Of a stretch of 64,000 nucleotides of DNA, positions 1 to 64,000 are shown one piece after another. Source of the stretch: a virus; the IMG/VR virus record IMGVR_UViG_3300031658_000004, positions 2,395 to 66,394 of that record; one strand, given 5' to 3'. Every line of letters begins with the position of its first letter. Position 1 is the first letter of the stretch. The notes beneath the pieces were generated by a model. It searched no databases. It had not been told where the DNA came from and saw only the letters and a list, made by a program, of their open reading frames with translations. A program made the translations under genes and the position numbers.

Positions 1-2028
1 GAGGATAACACATTAGATACACATGGCGCTGAAACACCTTTAGAAAATTTAGCAAATCAATCTAAGGATTTAGGGATGTATTTAAATTCATCTCCTATTA
101 GAGTTCTAGAGATGATGAAAACTACAGGTAGTCATAAGGAAGCTTTAAGGAAATATGCAGAGTTACAGGAATTATTATCTAAAGGTAAAAAAATAGATCC
201 TATTGAATATGCTCATGTACAATCACAATTAAGATTATTTAAAATATTACCTAAGTTATGGAGGGGTAAAAAAGGTACTTCTAATTTTAAGTATCAGATG
301 GAAGATTATAGATTTATGGTGGTTAATAAAAATACAATTCCTCCAGATCTACAAGATAAAGTAACTTTCTATGATATTAATAGTAAATCCTTTAAATATG
401 CGTCTGATATGAAGGGCAGTATATTACCTGAAGATCAAGAGACAATTAAACTAATCTTAACAGATGACCAAGGTATACCAGTATTAGTAGATGGACAGCC
501 TATCTATTCAGACTTACCTTCTTCAGAGTTACATAAGAAGACTAAGGATGCTAAAGGGAAAGATATAGAAGTATATAGATATGGAAAATTAGATTTAAAA
601 CCTGAGACTATTGTAGAGGTTCTACTTAAGAATGGTAAAAAAGGTATTATAGGGGAGCTCACACAAGATGCTGTGAATATTCGAGATAAGCATATTACAT
701 TTAGAGAGGATGTATTACAATTAACAGTTCCAAAGTTAATTAAATTAAAAGGAGTTAGTTTTACATTATTATATAGACCAAATGGACAGGACTCTCCTCC
801 TACTAGGGCAAGTAGATCTATAGTAGATAATAAGCATCAAGTTAAAGATATACCTGTAGGGATATCTTTGAATGGGATGGTATCGATTTCAGGGAAAGAC
901 TTCTCTGTTCCTAAAGGATTTGCATATACATATAAAGATGGGAAGTTAATTCCTATCAGAGTAAATAAACTTGCGGGACCTGCTTACCACAATGTTATGA
1001 GATTATTTGAACTGATGGCTACGAAGCACGGTCAGATGACAAAGAGAGATATAACATATGCTGAGTCTACACTAATACAGGAAGGTAATCCTAAGACAAT
1101 TTTACAAGCATTAAAAGATACACTGTACATGGGTAAACATTCATTTGAGAATGCTCCTATACACAAGAGATTAAATGTTAAAGGTAATAAAATATACTTT
1201 GGAGAAGAGGTTATAGAATTTCATCAATTATTAAATAGAGGCGATAATGTTGCTCTTAATAAACAGTTTGAGGATTTTATTAGTAACTTGCACCACCAAG
1301 TAAATTACTTCTCTTTAAAGAAGGATATGAAATCTAGAGATGGGTTATATACTAAACACCAAAAGAATATTACTGCTTGGACAAAAAGAAAAGCTGTAGC
1401 ACAGAAGGCTAAGAGAACTTTTACAGAGAAGTCTCCTGCTTACCCTACTATAGAGTATATACCTTTTATGGAATTTAAAATTGGAGAAGACATGTCAATA
1501 GAAGTAGTTAAATGGGCAAATTATACAGAGTATTTATTAGGAGATGGGAGTGCGTCTACCGCTAGAGATCTAGATCAAATGCCTGCTTACTCTAACTTAG
1601 TAGAAACTTCTAATGAGTTGAATGCGCCTCAGTTTTTAAATTCTTTTGTTACGTTAGAAACAAATAAAAAAGTATCTGAGCTAGATGATATAGTAACTGC
1701 TAAAGCTAAAAAAGTTATTAAGAAGAAGAAAGACGAAAAAGTACCAACACAAGAACCTTCTAAAGATTTATCCTCTTTTACAGGGAAAGTTAAACAAGGA
1801 CCTGAAGGCCCTAATGCAGCTCCAAGTGAACAAAAGGTACCAGAAGGACCAGAAGGACCTAATGGACCTCCGACAGGTACGGTAATGGGAACTGAAGAAG
1901 ATGCATTAGCTATTCTAGCTAGGATGAAAGGAACAGCTACAGGTAAGAAGGTAAGAGCTCCTAAAGCAGTAGGGAATTCACATAAAGTAACGGGTAAGAA
2001 AGGTAAGAAAGATGATTGTACTGACTAA
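1..2028 (+). CDS. Large virion cargo/ejection protein, C-terminal part (5'-truncated)
   Basis: Frame 1 is open from base 1 into the listed 650-aa ORF; sits directly upstream of the virion RNAP as in crAss-like genomes; Pro/Gly/Lys-rich tail ending DDCTD. Confidence 0.7.
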   Translation, partial: EDNTLDTHGAETPLENLANQSKDLGMYLNSSPIRVLEMMKTTGSHKEALRKYAELQELLSKGKKIDPIEYAHVQSQLRLFKILPKLWRGKKGTSNFKYQMEDYRFMVVNKNTIPPDLQDKVTFYDINSKSFKYASDMKGSILPEDQETIKLILTDDQGIPVLVDGQPIYSDLPSSELHKKTKDAKGKDIEVYRYGKLDLKPETIVEVLLKNGKKGIIGELTQDAVNIRDKHITFREDVLQLTVPKLIKLKGVSFTLLYRPNGQDSPPTRASRSIVDNKHQVKDIPVGISLNGMVSISGKDFSVPKGFAYTYKDGKLIPIRVNKLAGPAYHNVMRLFELMATKHGQMTKRDITYAESTLIQEGNPKTILQALKDTLYMGKHSFENAPIHKRLNVKGNKIYFGEEVIEFHQLLNRGDNVALNKQFEDFISNLHHQVNYFSLKKDMKSRDGLYTKHQKNITAWTKRKAVAQKAKRTFTEKSPAYPTIEYIPFMEFKIGEDMSIEVVKWANYTEYLLGDGSASTARDLDQMPAYSNLVETSNELNAPQFLNSFVTLETNKKVSELDDIVTAKAKKVIKKKKDEKVPTQEPSKDLSSFTGKVKQGPEGPNAAPSEQKVPEGPEGPNGPPTGTVMGTEEDALAILARMKGTATGKKVRAPKAVGNSHKVTGKKGKKDDCTD

Positions 2029-2047
2029 TAAAATATAAGACTATAAT

Positions 2048-5000
2048 ATGGGCTGTAATACCAATAACGTAAAATCCACAGAGGAATGGGCTAAAGAAGA
2101 GAAAGCTATAAACGCAGTTCTTACTATGTATAATTTACCCTATACTCCGGCGGAATTTAGAATTCAATTGAGTAGGATGAACTATCAAGATGTTAAAAAC
2201 ATCAATAAACAATTAGAAGATACTACTGCTGCGGAGTTAGGTTTAACAACTGAAATGCATATAGTTGCTGCGAATCTACCTATGATAAAGAGCCTTATAG
2301 GATCCACTAAAAGGGAGCTTAATACCTACTTAACAGAAGAAGGTGTGTCACTTGCAAATCAGAGGTATTTAAATGAAGGTATGATAACAGCTTTATTTAA
2401 TGCTCTTACTACATCACTTCCTAAAGATGAATTTCTTGAAGGCGTATCCGGTACTACTGAGGAGTTAGAAGGTATGTACTTAACATATTTAAATAATAGA
2501 GCAGAATTTCAACTGGATATATCAGAGTTGATGGATAATTCTACCGATGAAGCTGTATTGCATTCTAAAGTATCACAAGCATATGGAGGCCCTAATGTAC
2601 TTGGGTCTGTATATTCTGCTATACAAGATAATTTTCATAACCTGTACAATAGAAAACTTGCCGAGTGGCAGGCAGCTGAAGAGGGTTCCTTTGCAAAGCA
2701 GATTTTAGAGGATGAATTAGACAACTTAGACCTATGGTTAGATGAAGGTGGTGTATTAGAATCCCTGTGGCCAAGTCTTGTACGTAATAACATTAGATTC
2801 CTATCTAGATTAGGTATAACTCTAAATGAAGATCACATACAAGAAGGTATAGAAAATTTATTAGAGCAGGAAGAAGATGAATCTGATAAAGATACAGCAG
2901 TGAGTAGAGACTCCCTGGGTATAACAGCTTCAAATGAAGTTAATCCTTTAACACGAGTAAAACCACATTTAAAATTATTATTAAAAACTTTACCTAAAAT
3001 TAGAATAGATGGAAGTCCTGTCACTAATAAATTAGGTGTACCTAAGTTAGCAGATTTTGGACAAACTATGTCGATCTTATATTCTACACTTGCTAATACT
3101 AATAATAATTGGAGTAAAATACAAGCCTTAAAGGCCTTAGCTATACAAGATTTAACATACAGTGTATTGTTAGATAGACTGGGATTAAATGAAGTACAAG
3201 AACCTGCAGATTTAGAAAATTTATCTAAGAATCAGTTTGATCTTTATACTTCTTTCATGACTGCGTTTAATAATGCACAAGATGCTTATTCTTTTTTAAA
3301 CATAACTAAAGATGGAAACAGGACTATGGTTGACTCTAATGCTGAGTCCACACAGAATTTAGTTAAACTTAAATGGGGTGAGAATTTTAAGTATAATATA
3401 CAAAGAGTTGAAGAGTTAGGAGAAATTATAGGAGGCAAGTCTGTGGTTAACTTAGATTATAAAGTAGGGAATAAAGCTTTAAGAGATCTTCTCGTATCTA
3501 AACTTACTATGGAACAAAGAATGGATATTTTAGAATTAGTAGGTATCCAGTTTAAAGATAGAGAAGCTGCACAGGCTTTGATAGAGTTTGATTCAGAATT
3601 ATTAGGGAGTATTAGATGGATTTTTCAATCATTATTAAATGATAGAAATGTTTCTAATTTAATGAAAGGAGATGAATCTCAAAATATTAAGAATTTAGTG
3701 CAAGTTCAAATTGATACAGACTTAAGTTCTGGGACTCTACAATTCAATAGTATAACAGGAAGGAAGAAATATGCTATTACTTTAAAAGGATTTGTAAATG
3801 TTTTAGCTGATAATCTGAATGAGGATTTTAATGAATTTACTTCTGCTTTTGGTGATAAATTAACTTCTCCTACATTTATGAACTCTCAATATATCCAAAG
3901 ACTTAAAGAAGGAGAAAGAATAGAGATAGGAGTTATTGATGGATTAAGAAATGAAGAGAGCTCGAGAGGTAAAGAAATTTCTTCTACTACAAAAGGAAAT
4001 ATTACTTTACTACATATAGCATCTATCTTACAAGGAGCTGTACCTTTAATTAGAACGGGTAATAAGAAATTAGAACGAACTATTAAAGTAGGAGAGCCGG
4101 ACTATACTAGAGGTATGGTTAGAATGCAACGTCAAATGATTGGATACTTAGAATCAGAAGTACGTACTGCACATGCTATTAAGAAAGGAAATATAACAGA
4201 TATTAAAGATCTTGATAAAGGTGTTAATTTACAATATTTTTCACATCCTTCTTTTATTGACCTTAAATCAGAAGCAGATATCTTAATAAACTCTAAGAAT
4301 TTAAATGAAGAGAAGTTAGCTAAATTTTTAAGTTCTACTACTGTGTCTGCATCTATGTTAAACTATTTAAATAAGACTGTTCAAGACACTAAGAATTTAT
4401 TAGAGCAGTATGGTATTGTTAAGATTCAAGGGGGTAAGATAACTAATGTAGGACTTGATCCTAATACCTTAAAAAATATAATGGCTACTCAAACGGAGTC
4501 AGAAGAAACAGCTGAGATTTTAAATGCAGCTATAGATAAAGGTGTCTTATCAGAAGAATTCTTAGATAAGATAGCACAACAAATCACTTTTATTAGGGAA
4601 GAGGGTATAGTTGAACAGATTAAATTATTCTTAGGACATCCTGCAATTTATGGGGATATCTTTAAAAGAACTTCAGGACTTGTATCTCCTAAAAAATACC
4701 CAGACTCTTCAGAGTCAACTATGAAGTTATTAGATACACACTATCCTAATCAAAATGGGACACATAGAAGAACTGTTCGATTTATAACTCGAGAAGAAGT
4801 AGTAGAAGATTCTATATACATTGATAAGTACAAAAAACATTTAAATACGATCGGGAGACCGGATCTTATAGACATAGTTGAAAAGACTTACTCAGATATG
4901 GAAATATTTGATGGTGGGGGATTAATACATTTAGATTTTTATAGAAAGGTCCGAAATCTTACAGATTCTTGGAGTAATGAATTAGAAAGTGTATACCAAC

Positions 5001-8000
5001 GGGTTATAGCAGGAGAAAAAGTAGAGAAGTTTGAAGTAGCATTTGCTCCTTTAAAGCCTCAAGTACTTGCTGCTATAGACCATAAAGGTATTGATATTAG
5101 AATGTTTAATAAATTTGCATTATATCCTATACATCCGAATTTATCAAAATTGGTAGAGGATATAGAAGATGGTAATACAAATGTATTAGATAGTACTTAC
5201 GAGGATATGGTTAAGAATGATTTAGATTATGTAGTCTTTCCTTCAGGTACTAAGTTAGGAGCTAAGTTAAATAGTCAAGGTAAATTCGAAGAGTTTGTTA
5301 ATGAAGAAGGTAATTATACCCCTATAGAAGATTTATCTGCTATACAATCTTATGATTTAAAATATTTTGGGGTACAACAAGATCCTAAAAACACAAGAGG
5401 TAAGAATGTCCCTGCAGGTACTCAGCCAGGGTCGATGTTACCTACAAATATATATGAAGATGGAATAATAGCACCGGAATATGCTGGTACTCAATTTAGT
5501 GAAGAGGAGAGCTGGGAGCAAGCTGTAGATAGATATCATAATTTGACATCTACTTTAATTGAACGAGATATGAGTAGGTTGGCTAGGCGTTTAGGGTTCA
5601 AGAAAACACCATCAAATGATTTTGAATTGATTGATCCTACTATGTCTAAAGAGAGTATGAAACAATCTCTTATAGTAGAGATGGATAAACGAGATATGCC
5701 TTTAAATACTAAGGTGTCAGTAGTAGCATTATTTGAGTCTACTGGAAGTACTCATATAAATCAGTTATACGAAAAGAATAAAATAGAAACTATTTTAAAT
5801 GCTATGATCACTAACACTGTGGTGCGTAGAGAGATGAATGGTGAGATGGTAGTTCTACAATCTAATTTAGGGTTGAAGTTAGAAAATAAAGCAATAAAAC
5901 AAAAAGACTCGGATATAACATTAGATAGAAAATTAAAATTTTATGATATAGATGAGACTACAGGTAAGACGACTGCTATGCAAGTGTACTTACCTCATTA
6001 TTTTAAAGAGTATTTAGGAGAAGATTTTGATATTAAACAAGCTTCAAAAGAAGCTTTACAGTTAATCGGATTTAGAATTCCTACAGAGGGGTTAAATTCT
6101 ATAGACTTTATAGAGGTGGTTGGATTTCTCCCGCAGAGCGCAGGTTCTAATATTATAGTACCTTCTGAAATGGTTGCTAAAACAGGGGCCGATTTTGATA
6201 TTGATAAATTAACTTTATATTTACCAAATGTTAAGGAGACAGGAGGTAAGATAGATTTAATTAAACCATTCGCATTAAGAGAGGATGGATCTTTATCAGC
6301 TTCTGAGATTAAACGATTAAGAGAGTTAGATATGGATGCATATGTATCTATAGTTAATGAAATGTTACCTCCAGCAACCGCTGCATTTAGATTAGAACAA
6401 GTAAGAAATAATGAAGAGGTGTCTGAATTTGATATGGATTTAGCAGAGTATGATGTAAGTTCTATGGGTGTGTTAGCTATACAGCCTAAACAGGTCCTAC
6501 AGAATGAGTTGATTACAATGATTAAAGAAGTATTAGAGCATCCATCTAGTTTTTCACAGCTAATAACACCAGTAGGTGCATTGGATTTAGCTATTAAAGC
6601 TAAGCAGATATATGAAAGACAAAACCCAGAAGGATTAAAAGTAAAAACATTAGGAGAGCAATTATCTTTTAGAAATATAATAGATACTACATATAATATG
6701 TACCAAACATTAGGGGGTACAGGTATTGTTGCATCTTCTATGACTCATGCTAGTAAATCACAACGCTCTGGGTTACATTGGAACGCTGAGAAAGTGCAGT
6801 TTAATTTTGCAGGTATTAATCCTGAGTATATTTCTTTATCTAAAAGTATAGACTTTAGAGGTGGTCATATAAATGCTTCTATGCAGAAATATGTATCAGC
6901 TTATGTGGATGGTGAAAAGGACCCTTTTGCAATGTATGTAAATGCAGGGAAAGATTTTGCTGCAATACATATGGTACTCTTAAGATCAGGAATTCCTTTA
7001 CTTACGGTACTATCATTTATGTCTCAACCTATAATACATGAGTATATAAAACTAATTAATGATAAGAGACTAGAAGCGTCGGATATATCAGATTATAAAT
7101 TTCACCCAGAGAATGATTTATATCTTAAGTACGGGGAACCTTCTAGTGTTACTCAGAAATTTACGGGAGAACATTTGAATTCTATGTTAGAGGTATCTTT
7201 TGATAAGATGAGTGCAAATGAAAAAGCTATTCAAGTTCAGGTATTACAAGATATGATACGTTATAAAGAATACTCGGTAGATTTAATGCACCTTCAACAA
7301 ATTTCCTCTTATGATACGACAAAATTACAAAATGGAAATGAAGTTATTTATTTAAAAGCATTAGAAAATATTGTACAGGATAAAGAAATGTTTTTACAAG
7401 CTGAAGGTCTAACACAAGCAGTTGAAGGACGTACACAAGCATCTTTCCTTAAACCGTTAAGAGATACATTTATGAATTCTAGAAGTCTTTTAGCACAGGT
7501 AGATTTCAAAAATCATTCACCACAGATTCATCAGAAGTATGTGGAAATGGCTCAAGGGTTAATTGAAAATGGTATGTATAAAGATGATGTTATTTATCAT
7601 TTAACTAGTTTTGATAATTTCTTATCTGCTTATATAATTTTACAAGAAACACAAGGATTTACTAATTTAGCTTCTGAGTTGGAACCTTTAGTTAGGGGCC
7701 CACAGAGTTTACCAAGAAGACTTAGAGCAGAAAGTCAAGGGTTAGATAATTTAGCTTTAGACAATTTACTCCCTATATTAGATGAGTACGCTGATGATAA
7801 TCATAACTCAACTGTAGATTCATTAAGATTGATAGGGAAGAAGTATGATGTAGAAGATACAAATGACATGGTAGAAGAGATGCTTACTCTTAAAGAAGAG
7901 AATCCTGGTTTATTTGAAGATTTAATTAAATTTAGTCTTATACAATCAGGTTTATCATATTCCCCATATTCATATCATAGTATATTACCTGGACAAGAAG

Positions 8001-8869
8001 TTTTAGAATTAACAGGTGAGAGGTATTCTAATTTTATCTCTAAAATTGATAATTATGGTTTTAATCAAGATTACTGGGATAAAGCTTATTCATCTTTTAT
8101 ATCTAACTCTTGGAGTAATCCTAGAATTGTACCGCAGAGGTTTACTCACAGTGCTAAAATACTTGCACTATTAAATCAAGATGAAATAGCTGACTCTAAA
8201 CTTCCTGGATTTTTACTTAAGGCTATAAAACAGGGTGGAGGTTATGTAACTATTACACACGTCAAAAATAAGGAAGATGGTACTTATTATTATGATATGT
8301 ATCAATTAAAAGGAGAAACGTTAGTACGACATGAAAAGCGAGGTGTTAAAAATAGATTTATAGAAACTGAAGGTAATAGTATTCCTTCAAATAATACCAC
8401 GAGAGTTAGGGGCCAATTGTCATTAGGTATTAAGAACATACAAAAAATTCTTAATGGTGAAAAAACCAATCATTTAATGCCACGAGGAGGTAAGATTATA
8501 AATACATCTGGGGAGTATAGACTACCTGATGGATCCGTCGTAGAGTTAAAGATACAACCAATTAGTATGAAAACGTTAACTGGTAAAACTAATGCCTCAA
8601 AAAAATTAAGAAAAGAGTTAGATATATCAGATAAAAATTCTATATTTGCATTTGCAAATAGTTTAGGGTTCGCAGATGCGGCAGGTCTTAAAAAAAGTTA
8701 TCCTGCTTTTTATAATTGGAGTACATTTGATGTTGCTACAATAAAGGTTTTAAGTAAAGGTACTATTAACTTATCAGAAGAGGTTAAAGGAACTGAGGAA
8801 GAAGGGTCTGTACAGACGTTATCAGGAGTAGTAAAAAAGAATTATAACAAACTTAATGAGGAGTGTTAG
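2048..8869 (+). CDS. Virion-packaged RNA polymerase (crAss-like, two-barrel, RNAi-polymerase-related)
   Basis: 2273 aa; catalytic loop GADFDIDKL preceded by GFRIPTEG, typical of crAss-like vRNAP such as phi14:2 gp66. Confidence 0.92.
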   Translation: MGCNTNNVKSTEEWAKEEKAINAVLTMYNLPYTPAEFRIQLSRMNYQDVKNINKQLEDTTAAELGLTTEMHIVAANLPMIKSLIGSTKRELNTYLTEEGVSLANQRYLNEGMITALFNALTTSLPKDEFLEGVSGTTEELEGMYLTYLNNRAEFQLDISELMDNSTDEAVLHSKVSQAYGGPNVLGSVYSAIQDNFHNLYNRKLAEWQAAEEGSFAKQILEDELDNLDLWLDEGGVLESLWPSLVRNNIRFLSRLGITLNEDHIQEGIENLLEQEEDESDKDTAVSRDSLGITASNEVNPLTRVKPHLKLLLKTLPKIRIDGSPVTNKLGVPKLADFGQTMSILYSTLANTNNNWSKIQALKALAIQDLTYSVLLDRLGLNEVQEPADLENLSKNQFDLYTSFMTAFNNAQDAYSFLNITKDGNRTMVDSNAESTQNLVKLKWGENFKYNIQRVEELGEIIGGKSVVNLDYKVGNKALRDLLVSKLTMEQRMDILELVGIQFKDREAAQALIEFDSELLGSIRWIFQSLLNDRNVSNLMKGDESQNIKNLVQVQIDTDLSSGTLQFNSITGRKKYAITLKGFVNVLADNLNEDFNEFTSAFGDKLTSPTFMNSQYIQRLKEGERIEIGVIDGLRNEESSRGKEISSTTKGNITLLHIASILQGAVPLIRTGNKKLERTIKVGEPDYTRGMVRMQRQMIGYLESEVRTAHAIKKGNITDIKDLDKGVNLQYFSHPSFIDLKSEADILINSKNLNEEKLAKFLSSTTVSASMLNYLNKTVQDTKNLLEQYGIVKIQGGKITNVGLDPNTLKNIMATQTESEETAEILNAAIDKGVLSEEFLDKIAQQITFIREEGIVEQIKLFLGHPAIYGDIFKRTSGLVSPKKYPDSSESTMKLLDTHYPNQNGTHRRTVRFITREEVVEDSIYIDKYKKHLNTIGRPDLIDIVEKTYSDMEIFDGGGLIHLDFYRKVRNLTDSWSNELESVYQRVIAGEKVEKFEVAFAPLKPQVLAAIDHKGIDIRMFNKFALYPIHPNLSKLVEDIEDGNTNVLDSTYEDMVKNDLDYVVFPSGTKLGAKLNSQGKFEEFVNEEGNYTPIEDLSAIQSYDLKYFGVQQDPKNTRGKNVPAGTQPGSMLPTNIYEDGIIAPEYAGTQFSEEESWEQAVDRYHNLTSTLIERDMSRLARRLGFKKTPSNDFELIDPTMSKESMKQSLIVEMDKRDMPLNTKVSVVALFESTGSTHINQLYEKNKIETILNAMITNTVVRREMNGEMVVLQSNLGLKLENKAIKQKDSDITLDRKLKFYDIDETTGKTTAMQVYLPHYFKEYLGEDFDIKQASKEALQLIGFRIPTEGLNSIDFIEVVGFLPQSAGSNIIVPSEMVAKTGADFDIDKLTLYLPNVKETGGKIDLIKPFALREDGSLSASEIKRLRELDMDAYVSIVNEMLPPATAAFRLEQVRNNEEVSEFDMDLAEYDVSSMGVLAIQPKQVLQNELITMIKEVLEHPSSFSQLITPVGALDLAIKAKQIYERQNPEGLKVKTLGEQLSFRNIIDTTYNMYQTLGGTGIVASSMTHASKSQRSGLHWNAEKVQFNFAGINPEYISLSKSIDFRGGHINASMQKYVSAYVDGEKDPFAMYVNAGKDFAAIHMVLLRSGIPLLTVLSFMSQPIIHEYIKLINDKRLEASDISDYKFHPENDLYLKYGEPSSVTQKFTGEHLNSMLEVSFDKMSANEKAIQVQVLQDMIRYKEYSVDLMHLQQISSYDTTKLQNGNEVIYLKALENIVQDKEMFLQAEGLTQAVEGRTQASFLKPLRDTFMNSRSLLAQVDFKNHSPQIHQKYVEMAQGLIENGMYKDDVIYHLTSFDNFLSAYIILQETQGFTNLASELEPLVRGPQSLPRRLRAESQGLDNLALDNLLPILDEYADDNHNSTVDSLRLIGKKYDVEDTNDMVEEMLTLKEENPGLFEDLIKFSLIQSGLSYSPYSYHSILPGQEVLELTGERYSNFISKIDNYGFNQDYWDKAYSSFISNSWSNPRIVPQRFTHSAKILALLNQDEIADSKLPGFLLKAIKQGGGYVTITHVKNKEDGTYYYDMYQLKGETLVRHEKRGVKNRFIETEGNSIPSNNTTRVRGQLSLGIKNIQKILNGEKTNHLMPRGGKIINTSGEYRLPDGSVVELKIQPISMKTLTGKTNASKKLRKELDISDKNSIFAFANSLGFADAAGLKKSYPAFYNWSTFDVATIKVLSKGTINLSEEVKGTEEEGSVQTLSGVVKKNYNKLNEEC

Positions 8870-8922
8870 TATGAAAATAGAATTAATTATGACTGAGGAG
8901 GATCTTATTAAAGATTTAATTT

Positions 8923-11900
8923 ATGGCTTGTAGAATAATTAGAGATGCTCAAGGGCAGGTGGAAACAGTATTTAATGAGAATGGTTTAGATTCTAAACTC
9001 TTTCATGATATTAAGATGGATTTAGGGCATGACCCTGAGTCTGCGCTAGTTGCCTATTTATCAGTGGATGAGTATTTAAAATCTAATAATATACCTGAGC
9101 AAAGTATTAACATGTCTTCTCCTTCAGTGAGAAGAATTATAGCCCCATTTAAAAGAAACCCAGATAGTTTAGAAGCGGAGACCTCGAAGCTTAAATCAGA
9201 TATGTTAAAATCTAGAGTAGGGGATTCTTTGAATTACTTATTTGAGAAATTAGGAGTTGATGTAAAGGTACTAGAATCTGTTACAGATGTTAATGGGGAG
9301 GTTATAGATCAGATAGCTGCAGCGGATATAGCTAATAGAATGATTGAACTTACTAGGTCCGGTAAAGACTTATCTATCTTAACAGAAGAAGCTTCTCACT
9401 TTATAGTAGAGGTTTTAAAAGCGCAAGGACATCCTTTATATGATACTATGCGTAGAGAGGTTATAGGTACTGAGATATACAAAGAGTTGATGAATCCTAG
9501 TAGCGCTCATTTTGAATTATATAATGGTAATGAGGATTTAATTGCTAGGGAAGCAATGGGGAAACTTATTCACCAAGAACTGGTAAAAGGAGAGACTAAA
9601 GAAAATAAAACTTTTAAAGCAAGATTAAACCGTTGGTTTACTAAAGTACTTGAACATTTAAATAGAATGTTTGGTAGAGCACATGCAGATCCTTTTGTAC
9701 AGACTGCACATGATGTCTTAAATAAAAATTTAGATTCTTATTTTAACGATATGTCTAAGACAGTTGGCTTAGAAAATAACAAATTCTATAATGAAGGTAC
9801 TAGACAGCAAAATATTATAGGTCAATTAAGTGAACAAGCAGATTTATATCAAATAGATAAATTAAGAATAGAAGATTTAAGTAGTAAGGAATTACGTCGT
9901 TATTTTACTAAGCTCTCAGAGGATGGGACTATAGAAAGATATGTAGGGAAAAAAGGTACTATATATGAAGGTAAGATACTAAAACAAAGAGGATCCGATT
10001 CAACCTCATTAAAATATGGTAATAAAGGTTCTAAGTATAGAAGTGCTGCAGAGACTAAGATAATTAACGATATGCAAAATATTCGTATGAGTACTGGTAC
10101 TAAAGGACATCTTGTAATGGAAGAGTTAATTAAGAAACTTACCGGACAAGGGAATGTATCTTATGCAGATATCTTAACTCAATCGGGCCCTTTATTTACT
10201 AAGAATCAATTTGATATATTAGTAGCTGGAGCTAAATTTTTAGTAAAAGAAGTAAAAGCTCAGCAATTAGAAATAAATAAACAGACTGGTACTACTGGTA
10301 AGTTTAAATTAATAACAGAGCAGTTTGTATCTGATGAGAAAAATAATATAGGAGGTACAATCGATATACTTGTAGTGTTTAGTGATGGATCTGCCTCTAT
10401 ATATGACTGGAAATTTAAGTCTCCTAGAATAGGGTCAAATGCAGAGATGACTAAAGGAGGTATAACTATCACTGGAGATATGTATGCTAGTTCTTTAGAA
10501 GGGTATGATAACCAAATAAATGCATATAAAAATGCATTATTATCTAAATACGGGGTAACAAAAATAAGACATTCTAGAATAGTACCTATCTCTGTTATGT
10601 TTAAGAGAGATGAGAATAATATTATGACTGATACTATTACTTATCTTGCTATGTGGACAGGCCAAGATACAGACAATAGATTTTTAGAGCACATACCTGT
10701 AGCTAATGAAATGACTGAGGATGAAAGTATAAATAGACTTATACGATCAGAGATGAGTAGATATAATGACTTAGCACGAAAGGTTAAACATGCTCCTTAT
10801 GCAGAGAGAAGTACATTAGAAAAGAAAATGTCAGATTCTAGGCTGATTATTAAGAGATTACAAATTGACCAAGAAGTTGGGGCTGGAATTGTAGAGTCTT
10901 TTAAAATATTAAAGAAAGTACATTCAGGGTTAGGCGTTGAAGAAGAATTCACTGTAGATGAAAATGGAGAAGCGGTTTTAAATCCTATGTATCTTACTGA
11001 TGAAGAATTAAAAGAGTCTTATGAAGAGTTAATTCATTTCTTAGCTTTTTCCTCTTTACCAGAGATAAGAGCTACTTTACAACAGTCTAAATCTAAACAA
11101 GATAAAGCATTACTAGCTGAGATGATGAAAGCATCTTTTGAAATTAGTACAACTATTGAGCAGATGAAAGTTCATATGGTTAATCGAGTAGACAAGAAAG
11201 CTAGGGGTAAAAATATAAGTAATATTAAGTATAATAGAAAAGGTACTCTAGAAGCATGGATACCATCTTCTGCACATAAATCTCCTTATAGTAGGTATAT
11301 TTATGATACTATGCATAATATGAAAACTATTATGATCCGAAAAGAAAAAGAATTGGCTCAGGAGATTTATGAATATGAACAAGAATTGTTTGCATGGGGA
11401 GAGTCTAATGGATATGATAATATAAAAGTATTTGATTTATTAATTAACCCAGACACACATAATCTACATCCTAAGTATACAGAGAGTTTATATGATCTTA
11501 AAAATAGAGCTAAAAAAGATGGTAATATAGGGTGGATGAAAACGTATTACTCTGCAGATATGGAGTATTACAATAAAGAGTATAAGAATTGGGAAAATAA
11601 ATCCTTTAAAGCTATAGACTCTTTAAATTTATCTAAGGAAGCTAAAGACGCTAAGAAACAACAATGGCAACAAGAGTATGATGTACTCTCTTATGATTCT
11701 GCATGGTTAGGAAATGGAGGTCAATACTTTACAAAGTTAAATACAGAAACTGCGTCGGAATTCTTAACTCCGGCTTATAAACAAATACAAGCTAATCCTG
11801 CTTTAAAGAATTTTTATGAATATCATATTAAGAAGGTAGGGGAATTTGAAAAAATGTTTGGTATGAAGTTAGGGCCAACATTCATTGCTAATGTACAACA

Positions 11901-13836
11901 AAGTTTGGTAGATAGTATATTAGAATCTGATAGTAAAATACAAGCACTAAAAGAATCTGCAATTGATTCTTTAAATGTAAGGGAAAGTAGTATGTCTTTA
12001 GGTTCTGTAGATTTAGAAGGTAATTTTATAAGAGAAATCCCTAGATTATATACTAGAGAACTTACAAACTCTGATAATGAAGTTGATAGATCACTGAGAT
12101 CTAAAGAATTAGGTAGATCTTTATATTTATTAGGGAAATCTGCTATGGAGTATGAATACTTAAATAGTGTAAAGGATGATTTACTGCTTTTAGAATTAGT
12201 ATTAAAAGAAGGTATGATAGGTGAGGTACAAGAAGATCTTAGAGGTAATCCTGTACAAGAAACTGTAGACCAAGCACGAAAAATATTTGGGAATGCTCAA
12301 CAAAGTTCTTCAGAGTTATTTACAGATATGATAAATGAAACGTTATACGGTAAGAAGATGAAAACTACAGATGCTGTATCTGAATCAGGAGTTAGTTTTA
12401 TTAAAGTAGGGTTAGCAGGTAAATCCTTTTCTTCTATTGCTGCTTTAGGTTTAAAAGTACCAGTTGCTTTAGGTGCTTTAGGAGCAGGTATAATAGGGCT
12501 TCATATACAAAGTGCTAAAGGAATACATTATAATGCTCAACAATTGAAAGAAGCTGAGAAGGCCCTTATCTCTAGAGATCCTAAAGTAAGAGCAATATTA
12601 GAACATTTTGAAGTTGTCCTTATTGATATGTCTAAAAGAAGAGGAGATGAATTAGCTTCAAATTGGAAGTCTAAATATTTAACACAAGATAGATGGTTTG
12701 AGTTTTTAGCTCAAGCTGATAAGATGATCGATGCTACTTTAGCAGTAGCTATGGCGAAGAATCATGGGATAGATGAAAATGGTAACTTAAAACGTTTAGA
12801 TCAATTACCAGAAGGTACTGTATCATTATATGATTCTATTGAGGTAACTGAAAATCCTAAATGGAAGAAAGGAGCTCCTATTGATAAGTATAAGGTTAAA
12901 ATCCCATCTGAAACTGAAGATAGTTATGGATCTTTTAGAGCTAGGGTACATAGAATGAGTAGTAAAGTTAAAGGTACATCAGCACCTGAAGATTTAACTA
13001 CCGCTAAACAACATCTTATTAATAGATTCTTTATGCATTATAGATCATGGTTACCAGGTATTGCTTTAGAGAGATTTGGTAAGACTAAATATGACCATGT
13101 ATTAGAGACATTTGATCAAGGTACTTGGAGAGGCTTCTTTGGTAACTTCGGTCCAGAGACTGGATTTGATGATATGGGGCAATTGCTAGATGTAGAAGTA
13201 GGAGCACATGAATACCTTATGGAAATAGGTACAGATTTAATTAAGATAGGACTTGATGCTAGTATATTTACATTTGCGAAAAAAGGTACAGCACAAATAA
13301 AAGAAAAGAAAGCAAGACATGCCTTTGAGAAACATGTCTTGGATAACGTTGGTAATGAAGAGTATAACTATAAGACTCCCGAAGCTAAGGAGCTTGCATT
13401 TCAAGAGTTCTTGAAAATGAAACAAGGAAACCTCAAAGCCATGATTGCTGAAATAAGAGCCGTTGTTTTACTCTTCTTAATGATGAGTTTCGCAGGTGGG
13501 GATTATGATGATGATGGTAAAACAGATATTAGACAAACTTGGACGGGTAGAAAACTACATAATGTTTTAGGTAGAATTTATCGTGAGACAGCAATATTCT
13601 TAGATCCAACAGAAATGACGGGCCCAAGAGCATCCGGATTACCTATACTCTCATTAGGTAAAGATTTATCTGGGTTAGCAGCTAATAGTTTAGATGAAAT
13701 AAGAGATGCACTTTTTGGAGAAAATGATAAGAATGATTCAAAGCCTGTAGGATATCAATTAATAAAATTTGCACCAGGTATAAATGGATTAGCAAAAGCA
13801 GCGGAGATATACCCTCAATACAAATATGCTAGGTAA
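8923..13836 (+). CDS. Large virion cargo protein with degenerate zincin-like and PD-(D/E)XK nuclease-like domains
   Basis: 1637 aa; LTEEASHF...EA resembles a degenerate HExxH; EQFV...GGTIDILV...IYDWKF...QINAY is a RecB/PD-(D/E)XK signature; follows vRNAP. Confidence 0.7.
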   Translation: MACRIIRDAQGQVETVFNENGLDSKLFHDIKMDLGHDPESALVAYLSVDEYLKSNNIPEQSINMSSPSVRRIIAPFKRNPDSLEAETSKLKSDMLKSRVGDSLNYLFEKLGVDVKVLESVTDVNGEVIDQIAAADIANRMIELTRSGKDLSILTEEASHFIVEVLKAQGHPLYDTMRREVIGTEIYKELMNPSSAHFELYNGNEDLIAREAMGKLIHQELVKGETKENKTFKARLNRWFTKVLEHLNRMFGRAHADPFVQTAHDVLNKNLDSYFNDMSKTVGLENNKFYNEGTRQQNIIGQLSEQADLYQIDKLRIEDLSSKELRRYFTKLSEDGTIERYVGKKGTIYEGKILKQRGSDSTSLKYGNKGSKYRSAAETKIINDMQNIRMSTGTKGHLVMEELIKKLTGQGNVSYADILTQSGPLFTKNQFDILVAGAKFLVKEVKAQQLEINKQTGTTGKFKLITEQFVSDEKNNIGGTIDILVVFSDGSASIYDWKFKSPRIGSNAEMTKGGITITGDMYASSLEGYDNQINAYKNALLSKYGVTKIRHSRIVPISVMFKRDENNIMTDTITYLAMWTGQDTDNRFLEHIPVANEMTEDESINRLIRSEMSRYNDLARKVKHAPYAERSTLEKKMSDSRLIIKRLQIDQEVGAGIVESFKILKKVHSGLGVEEEFTVDENGEAVLNPMYLTDEELKESYEELIHFLAFSSLPEIRATLQQSKSKQDKALLAEMMKASFEISTTIEQMKVHMVNRVDKKARGKNISNIKYNRKGTLEAWIPSSAHKSPYSRYIYDTMHNMKTIMIRKEKELAQEIYEYEQELFAWGESNGYDNIKVFDLLINPDTHNLHPKYTESLYDLKNRAKKDGNIGWMKTYYSADMEYYNKEYKNWENKSFKAIDSLNLSKEAKDAKKQQWQQEYDVLSYDSAWLGNGGQYFTKLNTETASEFLTPAYKQIQANPALKNFYEYHIKKVGEFEKMFGMKLGPTFIANVQQSLVDSILESDSKIQALKESAIDSLNVRESSMSLGSVDLEGNFIREIPRLYTRELTNSDNEVDRSLRSKELGRSLYLLGKSAMEYEYLNSVKDDLLLLELVLKEGMIGEVQEDLRGNPVQETVDQARKIFGNAQQSSSELFTDMINETLYGKKMKTTDAVSESGVSFIKVGLAGKSFSSIAALGLKVPVALGALGAGIIGLHIQSAKGIHYNAQQLKEAEKALISRDPKVRAILEHFEVVLIDMSKRRGDELASNWKSKYLTQDRWFEFLAQADKMIDATLAVAMAKNHGIDENGNLKRLDQLPEGTVSLYDSIEVTENPKWKKGAPIDKYKVKIPSETEDSYGSFRARVHRMSSKVKGTSAPEDLTTAKQHLINRFFMHYRSWLPGIALERFGKTKYDHVLETFDQGTWRGFFGNFGPETGFDDMGQLLDVEVGAHEYLMEIGTDLIKIGLDASIFTFAKKGTAQIKEKKARHAFEKHVLDNVGNEEYNYKTPEAKELAFQEFLKMKQGNLKAMIAEIRAVVLLFLMMSFAGGDYDDDGKTDIRQTWTGRKLHNVLGRIYRETAIFLDPTEMTGPRASGLPILSLGKDLSGLAANSLDEIRDALFGENDKNDSKPVGYQLIKFAPGINGLAKAAEIYPQYKYAR

Positions 13837-13887
13837 TATTTGGATAATTAATAATAAAAAAAGGAAACATTAAATAAATAAAAAACA

Positions 13888-16296
13888 ATGAACATAACAC
13901 TAAGCGTATCACTACGCAATGGAAGCACACAAAACATACAAAGTCAATATATAGTATATATGGGACCATCTAGAAATGGAGTATATACTTTAGCTTACAT
14001 GGCAGATGAGAGATTAGCTCAAATAGAGATAACAGATCTTCCATCTTCTTTAGAAAATAAAGTCTCATATTTAGCTGAGATATCTAATAATATTTTTAGT
14101 CTTATAAATTCTAATTATATATCTTCTACAGTAGATAATGGTAGTAATCAGAGGATTAAATATCAAATTCCTAATGGAAGACTTGTAGATCTAGGTACAG
14201 TAGAGATGACTTTAAATTCTTTACATACAGAGATGAGTAAAAGTACAATTAAATCTCAGTTAGAAGCACTTATAGCAGCTAATACAAATATAACTACTGG
14301 ATTAGATAATGTTGATAATACAAGTGATATTAATAAACCAATATCATCAGCCGTACAAACAGCCTTAGATGGTAAAACTACTGAAACTTATGTAGATACA
14401 CAAATAACAAATGTAATTGCATCTGCACCTGGAGCTTTAGACACATTAAATGAATTAGCTGCTGCCCTTGGTGATGATGCTGACCTTGCAGGAACAATGA
14501 CTACATCTCTTGCAGGTAAGGTAGATGATTCACAGGTGTTGACTAACGTACCTTCTGGAGCATTGTTTACTGATACTAACACTACATACTCTGTAGGAGA
14601 TGGTGGTCTGTCACAGATTAACTTTACCTCAGCAGACAATACAAAGCTAGACGGTATAGAGACAGGTGCTACAGCAGACCAAACCGCTTCACAAATTACT
14701 GCTTTAGGTATTGCAGCTACTAGTGTAACCGGGAGTCAAGCTTCTGCTATAACAGCCAACACATCCAAGGTAACTAATGCTACCCACACTGGAGATGTAA
14801 CAGGTGATACAGTTCTTACTATTGCTACTGATGCAGTAGACATAGCAATGTTATCTGCAACAGGTACAGCATCAGCTACAACTTTCCTTCGTGGAGATAA
14901 TACTTGGGTTAATCCTGGTGGTGGTGTTGATGGTGGTCTTCAGACTGATGATGGTTTGGTTTTAGGTGGTACACTAAAGTCTATCACAGATGGGTCTTCT
15001 AATGCTACAGGTTTAAAACTTGGAACAGGAACATCTATTGAAGTAACAAAAAGAATATCACAAACAGGGTTAGGTAATTCTACTCTATTTGGGGAAGATG
15101 CTGGATTAAATGATAATGGTGCAACAAAATATAATTCGGCTTACGGATATAATTCACTAAGAGGAACTACTTCTGGAAATAATAACACCGCTACAGGTAT
15201 GGATTCCCTTAGATATAATACAACCGGTTCTGACAGCTCGGCTTTTGGTAGGGGTGCTTTGAGAAATAGTATAACCGCTACTGCTAACTCTGCTTTTGGA
15301 AAGTACGCGATGATGAATACTGTTTCGAATTATAATACTGCTTTTGGGTCTACGAGTTTATACGCTAACACTACAGGAACTAATAACGTTTCACAAGGGG
15401 AGTCGTCAATGCGAAATAGTACTACAGGTTCTGATAATGTTGCCATAGGAAAGAATGCTATTTATAATGGAACAACTGGTTCTTCTAATGTCGCGTTAGG
15501 TTCCTCAGCTTTATATAATAATCAAGGAGGAGCTTCTAATGTTGCCATAGGAGTTAGTGCTAATAGCCAAAGAGCAAATAATGTTAGTAATATAGCTATA
15601 GGACCTTGGTCTTTACAAGGGAGTAATAATTTGAATTGGGCAGTAGGTATAGGTGGTAATGCATTACGAGGTAGTAATGTTGGTCATTACAGTGTTGGAA
15701 TAGGGGATAGTGCAGGAAGGAATTCTTCAGGAAATGGTTGTGTATTTTTAGGTTACCAAGCAGGATACGGAAGCACGGTAGCTAATTCACTTTTTATTGC
15801 CAACACAAACACATCAACGCCATTAATACATGGGAACTTTGGAACAAGTGAATTAACTATAAATGGAGAACTTACTGTAGATAGTAGAAAAATGAAATTA
15901 TCCGGTGCCACTGTTGGTGCTAGTGATGGTGATGTAGTTTACTTTGGTGGTACTACAGGTATGACTATTGGTACTTTATATCACTATAAATCAGATGGAA
16001 CTTGGGAACCAACAAATGCAAACGCAGTCGCAACTTGTGATGGGTTATTAGGAGTAGCATTAGGAGCTGCTTCAGATACAAATGGAATGTTATTAAGAGG
16101 TATGGTAACACTTAGTCATGACCCAGGTGCTATTGGGGATGTATTATTTTTATCCGCTGCAACCAATGGACTAACTACTGCAACTGCTCCTACTGGGAGT
16201 GCTGATATAGTCCGTGTTATAGGGTATCAAGTTAATCACGCATCTCAAGGAGAAATATGGTTTAATCCAGATAGTACTTACGTAGAACTAGCATAA
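13888..16296 (+). CDS. Tail fibre / receptor-binding protein
   Basis: Phage fibre motifs GLDNVDNTSDINKPIS, APGALDTLNELAAALGDD, TTFLRGDNTW; ~14-aa NxAxGxxAL repeats (YadA-head-like beta-roll). Confidence 0.85.
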   Translation: MNITLSVSLRNGSTQNIQSQYIVYMGPSRNGVYTLAYMADERLAQIEITDLPSSLENKVSYLAEISNNIFSLINSNYISSTVDNGSNQRIKYQIPNGRLVDLGTVEMTLNSLHTEMSKSTIKSQLEALIAANTNITTGLDNVDNTSDINKPISSAVQTALDGKTTETYVDTQITNVIASAPGALDTLNELAAALGDDADLAGTMTTSLAGKVDDSQVLTNVPSGALFTDTNTTYSVGDGGLSQINFTSADNTKLDGIETGATADQTASQITALGIAATSVTGSQASAITANTSKVTNATHTGDVTGDTVLTIATDAVDIAMLSATGTASATTFLRGDNTWVNPGGGVDGGLQTDDGLVLGGTLKSITDGSSNATGLKLGTGTSIEVTKRISQTGLGNSTLFGEDAGLNDNGATKYNSAYGYNSLRGTTSGNNNTATGMDSLRYNTTGSDSSAFGRGALRNSITATANSAFGKYAMMNTVSNYNTAFGSTSLYANTTGTNNVSQGESSMRNSTTGSDNVAIGKNAIYNGTTGSSNVALGSSALYNNQGGASNVAIGVSANSQRANNVSNIAIGPWSLQGSNNLNWAVGIGGNALRGSNVGHYSVGIGDSAGRNSSGNGCVFLGYQAGYGSTVANSLFIANTNTSTPLIHGNFGTSELTINGELTVDSRKMKLSGATVGASDGDVVYFGGTTGMTIGTLYHYKSDGTWEPTNANAVATCDGLLGVALGAASDTNGMLLRGMVTLSHDPGAIGDVLFLSAATNGLTTATAPTGSADIVRVIGYQVNHASQGEIWFNPDSTYVELA

Positions 16297-16303
16297 TATA
16301 AAT

Positions 16304-17197
16304 ATGGCCTACGAGAAAATAAATAGTGTAACAAATGCCAATATGGCTAAAGTATCTAGTGTAGCGAAAGCATCATTAGGTAAATTAGTTAGCGTAGCGG
16401 CTCCTATAGGTGACACCGCGCCTGTTACAGATGGACTTATAGGGTATTGGAGAGGAGGCGAAGGCGTGACTACTGATACGAGTGGGGGTACTACCACGGT
16501 TAGCCAATGGGATAACATAGCAAGTGCTAAGGGTGGGGTAGCTGATCAAACTTGGCATATGACACAAAGTACAAAAGCAGATCAACCCACATACAATTCT
16601 GGTGCTGGATTACTTAATTGGGCTGGGGGCTCAGATATACAAAACTTAGTATTTGATCAAACTAAAGTGAATTATAATGTAAATTACACTGTTATAATTT
16701 TAACAGATATATCTGCTATTGGGTTTGGAGTACATTTAGGGGGTAGTAGTGTACAAGGTTACCTGCGTACATCATCTTCTTTAAACGCTCCTTATTATAG
16801 ACATGGTGGTATTGTTCTTTGGAGACCACCATACTCTACAGCAGATTCAGATTTGGTTAACAACGCTAATTTTGATTTAATAGGTTGGTCCTGGGCAGCC
16901 AACCCTTCTAACGCATCAGGATTAGGGTTTATAACAGGTCAACACTTGTTCCGCGAAAACCAAGATGCGGACCCTAGTAATGCTTCTTATTTTTCATCTC
17001 CATCAAATAAACCTCTGTACATGTTGGGGGGATATGGAGGGCAAAGTGGAAGCGTTATTGCACAAGATATAAAAGAGGTTATGATTTTTAACAAGCAACT
17101 AAACCAAACCGAAACTACGGCTATATATAATTACTGTAATGAACTAGTAACTTTAGACGGGCCTCCTGCTAACTTGAATTACTATGGAACACCATAA
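16304..17197 (+). CDS. LamG/concanavalin-like lectin-domain virion protein
   Basis: GLIGYW...VSQWDN...IKEVMIFNKQLNQTE pattern of phage LamG-like domains; N-terminal KIN-repeat leader. Confidence 0.7.
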   Translation: MAYEKINSVTNANMAKVSSVAKASLGKLVSVAAPIGDTAPVTDGLIGYWRGGEGVTTDTSGGTTTVSQWDNIASAKGGVADQTWHMTQSTKADQPTYNSGAGLLNWAGGSDIQNLVFDQTKVNYNVNYTVIILTDISAIGFGVHLGGSSVQGYLRTSSSLNAPYYRHGGIVLWRPPYSTADSDLVNNANFDLIGWSWAANPSNASGLGFITGQHLFRENQDADPSNASYFSSPSNKPLYMLGGYGGQSGSVIAQDIKEVMIFNKQLNQTETTAIYNYCNELVTLDGPPANLNYYGTP

Positions 17198-17211
17198 AAA
17201 AAAATAAACTT

Positions 17212-17451
17212 ATGTGGATATACAATACAGATAGAACAAAATTAGAAGCGGCAAATGCATCTATAGATAGTGGATTAGGATACCCAACTAGTACGACTAC
17301 AACATGGGCCCAAGTTATAGAAAGTAATAGTGATACTTATATATTAAAAGTATCAGAATTTGTAAAACAATATTTAACATCTGAGCAATTGGGTTTGATA
17401 GTAAACGATCTCCCTAGTGAATTTGTAATAGAAGAAGCTGACTTAATATAA
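17212..17451 (+). CDS. Small hypothetical protein (possible fibre partner/chaperone)
   Basis: 79 aa ORF tightly packed after the LamG gene. Confidence 0.6.
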   Translation: MWIYNTDRTKLEAANASIDSGLGYPTSTTTTWAQVIESNSDTYILKVSEFVKQYLTSEQLGLIVNDLPSEFVIEEADLI

Positions 17452-17454
17452 ACT

Positions 17455-18282
17455 ATGGGATACTCAAAAATAAATAATATAACAACCGCTACTTGGTCTA
17501 AGATTAATAATGTGGCTAAAGCGGCATTAGATAAAATAATTGATACAGCTGGCGTATTTGTTAGCTCTTGGGCGGGTAATAGTAAATCATTAGACTTTGA
17601 TGGTACTAATGATACTGCTATTAGTGCTAGTAATATAGACGTAGATGTTATGAACAGAAGGACTAAAAGTATATCTTTCTGGTTTCAATCATCAAACATT
17701 AGCGGTCACCAACATTTATTTTGTTTTGGAGCAAATGTAATGACTGTGTCTGTTATTGGCAATAATCTATACATTTATCACGCACTCACACATGCACTTA
17801 GTGATCTGAAACCTCACTGGTCTCATAGAACCAAGTGGTATAACACTGGGGCATGGGTCAACCTCACATTTACGATTAGCACTCCTGGTGGTAACGGAAC
17901 GGCATCTGTGGGTAAAGTATACATCGATGCGGTTGAAGTTATATCAGCAACACACTCCCAGACTCAATCCGATTATCCTGCGGCTAAAGTAAGCGCTGGG
18001 GCACAAAATAACGGATATAATTTCTGGGCTAGTAAAATAGATGAAATTGGATGGTGGGATAATGTAGCGTTGAGTCCAGCTGAAGTGACCGCAATATATA
18101 ACAGTGGAGCACCTCTGGATTTGTCTGTAGATTCTGGAAATTATAGCAGTAGTAGCTCCTTAGCACATTGGTGGAGAATGGGAGATGGAGACACGTACCC
18201 TATTATTCAAGACAAAGTAGGTAGTCTTGATTTAACCATGACGAATATGGTTGCTGGAGATATAGTAACAGACGTACCTTAA
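17455..18282 (+). CDS. LamG-like jellyroll virion protein
   Basis: SLDFDGTND...SISFWF...IDEIGWWDNVALSPAEVTAIYNSGAP...WWRMGDGD; N-terminus similar to 16304 ORF. Confidence 0.8.
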   Translation: MGYSKINNITTATWSKINNVAKAALDKIIDTAGVFVSSWAGNSKSLDFDGTNDTAISASNIDVDVMNRRTKSISFWFQSSNISGHQHLFCFGANVMTVSVIGNNLYIYHALTHALSDLKPHWSHRTKWYNTGAWVNLTFTISTPGGNGTASVGKVYIDAVEVISATHSQTQSDYPAAKVSAGAQNNGYNFWASKIDEIGWWDNVALSPAEVTAIYNSGAPLDLSVDSGNYSSSSSLAHWWRMGDGDTYPIIQDKVGSLDLTMTNMVAGDIVTDVP

Positions 18283-18293
18283 ATAATAAAAAA

Positions 18294-18545
18294 ATGGCCC
18301 ACGAAAATAGAAAATACGTAATATTAAATGCAGCAGACGTTATCTTGATTGATTTCTCACAAGTGCATGAAACATCTGAAAATACTCTTAGGTATTCGTT
18401 AGACAATTCACAAACTTTTGTAAAGTTCGAAGGTGATACTCCAAGTTTTTTAAATGGTAAGACAGCATATACCCACAGTGAGATACTAGCTATTTTAGCT
18501 GGTACCGATTGGACTGAAGAATTTGATTTACCAGACGAGGATTAA
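18294..18545 (+). CDS. Small phage protein typically found after LamG tail genes
   Basis: 83 aa; IDFSQVHETS..TLRYSLD..FVKFEG.TPSFL...YTHSEILAIL pattern recalled from marine phage tail cassettes. Confidence 0.65.
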   Translation: MAHENRKYVILNAADVILIDFSQVHETSENTLRYSLDNSQTFVKFEGDTPSFLNGKTAYTHSEILAILAGTDWTEEFDLPDED

Positions 18546-18575
18546 ATAATAATTTAAACATAAAAAATAATAGAA

Positions 18576-18767
18576 ATGACACAAGAAGAACAAATAGCAC
18601 AAGACTATTCAGCAATGTTAGATAGTGCTACCTTAATTGATTCAATGGAAGGCGTTACAGATGAAGATGGAGTAGTAGAACGCAACGTAGCACATTTGGA
18701 AATAATGTTAGCTAAAGATTTTTGGACTACTGAGGATTTATCAGTATTTGATAAATATGTAGTATAG
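18576..18767 (+). CDS. Small acidic hypothetical protein (tail-associated)
   Basis: 63 aa, last gene before the convergent terminator. Confidence 0.6.
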   Translation: MTQEEQIAQDYSAMLDSATLIDSMEGVTDEDGVVERNVAHLEIMLAKDFWTTEDLSVFDKYVV

Positions 18768-18792
18768 GGATTAATAGAAATAGATGCACAGT

Positions 18793-18820
18793 AAAAAGGG
18801 GGGACTTAATCCCCCCTAAA
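18793..18820. terminator. Intrinsic terminator between convergent late and early blocks
   Basis: AAAAA-GGGGGGA-CTTAA-TCCCCCC; U-tract is on the minus strand. Confidence 0.8.
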
Positions 18821-18822
18821 CT

Positions 18823-19275
18823 TTACTTTTCTTCAACTATTGCCATCTTCAATAACAGTAAATAACCTATTAAGTCATCTACTGTGTCTTCAGTTTCATC
18901 ATGAAGTCCTGTATTACTTATTCTAGATAATTTATCATCTATCCTAGCACATATAGCTTCTTTAGCACTTAACTTACTAAATACATTAGTAGGGTTTAAG
19001 GCAGTGTTGCCATAAGCTCTATTTTTACGTATTAATAGGTCGGTTATACTTCTAGTAGCATTCAAAACTTTCATTCCAAAATCTGGTTTATCTGATGTTT
19101 TAATATCAATATCATAATCTGAACCATTTACGAGCTCAGCTTTAGGGATAAGCATCTTAGGATTTATTGGATTTGTTGCTGTTGGTGTCCATCCATTTCT
19201 ACCTTCTTCATGATAGAGTGCATTATGCACTTCTTTTTTATTACTGCATCCGCAGCCTTTCTTTTTATCTGTCAT
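18823..19275 (-). CDS. Nucleotide-modification-associated domain (Nmad1/DUF1599-like, MazG-like fold) protein
   Basis: LLIRKNRAYGN...RIDDKLSRI...EDTVDDLIGYLLL. Confidence 0.7.
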   Translation of the reverse strand: MTDKKKGCGCSNKKEVHNALYHEEGRNGWTPTATNPINPKMLIPKAELVNGSDYDIDIKTSDKPDFGMKVLNATRSITDLLIRKNRAYGNTALNPTNVFSKLSAKEAICARIDDKLSRISNTGLHDETEDTVDDLIGYLLLLKMAIVEEK

Positions 19276-20036
19276 ATTAATGGGTTTTTATTAAATTCAT
19301 ATACTGATGGGTCAAAGATATCTTTTTCGAAATCTATGGCGGTTAATAATTCTGAGTCTTGTTCTATGTCTGCATTTAAATAGGTTTCTAAAAACTCCCT
19401 ACGTTTAGAAGACTTGTATAATACCTGTCCTATTGAGCTATTACGGGGCATACCATGAAAACTTAAAATTCTGTCTTTATATTTAATAGAGAGTTCAGAG
19501 TATTTACCTTTCTTTAGTTTATTCCAGTTTCTCATATGCTCTTTAGGAACATTAAAGACAAATAATACATGATACGTATCAAAATCTATCATTTCTTTAT
19601 AATAAGAGAACTGTTTAACAGCTTTCTCAAATTTTAAGAATAATGGATCTCCTGAGAATCTAAACAATAGACAGATTACATTTCTTTCATCTTTATATCC
19701 AATAAAAGCATTCATAAATAGTGTATCCCAAAAGAACATAGCTTTCTTTTCTCCAAGCATAGGAAGAATATATGTACTAATCTTATTTCTTTTATCCGTG
19801 GATAATACATAAGTAAGTATATTATTATTCTCTCGCGCTTCTATATTATTTACAAGATATTTAGACTTTTTAACCCTAACAGTAAGGCCAGTTTGTAAGT
19901 ATAACCCTTCATCTCCTTCTAAGGCAGTTATTTTACTATCGGCTTTGTGTTCAATTAACTTTTTAGTCCCTCCTGATATCCTAAAGGATAATGCATCTAT
20001 AATTGTATATACTAGAGTTTTTATTTCTATGCCCAT
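19272..20036 (-). CDS. Hypothetical protein
   Basis: 254 aa, overlaps neighbours in operon. Confidence 0.6.
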   Translation of the reverse strand: MGIEIKTLVYTIIDALSFRISGGTKKLIEHKADSKITALEGDEGLYLQTGLTVRVKKSKYLVNNIEARENNNILTYVLSTDKRNKISTYILPMLGEKKAMFFWDTLFMNAFIGYKDERNVICLLFRFSGDPLFLKFEKAVKQFSYYKEMIDFDTYHVLFVFNVPKEHMRNWNKLKKGKYSELSIKYKDRILSFHGMPRNSSIGQVLYKSSKRREFLETYLNADIEQDSELLTAIDFEKDIFDPSVYEFNKNPLI

Positions 20037-20779
20037 AAGTCTTCGTCGTTTTTAAGAAGTTCTAGTTCGTTTGTTATTAAATTTGGTAGTGGTAAATTAG
20101 TTTCTAAGTATGCTTCTTCTTTAGTCCTTAATATATATACTAACTTAAATGTTTCAGCAAATCTATGAATTCCTTCGTGGTTTCCAAACTTTTCTTGATA
20201 CTTTTTTAGAACAAAACCTCCCATATCTTCTTTTACCTCTGATAACCATTTATCTGCAGTCTTTTCTCCTACCTTGGGAATTCCTAGTATACCATCTGTA
20301 GAATCTCCCATTAACATTTGTTTCCAAAGGAATTTTTCTGCGTCTTCTTCACTAGTAACTATGAATTCACCTGTTCTATAATTAAAATGTCTTCCTGGTA
20401 TTTGGTACAGCACATCTTTATCAGGTGATGCTATCCCATAATTTACACAGTCTTCTCTATATATAGCTACAAGATCATCAGCTTCTAATTGAGAGAAATA
20501 GATACACCCCCAGCGTTGTTTTAAGTATTCTTTAATTGCTGGGAAGATAATAGGCTTATCACCATGTTTTCTATTTCCTTTATACGGCCTTGTTGTAGCG
20601 CGGTCATATCTAAAGCATTTACCTTGTGTTAGAAATCCTGCATATTTAGTAGTATTAAATGCATTTAATATAGTATGCATTCTGTTATCTATTCCTAGTA
20701 GAGCCTCTTCTAATGTTGGCTTATTCATTTCAAAATAGATTAAACTATCTGCATCTATTAGTACGGTTGTATCTTTCAT
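20027..20779 (-). CDS. 5'-3' exonuclease / RNase H (T7 gp6/T5-like flap endonuclease)
   Basis: LIDADS, YKGNRK, EADD, SPDKD, GDSTDGILGIPKVGEKTA. Confidence 0.9.
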   Translation of the reverse strand: MKDTTVLIDADSLIYFEMNKPTLEEALLGIDNRMHTILNAFNTTKYAGFLTQGKCFRYDRATTRPYKGNRKHGDKPIIFPAIKEYLKQRWGCIYFSQLEADDLVAIYREDCVNYGIASPDKDVLYQIPGRHFNYRTGEFIVTSEEDAEKFLWKQMLMGDSTDGILGIPKVGEKTADKWLSEVKEDMGGFVLKKYQEKFGNHEGIHRFAETFKLVYILRTKEEAYLETNLPLPNLITNELELLKNDEDLWA

Positions 20780-20804
20780 CTTTTAATTTTTATTAGTAAT
20801 TAGT

Positions 20805-20839
20805 AAAAAAGGAAGGGGGAAGCATAACCTCCCCCAACC
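20805..20839 (-). terminator. Intrinsic terminator after MoxR module
   Basis: Minus strand GGGGGAGG-TTATG-CTTCCCCC-TTCC-TTTTTT. Confidence 0.8.
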
Positions 20840-20899
20840 TATAACAATTAAACAGGGTAACAACACCCTTCACGGTGTATATCCTGAATGTACTCCTGT

Positions 20900-21931
20900 T
20901 TATTGCTCCTCCATGTACTTCCTGTATTCAGGTTTAACCTGAACTTTGAACGTATACAATTCCCGGTTGTGGATTTGTATTTGTTCCCTACATTTGACCT
21001 CTAAAGATTTAAAACATCTTGAGTCTAACTGCCCTAACTCTTCAAAATGTCTAATAGCTTCTTCAGCATTAAATCTAGCTAGACGATTAATCTTATGTTT
21101 ATCTAACCAATATTGAACATCCTTATTTCTATTAAATTTATAACTAGCATTATCTAACATATTAGCATAATCATAAAGTAAGAAAGGTTCTCCTGTAGGA
21201 TCAATAGTAGGAATTATCTTCCCAGCCATTTCTATATCCTCATCACTCGCATGGTAAACGTCTACCATCTTTTTAATGTCATCCATTAATTGTTCAGTCA
21301 TAGGAATTCTATTAGCTGATTGATTAAGGATAGTGTCAGTGGCTATCACCTCCATTTCCCCTTTCTCAATTAGATCTGCTAACACTAGTGACATGTTACT
21401 AAAGATAAAAGAATCAAAAGGAGCACTTTCATAGTTCATATTATGCTGGTAGTGATTCTCTTGACTTCTACTTTCTAATATAACATCATTACCAGTTTTA
21501 GTGTGATAGTCACTAGTTAAAGGCCTATGATCATGACAAAAGTATCCATTAGATAACTTAAACATCATCTTAGTCTGAGGGATATTAGCTACATTATGAT
21601 ACTCTTCATAAAAATTAGTATGAGGAACAATAAAATCAGCTTTCTCATAATCGTTAGTAACAGAAATCTTATGCTCTTTAAGAGAAGCTTTTAATCTATC
21701 TGTTGACACATTATGCATAGGTAAAATAAATGCTCTTTTAACTACCGATAAATCCGCGGTAGTTTCGGTCGATAAAAGGTCTTTTACTTTATCATACTGT
21801 GCTACAGATTCAGATAGAAACATATTTTCTACATTACCTGCTACAAATCCCACAGTAATCATTTCTGTAAAGCCTAAATCAGTGATTGCTAATTCATGAT
21901 CTTCTCCACAGTGTACATTCTTGCTGGCCAT
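20900..21931 (-). CDS. Hypothetical protein, third gene of MoxR/vWA module
   Basis: 343 aa, start overlaps the MoxR stop (TAATG). Confidence 0.65.
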   Translation of the reverse strand: MASKNVHCGEDHELAITDLGFTEMITVGFVAGNVENMFLSESVAQYDKVKDLLSTETTADLSVVKRAFILPMHNVSTDRLKASLKEHKISVTNDYEKADFIVPHTNFYEEYHNVANIPQTKMMFKLSNGYFCHDHRPLTSDYHTKTGNDVILESRSQENHYQHNMNYESAPFDSFIFSNMSLVLADLIEKGEMEVIATDTILNQSANRIPMTEQLMDDIKKMVDVYHASDEDIEMAGKIIPTIDPTGEPFLLYDYANMLDNASYKFNRNKDVQYWLDKHKINRLARFNAEEAIRHFEELGQLDSRCFKSLEVKCREQIQIHNRELYTFKVQVKPEYRKYMEEQ

Positions 21932-23106
21932 TACTTCACAGTCATTTTAATGATAGCTGGATTCATCATCATCTTGTTAAACTTAGCCTTATTACCGTTG
22001 AATATAGTCCTAACTACTAAGTATTTTAAGTCATCAGTTAAATAGTCTAAAGTACAGAGCTTAATAAGACGTTCTTGCACTTTTTGAGTTACGCTGTCCG
22101 TTTTAGAGAAAGCGACTGCAAAATTGGCTATACGAACGGCTAAAAGAGATGCTATGTCCGCTCTATAGGAATCATCCTTACCAATACATTCTCTTAATTC
22201 AGATAATACTTCGACTGGTCCCGTTACTATTTCCCGTGGTGTCACTAACTTATCAAGCTTGTTATTAATGAATGTAGTGAACATAGAAGCGAATTCATTA
22301 CCTACTGACCCTTCTCCAATCATTTGAACTAATGGTAACTGGTCTTCAAACTTAGGTATACTCGAGATACTATTAAAGAACGTAGATATAGATCTTGCAT
22401 TAGTCTCTTGCGTCACTAACTCAGGGTGCATCAATAAGAAATTAATACATCTAGTATCCATTCCATTCTCTTCAGCCCAACGTGCCCATACATTTATATC
22501 GAACTTTAAGTTAGCTGATATATATCTAGTCTTCTGCGCAGAATCCACACTATTAACCATGTAATCTCCATTATCAGGATTAGCGGTTAATATAATATGC
22601 CAGTCTTTAGGAAGAGTCCATGAGATATAAGTCTGTCTATCAACCAATTCCATACATGCTTGGATAAATCTTGTATCAGCTCTATTCCAGTCATCAAGTA
22701 ATAATACACCACCGGCTTTCTTGTCCGCTATCCATTCAGGAGCTGAATAACTCATTCTACTCTTCCCTGTTGTTTGGAAACCAAGCTTATGCTGTGCATC
22801 TACTGCAACCTCATCTATCCATTTACCTATTTTCTTTCCATCTTGTTCTTTCCACATTTGGAATTGTTTAATAGGAAATCCGACTAAGTCACCTAATTCT
22901 TCTATCTGTGCTAAGTTTAACTTAACAAAGTCTAGACCGTGTTTAGCAGTCATGTCCATTATACTAGTTGTTTTACCAATACCTGACTCACCTACTACCT
23001 CAATTGCTACAGGCTTCTTGCCTTGTGATTGTAAGTGACGATTGTTTGATATAATATGATCTACGAAATCGTGTAGTTCATCGATGTTTAAATTTACTTC
23101 ATTCAT
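21931..23106 (-). CDS. MoxR-like AAA+ ATPase
   Basis: Walker A GESGIGKT, GDLVGFP, Walker B LLLDDWNRA, TANP, SVDSAQKTR. Confidence 0.88.
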   Translation of the reverse strand: MNEVNLNIDELHDFVDHIISNNRHLQSQGKKPVAIEVVGESGIGKTTSIMDMTAKHGLDFVKLNLAQIEELGDLVGFPIKQFQMWKEQDGKKIGKWIDEVAVDAQHKLGFQTTGKSRMSYSAPEWIADKKAGGVLLLDDWNRADTRFIQACMELVDRQTYISWTLPKDWHIILTANPDNGDYMVNSVDSAQKTRYISANLKFDINVWARWAEENGMDTRCINFLLMHPELVTQETNARSISTFFNSISSIPKFEDQLPLVQMIGEGSVGNEFASMFTTFINNKLDKLVTPREIVTGPVEVLSELRECIGKDDSYRADIASLLAVRIANFAVAFSKTDSVTQKVQERLIKLCTLDYLTDDLKYLVVRTIFNGNKAKFNKMMMNPAIIKMTVK

Positions 23107-23129
23107 TTTGTTTAATTGTTTTAGTTTGT

Positions 23130-24302
23130 TTAATTTAATTGAATTTTTACGCCAGGCAAGTCTTCATTAATACTGCATTGAGTACTATGTACCCATAAAG
23201 CATTCTTTGGACAGTTGTTTGGGCTTGGAGCTTCGCCATCTGTTAGACATATAAATCCTGAATATTTATTCTTAGGATCGTTATAATGATCTACCACAGG
23301 TTGAAAACATGTTCCACCCCTACCTTTAATTTCCCAATTCTTCTTAGGGTCAAAGACTGATACATCAGTTATATTCATGTCAAATTGTGCTACAGTGATT
23401 TGGTTACCTGTTCTATGCATATGACATATCTCATGCATGAATTCTACTAACTCCTCACTACTAACAGATCCTGAAGTATCGACACCTACTAGCATATGAT
23501 TCTTATGCTTAATCTTCAATCCAGGATTACCAGAGTATCGCTTATTGTTCTTTCTTCTAAGCTTTTTAGTATAGATTGTAGTAGAGTTATTAATAAACCT
23601 TCTAAGATAGGCCTTCCAATTAAATTTAGGAGGCTCTATAGTAAAGAGTCTTTCAATAAGTTCAGCTAGTTCACCAGGGATTGTACCACATTGTTTCTGT
23701 ATTGTCTCTGCGGTTTGCTTCATCTGATGTTCATACTGTTTCTGTACTAACTTCTTTTCTGCTTCGGGTAAGTCACCAATTTCAGCCCATTCTTTATGGT
23801 CATATTGACTATTACCGTCCATATCTCCAAGCATTTTTTGTAGTGCTTCGTTATCTGAGTCCCCATTTTGATCACAAGTATCATTAAGTAAATCATAATA
23901 CACTTTAGTACCAGCTTTCTCTGGTAAATATATACCAGGGAATGAATCTAACTGTAATCCGCCATCTGGCAACATTCTAGCATCAATATATTGGTTGATT
24001 TCTATATCCGCCGCAATATTAAATAGCTTTTTGTTAGGGTACCTGTCTGATAATATAATATGTCCAAAAGCTATATGTAATAACTCATGTTTTAAAAGAC
24101 CTTGTTGATGTTCTTCACTAAGATCCATAAAGAAGTCTGGGTTAATTACTAACCTCATACCTATACCGTGTTTTCCTACACCTGCGGTCGCACAACTCAT
24201 AGTAAATTGCTTTTGCAATCCTATAAGAAATATACCGTAGAAAGGCTCTGAAAATATCAACGTTTTTGATATTCTAGAAAGTTGTTCCTGATTTGTTCTC
24301 AT
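23130..24302 (-). CDS. Metallopeptidase + vWA domain protein (DUF2201-like)
   Basis: HELLH zinc motif, NIAADIEIN; MIDAS DTSGS, GRGGT, LTDG. Confidence 0.88.
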   Translation of the reverse strand: MRTNQEQLSRISKTLIFSEPFYGIFLIGLQKQFTMSCATAGVGKHGIGMRLVINPDFFMDLSEEHQQGLLKHELLHIAFGHIILSDRYPNKKLFNIAADIEINQYIDARMLPDGGLQLDSFPGIYLPEKAGTKVYYDLLNDTCDQNGDSDNEALQKMLGDMDGNSQYDHKEWAEIGDLPEAEKKLVQKQYEHQMKQTAETIQKQCGTIPGELAELIERLFTIEPPKFNWKAYLRRFINNSTTIYTKKLRRKNNKRYSGNPGLKIKHKNHMLVGVDTSGSVSSEELVEFMHEICHMHRTGNQITVAQFDMNITDVSVFDPKKNWEIKGRGGTCFQPVVDHYNDPKNKYSGFICLTDGEAPSPNNCPKNALWVHSTQCSINEDLPGVKIQLN

Positions 24303-24391
24303 TTATCGTCTTTTTTAAATTTAGTGAAGAATATAGCTTCTAGTATACAAATTATACATATTACTCCCCAAACTATTAATAATGTTTTCAT
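24299..24391 (-). CDS. 30-aa membrane micropeptide (not in ORF track)
   Basis: MKTLLIVWGVMCIICILEAIFFTKFKKDDK; ATGA overlaps at both ends. Confidence 0.6.
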   Translation of the reverse strand: MKTLLIVWGVICIICILEAIFFTKFKKDDK

Positions 24392-24642
24392 TTTTCTAAT
24401 CTTTTTTCGTCCATGCGATCCTCCAAGTGAGAATCGTGCATTTTTTCTGCGTATTCATAATCCTTTTCAGGTTCTTCAAAGAAATCTTCACATGAATCAC
24501 ATATAAAACCTTCTTCAGGTTCTGCATGCTCTTTACATTCAGTGCAAAGTCCTTGAGAGATGTCGGACCCACAGCAATAGCTGTCCCCGTCATCATTGTC
24601 TGTGTATTCTGCCCCACAGCATGGGCTTACTAAATCTGTCAT
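24388..24642 (-). CDS. Small Cys-rich zinc-finger protein
   Basis: SPCCGA, SYCCGS, CTECKEH, CDSC. Confidence 0.65.
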   Translation of the reverse strand: MTDLVSPCCGAEYTDNDDGDSYCCGSDISQGLCTECKEHAEPEEGFICDSCEDFFEEPEKDYEYAEKMHDSHLEDRMDEKRLEK

Positions 24643-24661
24643 AATATAATTTTAATTGGTT

Positions 24662-24694
24662 AACAAAAAAGAGCCCTGTTAAGGGCCCTTTGTT
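24662..24694 (-). terminator. Intrinsic terminator
   Basis: Minus strand AAAGGGCCCT-TAAC-AGGGCTCTTTTTT. Confidence 0.8.
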
Positions 24695-25124
24695 ATAATT
24701 GTTTGATAAGTTCTACTACTTCATCTACTTGCTTCTTATTACGAGGCATAAATAGTACATAGTTTAGATTATTATCTTTAAGGTGCTTCTTGAATAGTTT
24801 CCATCTTAATGGGAATGATTCATTTGCATAGCCTTTAGTTTCAATAACCCATTTACCTCTAGGGTCTACAAAATCAGGAGTATATGTAATAGGTCTAATT
24901 TTACTACCTTTGTTATATAGTTTCTTTGGTGTCCCCTCATAACATGCTTGAGGATATAACAATGCATCAAATATAGTAAAGGTATATGCTTCATACTCCA
25001 CTGGTATACTGGCCTTTTCAAGTTCTTTATAACAATAGAGTTCTAAATTAGATTGGAAATTATGCCCGTCATATGTTGACTTCTTGGCATTCTTAACTTT
25101 CGAGTACTTTTGTTTATATCCCAT
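24693..25124 (-). CDS. PD-(D/E)XK endonuclease (DUF1064 / T7 endonuclease I-like, putative resolvase)
   Basis: FQSNLE, YTPDF, IETKG. Confidence 0.85.
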   Translation of the reverse strand: MGYKQKYSKVKNAKKSTYDGHNFQSNLELYCYKELEKASIPVEYEAYTFTIFDALLYPQACYEGTPKKLYNKGSKIRPITYTPDFVDPRGKWVIETKGYANESFPLRWKLFKKHLKDNNLNYVLFMPRNKKQVDEVVELIKQL

Positions 25125-26284
25125 TATTCTACAGTATTTACTTGGAACATTCCTTCATACCCTCTAGTACTATGATAAATATGCATTTGCCCAACACGTC
25201 TCGTGCCTACATAGGCTCTACCTTTATGCCACTCATCATTACCACATATACTTGGGATATGTCTTACTTTAGTCCCCATGATTTCGTCTACTAACTCTTT
25301 ATGTATATGTCCTACTAATGCCTCTCTATAAAGACACTCACTCCACATAATAGGTTGTTCAGTAGCCATAAGTAAAGGTATATTCTGTCTTTTTACTTTA
25401 TCTCCATGAAAATTCAAGAACATGTTCTTCCCATACTGATAGTACTTTCTTTCATTCAGTGAATTATCAACGTTAATATTAGGGTTGTTAGCATATCTAG
25501 ACTCTAACAATTCTCCAATATAAAACATTCTTTCAAAGTCATGATTTCCTTGTACAATAACAACATCTACTGGAATCCTCTTTGATAACCATGTAATAGC
25601 TACGTCCATTAGTTGCCAATAGCCTCTAAAAGATTGTCTCCATCCCATATAATCATCTTGTGGTGTTCCCGCAGTAGTTGCTTTACTCAAACCTTCAGAA
25701 TTCATACCGTCATTACCTATAGGCATTAATAACCTCTCTATGTTAGATCCTTTTGCTTTCTCCCATAGTTCCATTACTACTTGCATATAGTGCTCTTCAA
25801 TTGCTTCCGGACCTTCGCCCGTAATCTTTCCATAATGTATATCCGGTAAGGATAATACACCCAATGAAGGACTTGTTTTAGGTTTGTAAGAATATTTACT
25901 AACTTGTGGTGATTTCTTTCTTACCTGCGCTAGAAAATCTTCTTTAGCAGACTCTAATTCATGCCATCCGTTTAACGGGACAACAGAGTATCGATGATCA
26001 CCTGTGCTAGTTTGCCAGAACTTAACAGACTTAACGTCCTCTAAGCTTAGACCAATATTTGATAAATGATTTTTAAAACCTTTATCATCTATCTCATTTA
26101 CATTCTCATTTGAAAATTCTTGTACAGTACCTTTGTACTCTTTGTAAACATCTGCCGCTACTTCCTTTTTACATTCAGTAGCTAAGTGTAAACCAATGCC
26201 TAGCTTTTTAGCTACCCATTCATTCCCTTTCTTTAGATATCCGCGTTTCTGTTGTAGAAACTTTATCACTTCTTGTTTGTCCAT
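25124..26284 (-). CDS. Calcineurin-like metallophosphoesterase
   Basis: DIHYG, GND, GNHD, HGD, GHIH motifs. Confidence 0.85.
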   Translation of the reverse strand: MDKQEVIKFLQQKRGYLKKGNEWVAKKLGIGLHLATECKKEVAADVYKEYKGTVQEFSNENVNEIDDKGFKNHLSNIGLSLEDVKSVKFWQTSTGDHRYSVVPLNGWHELESAKEDFLAQVRKKSPQVSKYSYKPKTSPSLGVLSLPDIHYGKITGEGPEAIEEHYMQVVMELWEKAKGSNIERLLMPIGNDGMNSEGLSKATTAGTPQDDYMGWRQSFRGYWQLMDVAITWLSKRIPVDVVIVQGNHDFERMFYIGELLESRYANNPNINVDNSLNERKYYQYGKNMFLNFHGDKVKRQNIPLLMATEQPIMWSECLYREALVGHIHKELVDEIMGTKVRHIPSICGNDEWHKGRAYVGTRRVGQMHIYHSTRGYEGMFQVNTVE

Positions 26285-27269
26285 TTATTATGTATTTAAG
26301 TATATTAAGTGAACCTCCTATACTAGAGACCAAATCAGATGGATCTTTCGATTCATACTCATCAGGGATATATACATTTACAAGATTAAACTCTTCACAG
26401 ATTTTACGTGCCATTGTTTGACCAGGATTATTAGGTTTATCATAATCATTGTCGTATAACACATATACTTCCTTAAATCTAGTTTGTAAGTCTTTTATTA
26501 ATTTTTTATCAGGATTCTGCATTTCGCTTTGAAGGGCGATTGCGTTATATCCTGCAGTATAAAGACACATAACATCTTTTAAAGAAGAGGTAAGGAATAC
26601 CATGTTCCCGGTATCAGGAAGTTGGTTTAGTCCTTGAATATCAGTAGATTTTACATTACTACTCCATTTAAACTTATCTCCAAAGGGAGAATAAATTTTG
26701 AAGCGATTGCCAAATTTATAGGCATAAGTAATTGATTTACAACTGAATCTGTTTCCGTTCACCCAGTAATGAGATATTGGTTCGACGTCAAAGATAACTA
26801 AAGTCTTCTTACTTATGAAGTATTTAGTCCAAAACTTTTCATCCTCTTGCGAAAACTGCCTACGTTTCTTTAGTATAAGAGTATGAGATTCTGTTATCTT
26901 AGGTTGTCGTTGCTTATATCCCATAGCACCCATTGTAAATGCTACTTCGGATGTTTGAGCATTGAGTTTTAAATTAAAGTCGCAATCTATAATGCGTAAA
27001 GCGGATGTAAAGTTACAAGAGAATTTATGTTGCACGTATCTGAAGCAGTTGAATGAATGATCTGAATGTCCAAAGTCTTTATATAACAACTTACCATTCC
27101 AGGCCACAATAGATGCAGTTGGTTTTCTATCAGGTCTTAACTCACTGCAGAAAGGTTTGTTTAGTTGTTTAAAGCTAGGGCAATAATACACAAAAATGTC
27201 ATACTCAGTAATTTTACTAAGTATGACATCTGTGTGTAAATAATCTTCACTGCCTCGAGCTTCTATCAT
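26220..27269 (-). CDS. DNA primase (TOPRIM)
   Basis: SELRPDRKPT..YKDFG N-terminal domain; TSSLKDVM, YDND, KDPSD. Confidence 0.85.
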   Translation of the reverse strand: MIEARGSEDYLHTDVILSKITEYDIFVYYCPSFKQLNKPFCSELRPDRKPTASIVAWNGKLLYKDFGHSDHSFNCFRYVQHKFSCNFTSALRIIDCDFNLKLNAQTSEVAFTMGAMGYKQRQPKITESHTLILKKRRQFSQEDEKFWTKYFISKKTLVIFDVEPISHYWVNGNRFSCKSITYAYKFGNRFKIYSPFGDKFKWSSNVKSTDIQGLNQLPDTGNMVFLTSSLKDVMCLYTAGYNAIALQSEMQNPDKKLIKDLQTRFKEVYVLYDNDYDKPNNPGQTMARKICEEFNLVNVYIPDEYESKDPSDLVSSIGGSLNILKYIINGQTRSDKVSTTETRISKERE

Positions 27270-28066
27270 GCAAATGGATCAGCTTCTTCTACAGTTTGTC
27301 TTTCATTTTGAGGTTTCTCTGGCATAGTCCAGTCATCATCCTCATTTAAAGCATCTGGAGATACTAGATCTGCAGTTGGTGAATGTTCTCCCCATTTAAG
27401 ATCTGCATTAAAGTCTGCATTGAATGTACCATAGTCATCCTTTAACATTTTAATAAACATATCATCTCTTTGTGGTTTGATTCTACCAAAGTACTTAGTA
27501 TAAATAGTTTGATATTTATCATCTTTAACACCTACTAAGACTCTTACCATGTTCTCTTTTAACGCTCCTACTAAACTCTTAACTTCTTTAACGTTTCCAT
27601 TAACGATGTCTTTGATAGTCTCATAAGATACTTTACCACCTGTAGCAACATTCGCCCAAGATTTAGTAAAATGAATTAAAGTTTCTTCTCCGATGTAAGC
27701 TTTTCTTTGTCCTTCAGCACTCCACCAGTCATAGTCAGGCCCATTATCATCTGCCCATGTAGATTGACCTGTTGAGTTAATCCATTGAAATTTACCACCT
27801 GCTTTAGTCTCTCTTACTTCATTAGAAACTAAAATATCTAACTTAGTAGTTAATTCTTCATTCTTTAACCAGAATGTAATTTTAGTACGATCACCAAAAC
27901 TAGTTGATAGAGCATAACTTGGCTCTGTCTTAACATTGATACCTAATGCATGTAACTCATCCATTGTAGGGTTTACTGCAATTACTGTGAAGTTTGATAT
28001 ACCTGAGTATAACTGGATTCCTCCGCCTTGTACTACCTCCGTACTTTTGTTGCTTTCTATAGCCAT
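27266..28066 (-). CDS. Putative ssDNA-binding/annealing protein
   Basis: Between the Sak4-like ATPase region and primase; acidic tail ending EEADPFA like SSB tips. Confidence 0.55.
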   Translation of the reverse strand: MAIESNKSTEVVQGGGIQLYSGISNFTVIAVNPTMDELHALGINVKTEPSYALSTSFGDRTKITFWLKNEELTTKLDILVSNEVRETKAGGKFQWINSTGQSTWADDNGPDYDWWSAEGQRKAYIGEETLIHFTKSWANVATGGKVSYETIKDIVNGNVKEVKSLVGALKENMVRVLVGVKDDKYQTIYTKYFGRIKPQRDDMFIKMLKDDYGTFNADFNADLKWGEHSPTADLVSPDALNEDDDWTMPEKPQNERQTVEEADPFA

Positions 28067-28086
28067 TTTATTTAATTTTTATTGGT

Positions 28087-28590
28087 TTATAATTCAAAGG
28101 TGTCGAAGTCATCTTCAACAGTTTCTTCTACTTCCATCTCTTGTTCTTTAACTACTTCTAAAGTTTCTTCTATAGTAGGGGGAGTACCTAAATCATCCTC
28201 ATACTCTGTCGGACTTAACATATCAATGATAGCTTCTTGTGTTTTCTGCATACTTTCATTAGCAAATGATACCTCTTCTATAGCGTCTGCTATACCCTCT
28301 TCTAAAGTTACTTGATTAGGATCTACCTCTTCTAATACCTCATCGATATTATCTACTTGGTGTCCTGAATCATCCATATCATCTATAAATGTAAATGATA
28401 ACTTAGGAGAAGGTCTTCTACCCGCTAATTTAGGATTCTTAAAGATTCTATCTATTTCCCATTTTCTGATGTTATACTTCTCCATCATATCGCTTTTATT
28501 AAGCCCACCCTTAAGATCTGCGTCGATCATAGATGTGGTAATCTGTTTTGGCGTGTCGTTTGTGTTCACGCTCTGTCTGTTTTCAATCAT
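28087..28590 (-). CDS. HTH-containing protein with long acidic tail
   Basis: GLNKSDMMEKYNIRKWEIDRIF HTH-like; D/E-rich C-terminal half. Confidence 0.55.
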   Translation of the reverse strand: MIENRQSVNTNDTPKQITTSMIDADLKGGLNKSDMMEKYNIRKWEIDRIFKNPKLAGRRPSPKLSFTFIDDMDDSGHQVDNIDEVLEEVDPNQVTLEEGIADAIEEVSFANESMQKTQEAIIDMLSPTEYEDDLGTPPTIEETLEVVKEQEMEVEETVEDDFDTFEL

Positions 28591-28604
28591 GTTTGTTTAA
28601 TGTT

Positions 28605-29306
28605 TTAATCTATAAATATTTCTGACCATTCTAAAGGCATGGTCTTACCCTTTAAGTGTTCACATCTACTACCAGCAACAATATCATCTAAAGAATCAAA
28701 ACTAACCATAGTTATATCATCTTCTCTGTATATGTAACCAACTGCATCTGCATTTGCACAAGTTATTTGTTTGATCTTTCCGGTAAGGTCAATATCTTTG
28801 ACTGCAACCTCTTTACCTTTCTTTTCAAGCATCTTGTCTTTTAAGTGTCCAACTAAGATTATATGATCCGCTAGTATACTCAACTTGTCTATCCATTTCT
28901 TATAGGCCATTCTTAAATATAAGTAGCCAGCGCCATTAGGCAATGCTAGAATTGACATACCAGGGTTCTTTGTCTCAAAAGTACTACCCATAGGAGTTTT
29001 CATATAAATTTGTTTACCTTCTTCTTCACACCATTCCTCTAACTTAGAGATAGTGTCGATAGCAATATATTTATATGGTCTTCCTTCCTTCATAATAGCT
29101 TGACCCAATTGGTTAAGCTCAGCTAAACTATTTACTTTTACTTTCAAAGCATCTACCATATCAGACCCATTTTCTAGGTCTATAATTAGACAGTTATCAA
29201 GTTTGGTTAATACAGAGGTCTTCCCTATTTTAGGGGCTCCATATATTATCATGTTCTTTGGCGATTTACGGCTAGCCTTTACCTTCTTCGTTGGTAATTT
29301 CATCAT
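28605..29306 (-). CDS. AAA_24 / Sak4-like ATPase
   Basis: IIYGAPKIGKT, IIDLENG, IAIDT. Confidence 0.85.
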   Translation of the reverse strand: MMKLPTKKVKASRKSPKNMIIYGAPKIGKTSVLTKLDNCLIIDLENGSDMVDALKVKVNSLAELNQLGQAIMKEGRPYKYIAIDTISKLEEWCEEEGKQIYMKTPMGSTFETKNPGMSILALPNGAGYLYLRMAYKKWIDKLSILADHIILVGHLKDKMLEKKGKEVAVKDIDLTGKIKQITCANADAVGYIYREDDITMVSFDSLDDIVAGSRCEHLKGKTMPLEWSEIFID

Positions 29307-29442
29307 CGAATTTTTTCATATTGGTTAATAATTTGTCATTTTGTCCTTCTCTCTTTAAGTAATCATTTAACTGTGAAGCTAAAAACATACCAAATAATAT
29401 ACCTATCCCTAATACTACTATAAAAATTACTGTAGTGGTCAT
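29272..29442 (-). CDS. 56-aa membrane-anchored protein (not in ORF track)
   Basis: MTTTVIFIVVLGIGILFGMFLASQL...; ATGA overlap with upstream ORF. Confidence 0.6.
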   Translation of the reverse strand: MTTTVIFIVVLGIGILFGMFLASQLNDYLKREGQNDKLLTNMKKFDDEITNEEGKG

Positions 29443-29636
29443 ATTAAATCTTTCTTACTTAAGTTATTTTCTGTCATTATCTGATCTAACTTATTTTGTA
29501 GACCTGATGCAGTAGCAGAGGGATTTGTGCTTAGGCCGCTTAAACCTTTTAAAGTATGTCGTTTCTTTGCACTCTTTATAGACCGTGTAAGATTTTTACA
29601 TATCTCAAGCACTTTAGTCTTTAATTTATCTGTCAT
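29439..29636 (-). CDS. Hypothetical protein
   Basis: 65 aa in operon. Confidence 0.6.
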   Translation of the reverse strand: MTDKLKTKVLEICKNLTRSIKSAKKRHTLKGLSGLSTNPSATASGLQNKLDQIMTENNLSKKDLI

Positions 29637-29641
29637 TTTAA

Positions 29642-30589
29642 TTATTTTTTTCTTTCATTAATTGTAAACGTACTCATGTCAGCTTCAAACGGTATCATAC
29701 CTAGTAAACCATCTCGGTTCTTTTCAATATGCACTGCTAATAAACCAACAGGATCTTGTTGACAATATAAATCTGTTATACCATACAAATCATATGGTCT
29801 TTGTAACATCATAACAACGTGGGCATCTTGACCTATACTATCACCTCCGAATAAATCCGTTAGTAATGGTTGGTACTGTGCTTTAGCTCTATGTTCTTGT
29901 TCTATGTTTCTGTTAAGCTGTGATAAGAGTATGTTTATAACACCCATCTTAGCTTGCATCCACATACAACCTTTAGATAATCTATCTAACTTTTGTAGTT
30001 CATTATCCGCTTTACCGGCTACTAATCTACTGTGATCAAATACATTGATTATCATTCTATCAGGTAGTGCTGCTGTCATCTCTACACATGTCTCTTTAAT
30101 ATAGTCTATCGTTCGAGGTATGTTATTAAATAAGATAGGGTATTTCTTGTATACACTTACCTTTTCTTTATATAATTCAAACTCATCTTGAGACAATTTA
30201 GTTTCTACAGATAGTAGGTCTAACACTTGCTTCTTAACATCTTTAGATCCAGCCCTAAGTATTTGTTGATGCCCAGGCATTTCAAAACTCCAATATAATA
30301 CTACTACCTTCTTAGTTACGTTAGTATCTAATAAGTCAAATATAAGTTGATTTGAAAATGCTGATTTACCTACTCCAGGTCTACCGGCTATGACATACAT
30401 CTTACCAGGTTGTAATCCACCTAATAAGTTAGTGTTAAGGCGCTTCCATTTAGTAGGTAGTACCTTTCTTTGTCCTAACATTCCGGTTCTTACTTCGTTG
30501 ACTGATGTTTCTACTGATTTCTTTATGCTGGAAAAACCCCTTGTTTTAAAGAGTTCTCGTAATGCGTGGTCTTTGTCCTGATTCTCCAT
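29642..30589 (-). CDS. dnaB: DnaB-like replicative helicase (C-terminal domain only)
   Basis: AGRPGVGKS, SFEM, LLSQLNR, IGQDAHVV, KNRDG. Confidence 0.9.
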   Translation of the reverse strand: MENQDKDHALRELFKTRGFSSIKKSVETSVNEVRTGMLGQRKVLPTKWKRLNTNLLGGLQPGKMYVIAGRPGVGKSAFSNQLIFDLLDTNVTKKVVVLYWSFEMPGHQQILRAGSKDVKKQVLDLLSVETKLSQDEFELYKEKVSVYKKYPILFNNIPRTIDYIKETCVEMTAALPDRMIINVFDHSRLVAGKADNELQKLDRLSKGCMWMQAKMGVINILLSQLNRNIEQEHRAKAQYQPLLTDLFGGDSIGQDAHVVMMLQRPYDLYGITDLYCQQDPVGLLAVHIEKNRDGLLGMIPFEADMSTFTINERKK

Positions 30590-31112
30590 TTTCTGTTTGA
30601 TTTTGTTCGTTTAAGTCTTCGTATTTTTCCCATGTATGATTGTTAATCCACACCTCTAGGTTCTGTAAATACCCTAAATTGTGCTTATCTACTAACAATT
30701 GTTTATCTAAGCACTTCATAATATACCTGTGCTTTTGGGCGTTGTCGTTAATTACCCTCTTATATTTATCCTTAGCTTTTTGATTAGACTTAGCATCAGG
30801 ATCTAGTGAGTGTAATACACGAACTCCCCGGTTAGGGGCATTGACTTTAAATGGATATGTTCCAACCAACTCTGCAAACATTGCTCCAAAATTGGATATG
30901 AAAAGATCGATGAACTCCTGCCTAACTACATGAGTTTGAGGGGATTCACCGAGCTTTACATAACCATTCTTCTGCAACTCTACTAAACTTGGTTTTAAAT
31001 TAAGGTTGTTCAAATATGTAAAACCTTTCTTATACACAATATATAGATAAGTGTAATCATCAGCAGACATTTGAGTCTCTTGAAGTGTACTAAAATCTAT
31101 TTTTATTTCCAT
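30546..31112 (-). CDS. Putative replication initiator/helicase loader
   Basis: Immediately upstream of dnaB; wHTH-like N-terminus and YP...WIN..TWE C-terminal pattern. Confidence 0.5.
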   Translation of the reverse strand: MEIKIDFSTLQETQMSADDYTYLYIVYKKGFTYLNNLNLKPSLVELQKNGYVKLGESPQTHVVRQEFIDLFISNFGAMFAELVGTYPFKVNAPNRGVRVLHSLDPDAKSNQKAKDKYKRVINDNAQKHRYIMKCLDKQLLVDKHNLGYLQNLEVWINNHTWEKYEDLNEQNQTENGESGQRPRITRTL

Positions 31113-31152
31113 GGTATAAAGGTTTCTTTTACAGCTGAACAGAACATTACCG

Positions 31153-31160
31153 CAAATATA
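31153..31160 (-). promoter_or_regulatory. Bacteroidota sigma70 -7 element upstream of replication operon
   Basis: TATATTTG matches TAnnTTTG, in the intergenic gap. Confidence 0.7.
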
Positions 31161-31200
31161 CTAAAATTTTTCATATAACGTATCTTTATTTAATTTTTAT

Positions 31201-32355
31201 TTATAACCATGTAACACCATTGAGTTCCCATACTGCATTCTTTAGCCATTTTTCTTCTTGACTGTCTTTAATATACAATACATAAACCTTTCCTGTCTTA
31301 CCTTCTTCCCACCTTATAAGCCTACCAACTCGCTGTATCATAGATAGTGCCTTAGACGTTAGCCCACACACTATACCAAGGTTTGCATTAGGTATATCTA
31401 AGCCTTGATTAAGAGCTTTGGTAGAACATAGTACGTTCACCTCTCCCTCTTTAAATCTCCTTAAAGCTTCTACCCTTTTTTTCTTAGTAATCTTACTGTG
31501 ATATACCTCTGCTAGCGGCGCAACGCTTTTAGCTAGAGTGTCTGTGAATTCATTTAATCCCCCAAATGTAATGATTCTCTTATCTAGATTATCATATACA
31601 AGTTGTTTAAACACTTCTATCTTATTATGTGCTTTATCCACAATACTCTTGCGTTCTCTAATAGTCTTATAGAACCCTGCTGCATGAGCTTTAAGCTCAT
31701 AACTAACATTAGGGCTCCTAAGAGCTGTCTTAGCAAACTCAAAGGCATTAGGATCTAAAGCCATCTTATGAGATACAAAGAGATTGTTCACTCTTTTGTA
31801 CTCTCTTCGCTCTTCAGAGGTTAACTCCAAAGGCATGCAATAGATTTCATACGGCGCAACCAACTCTTTTTCTACGCACTCATCTAAACTAATTTCATAT
31901 ATAGTTGGAGCAAGCTTATGAAGTTCCACCTTATACCTTGGTTCTTCTGGTAAAGTGGCTGTCATACATAATAGCTTGTCGTATGTATTATATTTAAAGA
32001 ATTTTCTATACTTCTCAGATAACCCAAGATGTATTTCATCACATATAACTATGTCATAATGTTTACTTCTAAGTTTATATGCTGACTGATAGCAGATGAT
32101 TTCTACTCTATCTAAACAGTCTTTACATTCCCATTTATCAAACTCTTCTTTAAATTGATCTTGCAGCTGTATCGTAGGTACTAATACCAGAGCGCTAGTA
32201 CCACCAAGAGTGTTAAGCACATGATTAACAGCCATGACGCCACACCTTGACTTACCAAACCCTGTTCCAGCGATAATGCTGCCACAATAATGATTAGCTG
32301 CCCAATTATTAAGAGCCAACCTCTGTTCTTTATCTTTTGTTTCATGTAATTTCAT
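31201..32355 (-). CDS. Superfamily 2 helicase (ResIII/UvsW-like)
   Basis: GTGFGKS, DEIH, TAT, QGLDIP, QRVGR. Confidence 0.9.
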   Translation of the reverse strand: MKLHETKDKEQRLALNNWAANHYCGSIIAGTGFGKSRCGVMAVNHVLNTLGGTSALVLVPTIQLQDQFKEEFDKWECKDCLDRVEIICYQSAYKLRSKHYDIVICDEIHLGLSEKYRKFFKYNTYDKLLCMTATLPEEPRYKVELHKLAPTIYEISLDECVEKELVAPYEIYCMPLELTSEERREYKRVNNLFVSHKMALDPNAFEFAKTALRSPNVSYELKAHAAGFYKTIRERKSIVDKAHNKIEVFKQLVYDNLDKRIITFGGLNEFTDTLAKSVAPLAEVYHSKITKKKRVEALRRFKEGEVNVLCSTKALNQGLDIPNANLGIVCGLTSKALSMIQRVGRLIRWEEGKTGKVYVLYIKDSQEEKWLKNAVWELNGVTWL

Positions 32356-32709
32356 TTATTCTCGTTTCATTTTTAAATATTTCTCTATAGTCTTACGTAT
32401 AGTAACTACACCTATACCAAGATCTTCTGACATACGCTCCATTGTATGATTGTGATTCCTATAAAAGTAATCAATTATAACACTATCTCGTTTGCTTAGG
32501 AAGACCGTTAGATCCTTCCCATTAACAGACTTCTTGAAATAGTTATATTGTGCATCAAATTCTTTCTCTTTAAATAGATCGTAATCTGATGTTTCAGTTT
32601 CTCCACTGTATTTCCACAATTGATCTGCAGTCTTTACAATAGGTCCATTATCTTTTTGCCATTGCTGTTCTTCTTCCATTTGCACAGCTACATGATGTCT
32701 TTCTTTCAT
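32356..32709 (-). CDS. HTH protein
   Basis: TMERMSEDLGIGVVTIRKTI sigma-region-4-like HTH. Confidence 0.6.
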   Translation of the reverse strand: MKERHHVAVQMEEEQQWQKDNGPIVKTADQLWKYSGETETSDYDLFKEKEFDAQYNYFKKSVNGKDLTVFLSKRDSVIIDYFYRNHNHTMERMSEDLGIGVVTIRKTIEKYLKMKRE

Positions 32710-32714
32710 AACAT

Positions 32715-32954
32715 CTAGACTCGTGGTCCTGTATCTGGTGATAGGCCTCCTGAACGTGTTTTACCTCCATACTGGTCTGTAGTTGTTACAAGTTCTTTAA
32801 GCTTTTTATCTGCAACTTCTATTAAAACTTCTACTGCCCATATCTCTGCAAATCGTACTAACTGCTCTTCAGTGTACTCTTGCTTTCCTCCCGGATCAAA
32901 TATTGGGTCCAACTCACTGATAATATCAGAGTGTAAGTATTCTTTTGCATCCAT
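32715..32954 (-). CDS. Hypothetical protein
   Basis: 79 aa ORF in co-oriented cluster. Confidence 0.55.
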   Translation of the reverse strand: MDAKEYLHSDIISELDPIFDPGGKQEYTEEQLVRFAEIWAVEVLIEVADKKLKELVTTTDQYGGKTRSGGLSPDTGPRV

Positions 32955-32997
32955 AATTTATTACGCCTTTGTTAGTGACAAGGTCTTTAGTCTTAAT

Positions 32998-33390
32998 TTA
33001 TTTATATGTTTTAGTACCATCCTCATCAAGGAAAAATGTACCGTTATTATCTGTTGCAGTATATCCACCTTTGCTAGTTACTGTACCATTTGAAATGTCT
33101 CCACCTGTAAGAGTATCTACGTTAGTCGTAGTTCCAGTCCCACTTAGTTTATCACCTGTTAATTCTTCAACAGTTTTAGCTGGCTCATCTGAATTCAACA
33201 CCTTAAATACTTCTTCTGTCATATATTCTTGGTATTTATCCCAAAGTTCTTCCACCACATCCATCGGTGCTTCAGGAAATCTTTTTATTATAAACCTGCC
33301 AAAGTCTATACAAGTATCTTTAAAGTCTACATCTATTTTTAAGTCTTTGTAGCTATCTTCTGCCATAGCCTTAGCATCTCTTTTGTCCAT
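32998..33390 (-). CDS. Hypothetical protein
   Basis: 130 aa ORF in co-oriented cluster. Confidence 0.6.
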   Translation of the reverse strand: MDKRDAKAMAEDSYKDLKIDVDFKDTCIDFGRFIIKRFPEAPMDVVEELWDKYQEYMTEEVFKVLNSDEPAKTVEELTGDKLSGTGTTTNVDTLTGGDISNGTVTSKGGYTATDNNGTFFLDEDGTKTYK

Positions 33391-33435
33391 ATCTTTTATT
33401 TTAATTCTTGATTCGCGAATTGCACATTAATTGCA

Positions 33436-33642
33436 CTATTTGCACATCTTGGTATCACAATTTGTGATTTCAAGTTTTATCTCCAATAAAGTGTTCATTA
33501 CACTCAACAATATCTCCATATTTTTGTTGTTTCCATTTAACATTATAATGTGATTGTCTTGTAAATTAATGAATAAACAAGACAAATTATATGCATTTAC
33601 ATTCTTTAATGTGATTTTCACCTCCATTATATTTACTTGCAT
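33436..33642 (-). CDS. Hypothetical protein
   Basis: 68 aa, preceded by structured element. Confidence 0.45.
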   Translation of the reverse strand: MQVNIMEVKITLKNVNAYNLSCLFINLQDNHIIMLNGNNKNMEILLSVMNTLLEIKLEITNCDTKMCK

Positions 33643-33661
33643 ATAGTTTAAGTTTACTCCA

Positions 33662-33711
33662 GGGTGAGCAAGAGTATTAACCTTATGGCAAAAACGCCTT
33701 TATGCTCACCC
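33662..33711 (-). promoter_or_regulatory. Structured intergenic element (motif copy 1)
   Basis: Perfect 9-bp inverted repeat GGGTGAGCA/TGCTCACCC enclosing AAAGGC..GCC-N7-TAATACTC. Confidence 0.55.
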
Positions 33712-33722
33712 CTTCGTAATGT

Positions 33723-35621
33723 TTATTTCTCCCAACATTTACTTACTGTTACTTCAGCCTTTAATAGGCCATTTGTTACTATCTCTTCAGCTGCTGTCTC
33801 CATTATTATCTTCATAAGTATAGTCCATTCATCTAAATACTCATTACTACATATAGTATCTATTTGATCATGCACAGTCATTACTAATTTAACAGGAGCA
33901 TTACTAATAGCTATATGAGTACGCATTAATACTAAAGCACGCTTAGTCATATCTGCACTAGCTCCTTGAATAGGTGTATTCTTACTAGCTCTTTCAATTG
34001 ATGAGAACTCTTGAGAGTTTTCTCTTGAGTTATACATCTTAGGGAACCAATTAGTAAACCATCTTCTTCTATTATAAGGAGGGAAGGTTTTAATATAACC
34101 AAACTTTGTACCAAAACTGCCAAGCTTATCCAAGAATCCTTTGATTGATGGGAACGCATTGAAATAGTCTTCAATTAATTGTTCAGCATCTTTCTTATCT
34201 ATTTGTAGAGTATCAGCTAATTTGCTTGCACCCATACCATAAGCAAGACCAAAGTTAATAGTCTTAACGTTAGTTCTAAGCCTCTTATGTTCTTTACACT
34301 TACATTTAGACTTGTTCTTCATATACTCACAATCAGGTTCAGCCTGATCAGTCCACTTTGAACCATAAACCAACTCAGCACATACACTATGTAAATCTTT
34401 ACCTTCTTCTAATGCTTGTAACCATACAGGATCTTTTGATCCAAATGCTATAACGTTTAACTCTTGTGAGCTATAATCAGCTGAGACATACTTCCAACCT
34501 TCTGGTGCTATAAAGCAATTACGAAAGGCATTATCTGCTGGTATCTGTTGCATATTAGGACGAGCACTACTTACTCTACCTGTGTCTAGTATTTGATTGA
34601 AGCTTGTGTGTACTCTACCATCAGACTTTAAACTTGATATAAACTTTGCCCCATAAGAAGAATAGATTTTCATCTGCTCTTTATATGTTATGTAAGTCTT
34701 AATCATCTTAAACTTGTTTACATACTTAGATATATCTTTACCATTTACATTAGTAAGCTTAGGTATAAACTGTTGAAATACATCTAGTACTTGTTTAGGA
34801 CTTGTCCACTTAACATTCACTTGTCTTAATTCACTAACATCAGAGAATAAATCTCCTTGTATATGTGTAGGAATAAATTTAGTTAGTTGGTTGTCAGTTA
34901 ATATATATTCATCTAACTCTGCTTCGCAGTCTTCAGCTTTGATAAGAGCATTTTCAGCTAATCCAAGCCATTTTTCTGTATCTAAATCTAAACCATTATA
35001 TTCAATATCAGCAAATGCTAACACTGCTTCATTCTCTAAGTTTATTGTATTTTCTAATTTATGTAGTGCTGTGTATCCATCTTGCTTATTCTTTAAAGCA
35101 ATTAAGAATTCAACATCTTTAGCTGCGTATACTAATTGAGGTACTGTGAAATCTCCTGTGTGTCCAATAAAACTAGACTGTTGAGTCTTATCCATTTGAA
35201 TACCAAGGTTTCTTTCTAATGTATTTAATAGTGATACTGATAATCCTTTACCACAAGTTAATACTTTTTCTCCTAACATAGTATCATATACATTTTCACA
35301 TTGTATATCAAAGCTAGACCTAATGAAGTTTACATCAAACTTAGCATTATGAAATATCTTTGTTATAGTTGTGCTTTCAAGTACTTCCTTTAGCTCTTGT
35401 ATATCGTGTCCTCGAGTCTCTATTAAGAACTGTTTATCTTCATCTCCTATCTGAAATAGTATTACTCTGTCATCAGTGTAATCTAATCCAGTTGTTTCAG
35501 TATCAATTGCTAAGATACTCTTATCTTTACAATAAGATACAACCTCTTCCATGGTTACATGGTCGAAGTTGTCTCTTTGTAATCTATCATTAACTAGTTG
35601 TATAGTTTTATTTATTTCCAT
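33723..35621 (-). CDS. polA: DNA polymerase family A with 3'-5' exonuclease
   Basis: DTETTG, HNAKFD, TGRVSS, NMQQIP, DYSSQEL, KTINFGLAYG, NTPIQG, VHDQ. Confidence 0.95.
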   Translation of the reverse strand: MEINKTIQLVNDRLQRDNFDHVTMEEVVSYCKDKSILAIDTETTGLDYTDDRVILFQIGDEDKQFLIETRGHDIQELKEVLESTTITKIFHNAKFDVNFIRSSFDIQCENVYDTMLGEKVLTCGKGLSVSLLNTLERNLGIQMDKTQQSSFIGHTGDFTVPQLVYAAKDVEFLIALKNKQDGYTALHKLENTINLENEAVLAFADIEYNGLDLDTEKWLGLAENALIKAEDCEAELDEYILTDNQLTKFIPTHIQGDLFSDVSELRQVNVKWTSPKQVLDVFQQFIPKLTNVNGKDISKYVNKFKMIKTYITYKEQMKIYSSYGAKFISSLKSDGRVHTSFNQILDTGRVSSARPNMQQIPADNAFRNCFIAPEGWKYVSADYSSQELNVIAFGSKDPVWLQALEEGKDLHSVCAELVYGSKWTDQAEPDCEYMKNKSKCKCKEHKRLRTNVKTINFGLAYGMGASKLADTLQIDKKDAEQLIEDYFNAFPSIKGFLDKLGSFGTKFGYIKTFPPYNRRRWFTNWFPKMYNSRENSQEFSSIERASKNTPIQGASADMTKRALVLMRTHIAISNAPVKLVMTVHDQIDTICSNEYLDEWTILMKIIMETAAEEIVTNGLLKAEVTVSKCWEK

Positions 35622-35808
35622 AATTTAATGTTTGAGGTTGTAGACCTTCCGAGTTACTGTTATTTAAGGTAGGTTGTTTAACACCAAACTGCATCTCAAA
35701 TGTAGATACATTAGTAATTATCTTAGGTAATTTAATGTAGTGGGATATAACTCCTTGTGTACATTCTGACTTCCCATAGATAGGGAATAATATAGTTTGT
35801 TTAGACAT
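35608..35808 (-). CDS. Hypothetical protein
   Basis: 66 aa overlapping polA start. Confidence 0.5.
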   Translation of the reverse strand: MSKQTILFPIYGKSECTQGVISHYIKLPKIITNVSTFEMQFGVKQPTLNNSNSEGLQPQTLNYGNK

Positions 35809-35823
35809 GTTAGTTTTTAAATA

Positions 35824-35867
35824 TAAACAAGAGTGAATGAATTAGAGGAAACATCCACCCTTGTTTA
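35824..35867 (-). promoter_or_regulatory. Long hairpin (terminator or RNase III-type processing site)
   Basis: Minus AAACAAGGGUGGAUG / CAUUCACUCUUGUUU with G-U pairs that work only on the minus strand. Confidence 0.55.
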
Positions 35868-35880
35868 ATTAAATGCTATG

Positions 35881-36468
35881 TTATAGCATCATACTTGTAT
35901 CGAAATCTTCTACAGCTTCCATAGTCTCTGATGCAGCAAGAGTCTTAGAGTCTGGTTGTAAGAATGTATGAAGGTTATCTGTATCTTCATTAGTTTGAAT
36001 AACATCAGTATTACTAAAGATGTAATCTCCTTCACTTGTAATGAAATCTCCGTCTTTTCCTTTTCTCTTTGCAGATTGCTCAAGATTATCAGCTTGCCAT
36101 TCAGATGGCTCTGTAGTTTCTTCGATGATTACTCTGAATCTAGTTCCTTGATACTCTGGATTTAAGATATCTAACTCTAAAATTTCTCCTTTAGGAGTCA
36201 TTTCCCAGTCAGCATCATTACCAAAGTTTACTCCAAATACATCAGATGCATCAGCAGGCTCAGCAGTTAACCAACATCTTCTAGCACTTGAACTAAATCT
36301 TTCGTCTGATTTGTTAAGTAAGCCTAAAGCACTCATTGGTTTAGTTGTAGCACTAATGATTTCTGCAAATTCTAAATGTATCTTGTTGTTTTTCACTTTT
36401 CTAGCATTTACTAATAAAGTGTCTCCTTTTTTAAGTGCATCTATTGCACTCTTGTTGTTTTGTCCCAT
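35881..36468 (-). CDS. Putative single-stranded DNA-binding protein
   Basis: 195 aa, beta-rich, acidic C-terminal tail, just upstream of polA. Confidence 0.45.
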   Translation of the reverse strand: MGQNNKSAIDALKKGDTLLVNARKVKNNKIHLEFAEIISATTKPMSALGLLNKSDERFSSSARRCWLTAEPADASDVFGVNFGNDADWEMTPKGEILELDILNPEYQGTRFRVIIEETTEPSEWQADNLEQSAKRKGKDGDFITSEGDYIFSNTDVIQTNEDTDNLHTFLQPDSKTLAASETMEAVEDFDTSMML

Positions 36469-36496
36469 GTTGTTTAATTGTTTTTATGGATTATTT

Positions 36497-36530
36497 TTGA
36501 TGATTTAATAAAGGTATATCATCAACCTTT
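36497..36530 (-). promoter_or_regulatory. H-type pseudoknot in 5' leader
   Basis: AAAGGU/ACCUUU stem; loop UGAUGAU complementary to downstream AUCAUCA. Confidence 0.6.
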
Positions 36531-36718
36531 TATATTGTATCTTTGTGTAATACTATACTTATCTTATTATTTAGTATAAGTTTAATAAAGTCTAACATAT
36601 TCTTTCGAGAGCCTTTTGCTTTGCTTATCTCCCAGTCTATTAGGTTTGTTAATCTAAATAAGTTCTTTACACTCATATTTGTAGTACATATCTTTTTGTT
36701 ACGGATTTTAATGGTCAT
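36530..36718 (-). CDS. Hypothetical protein
   Basis: 62 aa basic ORF. Confidence 0.45.
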   Translation of the reverse strand: MTIKIRNKKICTTNMSVKNLFRLTNLIDWEISKAKGSRKNMLDFIKLILNNKISIVLHKDTI

Positions 36719-36737
36719 TTATTATGTAAGGTATTAG

Positions 36738-36807
36738 ATAATCCTCCTGAATGCGTCGAGTATTAGTCATCAGGCGCATGCCTTTCCGTCTTATATCGTG
36801 GGATTAT
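36738..36807 (-). ncRNA. Unclassified structured RNA element (motif copy 2)
   Basis: AUAAUCC/GGAUUAU closing stem; internal AGGC-AUGC-GCCU hairpin; AUGCG/CGCAU and CCUGA/UCAGG pairings; GC-richer than flanks. Confidence 0.5.
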
Positions 36808-36814
36808 TGTGTTA

Positions 36815-37093
36815 TTAATCGTGAGAGATACTGCTATTTGGGGATAAGTATAATGCTGCCTTACTTAAACCTGATAATAATGTAAGTTTAGTGTCATCAT
36901 TATCATCTAATGTACCATCAATGTATGTTATAGCAGTTTTAAGTGCTTTTATCATATTTTGAGTAGGTCGTTCGTTTAACTTCTCGGTGGCATCTATTAA
37001 GTCTGCTCCTATACTATCTAATTGTGCAGTTAACTTAGTTATTTCCAAGTTCTTTGCTAATATCTTACTGTTTAGTTCCGTAAATTCTGACAT
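36815..37093 (-). CDS. Coiled-coil hypothetical protein downstream of twister
   Basis: 92 aa, heptad pattern. Confidence 0.65.
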   Translation of the reverse strand: MSEFTELNSKILAKNLEITKLTAQLDSIGADLIDATEKLNERPTQNMIKALKTAITYIDGTLDDNDDTKLTLLSGLSKAALYLSPNSSISHD

Positions 37094-37120
37094 TTGTCTA
37101 ATTTTTAATTAATAAATTGT

Positions 37121-37176
37121 GTGCTCACTCTGCATTTCTCAACTAGGCTTGTGACCAGTATTGCTGCATTAAGCAC
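37121..37176 (-). ncRNA. Twister self-cleaving ribozyme (type P1)
   Basis: GUGCU-UAA-UGCA-GC-AAUA-CUGG-UCAC-AAGC-CUAG-UUGAGAAA-UGCA-GA-GUGA-GCAC: P1, P2, P4, T1 (UCAC/GUGA) and T2 (GC/GC) pseudoknots and conserved UAA/AAGC/GAG nucleotides all present. Confidence 0.9.
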
Positions 37177-37545
37177 GAGCTAGGGAGTTATCAACTCCAG
37201 AATTCAATCAATGGCCTTACGACCTTTACTCTCGACACATATTATAGAGTTCAACCTCTATTATCACATATTTCTATGCATTTAACACCCCACTACAGGA
37301 TATAATATATTACCTAAGCTCAATGACGTGAACTATTATGGCAATCTTGTGTCATAAAACAATAGATTTATTCTATTATTGTTTATGAATTCTTATCAGT
37401 TTCTATTGTTAAATAGATGAAACTACTCACATTTGTAAGTAATCCTACGACTAGATGTCTAACTAATACCGAGATACCATTGTTTCCACTGGTACTATAC
37501 TCGATTCTATCTCTAAGAGAGGCTTGCAAACCTCCCCTTGCTATC
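37177..37545 (-). ncRNA. Candidate large structured non-coding RNA (~370 nt)
   Basis: About ten consecutive hairpins with GNRA loops (GGAA, GAAA, GUAA), G-U pairs favouring the minus strand, long-range GAGCUUAGG/CCUAGCUC helix. Confidence 0.6.
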
Positions 37546-37743
37546 TTATTTGTAATATCTATCTGCAATATCTTTAGACTCTCCTATCTTTAAGTCTGTT
37601 ATACATTCAATTATCCTAACTGTGCTTGACTTGCTAAATCTTCTACTAAGTTTTTTAGCAATATCATCTAATTGAGTACCACTAGTTTGATTTGCTAATA
37701 TTTCTAAGGACTTAGCTATCCTTTTTGCTGTTGGTTCAGTCAT
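37546..37743 (-). CDS. Hypothetical early protein
   Basis: 65 aa ORF. Confidence 0.6.
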   Translation of the reverse strand: MTEPTAKRIAKSLEILANQTSGTQLDDIAKKLSRRFSKSSTVRIIECITDLKIGESKDIADRYYK

Positions 37744-37759
37744 CTCAATTATTTATTAA

Positions 37760-37972
37760 TTACCACCTATGCTGTATTTTAGGCACATCAAATACTAAAT
37801 GAGCATTATCATCCCAAGGTCTATTTGGGCATGATGTACTATCTTGTATTTGTGGTGTATCATATCTAGTTATATGTACATCTAACTCCTCTGATTCTAT
37901 AACATCAGAGAAGTTATCTTGTTTAAGATACATATCTGTCGATACTATCTTATCTTCATAATTATATCTCAT
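37760..37972 (-). CDS. Hypothetical early protein
   Basis: 70 aa ORF. Confidence 0.55.
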   Translation of the reverse strand: MRYNYEDKIVSTDMYLKQDNFSDVIESEELDVHITRYDTPQIQDSTSCPNRPWDDNAHLVFDVPKIQHRW

Positions 37973-38145
37973 GACTTAATTATATCTTTTAATACATCTA
38001 CTTGTGCTTGTAGTTTAGTGTTATTTGTTTCAAGATAGTGAACTAAGGCTTCTATTTTATATAGTAAGTCTTGAGGTACAACATAAAGATGCTCTCTATG
38101 TCTTATTATTTCTCGTTTTAATTGATTTCTTTCTAGTATATTCAT
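37969..38145 (-). CDS. 58-aa hypothetical early protein (not in ORF track)
   Basis: MNILERNQLKREIIRHREHL...; ATGA overlap with next gene. Confidence 0.6.
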   Translation of the reverse strand: MNILERNQLKREIIRHREHLYVVPQDLLYKIEALVHYLETNNTKLQAQVDVLKDIIKS

Positions 38146-38159
38146 CTCTTTATTTATGT

Positions 38160-38465
38160 TTAGGTAATGATTAGTTCTTTGTATAGTTTATTTATTCTTG
38201 TTTCTTCATCATCATTTAAACCCGCTGAATTCTCTTTAGTATGACTATCTTGAAATATACCTAATTGATTCGCATCATGTAAATGTTTGAGTAAACAGAT
38301 TATTGTTGTGTAATGATGATGACATATTTCAATTGATTTTGAATCACATCCATCAGCATTAGGAACATCACAACAAATAGCTTTAGCTAGTTTTGTTAAT
38401 GTTACTCTAGGGTCATCCCATTTTGCATCAAATCTTGTATTACGGTCTATGCTTTTTTTACTCAT
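38160..38465 (-). CDS. Hypothetical Cys/His-rich early protein
   Basis: 101 aa; CC..C..CHHH..C. Confidence 0.55.
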   Translation of the reverse strand: MSKKSIDRNTRFDAKWDDPRVTLTKLAKAICCDVPNADGCDSKSIEICHHHYTTIICLLKHLHDANQLGIFQDSHTKENSAGLNDDEETRINKLYKELIIT

Positions 38466-38489
38466 GTCTTTATCTAGTTTAATTAATGT

Positions 38490-38726
38490 TTATGCACTGT
38501 ACCAATGAGAGCGCATTTCATACTCCAACTCAAGTGTTTCTTGTTTATGTTTGCTAATTCTATTATATTCTTTATCTGTTAAAGTTATTTCTTTATAGTC
38601 ATCTGGATAATCTGTGCAAAGTTTCTTATACTCAGCAATGCATGAAATACCTCTATTTTCTAAAAGAACTATATTATCTAAGAAACTTGTTTCTATATCC
38701 TCTATTAATATTGCTTTTTTTGCCAT
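38490..38726 (-). CDS. Hypothetical early protein
   Basis: 78 aa ORF. Confidence 0.6.
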   Translation of the reverse strand: MAKKAILIEDIETSFLDNIVLLENRGISCIAEYKKLCTDYPDDYKEITLTDKEYNRISKHKQETLELEYEMRSHWYSA

Positions 38727-38752
38727 ATCTTTATTTAGTTTAATTAGGTTGT

Positions 38753-39018
38753 GTTGTTAATGGTGCTTTCAGATTACTCTTAATCACACCATCATCAACT
38801 ATTTGTTTAAAAATAACAGGTCAGCAGCTGTTTTATTGGTGTCACATTCCCATTATTGGGCACCACTACTGTTCGACACCAACTCTAGATGGTTATCACT
38901 AACCGTTGGGCTTATTGTTACACCTGTTATTATGTTATGTGGTTATATAACAACTCTACCGTTACCTTTAGCATAAAGCATAATCAGTAATCATTTATCA
39001 ATAGATGTTGTTATATAA
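38753..39018 (-). ncRNA. Three tandem structured RNA domains
   Basis: Stems TTATATAACAAC/GTTGTTATATAA, AATAACAGGT/ACCTGTTATT (multibranch) and GTTGATGATGGTG/CACCATTAACAAC fill a gap with no listed ORF. Confidence 0.5.
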
Positions 39019-39024
39019 GTGTTA

Positions 39025-39261
39025 TTAGTATTGAGAGTCCATCTCTTCAATTTGAGCATCACGAAATCTCCCCATAATACCAGTTAATGGTTTCTTAAGA
39101 GGTTTGTTTGGAACTAAAGCTTGTAAGATTGTATTAATAGCTGTTAATTCTTTTATCTTTAGTTCAAGTAAAGCTATCTCATGATCTTTGTTAGCTCTCA
39201 TTTTACCAGTAAACTTAACTTGATCTTTACAAGCTTGTCTAAAGTAGTCTGTTTCAGTCAT
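39025..39261 (-). CDS. Hypothetical coiled-coil early protein
   Basis: 78 aa ORF. Confidence 0.6.
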   Translation of the reverse strand: MTETDYFRQACKDQVKFTGKMRANKDHEIALLELKIKELTAINTILQALVPNKPLKKPLTGIMGRFRDAQIEEMDSQY

Positions 39262-39281
39262 AGTTTTATATTAAAGGGGTT

Positions 39282-39315
39282 AAAAAGACTACCCATATAT
39301 ACTATGGATAGTCTT
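39282..39315 (-). terminator. Intrinsic terminator overlapping end of small ORF
   Basis: AAGACUAUCCAUA-GUAUA-UAUGGGUAGUCUU-UUU. Confidence 0.65.
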
Positions 39316-39441
39316 AAAGTTATTGTTATTATCATCTTGCCAATACATAGTATAGATACCATCAGCATCTGTTGATGATTGGGATATGAAGGTTAGTTCT
39401 TGATTGTTAAATCGTGTATCCGAAAGGAGTAATCTTTCCAT
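39289..39441 (-). CDS. 50-aa early protein (not in ORF track)
   Basis: MERLLLSDTRFNNQELTFISQSSTDADGIYTMYWQDD... Confidence 0.55.
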   Translation of the reverse strand: MERLLLSDTRFNNQELTFISQSSTDADGIYTMYWQDDNNNNFKTIHSIYG

Positions 39442-39547
39442 AGTGCTATAGTATTATAATGAGATTAAATTGATGAAGAGTTAAATGGTGTGTTAAACGA
39501 CCGTATAACCTCTCGCTTATGCATTCGAACACAAGCAAGAGGAAAAC

Positions 39548-39572
39548 AAAAAGGGGTTATTTATCCCCTTTT
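39548..39572 (-). terminator. Intrinsic terminator/attenuator
   Basis: AAAAGGGG-ATAAATAA-CCCCTTTTT. Confidence 0.65.
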
Positions 39573-39706
39573 CTTAAAAGGACTAGTCCTTTACTGTCGT
39601 TCTTATACCAATACTCTTCGATAGTTGGTATACCATCTTTACTCTTCATAGTGATGATAACTTTAGTGTTGTTATCATACTCTATAATGTCCATTGCTGT
39701 TTCCAT
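39557..39706 (-). CDS. 49-aa first early protein (not in ORF track)
   Basis: METAMDIIEYDNNTKVIITMKSKDGIPTIEEYWYKNDSKGLVLLRKGDK. Confidence 0.6.
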   Translation of the reverse strand: METAMDIIEYDNNTKVIITMKSKDGIPTIEEYWYKNDSKGLVLLRKGDK

Positions 39707-39835
39707 AATTCTCTAATTTTTATAATTAAAACTGGTTGGGGACATCCCAACTCTAAAGAACAATGGGGGTTTAGTTTTGAGGAGGTTCACACGTTCAGAA
39801 ACAAATCTTAAAATTTTTCCCCCTTTTATTTTTTT

Positions 39836-39858
39836 ATTGGTTATTTTTTATATCTTTG
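39836..39858 (+). promoter_or_regulatory. Bacteroidota sigma70 promoter at strand switch
   Basis: TATCTTTG (-7 element) with upstream TTG. Confidence 0.7.
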
Positions 39859-39861
39859 CAG

Positions 39862-40115
39862 TCCAATATTATCGTCCCTTGGTAACCAAAAATGGGACTA
39901 GACATCGGATTTCGAACTCTAAATAAGAGGGAAATTTTCTCCGGTAATTGGAAAAAGAGTAAGATATAAACTCTGATTTGGATAGAATGCACACAGGTAC
40001 GTGCGGTGAATTAACATCAAGATCACTATCCATGGGTCCCCCCTGAAAAGAGGAGCACTGTCAGAAGGAAATTCACACTTGAAACTAAAGCCACAAGGGG
40101 GTGAACTATATCCAA
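39862..40115 (+). ncRNA. Candidate structured RNA / long leader
   Basis: ~250 nt without a listed ORF, multiple hairpins, directly after promoter. Confidence 0.45.
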
Positions 40116-40124
40116 TTTAGAAAT

Positions 40125-40313
40125 ATGACAAAGTATAGATGTACTTGTAAAGAAACAAGAGAACTTAATAAGATGACGATGGTAGTTATTGATGATAAGG
40201 TAAGGATTAAAGAAGCCTTATGTAAGTGTGGAGAATATATGGAGGAAGTTAACCAGGAGTTTGGAGGTTTCCCATCACTAATTCGAACCGAACCTACATT
40301 AAGTAAAAAATAA
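40125..40313 (+). CDS. Small zinc-ribbon protein
   Basis: YRCTC...CKCGEYM; ATG at 40125 preferred to GTG 40101. Confidence 0.6.
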   Translation: MTKYRCTCKETRELNKMTMVVIDDKVRIKEALCKCGEYMEEVNQEFGGFPSLIRTEPTLSKK

Positions 40314-40324
40314 ATCTAAAAAGA

Positions 40325-40357
40325 TTTGGTATTATAAAGGAATTATTTATATATTTG
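40325..40357 (+). promoter_or_regulatory. Bacteroidota sigma70 promoter
   Basis: TTTG ... TATATTTG upstream of groES. Confidence 0.75.
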
Positions 40358-40379
40358 CACCAACTAAAATATATATATA

Positions 40380-40649
40380 ATGAAATTTACACCAAACAAT
40401 CATTGGGTAGTCCTTCCAGACCCAACAATCACAGAAACAGAGTCAGGAATCATCTTAGATGAAGCTACTTCTATTCAGAACGCTAAACGTTCGAATATAT
40501 TAGAGGTTTTAGCAGTAGGTCCAGCATGCACATTCTGCAAAGTTGGGGATACGGTTATGATAGACCCTAGAACAGAAGCTGTAAAATGTAGGATAGATGA
40601 TACAGATATGCTATTAGTTGGGGAACACCAATTATTAGGTAAGTGGTAA
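40380..40649 (+). CDS. groES: GroES-like co-chaperonin
   Basis: P..HWVV, ETESGIIL mobile loop, VLAVGP, KVGDTV. Confidence 0.85.
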   Translation: MKFTPNNHWVVLPDPTITETESGIILDEATSIQNAKRSNILEVLAVGPACTFCKVGDTVMIDPRTEAVKCRIDDTDMLLVGEHQLLGKW

Positions 40650-40897
40650 GTGGTACTGTCACTATAACTATAGAAGATTATCATGCTTTTATAGATCAAG
40701 CTATAGACGTTAAAGAGAAAGAGGGTAAGTTAACCTTAGCCGCTAAAGAACTGCAAGTATTCTTATCATTTATCTGTGATCAGGTAGATATGACTAAGCA
40801 TATAGAGTCTTTTAACAAACAATCTACAAGATCATCTATAGAATTTATTAATGGGAGGGCTCAAATCAAATTCAAAGGTGATAAGACTACTAAATAA
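40643..40897 (+). CDS. Hypothetical protein
   Basis: 84 aa, GTG start overlapping groES. Confidence 0.6.
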   Translation: MVSGTVTITIEDYHAFIDQAIDVKEKEGKLTLAAKELQVFLSFICDQVDMTKHIESFNKQSTRSSIEFINGRAQIKFKGDKTTK

Positions 40898-41021
40898 ATT
40901 ACTATACATAAAACATAGGTTAGGATTCCATAATAAAAAGTGTAGAAGGCGTATATTCACTACGGAACAGGATTATCTATGTTTAAGGACTGGAAATTCA
41001 CATAAAAAATTTACATTATGA
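40878..41021 (+). CDS. 47-aa basic His/Cys protein (not in ORF track)
   Basis: GTG start; HRLGFHNKKC...YLCLRTG; ATGA overlap with next ORF. Confidence 0.45.
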   Translation: MIRLLNKLLYIKHRLGFHNKKCRRRIFTTEQDYLCLRTGNSHKKFTL

Positions 41022-41245
41022 CCTATTTACAACATTTAAAGAAGACAGACAATTGTGTAGACATACGTTGGATTGTTAAATACACTAAGAAAGGTAGAGT
41101 AAGAGAAGTAAAACAAATATATAAACCATCAGAGTATTATGCTATGAACTTACATAGAGGTAAAAATGCAAGACCTTTACATAACAAGAATGCCCTGATT
41201 AAAATTTTAGAAGATGAAAAAGAAAAGAGTAACCATAAAAGCTAA
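41018..41245 (+). CDS. Hypothetical basic protein
   Basis: 75 aa ORF. Confidence 0.55.
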   Translation: MTYLQHLKKTDNCVDIRWIVKYTKKGRVREVKQIYKPSEYYAMNLHRGKNARPLHNKNALIKILEDEKEKSNHKS

Positions 41246-41543
41246 TACTACTTATAAGTATCTACAGTTATGGAATGGTATATTCAATTTAACTGAAAAG
41301 GAGCTAACGATCTTATCGTGCTTTATAGATGTTAGGAATACTTTAAACGTGTCTAGCCTCTGTGGTATAGATAATAAGAAAGAAGTAGCTAAGCTATTAA
41401 ACATTAAAGACCCTAATACATTGAATAACTATGTAAAGAGGTTTAAAGATAAAGGTGTTATTATAAAATCGGAGAACATATACCTGTTATCACATGTATT
41501 AGAACCTGAAACAGAACAAATAATAATAAACATTAATAAATAA
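41214..41543 (+). CDS. Winged-HTH DNA-binding protein
   Basis: LTEKELTIL...KKEVAKLLNI..NTLNNYVKRFKDKGVI. Confidence 0.7.
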   Translation: MKKKRVTIKANTTYKYLQLWNGIFNLTEKELTILSCFIDVRNTLNVSSLCGIDNKKEVAKLLNIKDPNTLNNYVKRFKDKGVIIKSENIYLLSHVLEPETEQIIININK

Positions 41544-41671
41544 TGGAAGATTTAGAAAGTTTCTATGGCCTAGTAGTTTCATACTTTGATTTAGAGGAGT
41601 ATGAATTAATGGTTGTACAAGATGGAGAAGGAGAATTAATAACATTAAAAGTATTATACAATGGAAGATAA
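41543..41671 (+). CDS. 42-aa acidic protein (not in ORF track)
   Basis: TAATG coupling; MEDLESFYGLVVSYFDLEEYELMVVQDGEGELITLKVLYNGR. Confidence 0.55.
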   Translation: MEDLESFYGLVVSYFDLEEYELMVVQDGEGELITLKVLYNGR

Positions 41672-41966
41672 AAAAGAAGATGAGGAAAATAAATATGTAA
41701 AACCACCTACGACACTACAAATGATAGCTTCATTTATTAAAGACTTTGCAGTATACCTTAAAAACGGAGCTCAGAATGTTTCTATAGGAGATTATAGACA
41801 ACGTCTTGGAGCATGTAATGCATGCCCTCATATAAATAAGGAGCATATGAGATGTAATTTATGTGGTTGTATGGTAGAGCATAAGGCTAAGTGGAAAAAT
41901 ACTACATGCCCAGACACACCTCAAAGATGGACACCTCAAACACCTAAGTATCCTACTAATGAGTAA
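41661..41966 (+). CDS. Cys-rich zinc-binding protein (DUF6171-like)
   Basis: RLGACNACP...CNLCGC...KAK...CP...W. Confidence 0.65.
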   Translation: MEDKKEDEENKYVKPPTTLQMIASFIKDFAVYLKNGAQNVSIGDYRQRLGACNACPHINKEHMRCNLCGCMVEHKAKWKNTTCPDTPQRWTPQTPKYPTNE

Positions 41967-42165
41967 AGACTTGATAATCTATAAGATAGCTAATAAATAT
42001 AACCTCCCATTAAAAAAAGTAAAGAGTATAGTAGAAGCTCAATTTGATTATGTATCAAAGATTATGAAGAAAGGGGATTTTGAAACAATACGCTTACCTT
42101 ATTTTGGTAAATTCTCTGTTAACCCTAAGAGGGTAGAGCATTTAAATAAATTAAAAACAAAATGA
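41959..42165 (+). CDS. IHF/HU-like DNA-binding protein
   Basis: KDLII.KIA.KYNL...IRLPYFGKFSV; conserved in crAss-like capsid block. Confidence 0.75.
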   Translation: MSKDLIIYKIANKYNLPLKKVKSIVEAQFDYVSKIMKKGDFETIRLPYFGKFSVNPKRVEHLNKLKTK

Positions 42166-42764
42166 ATCTAGTAACAGCGCGTAAAACGTCATGTGATCAC
42201 TGTACTACATATTGTAAATGTAAAGTATGTAAGAGAGAGAGGTTATTAATAAGGTGTGAGTGGTATATACGAAATATTGTAACTGGGTTTAAAACTATGT
42301 TTCAACGTAGGCCTAAACGGAAAGTCGTAAAGGTGAGATTAAGTGAAATATTCACCCATAGTACATATGATACTGCTGATAGTAAGTACGAGTGGGGGAT
42401 ATTAGAGAAGACTATTAGGAAATATGGTTTAAAAGAACCTATTCATCTTATCCCAATACTAGAAGTAACTCGTGTGGAAAATGTAATAGACGAAGAGTGG
42501 ATATTGAAATTGGTAAATGGATACAAGTATTTCCCCCTAGATGGGCAACATCGGACAGCGGTATTAAAATTTATACATTTAAACGACCCATTAGCATTAG
42601 TAGATGCCTGTATTATAGAGCCTAACCATATAACTGATGTTAGTAAATGGGAACACGATCGATATCCTAGTGATCACAGATACTTCACGGCTTTCTATAC
42701 TCCTGATACTTGGGATCAGAAAACAGATTATGCTGCAGTAATTCATGAACTAAACCAAAGATAA
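42162..42764 (+). CDS. ParB/Srx-like (DGQHR) domain protein with Cys-rich N-terminus
   Basis: LEKTIRKYGLKEPI...LDGQHRTAVL; CDHC..CKCKVC. Confidence 0.65.
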   Translation: MNLVTARKTSCDHCTTYCKCKVCKRERLLIRCEWYIRNIVTGFKTMFQRRPKRKVVKVRLSEIFTHSTYDTADSKYEWGILEKTIRKYGLKEPIHLIPILEVTRVENVIDEEWILKLVNGYKYFPLDGQHRTAVLKFIHLNDPLALVDACIIEPNHITDVSKWEHDRYPSDHRYFTAFYTPDTWDQKTDYAAVIHELNQR

Positions 42765-42766
42765 AA

Positions 42767-43291
42767 ATGAGATTAACAGATGATTTAATATATATAAAAG
42801 ATGGTAAAAAAGCTATGCCTAGTGCATATGCATGTACCATCCTGGAATTCAAAGGATTACAAACTGATGAACTATCTTTTGTATACTTTATGGTGGATCA
42901 TAGATCTCCATATGCAGTTTATGAATGGCAACAACGTATTATTGAAGTAAAAAATAGTATCTTTGGTGAAGAAAATAAATGGGAAGCATCAACTAAAGTC
43001 TTAGCAGCATGTGCTAAGTATGATAAACTAATAGAAACCTCAGCGGTAAGGTTATTAAAAGCAGCGAGAGAATCTATTGTGAAATTAGAGAAGTACTTTA
43101 GATTTATAGATTTACATGAAATGGATGATAGAGGTAAACCTATTTATTCTGCTAAAGACCTTATATCTAACTTAGAAAAGATGGGGAAGGTAGTTGATGG
43201 GTTGACCAAGTTAGAAGAGATAGTAAAAAGAGAAGAACAAGCTGCTAACACTAATAGAGGTGGAGTAGAGGTAAATAAATATAATATGTAA
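42767..43291 (+). CDS. Conserved crAss-like protein near terminase (possible small subunit)
   Basis: 174 aa, two genes upstream of terL, C-terminal RGG. Confidence 0.5.
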   Translation: MRLTDDLIYIKDGKKAMPSAYACTILEFKGLQTDELSFVYFMVDHRSPYAVYEWQQRIIEVKNSIFGEENKWEASTKVLAACAKYDKLIETSAVRLLKAARESIVKLEKYFRFIDLHEMDDRGKPIYSAKDLISNLEKMGKVVDGLTKLEEIVKREEQAANTNRGGVEVNKYNM

Positions 43292-43563
43292 TGGATTTTT
43301 TAGAAGAGATAGAATTATACAATAGTGCAATGGATAATGCATATAATCTAATCACAGGTAAGATTGATGTGGATGATATGTTTATAGAATTCGATGAAGG
43401 AGATGATGATGCTCTGTTACCATTACCATTTAACCCCTTTATGTCAGAGAAATATTCCAATGCTCTTATAGATGTAGTTATAGAACACTTTTCTCATTAT
43501 GAAGAGTATGAAAAATGTGCGGAGTTAGTAAAGATAAAAGAAATTAATGTTAAAGAACACTAA
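43291..43563 (+). CDS. Small protein with UVR (UvrB/C) motif
   Basis: HFSHYEEYEKCAELVKIK. Confidence 0.55.
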   Translation: MDFLEEIELYNSAMDNAYNLITGKIDVDDMFIEFDEGDDDALLPLPFNPFMSEKYSNALIDVVIEHFSHYEEYEKCAELVKIKEINVKEH

Positions 43564-45511
43564 CAGGGTTAGAGCAGCAGCTTTAGAGTTCTTAGAAACA
43601 GGTATGTATACAACAGCTATACCTGGAACTAAAGACTATTTTGAGTTTTGGGATAGAGAGAAAAAAAGATGTTTGTATGGGTATACGATTGATGACTTAT
43701 CAGTCACAGGATTCCATTACTTCTATTTAAACTACTGTCCTATAGATAGAGCTATAGATGAAATTCTTCCTGATGGCTCAGTACAATCACGACGTGAAAG
43801 AACATTCCCAGCATTCTATGATGGTGATTATTTATATTTTCATGAGATAGATAAAGCGAGATCTAATAATAAACATATGATAGTTCTAAAAGCTCGTCGT
43901 AAAGGGTATTCATATAAAGCTGGATCTATGTTAGCTAGGAATTATTTCTTTATAAGGAACTCTAAGAACTTTGTATTTGCAGGACAGAAAGAATATTTAA
44001 TTGGTGATGGACTCTTATCTAAAGCATGGGAGTTTTTATCTTTTATAGATGATCATACAGCATGGGCACAACCAAGACTTAGAGATAGAGAGATGTCTAA
44101 GATGTCTGGGTATAAGAAGAAAGTTAATGGTGTAGATATTGAGATGGGGATGAAATCTCAAATCATAGGGGTGAGTCTTAAAGACAACCCAGACAAAGTC
44201 AGAGGAAAAGCCGGAGAGTTGGTTTTCTTTGAGGAAGCTGGTTCATTCCCTGGACTACTCAAGGCATGGGAGGTAACAATGCCAACCATGAGGCAAGGAT
44301 CTAAAACATTAGGTATGATGGTAGCCTTTGGTACAGGTGGTACAGAAGGAGCAGATTTTGAAGCTATGGAAGAAATATTTTATAATCCTGCAGCATATGA
44401 TTGTATGGAATATGAAAATGAATGGGATGAAGGAGCCATGGGTACTAAGTGTGGGTATTTTATACCTATACAAAGAAACTTAGATGGGTTTATAGATGAA
44501 CAAGGAAATTCATTAATGTCATCAGCTATAGAGTATGAAGAAGGTGCAAGAGAGAAAAAGAAAGGTGCAGCAGATCATAAATCTTTAGATCAGTATATAG
44601 CAGAGCACCCATACTCTCCTCAAGAAGCTACCCTACAAGTTACGGCAAATCTATTTGATATAGGATCTTTACAGGAACAGTATAATAAGATTAAAGCTAG
44701 TAATTTACATTCTGTAGGTACTGCAGGAGATTTTAGATATGATACTAAAGGACAAGTTAAGTTTACTATCAATGGAGATAATAGACCAATATTAAAATAC
44801 CCACATAGAAAGGATGATGCTATAACAGGTACTGTAATTATATATGAAGCTCCTTATAGGAATACAGTTGGGCAAGTACCTAGAAATCTGTATGTAATTT
44901 GTCATGATCCATATGGACAAAATCAATCAGCTGATAGTTCTTCTTTAGGGAGTGCATATGTTTTAAAATTACCTAATAATCTTTCTAAACCAGATGATAT
45001 TATAGTAGCTAGTTATGTTGGGAGACCTAAGACGACGGATGAGTATAATAGAAATCTATTTATGCTAGCAGATTATTATGGGTGTAAGATAGGATTTGAG
45101 AACGATCGAGGAGAAGTTATAGCTTATGCTAAACGACATAGAAAGTTACATAAGTTACAAGAAGAATTTGAGATGTTGGATAAAAAAGAATTAAGATCTA
45201 AAACTGTGAAACGACAATATGGGATGCATATGACAGAAGCTAGGAAGAGGCAAGGTGAATTATATATTAGAGACTGGTTAGTTTCTCCTAGAGGTAAAGA
45301 TGTTGAGGGTGTACAGTCTTTAAATCTTCATAAAATATATGATCCCGCCTTATTAACTGAGCTAATAAAGTTTAATCATAAAGGCAATTTTGATAGGGTG
45401 ATGTCATTAATGATTGGTATGTTCCATACTAAGGAGTTGTACAATGCAGAGATTAAAGATATACTAGAGGACGGTGCATCTAACGACTGGTTTGATAGAA
45501 TGTACAACTAG
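43547..45511 (+). CDS. terL: Terminase large subunit
   Basis: LKARRKGYSY Walker A, FFEEAG Walker B, GTGG, HDPY nuclease Asp, GNFDRV. Confidence 0.95.
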   Translation: MLKNTNRVRAAALEFLETGMYTTAIPGTKDYFEFWDREKKRCLYGYTIDDLSVTGFHYFYLNYCPIDRAIDEILPDGSVQSRRERTFPAFYDGDYLYFHEIDKARSNNKHMIVLKARRKGYSYKAGSMLARNYFFIRNSKNFVFAGQKEYLIGDGLLSKAWEFLSFIDDHTAWAQPRLRDREMSKMSGYKKKVNGVDIEMGMKSQIIGVSLKDNPDKVRGKAGELVFFEEAGSFPGLLKAWEVTMPTMRQGSKTLGMMVAFGTGGTEGADFEAMEEIFYNPAAYDCMEYENEWDEGAMGTKCGYFIPIQRNLDGFIDEQGNSLMSSAIEYEEGAREKKKGAADHKSLDQYIAEHPYSPQEATLQVTANLFDIGSLQEQYNKIKASNLHSVGTAGDFRYDTKGQVKFTINGDNRPILKYPHRKDDAITGTVIIYEAPYRNTVGQVPRNLYVICHDPYGQNQSADSSSLGSAYVLKLPNNLSKPDDIIVASYVGRPKTTDEYNRNLFMLADYYGCKIGFENDRGEVIAYAKRHRKLHKLQEEFEMLDKKELRSKTVKRQYGMHMTEARKRQGELYIRDWLVSPRGKDVEGVQSLNLHKIYDPALLTELIKFNHKGNFDRVMSLMIGMFHTKELYNAEIKDILEDGASNDWFDRMYN

Positions 45512-45573
45512 TGATATATTATAAGTATAAGGGTAATATTTACTCTTATAGTAAAAACGAAGGTAAAATTAAC

Positions 45574-45581
45574 TAATTTTG
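45574..45581 (+). promoter_or_regulatory. TAnnTTTG element upstream of portal
   Basis: TAATTTTG 6 nt before ATG. Confidence 0.5.
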
Positions 45582-45587
45582 TAAGCT

Positions 45588-47873
45588 ATGGGATACGAGG
45601 GAATACCAAGACAGAAACTGTCTATAAGCAAGAAAAATAAGGAGTGGGGGGAAGCTTGTGTAGAAGCTTATATTAATTTATCAGGGAATGGTTATACACT
45701 ATCATCTCGAAAAGATGATCTACAGAAATTATATGATATGTATAATGGAGTAGTAGATACTGGTGATTATAATTTAGTATTAAAACCTTATGGAAAAAGT
45801 CGTAAGAATTTTCCATCAGCCTTAAGGAATTACCCAATTATAAAACCTATTATAGATTTATTATTAGGGGAAAAAACTAAGAGACCATTTAACTTTACTG
45901 TATCAGTTCAAAACGCAGATACTGTTACAAGGAAAGAAATGGCTAAACAAGAGACGTTGTATAGAAACTTACAACAACGATTTGTTAATGCTGCTAATAA
46001 AGCAGGAGTTGAGACAGGAATAGATACTCAAGAAGTTCCAATGCCGGAACATGTAGCCAACTTATTTGAGTCTTCATATGTAGATAATAGAGCTGTTATG
46101 GGGCAGCATGCTATGTCGTATATAGAACATCATCAAGAAGTAAAAAGAAAATTAGATAAAGCTTGGTTTCATTACTTAGTTTCTGGGGAGTGTTACACAC
46201 ACCGAGGAGTTCGACATAACGAACCTTTCTATGATATCCTTAATCCTTTAAATGTAAATTATGATTTAGATCCGGATTTAGAATTTGTAGAAGATGGTGA
46301 CTGGGCTTCAGTTACTAAGTTTGTACATGCAAGTACTTTAGTAGATCATTACTTTGATGTACTAACTGATAGTGAAATGTTAGAATTAGAATCTCCTACT
46401 CACTCTGGAAGTGATATTGGATTCTTAGCATCAATGAATTCTAAAGGAGCCAACACACAAGACTCACGATTAATTGAAGTAGTTATAGTATATTGGAAAT
46501 CTAGAAAACGTATAGGATTTTTATCATTCACAGACCCTGAAACTGGAGAACCTGTTGAAGAGGATGTTGAAGATGGATTTAAAATGCCTAAAGAACTTAA
46601 AGAAATAGGAGCTAAGTTAGAATGGATATGGGTTAATGAAGTATGGGAAGGGACTAGGATAGATAATAAATTCTATGTGAATATCAACCCTATTAAGAAT
46701 CAAAGAACATCTATGGAGAATCCATCTTTATGTAAACTACCTATTAATGGTAGAAGATATTCTGATGTGAATAGTGAAAATATTTCATTAGTATCTTTAG
46801 GTATACCATTTCAAGTTAATTATAATATCTATAAATATAGGTTAGAACTTGCTATAGCACGATCTAAAGATATAGTTGCTCAGTTTGATATTAATATGAT
46901 CCCTAAGAAATGGGATATGGATAAGTTTATGTACTTTGTAGAAGGTACAGGTATTGCTTGGGTAGATTATAATAAAGAAGGAGTTCAATTATCACCTCAA
47001 CATCAGTCTGTATTAGACATGTCTATTAAAACTATAGAACAATATATAATGTTATTAAATTCTATTGTTGAAGAATGGGAGAAATTATCAGGAGTTACTA
47101 GACAAAGACAAGGTCAGATAGGAAGTTATGAAGGGAAAGCTGCTTCTCAACAAGCTATCGTACAGTCCTCACATATTACAGAAGATTTATTTAAAAAATT
47201 CGCAGGAGTCGAACAAAGAGATATGCAAGCACTATTAGATTATTCTAAAGAAGCTTGGCATGGAGGTAAAAAATCTGCTTATATGATGCCTGATGGTGTA
47301 ACAGAATTTTTAGATATAGATTCTATAGAGCATATGGAATCTAACTATGGTATATTTATGACTGATGCAGGTAAAGAGAAAGATAAGATCGATGGTATAA
47401 GACAGTTGTCTCAAGCTATGGTTCAGAATGGGGTTAAGGTATCTGCTATAGCGGAGATGATGGATGCAGATAGTTTCCCTCAAATCAAAGCTAAGATTAA
47501 ACAAGCAGAGAAGAAGCAAGAGGAATTAGAGAAAGCACAACAAGAAGCTGAACAACAACAGCAACAAGCTCAATTAGAACAGCAAAAAGAACAGATGGCT
47601 CAAATGGCTGCAGATGCTGAGAAAGATCGTGAAACAAAAATTAAAATTGCAGAGATCCATGTAAGTGGACAAAAAGAAGGAGCGCAATTAAATATGCAAC
47701 ATGGTTTACAAGAATTAGAATTAAAAGAGGAAGAACTGGATATTAAAGAAAAGCTAGCTAACGAAGAAATAAGATCTAACAAAGCTGATGAAGCGATTGA
47801 TAGGGAAAAGATAAAAGCTGACATTAAACAAACTAGAATAAGTAAAACGGATTCTAATAAGAAAAAAGATTAA
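45588..47873 (+). CDS. Portal protein
   Basis: 761 aa after terL; crAss-type IPRQKL..KKNKEW, YPIIKP, GVTRQRQG; Q-rich coiled C-terminus. Confidence 0.9.
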   Translation: MGYEGIPRQKLSISKKNKEWGEACVEAYINLSGNGYTLSSRKDDLQKLYDMYNGVVDTGDYNLVLKPYGKSRKNFPSALRNYPIIKPIIDLLLGEKTKRPFNFTVSVQNADTVTRKEMAKQETLYRNLQQRFVNAANKAGVETGIDTQEVPMPEHVANLFESSYVDNRAVMGQHAMSYIEHHQEVKRKLDKAWFHYLVSGECYTHRGVRHNEPFYDILNPLNVNYDLDPDLEFVEDGDWASVTKFVHASTLVDHYFDVLTDSEMLELESPTHSGSDIGFLASMNSKGANTQDSRLIEVVIVYWKSRKRIGFLSFTDPETGEPVEEDVEDGFKMPKELKEIGAKLEWIWVNEVWEGTRIDNKFYVNINPIKNQRTSMENPSLCKLPINGRRYSDVNSENISLVSLGIPFQVNYNIYKYRLELAIARSKDIVAQFDINMIPKKWDMDKFMYFVEGTGIAWVDYNKEGVQLSPQHQSVLDMSIKTIEQYIMLLNSIVEEWEKLSGVTRQRQGQIGSYEGKAASQQAIVQSSHITEDLFKKFAGVEQRDMQALLDYSKEAWHGGKKSAYMMPDGVTEFLDIDSIEHMESNYGIFMTDAGKEKDKIDGIRQLSQAMVQNGVKVSAIAEMMDADSFPQIKAKIKQAEKKQEELEKAQQEAEQQQQQAQLEQQKEQMAQMAADAEKDRETKIKIAEIHVSGQKEGAQLNMQHGLQELELKEEELDIKEKLANEEIRSNKADEAIDREKIKADIKQTRISKTDSNKKKD

Positions 47874-49642
47874 TGTCAGGATTATCGTCTCAAGAAAAGT
47901 TAGATATAATTAAAGGATCTCTCACAGGGGAGGTAGATAAACCTGCCTTCCTTGCAATACAAGAGGCTGAACAACTGCTTATGGAGGAAGCTGAGGAACA
48001 AGCTAAATCTCAAGCAGGGTCTGAACAGTCTATAGAACAACCAGAAGTAGCTTCTACTGGAGGACCCGTTACAAACGGACCTCAAGTACCGCATCCTTCC
48101 CAGGGATCAGCACAACCCCATTTAGTTAATTCTGCATCCTCTATGGATATCGGATTTAATCAAGCAAATGGAACCTCTAGGGGAGCTACTACTCTGGGTA
48201 CTCAAGGAACTTATAAGAAAGGAGGACTCTTTAAATATTATCACGGAGGCGAACATAAGAAAGAATCAGCTAATAACCACGGATATTCTCGTTCTCAAAC
48301 AAAAGTTAAGAAAGGAGATAGACCTGATGCTACTTCAATACCTTTATGGGATCAAGCTAAAGGAGCATTTCAGAAAGCTGCTGGATCTTATGGGCAAGCC
48401 GGACAATCTTATATGCAATATTTTGGGAATGCCTTATTACAGGGTACTGGTTTAGTTAAAGAGAATGAATCTTATTTTGATGTGGATGAGAAGGATCTTC
48501 GCTCAGATGAATTAGCATCATATAAATCAATGTTAATACAGAATCTTAATAAAGGGAAAAAAGGAAAATTAGATTATAGAGATTATAGTAACAACAGTGC
48601 AATCACTGAGGCTGGGTCATCAGAAAAGGCTAGACTTCAATTAAAGAAGAATGCTGGGTCAACAATATTAAAAGATAATACTTTCCTAGGTGGGAGTAAT
48701 ACTACAAAAGAAGCATTACACGGATTAACAGGAAATGCTGCATACACTATAGATGATAAAGGTAATGTACATGTTCAGGATAATTATGACTTTAACTACT
48801 CACAAAAAAATGTAAAAAAGTCTGGAACTACAATAGGTAAGATGTGGGATATATTCAGTAACTCTAAACAAGAAGGTTTTTATCAAAAAGCTCATGAAGT
48901 AGGAGATAAGGTTAAATCTAGATTACCTGTGGATATAGCTTTAGGATCAGCAACTGATATGGGGTTATCAGAAAAAGAGATTAAATCCTTAACGAAATAT
49001 AATGCAAATGCTTCAGGAATTAAAAAAGTAGGGACATGGGATCTAATTAAAAGAGCTACTGGATTTAAAACTGGGGGGTTTAAATATCAAGATGGAGGAT
49101 ATAAAAATTATGAGCTACCTAAACAAGAAAAAGTAATGTCATATGAGGAGATGTTAAGGAGACAACGTTTTCAAGAATCTAGTTTTGACCATACTGCTGT
49201 AAGTCCTAAAGGAGCTACAGGTGTTGCTCAAATAATGCCTGACACTTTAGATTATGCTAAGATGAAGGGGTGGGTTCCTAAGAGTACTACTATGGAGGAT
49301 GTTAAAAAGTTTGACCTAGCTGAGAAGATTCAAGTTAATTATATGAATAATCTACTAGATAGAGATTGGATTAAAGGAACTGAGAAAGTTAAGAGAGCTA
49401 AAGCTCTAATAGCGTATAATTGGGGGCCTGGACATACATTTAAGAAATTAACTGAATTAAAGAAAGATGGAGTAGATATATATTCTGATGACTTAAGTTG
49501 GTTATCCCACTTTAATGACGAAAGTAAAGAGTATGTAGGACGTATTTTACAAAATAAAGGAGACTTTGGAGCGCAATACAAACAAGGTCTTAAAAATAAC
49601 ATACCTAAAAAGATGAAGAAAGGAGGCACATATAAGTCATAA
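47873..49642 (+). CDS. Virion protein with C-terminal lytic transglycosylase (SLT) domain
   Basis: QESS..AVSPKGATGVAQIMP, AYNWGPG, ESKEYV. Confidence 0.85.
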   Translation: MSGLSSQEKLDIIKGSLTGEVDKPAFLAIQEAEQLLMEEAEEQAKSQAGSEQSIEQPEVASTGGPVTNGPQVPHPSQGSAQPHLVNSASSMDIGFNQANGTSRGATTLGTQGTYKKGGLFKYYHGGEHKKESANNHGYSRSQTKVKKGDRPDATSIPLWDQAKGAFQKAAGSYGQAGQSYMQYFGNALLQGTGLVKENESYFDVDEKDLRSDELASYKSMLIQNLNKGKKGKLDYRDYSNNSAITEAGSSEKARLQLKKNAGSTILKDNTFLGGSNTTKEALHGLTGNAAYTIDDKGNVHVQDNYDFNYSQKNVKKSGTTIGKMWDIFSNSKQEGFYQKAHEVGDKVKSRLPVDIALGSATDMGLSEKEIKSLTKYNANASGIKKVGTWDLIKRATGFKTGGFKYQDGGYKNYELPKQEKVMSYEEMLRRQRFQESSFDHTAVSPKGATGVAQIMPDTLDYAKMKGWVPKSTTMEDVKKFDLAEKIQVNYMNNLLDRDWIKGTEKVKRAKALIAYNWGPGHTFKKLTELKKDGVDIYSDDLSWLSHFNDESKEYVGRILQNKGDFGAQYKQGLKNNIPKKMKKGGTYKS

Positions 49643-49705
49643 ATGTTATATAATAAAGAAACCTTTAAAAAATATAAGAAGTATAAAAAATATGAATATA
49701 TTTTG

Positions 49706-49713
49706 TACTTTTG
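49706..49713 (+). promoter_or_regulatory. TAnnTTTG element upstream of scaffold/MCP
   Basis: TACTTTTG in intergenic gap. Confidence 0.55.
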
Positions 49714-49743
49714 TAACTTAAACCAATAAATATATATATAGAT

Positions 49744-50859
49744 ATGAATGAACCAAATGACAAAATCCAGCTTGACGACATCTCCTTTGATGACGTTCTG
49801 CAGGATGTACTTCCTTCGGACGGCTTGGCAGAGTTAGAGATTGATGCCCCAGAAGAAGAAGTAGATGAAGAAGAAGTAGACGAATTCCTAGATGCTAACT
49901 CTGAAGATGAAGAAGGGGATGAAGATGATGAGGAAGATGAGGAAGATGAAGATGAAGATGAAGACGAGGATGATGAGGGAGAAGAAGAAGAAGAAGAAGA
50001 TGAGGGAGAAGTTTACGATGCCTCAGTAGTAAATGAAATTCTTTCAAACCTTGGGTATGATCCTACTAATGAATATGAAGATACTGCTGATGGGTTAACA
50101 AAAATGACTCAGGAAGTAGCTTCTAAATTAGCTGATGAAAGGATTGATGATTTATTAGAAGAGTATCCTAATGTGAAAGCACACCTAGAGTATGTTATGA
50201 ACGGAGGAGAGTCTAATACTTTTCTAGAAGCTAATCACAAAGAAGGGGATTATGATCTGTTAGAAATCCGTGAGGATGATATTAACACTCAAAGAAATGT
50301 CTTAGGTAACTATCTACATTTAAAAGGACATGATAAAGATTTTATTAATGAGCTTTTAGAAGATTATGAAGATAATGGGAAGTTACTTAATAAAGCTACC
50401 TTAGCTAAGGATGCAATGTCTAAGTATCAACAGGAGCATAGAGAAAAGATACAAGAGGAGCAAAGACAAACGACTGAGCAGCAAACCGCAGACAATAATG
50501 AATTCTGGTCTGGCGTTGCAAATACCATACAAGACTCTAGAGAGTTTGCTGGTATAAAAATTACAGAGAGAGAGAAGAAAGATTTTTATAATTATATTTC
50601 TCAACCTGTAGATAAGGCTGGTAAGACCCAGCGAGATGTAGATCATTTAGAAGCTGATATGGATGTTAAATTAGCTATAGATTATCTAATGTACAAGGGA
50701 TTTAATCTTGATGAAATTGTAGGAACACGAGCTAAAACTCGAAGCACTCAATCTTTAAGAGACAAAATCTCTCGAAACGAGGAAGATTTAAAGAGCACCA
50801 AAAGAAAAAGACGTACAGTTAAAAACGTTGATTTCGATGATTTAGATCTTTCTATTTAA
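49744..50859 (+). CDS. Capsid scaffolding-like acidic protein
   Basis: Highly acidic with poly-D/E tract; immediately upstream of MCP. Confidence 0.7.
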   Translation: MNEPNDKIQLDDISFDDVLQDVLPSDGLAELEIDAPEEEVDEEEVDEFLDANSEDEEGDEDDEEDEEDEDEDEDEDDEGEEEEEEDEGEVYDASVVNEILSNLGYDPTNEYEDTADGLTKMTQEVASKLADERIDDLLEEYPNVKAHLEYVMNGGESNTFLEANHKEGDYDLLEIREDDINTQRNVLGNYLHLKGHDKDFINELLEDYEDNGKLLNKATLAKDAMSKYQQEHREKIQEEQRQTTEQQTADNNEFWSGVANTIQDSREFAGIKITEREKKDFYNYISQPVDKAGKTQRDVDHLEADMDVKLAIDYLMYKGFNLDEIVGTRAKTRSTQSLRDKISRNEEDLKSTKRKRRTVKNVDFDDLDLSI

Positions 50860-50920
50860 TTAACCGACAATACGCTGGTCAAACAGCTTTTTGTATAACT
50901 AAACTTAAAAATAAATAAAA

Positions 50921-52351
50921 ATGAACGGAACAAACATTACTGTGCAAAAAAATCATTACAATGATGCACAAATGACAGATATGAACAGTCTGTCTAACGC
51001 TTTAATGTCCAAGCCTACTGAGCTTTCTCCTATCATTACTCATCTAGCTGGTAAAGATGATAAACGTTTTCCACTATCTTTCTTAACTGAAGGTGTTGGT
51101 AATGTGAAATCAATCGATAGATTAGAGTATGAATATAGAGTAAAAACTCACACGCTTAAGACAAGACCTGTAGCTGTAGCAACTGCTGGTGCCTCTTGGG
51201 GTGCTGCTGGAGCAACTTTTACATTAACATTTCCAGATAAATGGTTTGTATTCCCTTACGTATTAGTAAATGCGGTAGGAAATCAAGCTAGAATCATGGC
51301 TGAACCTATTCAGGTTGGTAGTGACTGGCAATATATGTGTCAATTAATTGACCCTGCTGGAGTAGCTATCACTATTGGTGGTGCTGTTGGAGATTTATGG
51401 GCTCAAATGTATGCACCTGTAGGAGTTGACTTCTCAAGAGGAAACGCTTCTAACTGGGAAACTCCAGGAAAGGTACGTAACAAAATTGGTACTGTAAGAA
51501 AGTCTTACCACATGTCTGGTAATGCTAAAGATTTTGTAGCTGAATTTACTTTACCAACGAAAGGAGGGAAGTCAACTAAGTTATGGATGGACTACGAAGA
51601 GTATACTCACATGTTAAACTTCAAAGAAGAATGTGAAATGTACTACTGGTACGGACAAAAAACTTATGATGCTGCTGGACAGACTCATATGAAAGATGAA
51701 AATGGACAGCCTGTTGTTGTTGGTCCTGGTCTTTTAGAACAAATTATCAATAAGGATACTTATTCTACTTTAACAGAGAATAAAATCAAAAACATTATTG
51801 GTGACTTATTCTATGGTATGACTGATGCATCTGCAAAACAAGTAACACTGTACACTGGTACAGGTGGTGCAAGAGAGTTTGATGAAGCTCTTAAATCTCA
51901 TTTCAACGGAGTTAACCAAGGTTGGAAAGTTGGAGGTGAGAACAGATTCATTACAGGATCCGGGAGATCATTAGGTTTAACTGGTTACTTTACAACTTAT
52001 GAGCATGTAGATGGTCATACTGTAAATGTAGTTAAGTTACCATTATTTGATCATGGACCTGTTGCACAAGCACGAGCGAAACACCCAGTTACTGGATACT
52101 CTTTAGAGTCTTACAGAATGGTATTCGTTGATCAATCTAACTATGACGGCCAAAATAATCTTCAAATGATCTCTAAGAAAGGTCGTGAAATGATGAGATG
52201 GTGTGTTGCAGGATCAGTAGTGCCTAGAGGATTTGATGCTACTTCTTCTAGAGCTTCTGATGTGGATGGTGCTTCTGTACACATGTTGAAAACTGCTGGT
52301 ATTGTATTGAGACGTTTCGATACTTCACTAGACATTCAATGTGTAGCGTAA
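50921..52351 (+). CDS. Major capsid protein (crAss-like)
   Basis: 476 aa; TDMNSL, GPGLLEQI, TGTGGAREF, HPVTGYSLESYRM; followed by terminator. Confidence 0.9.
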   Translation: MNGTNITVQKNHYNDAQMTDMNSLSNALMSKPTELSPIITHLAGKDDKRFPLSFLTEGVGNVKSIDRLEYEYRVKTHTLKTRPVAVATAGASWGAAGATFTLTFPDKWFVFPYVLVNAVGNQARIMAEPIQVGSDWQYMCQLIDPAGVAITIGGAVGDLWAQMYAPVGVDFSRGNASNWETPGKVRNKIGTVRKSYHMSGNAKDFVAEFTLPTKGGKSTKLWMDYEEYTHMLNFKEECEMYYWYGQKTYDAAGQTHMKDENGQPVVVGPGLLEQIINKDTYSTLTENKIKNIIGDLFYGMTDASAKQVTLYTGTGGAREFDEALKSHFNGVNQGWKVGGENRFITGSGRSLGLTGYFTTYEHVDGHTVNVVKLPLFDHGPVAQARAKHPVTGYSLESYRMVFVDQSNYDGQNNLQMISKKGREMMRWCVAGSVVPRGFDATSSRASDVDGASVHMLKTAGIVLRRFDTSLDIQCVA

Positions 52352-52389
52352 GGCATTAACGTGCGTCTATATATATTGGTTTTTAATTA

Positions 52390-52420
52390 GGGTTGTGGGG
52401 GAGTAATCCCCCATAACTTT
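52390..52420 (+). terminator. Intrinsic terminator after MCP
   Basis: GGTTGTGGGGGA-GTAA-TCCCCCATAACT-TT. Confidence 0.8.
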
Positions 52421-52486
52421 GGTTAAATAATTATAGGGGAGTTATTCTTTACACCCGACTAATTTAAACTTTAAAAGAACATTATT

Positions 52487-53299
52487 ATGAAAAGTAAAAA
52501 AGTATTCCTTAGAAGAAAAGAAGTAAACAATCATTTACCTAAAGAGGTACAAGCTGAGGCTGTATCCAAGTTAAGTAGTGTATATGTAAATCGTCAACCT
52601 TTAAAAGCGTTTGATCCTGAAGATGAGGACAAATATTTAAAAGGGATTTTAGATGTTAACCCTGATCATGTAGATTGGCCTAAACACTCTAAAATATTTT
52701 GGGCGGAATTGTCAGTACCTGTAGGATTTACAGGTGTTGAATTAGAAATTGGTATGGATAGTAAGGATCGTCCTATCAGTATTTTGGATTTTATTAAGTA
52801 TAGATTTGCTTTAAAGCATCCACAGGTAGCTCTAACAAAAGAAGAAATGGATAAAACTACAGGCAAACGATTCTATATTCAAGATCTCTCAAGAGAAGAC
52901 TCTACGAGAAATAATGAAATACAAGTATTGAAAGACTCCGATAAAGAATTCATCAAGTTGTCAGCTGATCCAGTTGCAATGAAAAGAGTGTTAAGAATAT
53001 TATCTAATGCTAATCCTGATATTTTATCAGCAGAGCAGATAGAAAATAATCTATACGCGGTTAAAAGCGCAGATCCTAAGAAGTTCTTAAGGATAGCAAC
53101 AGATACAAACCTAGCTGTTAAAGCAGATATTGAAGAAATGGTTTCGTCTGGTGTATTAAGAAGAATTGGTAATCAAGTTATCTTTATTGATGAGGTTATT
53201 GGTGAAACTTTAGAGGATGCGGTAATTTTTATGAAAAACAAAAAGAACTCTGGTCAATTAACGATCATGAGAGCTAAACTAAAAGAACTAGCATTATAA
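52487..53299 (+). CDS. Conserved crAss-like structural-block protein following MCP
   Basis: 270 aa, syntenic position. Confidence 0.65.
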   Translation: MKSKKVFLRRKEVNNHLPKEVQAEAVSKLSSVYVNRQPLKAFDPEDEDKYLKGILDVNPDHVDWPKHSKIFWAELSVPVGFTGVELEIGMDSKDRPISILDFIKYRFALKHPQVALTKEEMDKTTGKRFYIQDLSREDSTRNNEIQVLKDSDKEFIKLSADPVAMKRVLRILSNANPDILSAEQIENNLYAVKSADPKKFLRIATDTNLAVKADIEEMVSSGVLRRIGNQVIFIDEVIGETLEDAVIFMKNKKNSGQLTIMRAKLKELAL

Positions 53300-53300
53300 A

Positions 53301-54044
53301 ATGACTATAGGAGAGATGCATATAGCAATTCAGCTTGGAGTGGATAAAATAAATTCATTCCAAGCTGATATGTTATTACCGGAAGAGATTGATATAGAAT
53401 TAAATCAAGCTCAAATTAAATATATTAATACTAAGTATGGTAAAGGGAATAAATATCAAAAAGGATTTGAGGAATCTCAAAAACGAATTGATGATATTAG
53501 AACTTTAGTTACAGAGGCAAATTTAGTTGCCACATACAAAGAACAATTGGATGCTAGAATCTTTGTTGATTCTGTAACTCTTCCGGATGATTATATGTAT
53601 TTAGTTAATTCTAGATCTAACCTTGTGTTAAACCTAAACTGTACAAGCTTCATAGGAACTGTTACAAATACCTATGGTACAACTAGAGTATCAGCAGCAC
53701 CAGGTACTTCTACAGAGCAAAGAAAAGTTAATAAGTTTGTTCAATTAGATGATCTTTACACAATGTTAAAAGACCCATTTAATACAACAACAGATGATAG
53801 ACCACTATATACTGTAAGAGGCAATCAATTAGACCTATACACTAGTGATATATTTATAATAGACAAGGTAAAAATAACATATATAAGAATACCTGCCGAG
53901 ATTTCATTATCTTTGGCGGTAAGCTGTGAACTACCCGACCACTCTCATAGAGAGATTGTGGACATGGCTGTGGGTAGTATTTTGGAAACCATAGGGGATC
54001 CAAGATACAAAACTCATGAAATTGAGGTAAATAAAAATGAATAA
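53301..54044 (+). CDS. Head-tail adaptor / tail ring protein
   Basis: EIDIELNQAQ...GFEESQKRIDDIRTL...CELPDHSHREIVDMAV pattern of crAss-like ring proteins. Confidence 0.7.
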   Translation: MTIGEMHIAIQLGVDKINSFQADMLLPEEIDIELNQAQIKYINTKYGKGNKYQKGFEESQKRIDDIRTLVTEANLVATYKEQLDARIFVDSVTLPDDYMYLVNSRSNLVLNLNCTSFIGTVTNTYGTTRVSAAPGTSTEQRKVNKFVQLDDLYTMLKDPFNTTTDDRPLYTVRGNQLDLYTSDIFIIDKVKITYIRIPAEISLSLAVSCELPDHSHREIVDMAVGSILETIGDPRYKTHEIEVNKNE

Positions 54045-54067
54045 GTAATAAAAAAAATTTAGAAAAA

Positions 54068-54910
54068 ATGACAAAACAAATAATTTTTGGAGATGATGTA
54101 AGTAATGTTACCGCAAACGGTATCGCATTTGTTGACCAAGCGGGGGCTTTATTAGCAACTCCAGCAGCTGTAATTGCTGCAAAAATGTTTAGAGTTGAAA
54201 GAGTAGGAAGCATGGTAAAATCTCCTTGGATCAATCAGAAAGATATCACATCTGTAAGTGTAGGAACTGGAGCTGCTGCTGTAGCTGAATCTTTTTCAGT
54301 AACTTTAATTGAAGATGCTGCTGCAACTGAAGATGGTACTTTTAAACTAATCAATGTAGCATCAGGGTATGAGCCTTTTGGAAGAGCTAGTTTTGAAATA
54401 GCTGTTAATGGTGCTGCTAATACTATAGCTGTAGCTTTAGCTGCTGCTATTACTGCTAACTTACCAAGTTGGGTAGCTTCTGCTACTGCTCCTGGAGCAG
54501 GTGTATTAACTATCGTTGGTAAAGCTTATGCTGGAGGTATGACTGCTGCATCAGCTTCTCAAGTAGCTTGGGATCCTAATGGATCTGTTGCAACATGTAG
54601 TGTTCCTACTGTTGTTACTGCTGCTTCGAAAGGTACTGGTGATCAATACATAGCAATGGATTTAGAAAAAAGTCTTTTAGGTTCAGGTGTATCTGATTAT
54701 GATAGAGCTACATTCTTACCTGATGGAACTACTCTTTATGCTTCTCTTGGGTTCCCTTACGAGTTAAGTACAATTACATACAACAACCCTACTGTAAATC
54801 AAATCAACGGTGTGGATAATGAAAGAGTTCTTATATTAGCTGTAAGAAATTCTGCTGCTGCTGTTGCACCTGCAACTGCAATTGTAGATACAATTACTGC
54901 TGGTCTGTAA
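54068..54910 (+). CDS. Ala-rich structural protein (auxiliary capsid-like)
   Basis: 280 aa, Ala/Gly/Thr-rich, own terminator. Confidence 0.55.
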   Translation: MTKQIIFGDDVSNVTANGIAFVDQAGALLATPAAVIAAKMFRVERVGSMVKSPWINQKDITSVSVGTGAAAVAESFSVTLIEDAAATEDGTFKLINVASGYEPFGRASFEIAVNGAANTIAVALAAAITANLPSWVASATAPGAGVLTIVGKAYAGGMTAASASQVAWDPNGSVATCSVPTVVTAASKGTGDQYIAMDLEKSLLGSGVSDYDRATFLPDGTTLYASLGFPYELSTITYNNPTVNQINGVDNERVLILAVRNSAAAVAPATAIVDTITAGL

Positions 54911-54932
54911 GACAATAACAACTTTATAAGAT

Positions 54933-54968
54933 TATAGGGGGTGAAATTCCCCCTATACATCTTTTTTT
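54933..54968 (+). terminator. Intrinsic terminator
   Basis: TATAGGGGG-TGAAAT-TCCCCCTATA...TTTTTTT. Confidence 0.8.
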
Positions 54969-54988
54969 AACTTTTAAAACTTAACTAC

Positions 54989-55486
54989 ATGTCATTAAAG
55001 ATTGTATCCGTTAGACCTGATTGTCTAATGGTTTCTATAGATACTACAGACGCTTCGGGAGCAGGTATTGCCGGAGCTTTAACTATAACAAATTATGCCA
55101 CCTCTGTAGTCATTACTCATCCGGTAGTTTTTACAGTACCAGGTGAAACCTTAACTAACGATATCACTTTAATCTCTAATGGCGTATACCAAGTTGAATA
55201 CGCACAAGGAGGTACAACAGTATCTTCAGCAGCGTTTATAGCAAGCTGTGATATAGATTGTTGTTTATCTAAGTTAACAGAAGAACTAATTGATTGCGGG
55301 TGTGAATGTCCTAGATGTTCTAAAGCACTTGCTAAAGCACAAAAAATATATTTATTGATTAGTTCTGCTAAAGCTTCAGCAGAACAAGTCTACATACTTG
55401 GTAATACCGGGTATATACAAAATGCTTATAACAAGTATTTAAAAGCAAAAGAAATATGTGACCTGTCTTGCGGGTGTAATTGTTAA
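54989..55486 (+). CDS. Cys-rich structural protein
   Basis: CDIDCC, CGCECPRC, CDLSCGCNC. Confidence 0.65.
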   Translation: MSLKIVSVRPDCLMVSIDTTDASGAGIAGALTITNYATSVVITHPVVFTVPGETLTNDITLISNGVYQVEYAQGGTTVSSAAFIASCDIDCCLSKLTEELIDCGCECPRCSKALAKAQKIYLLISSAKASAEQVYILGNTGYIQNAYNKYLKAKEICDLSCGCNC

Positions 55487-55496
55487 AATTTTTTAA

Positions 55497-58400
55497 ATGG
55501 CATTAAAGAATGTAGTAGTTAGTGGTGGACATCAAAATCTAATAACCACAAGTGGGTATAGAGCTATTATTGTCAGTTCTGAGATTACCAATTATATCGG
55601 CCCAGTTGATACTGTTGTAAGTGTAGTTGATTTAATGTCAGGAGGTGCTACTACAACACCTGTAACTACTACTAATACTTCTCCATACGATTATATTCTT
55701 CTTAGTTATAATAATCTTGGGGCCACTGAACTTACTAGAAGTATTCGAGTAACATGGGATGATGGAGGTTATAAGGATTTTAATGTTAAATTATCTCCTA
55801 CTGACTTAAATCCTGTTTGGGGTACTGCCACTAGTGGTTATACTGATTATGTATCTATTGATGGATGTAATTCTCCTTTTCAGGGGTATAGACCTTTTAC
55901 TGCTAATATTTCATATGCGGGAACAACAACTACAAGTACTAAAATAGTTAATGCTGTTGCAGGATCTAATATACCTCAAGGTGCATTTCATTACACTGTA
56001 ACGATTCCAGACGCTTCTTTTAAAGATGTAAGTATAACATCTATGTCACTTGCCCATGGAGGTCCATCTGCCTTTATCACTAAAGGTCTTATAGGGGAAC
56101 AACATTATGAAACTCTTAGTACATTCGTAGCATCTGGATGGGCAGGATCTACACTACTCGCTACTACAACAGATGATGGAGGTGCTGCTTTTGACAGTAC
56201 AGTTATTGACATTGATAATCAGACTAGGATGTATAGTACTGGATCAGGTATAACTGGTAATAAAGCTCCCTGGTTACATACTCATCATTATGTAAATGAT
56301 ACACCAAATTGTCCCTCACCTTTAAGTTTGTGTGATGATTCTGCTAATATTAACTGGTGGGCGTATACTAATACAGAATGTGATGGTACTGCACTTCCCG
56401 CTGCTCTTATAGCAAATAATTTGTTGTTGGGCACACAAGGATGTTCAGCATGTGATTATTATAATGATAATACTTGTACTGCGGCAGACTGTTATGCGTG
56501 TTCAAATCTTAGTATAGCCAATAGTGGATTGGTTACTGGAGTAGTAACACAACATAGTTGTTATATTTACGGAGATATTACTATTGATGTATCAGCTGCT
56601 ACTGATTCTACTGGTCCTATTGATGTATATATAATCCCAGTTCCTAATACTACAATAAATGCTGGTGTTACATGGACATCTACTAGTGGTAATGATACTA
56701 TTGGATATGCAAGTATTACACCTATAGCAGGTCAAATTGTTATTGATGAAACTACATCCTATACCGCAAATAATAGTATAGATCCTGGAGTACTAACTAT
56801 ATTAAATATAGAATCCGCTTCTACACAAAATAATACAACTGTAAATTATACAGGAACTCCAGGACTACCACTTGATGCTGGTTCGTATGTTATATTATTG
56901 GTAGATTCAAATGGATGTATTTGGAAAAAGAAACCCCCATATCTCGTATCTACCGCTCCAACTATAACATGGTCGCAAGTACAGGCGGTTCCAACTTGTG
57001 GATCTAGTGATTTAGATATGTCAGTAACCCCATTAGGACCCCCAGCAAATGTAGCTGCAGCAACAGTTACCTGGACAGGCCCAAATGGTTTTACTCACAC
57101 CGGAACAAGTATACCATCTGGTATTATAGATTGTAGTGCCCCTTATATTGCTACTATTACAGATGTCTTAGCAGGATGTCCCCCAAATCCTTTAACCTTT
57201 AACCCTGTATATTGTATTCCAACAGCAACAGTAACGGCATCACCACAAGTAGTTACAATCTGTGAGACGGATACAACTCCTATTACGTTTACAGCGGTAG
57301 GATCTGTACCTAACTGGAGCCCTTCATGTGGTACAGGAACTTATGAATGGAGAGGCGTAGGAGGTACTCCTTTATATAGTACTAATGCAGTCTGGGGACC
57401 TAATAGTTGGGGGTCTAGTTCTGCTGGTACTTATGTGTACGAAGTAACTTATACAGAATCTTGTTCTGTAAGTCAAGGAGGATCTAATTGTACCGCTGTG
57501 GATACTGTAACAGTTATTGTAGAGAGTAGAGGCTGTACAAATCCAGTAGCTATTAATTATGATCCTGCAGCGTCGTGTGATGATGGTAGTTGTATTCTCT
57601 GTTCTAATCTCATTAATGTAAGTTCTACTACTCCAATTACCTGTTATGGGGGTACTGATGGAACCGCGACAGTAAATACCTCTGGGGGTAGTGGTAATTA
57701 TACATACTCCTGGAATACAACTCCTGTTCAAACAACTCAGACTATTATAAATCTGCCTCCAGGAGCACTAGTCTGTACAATAGTAGATACAACTACCGGA
57801 TGCTATGAATCTGTGGTTGCAGTTGTTGCAGGAATGCCAAACATAAGTACAGTTTTACAAATTACACATAATACATGTAATAATAATGGTAGTATACAAG
57901 CCATCATGGGTGGAGGAACAGGTACATTTACTTGGCTATGGAGTACTGGAGCTACCACTCAAACTATTAACAATCTAGCAGCAGGAACATATACCTGTCA
58001 AGCTACCGATTCTAATTTATGTGTGGGTACTTTAATGACAGCAGTTGTTCTAGATAACGCTGTATATGGCTGTACAAATGCTGCATCCAGCAACTATAGT
58101 GTATCAGCAACCTGTGATGATGGTTCTTGTGTGGTTCCAGGTTGTACAGATGATGGACTCCAAAGTGCATCATGGTGGTCGGATCCTGCTTCTAATACAA
58201 CGGGTATAGCGTACGATGTTATAACTGGTATATCAACGTATCCGATGGCTCAACCTTCGAACTATAACTCTTTAGCTACAATAGATGATGGTTCATGTGT
58301 TTACCCTCCTGCTATAACAGGGTGTTGTCTAACTATAACTGGTTTTGGTTCTGGGATTATTACAAATTGTACACTAGCTCATTCCTCGCATTTAACTTGC

Positions 58401-61400
58401 GGATGGTCTGGGACTATAACGTTACTTAGCCAAATACATAGTGTACAATTCTGGGACCCAACTCTTAATAGTGGAACAGGAGCTTGGATAACTACAAGTT
58501 CTATAAGTGTAGCTGCTCCAAGCATTAATAGTGTGGTATCATGGGATTATGATTGTAATGCAGGAGGAGTACTGGTAGATCATTTTAATAATAACTCTAT
58601 CGATGGAGAATATAGAGTTGTGATTGTGACAACTATGGGGGATGGGACAATATGTACTGCTGAATCAGCTACAACTTATATTGATTTTCCTATTTGTGGG
58701 TGTACAGATCCATTAGCTACAAATTATGATGTAACAAGTACTTGTGGTACTAATACTTGTTTATATCCAGATCCTTGTACGATGTCATTAACTATGACTC
58801 CTAATCTTTGTTATCAGAATAGTTCGGTGGTAACTGTATCTGGAGGTACTGGTCCATTTACGTATGCCTGGTATACACTTCAAAATCCTGGTGTAGTAAC
58901 AGCTACAGGGTCTACACAACATGGTTGGGTTGAAAGTCCTATAGGATCATGGACTACTATACAAGGAATTAATGTTGGGTTTCCTTTTGGTGGGAATGGA
59001 GTTTCAAATAATTTTTATTGTGTAGTTACCGATACTTCAAATGGGTGTCAAGAAACTGTAGGGGTATGGACACCAGTGTACTCTCCTTCCACTACCAGTT
59101 ACATGGTTCATGCTACGGTTGGTGATGCTATGTATTGTCCTAGTAATGGAGTTCCTGCTTGTTGTGGTTCCTATCAATTATATGTAGGAGTAACAACTCC
59201 ACAAGTATCAATATTATCAGTCTCTGTTACCGGACCTAATGGTTATACATCGACTTTATTAGCAGACACCGGCCTTGATGTAGGTACTTATAACTTTTCT
59301 GCTTTAATGAGTAATAATTGTACTTATTCCCATTACTTTGATATTTATGCAGCTCCTCAACTAGAAGGATGTACAGATCCTACCGCTTGTAATTATGATC
59401 CTATGTCTGCTTGTGATGATGGAACGTGTTTTTGGCTTAATTTAACAGCTACTCAACCAACATGTGCAGTATCAACAGGTTCTCTAACAGCAAATATTGT
59501 AACTGCTACGGGTCTCCCAGTTGATTTTCATATATATTGGACTACCCCAACTGGTGTAAACTTTAGTTATCAACCTCTATTACCTGCAAGTAGTTGGCCT
59601 ATAACAGAATCAGGATTATCAACGTTTGGAACATATATTGTTACTGTATGGACTTTCCAATTAGGTATCTGTACTAAAACTATAGATTTAATTGATCCTA
59701 ATCTTATACAGGGATGTATGGATGTATTAGCTAGTAATTATAATGCTGCTGCAAATTGTGACTGTTGTTGTGTATATTGTAATATATCTATAACGGATAC
59801 TATAATTTGTTTGGACAATTCAATATCTCAGGATGGTTCAATTAATCTTGTAGTAATTGGAACCGCTCCTTTTACATTTTCCTGGACTGGACCTGGTGGA
59901 TTTACTTCAACATCACAAAATATTGGAAGTTTAACAACTGCTGGTACGTATACATGTATTGTTACAGATGCTCTTGCTTGCTCTGAAACATATACAGGTG
60001 TTATAATAGATTGTACTCCTTATATAGCCCCAACTATAACCTCTACTATAACGATAGATACATCTTGTCAAGTGTCCATGCAAATACTTACCACAGGAGG
60101 AGGAGCTATAGGACCATCCCAACTTTATTTTATTGATTCTTTAGGTAATTCTGTAGCTGGTAATTCAAGTACTGGTTATTCTATTACTCAGCCTAATCCT
60201 CAGAACACAACGTTTAGCATACAATGTGATGTCGTTGGACAACTTACAAATTCTATAACTAATTCTGGCCCGTGGAATCTTGTCCCAGGTCAGACTTATA
60301 CTCCTGCTATTAATTATACTTTCCCAACTGGTATTACGGGAACTGCTGTAGGTCTTCCTATGGTAGTATCTATGAACGCTGCTATGGTATGTGGTTGTAT
60401 GGATGTAGCAGCAGATAATACTAATGAAGATTGTAGTGGTAATACTGTAGTTCCTACATGTGATGTATGCTGTGTGACCTGCAATAATACTGTAGTATTA
60501 GGCTACGCGCATGGTACATGTGGTAATGGAACTGATGTAACAGCTACTATAGGTAGTGGGTCTGGAACTTATGTTTGGTCTGGTACTCTTAATGGTGCAA
60601 CATCTACTACGAATATTATAACGGGAGTTATAGGTACTGGGCCTGTTACTGTTACATTTACAGATGCTGTAACTGGGTGTGAACATATAGATACATTATC
60701 ATTTACAGATCCTCAGTCTCAAGTAACTTTAGGAGAGACTCATACTTGTGCTAGTAATATAACTGAAGATAATGGGACAATTACTACAACAATAGCACCT
60801 GGTAATCCAGTGTATATATTTTTATGGACAGCTGCTAATGGAGGAGTAGTACCTGTAGGACAGTCTACCCTTCAAAATCTTACAGCTTTAATACCTGGAG
60901 ATTATACACTTGTTATTACAGATAGTTTAGGATGTACTGATACGATTACGGTAATTATTACTAACTGTTGTGTGACAGGATGTACAGATAATATTAATTA
61001 TGCATTTAATTATGATGTGACAAATATATGCACTTGTAATTCTGGTGCACCAAATGATTGTTGTGTGTACCCACTACCTGTTGCTACTTTAACTCAAGGG
61101 GTAACTAATTGTAATAATACAATTTCTTTAAGTGTAACAGATACAAATACAGATGCATTAGCAAATACGGCTAGTGCTACTTTTCAAGTTATACACGATC
61201 CTGCAGGAGTAAATACACTTTTACTTACACCATTACCTGTACCTCCTACTGGAGTAGATACTTATGGGTTTATCTTTGTTGAAGACTGTAGTAATTGGTG
61301 GCAATCTATTGACGGGGATTATGCTATTCAATATGTTATAACCTATTCGAATGGACATACAGAAACTATAATATCACCTACTGTATCTTATACTAGGAGA

Positions 61401-64000
61401 ATTTGTGGGTGTACGGATACAACTGCAACAAATTATAACGCAGCAGCCACTTGTGATGACGGCTCATGTACATACCCTGGAGCTATAACATGTACTTTAT
61501 CTACACTGGTATTTACTGCCGGGTGTAATGAAACTCTTACAATAAATGCTTCTGATTCCAGTTCTAATACTATTGCAAGTTGGCAATATGATTATTTAGA
61601 TCCTTTAAGTACAGTAATATATACTGGTACTGCTACTACTACTATTCTAGTAGACTCACCTCTAGTTGATGGGGCATGTGGTCCAGCCGTGTTTGGATTA
61701 CTTCCAAATACAACATATACTGTTGTTGTAACTGCTACTTATACTAATGGAACTACTGCAACATGTACAACTGCTCCAATAACTACTACAAACTTTATAT
61801 GTGGGTGTACAGATGTTAACTCCCCCAATTATACTGCAGGGGCTACATGTGATGATGGATCATGTACTTATCCTTGTTGTGATACTCCGATCCTACAAGC
61901 TACCGGAAATAATGTTGGTGCATGTAATTTAGAATGGGAGGCTACATTAAACTGTAATACACCTGTAACTAACAATGCAGAGACAGTAGTTACTACATTA
62001 CAATTTTGGGATGGAGCAGCGTGGCAAGTGTCCGATGTAGATACTTATAATCCTACACCTGGTGTTAATGCTATAACAACTCGTACTGTAACCTATAATT
62101 ATACGTGTGTATCTGCAAATACATTTGGTACTTATGGTACTGGTGATTATAGAGCAGTATTTGATATAACTTATGTTGGAGGATCTACGTGTCAATTAAT
62201 AAGCACTCAAAACACAATTACTTTTGGTACTTGTGGGTGTACGGACTCTTCCCCAGGTGCTAACCCAGATATTTATGGGAATGATAGTGCAGGACTTCCA
62301 TGTATTACACCTTGTGGCCTTGGATTTGCAGTTACGACGTATGATCCTCTTGCTATGTGTGATGATGGATCATGTATAACTAGTTCTTGCTGTTCTCCAG
62401 ATACTTTAATTATAGATCCTAATACTCCTGTCTGTGCGCCAGACTTAATCTTTACAGCAACTTGTAATCCGGTTACTGTAGGACATGTTATGAATTGGTA
62501 TAAATGGGATACTGGTACTGCGGCTTGGGTATTACTTACAACTATAACTGTAGCAGCAGCTAATACAAGTCTAACGGAAATATTAGATAATTCCTTCTTA
62601 CATACTACTCCAGGGTCAGAAGTTTATAGGGCAGAGGCAGTAATTACATACTCTGGTACTACCTGTACAATATACTTAGATTATACATACACACCTGAAC
62701 CTCTAGGATGTATGGATTCTACGCCTGGACTTCATCCAGATATAAATGGGGAGAGTAGTCTTGCGATATATGACTGTGCTATATCAAGTACAATTCCTAC
62801 TCTAAGCGTTCCATGTGTTTATCCATGTACTAGTGGGTACACCTCAAGTAATTATGATCCTTGTGTTTTATGTGCAGGACCATGTACTATTACTGATTAT
62901 GTACATAACTGGGAAAAGTGTGGAACCTCTACTATTTATACTTTTGTAGATATAGCTCAAACAGGGGCTGGAAGTGAGAGTAATGATTACTGGATTGCTA
63001 TAGGCTCTCCTTCAAACTTTGCTAATGTTATAAATTATGCTACCGAGTGCTATACATATTTAGGAGTAGGACCTACTCTTGGTACAATTATAAATTATTC
63101 CCCTGCTAATTATTTACTACTAGCTACCTACAATGACTGTACTTCTTGTGATCTAAACTTTCATGAATGGGATTTATGTGTGTGCCCAAGCGCGTGGTCT
63201 AATCCAATAGCCTGGGCAGACTGTGCAGAGGATATAGTTAATATGTTAGGAACTCCTACTTCTACATACCCTCTAGCTAATACCAGTTTTAATAATCAAA
63301 TATTTTATGATTATATAGTAGCTCAAAATGGAGGTCCTATAGCTATCGGAGATGTACTTACTATAAGACATGCATCAAATGCTTATGAATACTGTATCAC
63401 ATATTTAGGACCCCATACAGGTCCTGCCTCAGTTCACCATGGGTATACGACTATGGCAGGTGAGTTGGAGTTAGGAAATGATTTTTATTTTTCTGGGAGT
63501 GCAGATGTCTATGGGGATTGTTCAGCGTGTGCTTTAGCTCCTGATCTTTTCTTAGAATGGACTAAATGTGGTACAACTGATATTTATAATATAGTAGATG
63601 TGGGAGCAGGAGTGACTGCTTTAAATACTATAGCTTGGGTAGGTATTAATAATAATGCGGCCATAATAATGCCTAATGCAACATGGGGACCAACTATTGG
63701 ATCAACAGTTATAAAATTAACTGGTGGAGATTGTTTTACTTTCTCTGGTTATAATACTATTCAGGCAGCCAATGCTACAAGTGAATTGATTGATTCAACT
63801 CCAACTGTTACACTAGAACTAGATTGTACGTCTTGTTTATTAGTACCTGGATGTACGGATCCTACTGCATCTAATTACAACTTTAATTGCGCAGGATTAC
63901 CGGTAGTAGCAACACTTAACGATGGTTGTTGTGTGTATATTAATTCAGGTTGTATGGATGATGGATTACAAACTCAAGCTTATTGGGATGGTACAGAAGT
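55497..64000 (+). CDS. Giant Cys/Thr-rich repeat protein with SprB repeats and GCTD-NY-DDGSC repeats (>2800 aa, 3'-truncated; absent from ORF track)
   Basis: ATG at 55497; repeats at 57531 and 63948 are in the same frame and the track lists no closed ORF there, so the frame appears open to the end; ~14 GC[TM][DN] repeats; SprB-type CYGGTDGTATVNTSGGSGNYTYSW. Confidence 0.85.
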   Translation, partial: MALKNVVVSGGHQNLITTSGYRAIIVSSEITNYIGPVDTVVSVVDLMSGGATTTPVTTTNTSPYDYILLSYNNLGATELTRSIRVTWDDGGYKDFNVKLSPTDLNPVWGTATSGYTDYVSIDGCNSPFQGYRPFTANISYAGTTTTSTKIVNAVAGSNIPQGAFHYTVTIPDASFKDVSITSMSLAHGGPSAFITKGLIGEQHYETLSTFVASGWAGSTLLATTTDDGGAAFDSTVIDIDNQTRMYSTGSGITGNKAPWLHTHHYVNDTPNCPSPLSLCDDSANINWWAYTNTECDGTALPAALIANNLLLGTQGCSACDYYNDNTCTAADCYACSNLSIANSGLVTGVVTQHSCYIYGDITIDVSAATDSTGPIDVYIIPVPNTTINAGVTWTSTSGNDTIGYASITPIAGQIVIDETTSYTANNSIDPGVLTILNIESASTQNNTTVNYTGTPGLPLDAGSYVILLVDSNGCIWKKKPPYLVSTAPTITWSQVQAVPTCGSSDLDMSVTPLGPPANVAAATVTWTGPNGFTHTGTSIPSGIIDCSAPYIATITDVLAGCPPNPLTFNPVYCIPTATVTASPQVVTICETDTTPITFTAVGSVPNWSPSCGTGTYEWRGVGGTPLYSTNAVWGPNSWGSSSAGTYVYEVTYTESCSVSQGGSNCTAVDTVTVIVESRGCTNPVAINYDPAASCDDGSCILCSNLINVSSTTPITCYGGTDGTATVNTSGGSGNYTYSWNTTPVQTTQTIINLPPGALVCTIVDTTTGCYESVVAVVAGMPNISTVLQITHNTCNNNGSIQAIMGGGTGTFTWLWSTGATTQTINNLAAGTYTCQATDSNLCVGTLMTAVVLDNAVYGCTNAASSNYSVSATCDDGSCVVPGCTDDGLQSASWWSDPASNTTGIAYDVITGISTYPMAQPSNYNSLATIDDGSCVYPPAITGCCLTITGFGSGIITNCTLAHSSHLTCGWSGTITLLSQIHSVQFWDPTLNSGTGAWITTSSISVAAPSINSVVSWDYDCNAGGVLVDHFNNNSIDGEYRVVIVTTMGDGTICTAESATTYIDFPICGCTDPLATNYDVTSTCGTNTCLYPDPCTMSLTMTPNLCYQNSSVVTVSGGTGPFTYAWYTLQNPGVVTATGSTQHGWVESPIGSWTTIQGINVGFPFGGNGVSNNFYCVVTDTSNGCQETVGVWTPVYSPSTTSYMVHATVGDAMYCPSNGVPACCGSYQLYVGVTTPQVSILSVSVTGPNGYTSTLLADTGLDVGTYNFSALMSNNCTYSHYFDIYAAPQLEGCTDPTACNYDPMSACDDGTCFWLNLTATQPTCAVSTGSLTANIVTATGLPVDFHIYWTTPTGVNFSYQPLLPASSWPITESGLSTFGTYIVTVWTFQLGICTKTIDLIDPNLIQGCMDVLASNYNAAANCDCCCVYCNISITDTIICLDNSISQDGSINLVVIGTAPFTFSWTGPGGFTSTSQNIGSLTTAGTYTCIVTDALACSETYTGVIIDCTPYIAPTITSTITIDTSCQVSMQILTTGGGAIGPSQLYFIDSLGNSVAGNSSTGYSITQPNPQNTTFSIQCDVVGQLTNSITNSGPWNLVPGQTYTPAINYTFPTGITGTAVGLPMVVSMNAAMVCGCMDVAADNTNEDCSGNTVVPTCDVCCVTCNNTVVLGYAHGTCGNGTDVTATIGSGSGTYVWSGTLNGATSTTNIITGVIGTGPVTVTFTDAVTGCEHIDTLSFTDPQSQVTLGETHTCASNITEDNGTITTTIAPGNPVYIFLWTAANGGVVPVGQSTLQNLTALIPGDYTLVITDSLGCTDTITVIITNCCVTGCTDNINYAFNYDVTNICTCNSGAPNDCCVYPLPVATLTQGVTNCNNTISLSVTDTNTDALANTASATFQVIHDPAGVNTLLLTPLPVPPTGVDTYGFIFVEDCSNWWQSIDGDYAIQYVITYSNGHTETIISPTVSYTRRICGCTDTTATNYNAAATCDDGSCTYPGAITCTLSTLVFTAGCNETLTINASDSSSNTIASWQYDYLDPLSTVIYTGTATTTILVDSPLVDGACGPAVFGLLPNTTYTVVVTATYTNGTTATCTTAPITTTNFICGCTDVNSPNYTAGATCDDGSCTYPCCDTPILQATGNNVGACNLEWEATLNCNTPVTNNAETVVTTLQFWDGAAWQVSDVDTYNPTPGVNAITTRTVTYNYTCVSANTFGTYGTGDYRAVFDITYVGGSTCQLISTQNTITFGTCGCTDSSPGANPDIYGNDSAGLPCITPCGLGFAVTTYDPLAMCDDGSCITSSCCSPDTLIIDPNTPVCAPDLIFTATCNPVTVGHVMNWYKWDTGTAAWVLLTTITVAAANTSLTEILDNSFLHTTPGSEVYRAEAVITYSGTTCTIYLDYTYTPEPLGCMDSTPGLHPDINGESSLAIYDCAISSTIPTLSVPCVYPCTSGYTSSNYDPCVLCAGPCTITDYVHNWEKCGTSTIYTFVDIAQTGAGSESNDYWIAIGSPSNFANVINYATECYTYLGVGPTLGTIINYSPANYLLLATYNDCTSCDLNFHEWDLCVCPSAWSNPIAWADCAEDIVNMLGTPTSTYPLANTSFNNQIFYDYIVAQNGGPIAIGDVLTIRHASNAYEYCITYLGPHTGPASVHHGYTTMAGELELGNDFYFSGSADVYGDCSACALAPDLFLEWTKCGTTDIYNIVDVGAGVTALNTIAWVGINNNAAIIMPNATWGPTIGSTVIKLTGGDCFTFSGYNTIQAANATSELIDSTPTVTLELDCTSCLLVPGCTDPTASNYNFNCAGLPVVATLNDGCCVYINSGCMDDGLQTQAYWDGTE

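Follow-up and report, generated by a model that had tools for sequence, protein, structure and literature searches.

The minus strand of the window, the 64,000-nt stretch of virus record IMGVR_UViG_3300031658_000004 analysed here, carries at about 37544-37171 a non-coding multi-domain RNA with a P3-less type-P1 twister ribozyme (37176-37121) directly on its 3' side. A large structured RNA adjoining a twister on this strand had been proposed in a preliminary description of the DNA, and single-sequence folding, Rfam scans and the comparison of 39 homologues agree that it is real and beyond chance. We consider it probable that the element represents an uncatalogued family of large folded ncRNAs, which forms one module with a cis-acting twister and belongs to the early/replication operon of an uncultured marine clade of crAss-like phages. 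The predicted RNA is as follows:

37171-37544, minus strand: predicted mature ncRNA, ~375-385 nt, with its 3' end at U37171 and an approximate 5' boundary (37544-37553)

Among the 39 homologues, conservation is 0.60 in columns 1-9, climbs to 0.82-0.87 within the element and drops to 0.70 past the twister.

The fold of 37110-37548 on the minus strand has a free energy of -122.4 kcal/mol, compared with -94.98 ± 5.77 kcal/mol for 100 dinucleotide shuffles. In this comparison, which the preliminary description had named as a check, z is -4.75 and none of the 100 shuffles folds as well. The plus strand gives a z of -0.13, with 42 of 100 shuffles as good, and within the element's pairs, read on the minus strand across the 39 homologues, G-U cells outnumber A-C cells by 569 to 19; for both of these reasons the RNA is read on the minus strand. 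A further region, 39720-40140 of the minus strand, gives no structure signal (z -0.99). The RNA had been described as unlike tRNA, tmRNA, RNase P or an intron, and this holds, as ARAGORN finds no tRNA or tmRNA genes in the 64-kb window, and Rfam matches the twister only, with no accepted match to another family at gathering level, at E ≤10 locally or at E ≤0.1 over the whole window. One match to mir-3327 at 27175-27253, scoring 33 bits where the cut-off is 85 and with an E of 0.033, was taken as chance. A blastn search of the element against 50,697 phage records gave no match, and the RNA is not described in the literature that we searched on twisters and crAss-like phages, phage structured RNAs, marine metatranscriptomes and surveys of viral structured RNAs. 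One such survey reports more than 10,000 candidate viral structured RNAs from IMG/VR (PMC10690425); its main text does not mention twisters or ribozymes, and its supplementary tables may still list the element.

The alignment comprises 39 distinct full-length marine homologues, all from one phage clade. The curated model has 140 pairs in 25 helices and three pseudoknots, and 98.2% of its 5356 cells are paired across the 39 homologues, compared with 32-42% in a control in which the partners were slid by 1-3 columns. Compensatory changes, in which both sides are altered, are present in 85 of the 140 pairs, although many of these are inherited rather than independent because the homologues all come from one clade. 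None of 500 shuffles reaches the observed value on any of five measures. The features of the large RNA are listed here in 5' to 3' order:

37517-37535, minus strand: Ha, 5' hairpin outside the closing helix; 5 pairs, 100% paired, 4 compensatory
37507-37513 with 37177-37183, minus strand: Hb, global closing helix; 7 pairs, 99.3% paired, 4 compensatory
37469-37504, minus strand: Hc/Hd, hairpin with an asymmetric internal loop; compensatory in 5 of 5 (Hc) and 3 of 7 (Hd) pairs
37394-37468, minus strand: He, cloverleaf-shaped four-way junction, with its stem at 37461-37468/37394-37401; 6 of 8 compensatory
37449-37459, minus strand: Hf, hairpin in He; 2 of 3 compensatory
37420-37444, minus strand: Hg, hairpin in He; 9 of 10 compensatory
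37402-37417, minus strand: Hh, hairpin in He; 4 of 6 compensatory
37386-37393 with 37199-37206, minus strand: Hi, which closes the large 3' domain; 8 pairs, 93.9% paired, 6 compensatory
37358-37380, minus strand: Hj, hairpin whose A-rich loop varies in length; outside the counted consensus structure
37233-37354, minus strand: core domain, enclosed by Hk (37348-37354/37233-37239); 3 of 7 compensatory in Hk
37340-37345/37309-37314, minus strand: Hl, in Hk; 4 of 6 compensatory
37318-37333, minus strand: Hm, hairpin in Hl; 3 of 5 compensatory
37304-37307/37240-37243, minus strand: Hn, junction in Hk; 2 of 4 compensatory
37285-37303, minus strand: Ho, hairpin in Hn; 3 of 8 compensatory
37262-37284, minus strand: Hp, hairpin in Hn; 5 of 11 compensatory
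37244-37261, minus strand: Hq, hairpin in Hn; 4 of 7 compensatory
37212-37225, minus strand: Hr, hairpin with a GUAA loop in the window; 3 of 5 compensatory
37207-37209 with the Hm loop (37325-37327), minus strand: PK1, pseudoknot; 3 pairs, 100% paired in 39 of 39, 2 of 3 compensatory
37184-37198, minus strand: Hs, hairpin; 4 of 4 compensatory

Covariation supports an architecture in which five helices radiate from one junction, one subdomain is shaped like a cloverleaf, the core forms a large domain and one pseudoknot is long-range. The 3' strand of Hb (37177-37183) runs into twister P1 with zero spacer. The apical part of Hc/Hd contains invariant G, C, A and A residues, with a GAAA loop in the window; the register of three apical pairs is ambiguous. 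In Hj the sequence and position of the 5' strand vary but the 3' strand is conserved, and single-sequence folds of 28 distinct versions give in most of them a hairpin that uses the conserved 3' strand. The core domain is followed by a near-invariant unpaired UCGAGA. Relatives have a 20-nt extension in Hp, and four of them (L035, L038, L209, L228) have an insertion of ~40 nt in Hl. Two features were dropped from the model, an RNAalifold helix (columns 197-200/392-395, 86.5% paired) and a single pair (226/269, 74.4% paired), each with zero compensatory change, and other candidates for tertiary pairing, such as columns 55-57 with 369-371, overlap with helices that are supported.

The local helices of the preliminary description correspond well to this model. 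Covariation in the 39 homologues supports the 5' hairpin at 37535-37517, AUCGAG/CUCGGU with its inner hairpin (37504-37469), GAUUACUUAC/GUGAGUAGUU (37444-37420), UGCAUA-GAAA-UAUGUG (37284-37262), AUAGAG/CUCUAU (37261-37244), GGUC-GUAA-GGCC (37225-37212) and GGAGUU/AACUCC (37198-37184). The long-range helices AGAUAGA/UCUAUUU and GAGCUUAGG/CCUAGCUC were not sustained, being paired in only 50.9% and 66.1%, respectively, across homologues. A closing helix does abut twister P1 as proposed, although its strands are not the ones originally named, and covariation instead pairs 37513-37507 with 37183-37177.

The ribozyme itself has the following components:

37121-37176, minus strand: type-P1 twister without P3; RF03160, 40.3 bits
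37172-37176/37121-37125, minus strand: P1; 96.4% paired, 1 of 5 compensatory
37165-37168/37131-37134, minus strand: P2; 100% paired, 4 of 4 compensatory
37143-37158, minus strand: P4; 100% paired, 2 of 4 compensatory
37151-37153 with 37126-37128, minus strand: T1 pseudoknot; C-G, A-U and C-G in 39 of 39
37163-37164 with 37147-37148, minus strand: T2 pseudoknot; G-C in 37 of 39 and A-U in 2 of 39, then C-G in 38 of 39

RF03160 matches 37122-37175 on the minus strand with an E of 4.7e-7 in a 1.3-kb scan and 2.3e-5 in the whole window, and the alignment spans model positions 1-68. The score of 40.3 bits is below the Rfam gathering score of 67.2 because the optional P3 is missing and because the model cannot credit the pseudoknot changes; the gathering threshold is a database rule and not a property of the ribozyme itself. 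P3 is described as optional, and there is a crystal structure of a P3-less twister (PMC5408937); Osa-1-4 of Oryza sativa is a minimal form without P3 and P5, like the twister here. The essential stems P1, P2 and P4 are in the consensus order and both pseudoknots are present, T1 joining L4 with L1 and T2 joining L4 with L2 as described for twisters (PMC5408937). The two deviations from the Rfam consensus, C to A in L4 and G to U in L1, are partners in T1, such that its middle pair is A-U rather than the C-G of the consensus. The conserved L1/L4 residues (UAA, GC, GGUC.CAAGCC, AAA and GAG.G) and the U-A cleavage dinucleotide are all present, and their columns are invariant in the 39 sequences. 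From these features the twister appears to be intact and is predicted to be able to cut between U37171 and A37170. The cut site suggested previously, after 37171, agrees with this predicted scissile bond in the Rfam alignment, and the twister is placed, as had been proposed, such that its predicted cleavage would make the 3' end of the large RNA.

Relative to the type-P1 twister (RF03160; Roth et al. 2014, reviewed in PMC5408937), the P1/P2/P4 stems, pseudoknots, U-A dinucleotide and L1/L4 residues are the same, and one difference lies in the helix 5' of P1, which closes a ~370-nt multi-domain RNA here and is a small hairpin there. A stem P0 is listed among the optional stems of twisters (PMC5408937). 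Stand-alone twisters of this subtype in other viral contigs were collected from the matches listed in a search with a loose pattern, which gives many chance matches, and in 14 of 16 a stable hairpin ends 0-3 nt before P1. Such a hairpin 5' of P1 is presumably P0, and in the element the closing helix takes its place. In the arrangement of hairpin, twister and gene that punctuates phage operons, the twister subtype and its position between early genes are as in the element, and the same chemistry would be expected of both, with an upstream piece ending in a helix and a cyclic phosphate and a downstream piece beginning with a 5'-OH. In the element, however, a conserved RNA that has ~20 helices as well as tertiary pairings stands in for that hairpin, and this implies that the RNA has its own function.

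Contigs from relatives (90-97% alike) in the RNA libraries of four studies, labelled as marine, cover 37173-37517, although these are assembled contigs rather than reads, from which ends, strand and level are not readable and in which DNA may be present; likewise, contig depths cannot rank parts of the element. One contig of 383 nt (X7) spans 37173 to ~37553, and both it and a 193-nt contig (X12) from a second study stop at 37173, 2 nt from the predicted cut and with no loose ends. This is a weak hint of cleavage. Two twister variants diverge 3-4 nt past this stop, so a branch in the assembly graph is possible and could also end contigs. Positions 37159-37172 have no contig cover, and the flanking ORFs have only pieces of <40 nt (36501-36537 and 37853-37888), although missing cover of the flanks carries no evidence because the flanks of relatives are too diverged for placement.

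Searching with a pattern that lies in the core domain and does not depend on the twister yielded 16 viral and 46 metagenome stretches. RNA and twister behave as the single module that had been suggested, with both present in all 39 full-length distinct homologues, and in relatives without the RNA the twister is likewise missing. The pair is absent from 185,579 prokaryote genomes; it is carried by marine DNA contigs, TARA Oceans contigs among them. In 41 of 41 loci the element is directly upstream of replication genes, and it is confined to one marine clade in which its presence is patchy. Of the 31 relatives defined by their polymerase for which at least 1.8 kb is available upstream of the gene for a 195-aa protein, just 3 have it; two at 78% polymerase identity (L005, L010) do not, and one at 61% (L026) does. 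A covariance model of the 5' domain recovered only the 8 known copies in 824,455 bases. The RNA is accessory.

The closest isolates reach only 26-33% polymerase identity, and crAss-like phages (cr108_1, cr111_1, IAS virus) make up several of the best. The genes upstream of the element come from at least four unrelated families (F7, F10, F14, F18) while the RNA is unchanged. The stop of the upstream ORF lies ~10 nt or less from the conserved block; co-transcription is therefore likely, and the RNA could remain joined to the upstream message. The small flanking ORFs (92 aa and 65 aa) have no relatives in viral contigs, and ten neighbouring small ORFs match no Pfam or PHROG family. For the 195-aa protein family there is no PHROG family (one of its 32 members reached E 0.009), and neither a PDB sequence match nor a protein-atlas match was found. 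Sigma-70-like promoters in 36400-38300 are at chance level (11 found, 11.5 expected), and neither terminator-like site in this interval is on the minus strand.

The 5' hairpin Ha has an 8-nt loop with a 6-nt palindrome at 37524-37529, UUGCAA in the window. The loop has UUGCAA in 33 of 39 homologues and UUCGAA in the other 6, and is never non-palindromic; the GC/CG switch at these adjacent positions occurs at least three times on the tree. The same signature supported the symmetric kissing loops of GOLLD L21a and OLE L9.3 (bioRxiv 10.1101/2024.12.08.627333), and by analogy two copies of the Ha loop may kiss symmetrically and so join the RNA into at least a homodimer. Alternatively, the palindrome could be a site for protein or one that acts at the DNA level, or a T-loop-like motif.

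GOLLD, ROOL and OLE are large ornate bacterial and phage ncRNAs that form RNA-only homo-oligomers through symmetric kissing loops and A-minor contacts (bioRxiv 10.1101/2024.12.08.627333). As with these, the element is large, highly branched, covariation-supported and phage-encoded, and has a self-complementary hairpin loop with GC/CG switching. It differs in several respects. At ~380 nt it is smaller than GOLLD, which is often >800 nt, and whereas GOLLD and ROOL are frequently near phage tRNA islands (bioRxiv 10.1101/2024.12.08.627333), it is not near tRNA genes, with none in 64 kb. The element matches none of their Rfam models, its 3' end is predicted to be ribozyme-defined, and its oligomerisation is only inferred. 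ROOL and OLE are also larger than ~380 nt.

The preliminary description drew a parallel with theta ribozymes, which are minimal HDV-like ribozymes that adjoin tRNAs of gut phages (PMC10879173). The logic is shared, in that a ribozyme is fused to a phage ncRNA and cleavage sets an end of the RNA, but the analogy goes no further: the ribozyme is a twister here and HDV-like there, the cargo is a ~370-nt novel RNA here and a tRNA there, and no link to recoding is seen here. HDV-like ribozymes cut at their own 5' edge and the twister near its 5' edge, and both free the 3' end of the upstream RNA.

In the mechanism that we propose, the element would be transcribed from the minus strand together with its neighbours, and the twister, which is intact and covarying, would fold and cut between U37171 and A37170. 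Cleavage would free an RNA of ~380 nt with a 2',3'-cyclic phosphate at its 3' end, whose last helix lies where ordinary phage twisters have their 5' hairpin, and the downstream message (small early genes, the conserved 195-aa protein and DNA polymerase) would begin with a twister bearing a 5'-OH. The freed RNA would be a folded, stable, trans-acting molecule, in which the 6-nt self-complementary loop of the 5' hairpin would presumably give at least a kissing-loop homodimer. Circularisation by RtcB-type ligation, which had been raised as a possibility, finds no support, as Rfam scans, both local and of the window, revealed no second ribozyme able to give a 5'-OH, and no RtcB is among the 30 window ORFs scanned against Pfam.

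That the RNA functions in trans is a guess, and so are the decoy and scaffold roles raised in the preliminary description. Given that it is an accessory RNA among fast-shuffling early genes, our best guess is that it serves in host takeover or counter-defence, or that it builds an RNA-only assembly like those of GOLLD, ROOL and OLE. A fuller version, which we consider less likely than not, is that the twister is the maturation device of a new class of phage RNA machine, with the RNA forming, through its palindromic 5' loop, a defined RNA-only dimer or larger particle, or being itself catalytic or ligand-binding, and acting early in infection on a host target. A particle would be a small cousin of the GOLLD and ROOL cages, and the action would be, for example, that of a decoy for RNA-sensing defence or of a sequestering scaffold.

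An unlikely alternative is that the element acts purely in cis on mRNA, as an overgrown version of the pre-twister hairpin that, after cleavage, either caps and stabilises the 3' end of the upstream message or is the discarded leader of the replication-gene message, with no function as a free RNA. Its closing helix does sit where 14 of the 16 stand-alone twisters, among the matches listed, have a simple hairpin, the upstream ORF ends within ~10 nt such that co-transcription is likely, and the 5' boundary of the RNA is only approximate. However, a 7-bp hairpin suffices elsewhere, whereas here ~370 nt are kept, in which ~20 helices covary, one pseudoknot is long-range and many of the unpaired residues are invariant. 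The RNA also stays constant across loci whose upstream genes fall into at least four families that are unrelated, and its palindromic loop is kept through GC/CG switches, for which an end cap has no use.

We regard as improbable a regulated ribozyme, in which the large RNA is a sensor of a ligand, protein, temperature or RNA that switches the twister and thereby controls the intact replication-gene message. The closing helix and twister P1 form a continuous stack, the module is directly upstream of replication genes in all 41 loci, and the near-invariant junction residues could form a binding pocket. But the connection is through P1, which is reported to be dispensable for efficient cleavage (PMC5408937), so coupling would be weak, and this also counts against the earlier suggestion that folding of the large RNA gates cleavage. 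The candidates of the covariation screen include no alternative, covarying pairing that would link the large RNA to the twister core. The domain also greatly exceeds known aptamers in size.

We think it very unlikely that the element is a self-splicing intron or a relic of a mobile RNA inserted between two gene halves, even though ~370 nt and a complex fold are within the range of group I introns and the patchy presence among close relatives is mobile-element-like. There is no Rfam intron match even at E ≤10, and the flanking ORFs are complete, unrelated and different between loci, which leaves nothing to be joined as exons. Genes for a homing endonuclease or a reverse transcriptase are missing from the interior, as is any ORF in 39 of the 41 loci, and a global closing helix with fully nested domains is unlike the group I layout.

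The non-coding assignment made initially had ORF 37383-37568 as its potential exception, and this frame lacks conservation. When the stop that ends it in the window itself is counted, 38 of 39 homologues are interrupted by one or more stops in all frames of the homologous stretch. The longest run free of stops, whichever of the six frames it falls in, has a median length of 52 codons, and no ATG-started ORF of at least 45 aa is inside the element in 39 of 41 loci. Although a 61-codon TTG-started frame is open in the window, the broken frames, the short stop-free runs and the compensatory nature of the stem substitutions leave a negligible chance that this ORF or another small one is coding and the structure incidental.

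The biological roles of twister ribozymes are said to "remain largely speculative" (PMC5408937). Twisters are widespread, and here the predicted cut has an obvious product, a conserved and elaborate RNA, which makes the role of a ribozyme as the maker of an ncRNA 3' end directly testable. The RNA matches no family in Rfam and extends the short list of ornate large RNAs in phages, and at ~380 nt it is small enough for cryo-EM, chemical probing and mutational tests of the predicted kissing-loop dimer. Its accessory nature and its position in an early operon make a role in host takeover or counter-defence worth testing. If the twister is indeed the maturation device of a phage RNA machine, it would be the first bacterial or phage twister with a demonstrated biological purpose.

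The stretch from about 37544 to 37171 on the minus strand and the twister-P1 ribozyme that follows it (37176-37121) constitute a new covarying RNA fold, non-coding and always fused to an intact-looking twister, and form an accessory module of a marine phage clade that is also present in RNA libraries. The source record is an uncultured viral contig of 66.4 kb, of which the window covers 64 kb. Its layout is crAss-like, with some giant ORFs (2273, 1637 and more than 2834 aa). A leftward replication module encodes a DnaB-like helicase, an SF2 helicase, an AAA_24 ATPase, DUF2201, a 5'-3' exonuclease and a family-A DNA polymerase, and a P22-like portal belongs to a rightward structural module. The closest isolates share just 26-33% polymerase identity, and several of the best of them are crAss-like. 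The element lies on the minus strand amid small early ORFs, with a conserved 195-aa gene about 640 nt downstream and the polymerase gene 1.5 kb downstream.

The proposal in the preliminary description that this region specifies a structured RNA is supported by shuffling, as 37110-37548 on the minus strand has a fold z of -4.75 and none of 100 shuffles is as good; the opposite (plus) strand gives only -0.13. There is no Rfam match at gathering level in the whole window, but a permissive scan yields a full-length twister-P1 match at 37122-37175 (minus strand), with 40.3 bits against a cut-off of 67.2 (E = 4.7e-7 in a local scan, 2.3e-5 window-wide), as the sole ribozyme-like match. Beyond the twister the element matches no Rfam family, and ARAGORN detects neither a tRNA nor a tmRNA, as had been anticipated. 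We found no published description of it in the literature; an IMG/VR structured-RNA survey may list it in its supplements.

Flanking small ORFs used as queries gave no relatives, and comparing the element with 50,697 phage records produced no match either. Among 80 polymerase-related loci, taken from 305 matches, nhmmer located the entire element in seven and part of it in three. A second query, a 39-position degenerate pattern from the core domain and clear of the twister, matched 16 stretches in viral contigs and 46 in metagenomic contigs, many of which come from TARA Oceans, with no match in 185,579 prokaryote species genomes. Removal of duplicates left 41 distinct sequences, of which 39 were aligned; loci L229 and L216, whose 5' ends are cut, were excluded. 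RNAalifold and hand curation then gave a model of 140 pairs in 25 helices, with the following main features.

Main helices of the consensus structure (window positions)
37535-37517, minus strand: Ha, a hairpin outside the closing helix
37513-37507 with 37183-37177, minus strand: Hb, the closing helix, 99.3% paired
37504-37469, minus strand: Hc/Hd, an arm of the Hb junction
37468-37394, minus strand: He-Hf-Hg-Hh, a cloverleaf-shaped arm of the Hb junction
37393-37386 with 37206-37199, minus strand: Hi, closing a large domain, an arm of the Hb junction
37198-37184, minus strand: Hs, a hairpin arm of the Hb junction

Hb closes a five-way junction that has hardly any linker residues; Hc/Hd, He-Hf-Hg-Hh, the Hi-closed domain and Hs emanate from it. 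The Hi domain contains, 5' to 3', an A-rich variable hairpin (Hj), Hk, a near-invariant unpaired UCGAGA and the hairpin Hr, and Hk encloses Hl/Hm and a three-hairpin junction, Hn (Ho, Hp, Hq). A covariation screen of the unpaired columns also revealed that the Hm loop (37327-37325) pairs with 37209-37207 in a long-range pseudoknot, which is formed in all 39 sequences and has compensatory changes in two of its three pairs. Seven of the hairpins previously drawn from the single sequence are correct in this comparative structure, whereas the two long-range closing helices proposed with them do not hold, being paired in 50.9% and 66.1% across homologues compared with 99.3% for Hb. In four loci (L035, L038, L209 and L228) Hl carries an extra hairpin-forming insertion of ~40 nt (alignment A2, columns 227-265), and in most relatives Hp has a 20-nt extension that is absent from the window copy; both are expansion sites that the fold tolerates.

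Standard pairs occupy 98.2% of 5356 cells, which are non-independent events because the homologues all come from one phage clade, compared with 32-42% when the partners are slid by 1-3 columns. Both-sided changes are seen in 85 pairs, six sub-groups of homologues show differences at most stems, and none of 500 column shuffles matched the observed value on any of five measures. The excess of G-U over A-C cells within pairs (569 versus 19) fixes the transcribed strand as minus. No ATG-started ORF of at least 45 aa is present inside the element in 39 of the 41 loci, and in 38 of 39 sequences no frame is free of stops across the stretch homologous to ORF 37383-37568, consistent with the non-coding character proposed at the outset.

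According to a review (PMC5408937), twister stems P1, P2 and P4 are essential and P0, P3 and P5 optional, P1 is dispensable for cleavage, a twister without P3 has been crystallised, and two pseudoknots join L4 with L1 (T1) and L4 with the GC of L2 (T2). All of the essential parts are present here, with covariation in P1, P2, P4 and T2. Two positions deviate from the Rfam consensus, L4 having A in place of C and L1 having U in place of G; they lie opposite one another in T1 and thus form a compensated pair, and the low bit score is explained by this pair together with the absence of P3. The cut site is predicted to lie between U37171 and A37170.

The twister is present in all 39 full-length sequences, even though their retrieval made no use of it, and relatives without the RNA are also without the twister. 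The same subtype stands alone in many unrelated viral contigs, and in 14 of 16 such copies examined with a crude fold-based measure P1 is preceded, at a distance of 0-3 nt, by a stable hairpin. Here the closing helix Hb fills that position. In formal terms, the 370-nt RNA is a hugely expanded form of the P1-flanking 5' helix, which we take to be stem P0 of the twister nomenclature. Stand-alone P3-less twisters with an A-U pair in T1 were seen at loci L082, L085, L099, L102, L103, L105, L106, L111, L114, L115, L137, L152, L186, L192, L194 and others, nearly always immediately 3' of a stable hairpin and 5' of a gene; by analogy, these would all score under the Rfam cut-off.

In all 41 loci the 195-aa gene and the polymerase gene follow the module, with zero to four small ORFs of shuffling families intervening, and the ORFs upstream of it belong to unrelated families between loci. 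Of the relatives defined by their polymerase, 31 have at least 1.8 kb of available sequence before the 195-aa gene, and only three of these contain the module; a covariance model (R1) built for the 5' domain and applied to 81 sources (824,455 bases) recovered the eight known copies and no others. The RNA is missing from L005 and L010 (78% polymerase identity) and present in L026 (61%), indicating an accessory module.

Several further features of the locus were noted. In almost every relative, RNA-bearing or not, the gene for the conserved 195-aa protein family (35881-36468, minus strand) directly precedes that for the DNA polymerase, and searches of Pfam, PHROG, PDB sequences and the protein atlas gave no match to the family. 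Within the 70 nt upstream of the element in homologous loci, several (e.g. L235, L215, L228 and L230) show by eye a G+C-rich inverted repeat and then a T-run, 10-25 nt ahead of the conserved 5' block, with an A/T-rich stretch coming next; such an arrangement would be compatible with a terminator upstream and an independent start of the RNA. Another conserved, structured non-coding element lies in the same leftward operon, at 38727-39024 on the minus strand (core about 38790-38945); its fold z is -4.45 and it has no Rfam match. The program nhmmer matches it in 14 loci, some without the twister-capped RNA, and a 10-sequence alignment has a closing helix and compensatory changes in 3 of 23 pairs. 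Stretches in 39784-41432 with 68-78% DNA identity to relatives overlap small plus-strand ORFs, and probably represent the opening genes of the divergent rightward module instead of RNA elements.

The 8-nt loop of Ha has a central 6-nt palindrome, UUGCAA in 33 of 39 sequences and UUCGAA in the other six. The GC/CG switch occurred at least three times on a tree built without Ha, and the loop positions flanking the palindrome are never Watson-Crick pairs. Neighbouring nucleotides within one loop are unable to pair with each other. The same GC/CG signature is taken as support for symmetric intermolecular kissing loops in a cryo-EM study of GOLLD, ROOL and OLE (bioRxiv 10.1101/2024.12.08.627333). 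With this precedent, the switching palindrome and the impossibility of pairing within the loop suggest, with moderate confidence, that the Ha loop makes a homodimer contact.

Seven of 24 listed runs are RNA libraries with about 9-10% of the sampled words, and four of these, from four studies, were compared at 80% likeness; the comparison covered RNA libraries only, and the records are assembled contigs in which DNA may be present. The relatives' contigs that map to 37173-37517 are 111-383 nt long and 90-97% alike. One of these, X7 (383 nt), extends from 37173 to 37516 plus 37 nt beyond, which read as a variant Ha hairpin with an identical loop. Both X7 and X12 (193 nt, from another study) end at 37173, short of the predicted cut by 2 nt and free of loose ends. 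These stops are a weak hint of cleavage, and could instead reflect a fork in the assembly where two twister variants diverge, 3-4 nt beyond.

Cleavage by the twister would release an RNA of ~380 nt that terminates in a helix and carries a cyclic phosphate at its end. Circularisation of this RNA, as raised in the preliminary description, is not favored, as no 5' ribozyme was found with Rfam either locally or window-wide, and the idea that folding gates cleavage is unlikely because the large RNA connects through the dispensable P1. The released RNA should be stable and act in trans, and it may dimerise; we would guess at a role in host takeover, in counter-defence or as a scaffold.

Follow-up and report, generated by a model that had tools for sequence, protein, structure and literature searches.

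Genomic setting of the element

The window analysed here, i.e., the whole stretch of 64,000 nucleotides, covers positions 2,395 to 66,394 of the IMG/VR virus record IMGVR_UViG_3300031658_000004, which is itself a fragment representing about 75% of a phage. The major head protein is approximately 31% identical to those of crAss-like phages, Flavobacterium phages were matched as well, and the portal and head proteins match PHROGs. The virus carrying the element is a marine crAss-like phage. On the plus strand the window contains giant ORFs at 2048-8869 (2,273 aa), 8923-13836 (1,637 aa) and 55497-63998 (more than 2,834 aa), and giant virion proteins are typical of crAss-like phages. The minus strand holds, within a region of small ORFs, a unit of approximately 425 nt (37547..37121) composed of a structured RNA (37177..37547) and a twister ribozyme (37121..37176) as its 3' module. 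The neighbouring gene for a family-A DNA polymerase (polA, 33723-35621) served as a query for related loci; it yielded 305 relatives in IMG/VR, and the best 80 loci among them were retained. In every carrier with polA in reach, the unit was found 1.5-3 kb upstream of this gene. It is from gene order alone that we infer the “early” status of the small-ORF region.

The unit is placed between two small ORFs of the same strand. The stop codon of the upstream one, 65 aa in length (37546..37743, minus strand), lies across the first conserved bases of the unit, so that in this phage a separate promoter gap would not fit between the two. Its sole homologue among the 80 polA-relative loci was found in L053, which has no twister. 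The downstream ORF of 92 aa (36815..37093, minus strand) gave no PHROG or Pfam match. The gap between the end of the twister at 37121 and the start of this ORF at 37093 is 27 nt, just as the sequence-only reading had counted it, and the leader of the ORF would begin with the 5'-OH remnant of the twister. A scan of positions 36400-38400 for sigma-70 promoters returned 11 promoter-like sites against 12.3 expected, the consensus being probably unfit for a Bacteroidota-type host, and a terminator scan of the same interval found none on the minus strand. No tRNA was found in the window, and nothing among 50,697 GenBank phage records matched positions 36500-38000 by blastn in distant mode.

Small ORFs in the window between 36500 and 38800 on the minus strand have in common an A/T-rich leader motif ending just before the ATG, and a related motif is repeated before each small ORF in L010, L002, L035 and L062. 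It might serve this phage group as a promoter or as a signal for translation. Just 5' of the unit, L038 and L454 share a hairpin-like segment followed by T-rich sequence, while L002, L008 and L445 share another short conserved module; L008 has, in addition, a long hairpin with a T-run about 90 nt upstream of the unit. Because of these short 5' modules and the T-run hairpin of L008, some copies of the unit may possess a promoter of their own.

A type-P1 twister without P3

Alignment to the RF03160 covariance model identified positions 37176..37121 of the minus strand as a type-P1 twister without the optional P3 stem. Helix P1 is formed by 37176-37172 with 37125-37121, P2 by 37168-37165 with 37134-37131, and P4 by 37158-37156 with 37145-37143, the last enclosing the 10-nt loop L4 (37155-37146). 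A 4-nt linker (37162-37159) replaces P3, and the L2 segment is 8 nt long. The first pseudoknot, T1, joins two bases of L1 to L4 by the pairs G37164-C37147 and C37163-G37148. In the second, T2, positions 37153-37151 pair with 37128-37126, the latter being located within the 5-nt segment 3' of P2 that pairs back to L4. T2 reads CAC:GUG where the model consensus has CCC:GGG, a double change by which the pairing is kept. The predicted cleavage site is U37171^A37170 (U-1 = 37171), with A37169 following. These three bases are the UAA of the model and were invariant in 20 of 20 copies; U5 and A6 of the model were aligned to U37171 and A37170, so that the site proposed from sequence inspection coincides with the U-A step described as the twister cleavage site (PMC6154101). 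The guanine named as general base in the same paper is most likely G37130, a placement made by counting along the consensus.

The sequence-only reading had called the motif a canonical twister on the coding strand and had pointed to the Rfam twister-P1 model as a check. In a local Rfam scan by E-value, comprising 1,201 bases on both strands and 4,227 families (Rfam 15), RF03160 matched 37175..37122 of the minus strand over model positions 1-68 of 68, with 40.3 bits and an E-value of 4.4e-7. When the whole virus record of 66,394 bases was searched with RF03160, a single match was obtained at the same site (E 5.7e-9). This full-length match, together with covariation in 20 homologues, upholds the assignment to type P1. 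The word canonical fits less well. The order P1-P2-P4, the UAA internal loop with its U-A scissile step, and the double pseudoknot from L4 to L1 and L2 are those of RF03160, as probably are the conserved letters of L4 and L2, where all upper-case consensus letters were matched apart from the compensated T2 pair. In contrast to the model, the copy in the window lacks P3, has A-U instead of C-G as the middle pair of T2, lacks the third consensus C of L1, has an L2 which is 3 nt longer, and is fused to the 3' end of a structured RNA of approximately 371 nt. Outside P3, this one C of L1 is the only strongly conserved model position neither kept nor compensated.

The score also stays below the Rfam gathering score of 67.2 bits, both in the window and in the relatives (31.6-57 bits), and a scan of the whole window at gathering thresholds gave no matches. 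The low score results from the deletion of the P3 hairpin of the model. Stems P0, P3 and P5 are described as optional in twisters, P3 being present in 78% of the annotated ones, and a crystal structure exists of the basic type-P1 form without P0, P3 and P5, Osa-1-4 from Oryza sativa (PDB 4OJI; PMC6154101). Since P3 is optional, the sub-threshold score reflects where the curation threshold is set and not the loss of a core feature. The nested fold of the 71-nt twister stretch was of unremarkable energy (-16.7 kcal/mol, z -0.81, with 42 of 200 shuffles as good), and the significance of the motif therefore rests on the covariance model and on the covariation in 20 homologues.

A search with RF03160 found the twister in 10 of the first 50 polA-relative records and in one of the other 30, i.e., in 11 of 80. 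None of the six polA-relative records rated at least 90% complete had a twister by this search, and none of 14 control genomes gave a match at E<=0.01. Homologues reached 41.9-57 bits. With further pattern scans, 20 records in all were found to have the element. All 20 copies, of which 14 are distinct, were aligned to a model built from seven copies. The alignment was fitted to the nested helices of the model, which favours these helices, while T1 and T2 are outside the model and were written in afterwards. All 230 pair cells were standard, and 10 of 17 pairs showed compensatory changes: three of five in P1, four of four in P2, two of three in P4 and one of two in T1. For P1, P2 and P4 combined, 100% of the cells were paired in the 14 distinct copies, with nine of 12 pairs compensatory. 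Neither the pairing nor the covariation score was matched by any of 500 shuffles, and slid controls were 14-47% paired. The compensatory change in T1 was a replacement of one G-C pair by A-U in L026, a swap that recurs in five other viral twisters. T2 was invariant among the 20 copies and thus displayed no internal covariation.

These data bear on the question of whether the motif resembles a twister by chance or is a relic that has lost its activity. The score under the gathering threshold and the local fold of ordinary stability would agree with such a view. It is opposed by the complete pairing and by compensatory changes in four of the five helices among carriers whose polA is only 58-80% identical, and by the strongly conserved positions outside P3, which are kept or compensated with the exception of the L1 base. 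We consider a chance match or a relic extremely improbable. Judged by sequence comparison, the ribozyme is a genuine new member of the twister class, and its form is one overlooked in routine annotation.

The T2 variant is not confined to this group of phages. A pattern scan found it to be frequent in viral contigs, with at least 113 stretches among the matches listed. When 80 of these listed loci were searched with the twister model, 59 sites were obtained, several per contig, and 33 of the 59 were without P3. Probably all 59 are below the Rfam gathering score, as is the copy in the window. With the variant so common among viral contigs, it is nothing unusual in itself for a phage to have a twister. 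Two to four T2-variant twisters within a few kb were observed in a number of unrelated viral contigs (L170, L169, L110, L131, L142, L172, L132, L154, L101, L102, L105 and L107).

The upstream RNA and its association with the ribozyme

Alignment of the carriers showed conservation over approximately 370 nt 5' of the twister, with an abrupt start and stop and unrelated sequence on either side. According to nhmmer, RNAalifold and pair counts, this segment (37177..37547, minus strand) is a structured RNA of about 371-375 nt without an Rfam family. Its 16 helices are arranged as two multi-helix domains, at 37504-37394 and 37353-37234, with an A-rich linker between them. RNAalifold predicted 111 pairs from 10 copies, 70 of them with compensatory change. 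Of the 97 pairs located outside the twister, 64 were compensatory and 96.6% of the cells were paired, a result equalled by none of 500 shuffles; slid controls were 34-44% paired. As the structure was predicted from the same alignment that was used for the pair counts, the comparison with slid controls is partly favoured, though the margin is large. The sequence of the window, folded alone as the whole unit, had a minimum free energy of -122.4 kcal/mol (z -4.91) and the same architecture.

Two helices deserve separate mention. The first is a long-range closing helix of 7 bp, formed by 37507..37513 (5' strand) and 37177..37183 (3' strand), the latter directly 5' of twister P1. It is 98.6% paired, has four compensatory pairs, and is present in the single-sequence MFE structure. 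The second is a 5' hairpin (37518..37535) with an 8-nt loop, in which five of five pairs are compensatory. The 6-nt core of this loop is self-complementary, being palindromic in each of the 16 units for which the 5' end is available; even in L026, where its two middle letters are exchanged, it stays palindromic. The palindromic loop suggests that loop-loop pairing may occur between two copies of the RNA. Some peripheral parts are variable: L035 and L038 have an inserted hairpin of 39 nt (alignment columns 218-256), while the window and L026 are missing a helix extension (columns 318-336). Variable peripheral stems of this kind are typical of structured RNA.

No Rfam family matched the RNA at E<=10 in the window (4,227 models) or at E<=1 in eight relatives, apart from two chance-level hits of snoRNA models (E 9.3 and 2.6), both of them in the window. 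The candidates GOLLD, ROOL, OLE, HEARO, IMES, group I/II introns and RNase P were rejected, as there was no match to the Rfam models. Other self-cleaving ribozymes or known RNAs were likewise absent near the unit at the same E-values, and a gathering-score scan of 13 loci, mostly relatives without twister (140,828 bases), found neither ribozymes nor known RNAs. Like GOLLD, ROOL and OLE, the phage RNA is a large and intricately folded non-coding RNA, and RNAs of that type are described as forming homo-oligomers (PMC12286853). The self-complementary loop hints that self-association could take place here as well. The phage RNA differs from these three in the lack of an Rfam match, in its smaller size (approximately 375 nt) and in having a built-in ribozyme.

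The RNA and the twister were always found together. With nhmmer, the upstream RNA was detected only at twister-bearing loci. A covariance model made from the first approximately 146 positions of the RNA (the 5' domain), which contains no twister sequence, matched 16 of 16 twister loci reaching that far. In 90 sources comprising 836,677 bases there was no other match to this model, save one weak hit of 20 bits (rough E 0.049) at 5373-5490 of L022, a twister-less relative, downstream of polA; it is probably due to chance. A DNA pattern covering only the RNA body and one that demanded the twister too retrieved identical sets of 13 IMG/VR contigs. Two loose DNA patterns, run against viral and genome collections, gave chance matches, and among the matches listed the RNA was recognized by nhmmer only in L177, L125 and L308. 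The varying flanks and the sharp edges of conservation indicate that the twister goes with the RNA, not with a gene. Its tie to the RNA is, as far as the loci compared can tell, a strict one, and the putative obligate fusion of the two is the new element. A search of the literature on phages and Crassvirales, main texts only, found no description of a twister joined to a large RNA.

Among the relatives the unit is distributed in patches. Of 41 relatives whose sequence extends 2.6 kb or more upstream of polA, six have it, and among the four closest relatives it is present in two and missing from two. In L010, the slot with flanks homologous to those of L008 holds two small ORFs instead of the unit. 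From the patchy presence and from this replacement, the unit is best described as a dispensable accessory cassette in a hypervariable small-ORF region. Besides the two small ORFs, the slot in L010 (approximately 925-1494) contains a G+C-richer stretch of about 110 nt with complementary ends, which may be a different small RNA.

The same sharply bounded cassette, with its varied contexts and patchy distribution, would also be expected of a mobile or circularising RNA element, whose ribozyme-made ends are joined, for example by an RtcB-type ligase, in a viroid-like manner. A 2',3'-cyclic phosphate end is a ligase substrate by established chemistry, and the cut RNA could serve as one. However, only one ribozyme was present per record, no second self-cleaving motif was found at the 5' end of the RNA, and no back-joined contigs were observed among the RNA contigs of the four runs described below. 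We regard this explanation as very unlikely.

RNA contigs and the probable role of the ribozyme

Sequence from positions 36700-37800 was found in part in public sequencing runs. Among the 20 runs listed, 18 were RNA, and all 20 came from 13 studies; they were labelled marine, seawater or hydrothermal vent, and each contained 5-9% of the sampled words. Contigs from four RNA runs of four studies were examined; these are assembled contigs, from which true RNA ends cannot be read. At 90-99% likeness, they cover only positions 37173-37517, and the structured RNA is thus present in ocean metatranscriptomes. The gaps over the flanking ORFs are uninformative, since the flanks differ between strains. 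On the 5' side, contigs of X7 and X9 end 16 nt past 37517, and the X9 contig then enters adapter sequence. On the 3' side, contigs from X2, X7 and X9 stop at 37173 with no loose end, and those from X1 stop at 37177. Position 37173 is 2 nt short of the predicted cut and is polymorphic among relatives, for which reason an assembly break at this point is possible. The X2 contig of 383 nt extends from about the conserved 5' boundary to 37173, while a second X2 contig starts at 37158 and runs 117 nt downstream, into sequence unlike the window. The depths of these two contigs, 16.8 for the RNA and 3.6 for the downstream piece, cannot rank their abundance. No contig in the four RNA runs bridged 37159-37172, the interval with the predicted cut. 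The pattern of contig ends is what cleavage in vivo would produce, and it gives weak evidence for maturation of the upstream RNA.

Of the two products of twister cleavage, the upstream RNA ends in a 2',3'-cyclic phosphate and the downstream one begins with a 5'-OH. That the ribozyme is catalytically active, that it cuts in vivo and what the cut is for are inferences, and we favour the explanation, with a probability of roughly two in three, that the P3-less type-P1 twister, predicted to be active, is the 3'-terminal, 3'-end-forming module of a self-contained phage RNA gene of approximately 425 nt. The unit would be transcribed as part of, or into, the leftward small-ORF and replication transcript, and the body of approximately 371 nt would fold into its two domains, with the closing helix stacked beside P1. 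Cleavage at U37171^A37170 would then release an RNA of approximately 377 nt with a 6-nt tail bearing the 2',3'-cyclic phosphate, and leave almost all of the ribozyme, now starting with a 5'-OH, in the leader of the following ORF. As the cut is at the 5' edge of the ribozyme, the 3' end of the RNA would be almost scarless and made without a terminator, and transcription would continue into the downstream genes. A type-P1 twister, cutting at its own 5' edge, is therefore suited to finish the 3' end of an upstream RNA without stopping the polymerase. The sequence-only reading had assigned the ribozyme two tasks, maturation of the upstream structured RNA and of a 5'-OH-protected mRNA. The first of these is the best-supported reading, as the RNA is real, strongly covarying and always found with the twister, and trimming of its 3' end is the most likely function of the twister. 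Against it speak the dispensability of the unit and the fact that no promoter-like signal stood out for the 5' end of the RNA.

The second task leads to the alternative in which the twister is mainly an mRNA processor: a polycistronic transcript is cut, the 5'-OH leader alters stability or translation of the downstream message, and the adjacency of the RNA is incidental. Depending on the bacterium, a 5'-OH end can either stabilise or destabilise an RNA, as with the glmS product and RNase J1. The ribozyme does end very close to an ORF, the second X2 contig does run downstream from within the ribozyme, and processing of polycistronic mRNA has been suggested for bacterial twisters (PMC6765202). 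The gene downstream varies, however, homologues of the 92-aa ORF having been found in five of 11 twister loci among the best 80 polA relatives (six of 12 with the window included), as well as in L023 and L031, which have no twister. Moreover, the leader motif of the 92-aa ORF is the same as that of neighbouring ORFs without ribozyme, and in these phages no twister was found that lacked the RNA. In our judgement an mRNA processor is unlikely.

It is also conceivable that the upstream RNA is a sensor, in which a ligand, protein or RNA partner gates P1 and twister cleavage and hence downstream expression. The closing helix is contiguous with P1, by which one fold could affect the other, and the size and high conservation of the RNA would be surprising in a mere passenger. 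Yet neither the MFE nor the centroid structures contained a pairing that competes with P1, the RNA contigs hint at accumulation of the cleaved RNA as a separate molecule, and the downstream genes are variable. The length is also against it, as known sensor domains are far smaller than approximately 370 nt. A sensor is, on balance, quite unlikely.

For 3'-end formation, the closest functional parallel is found in the theta ribozymes, minimal HDV-like ribozymes next to phage tRNAs, for which a role in 3'-end processing in place of protein enzymes has been proposed (Kienbeck et al. 2024, PMC10879173). As described there, they too are small phage-encoded ribozymes with the cleavage site adjoining the end of a structured non-coding RNA. 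They differ in ribozyme class, in having a tRNA as partner instead of an RNA of approximately 371 nt, and in occurring in gut phages with recoding. Among 44 loci with other viral twisters that were scanned for tRNAs, one tRNA-like gene was located within about 65 nt of the twister (L169); in the remaining loci tRNAs were at least 240 nt away or absent. Adjacency to tRNA was consequently rejected as a general pattern of viral twisters. Bacterial twister and hammerhead ribozymes near phage genes are reported with their roles unresolved (Weinberg, Weinberg and Hammann 2019, PMC6765202). The ribozyme class and the phage setting are alike, and many viral contigs have multiple copies; in contrast to those bacterial twisters, the ribozyme studied here is tied to a constant structured partner, and this suggests that it has a specific job.

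Only tentatively do we suggest the wider reading, which is rather doubtful at present, that the RNA of approximately 375 nt constitutes a new class of ornate phage RNA, one that may self-associate via a palindromic kissing loop and for which the twister makes the 3' end within an operon without a terminator. The data in any case flag a strongly covarying phage RNA outside the known families, present in ocean metatranscriptomes of several studies. The P3-less form with an A-U pair in T2 scores below the Rfam gathering threshold, and such viral twisters are missed by routine annotation. The fixed partner and the geometry point to one testable function, scarless formation of the 3' end of an RNA embedded in a transcription unit. 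Under the wider reading, if true, a phage twister would for the first time have been assigned a defined biological job, namely to mark where a functional RNA ends and not to regulate an mRNA.
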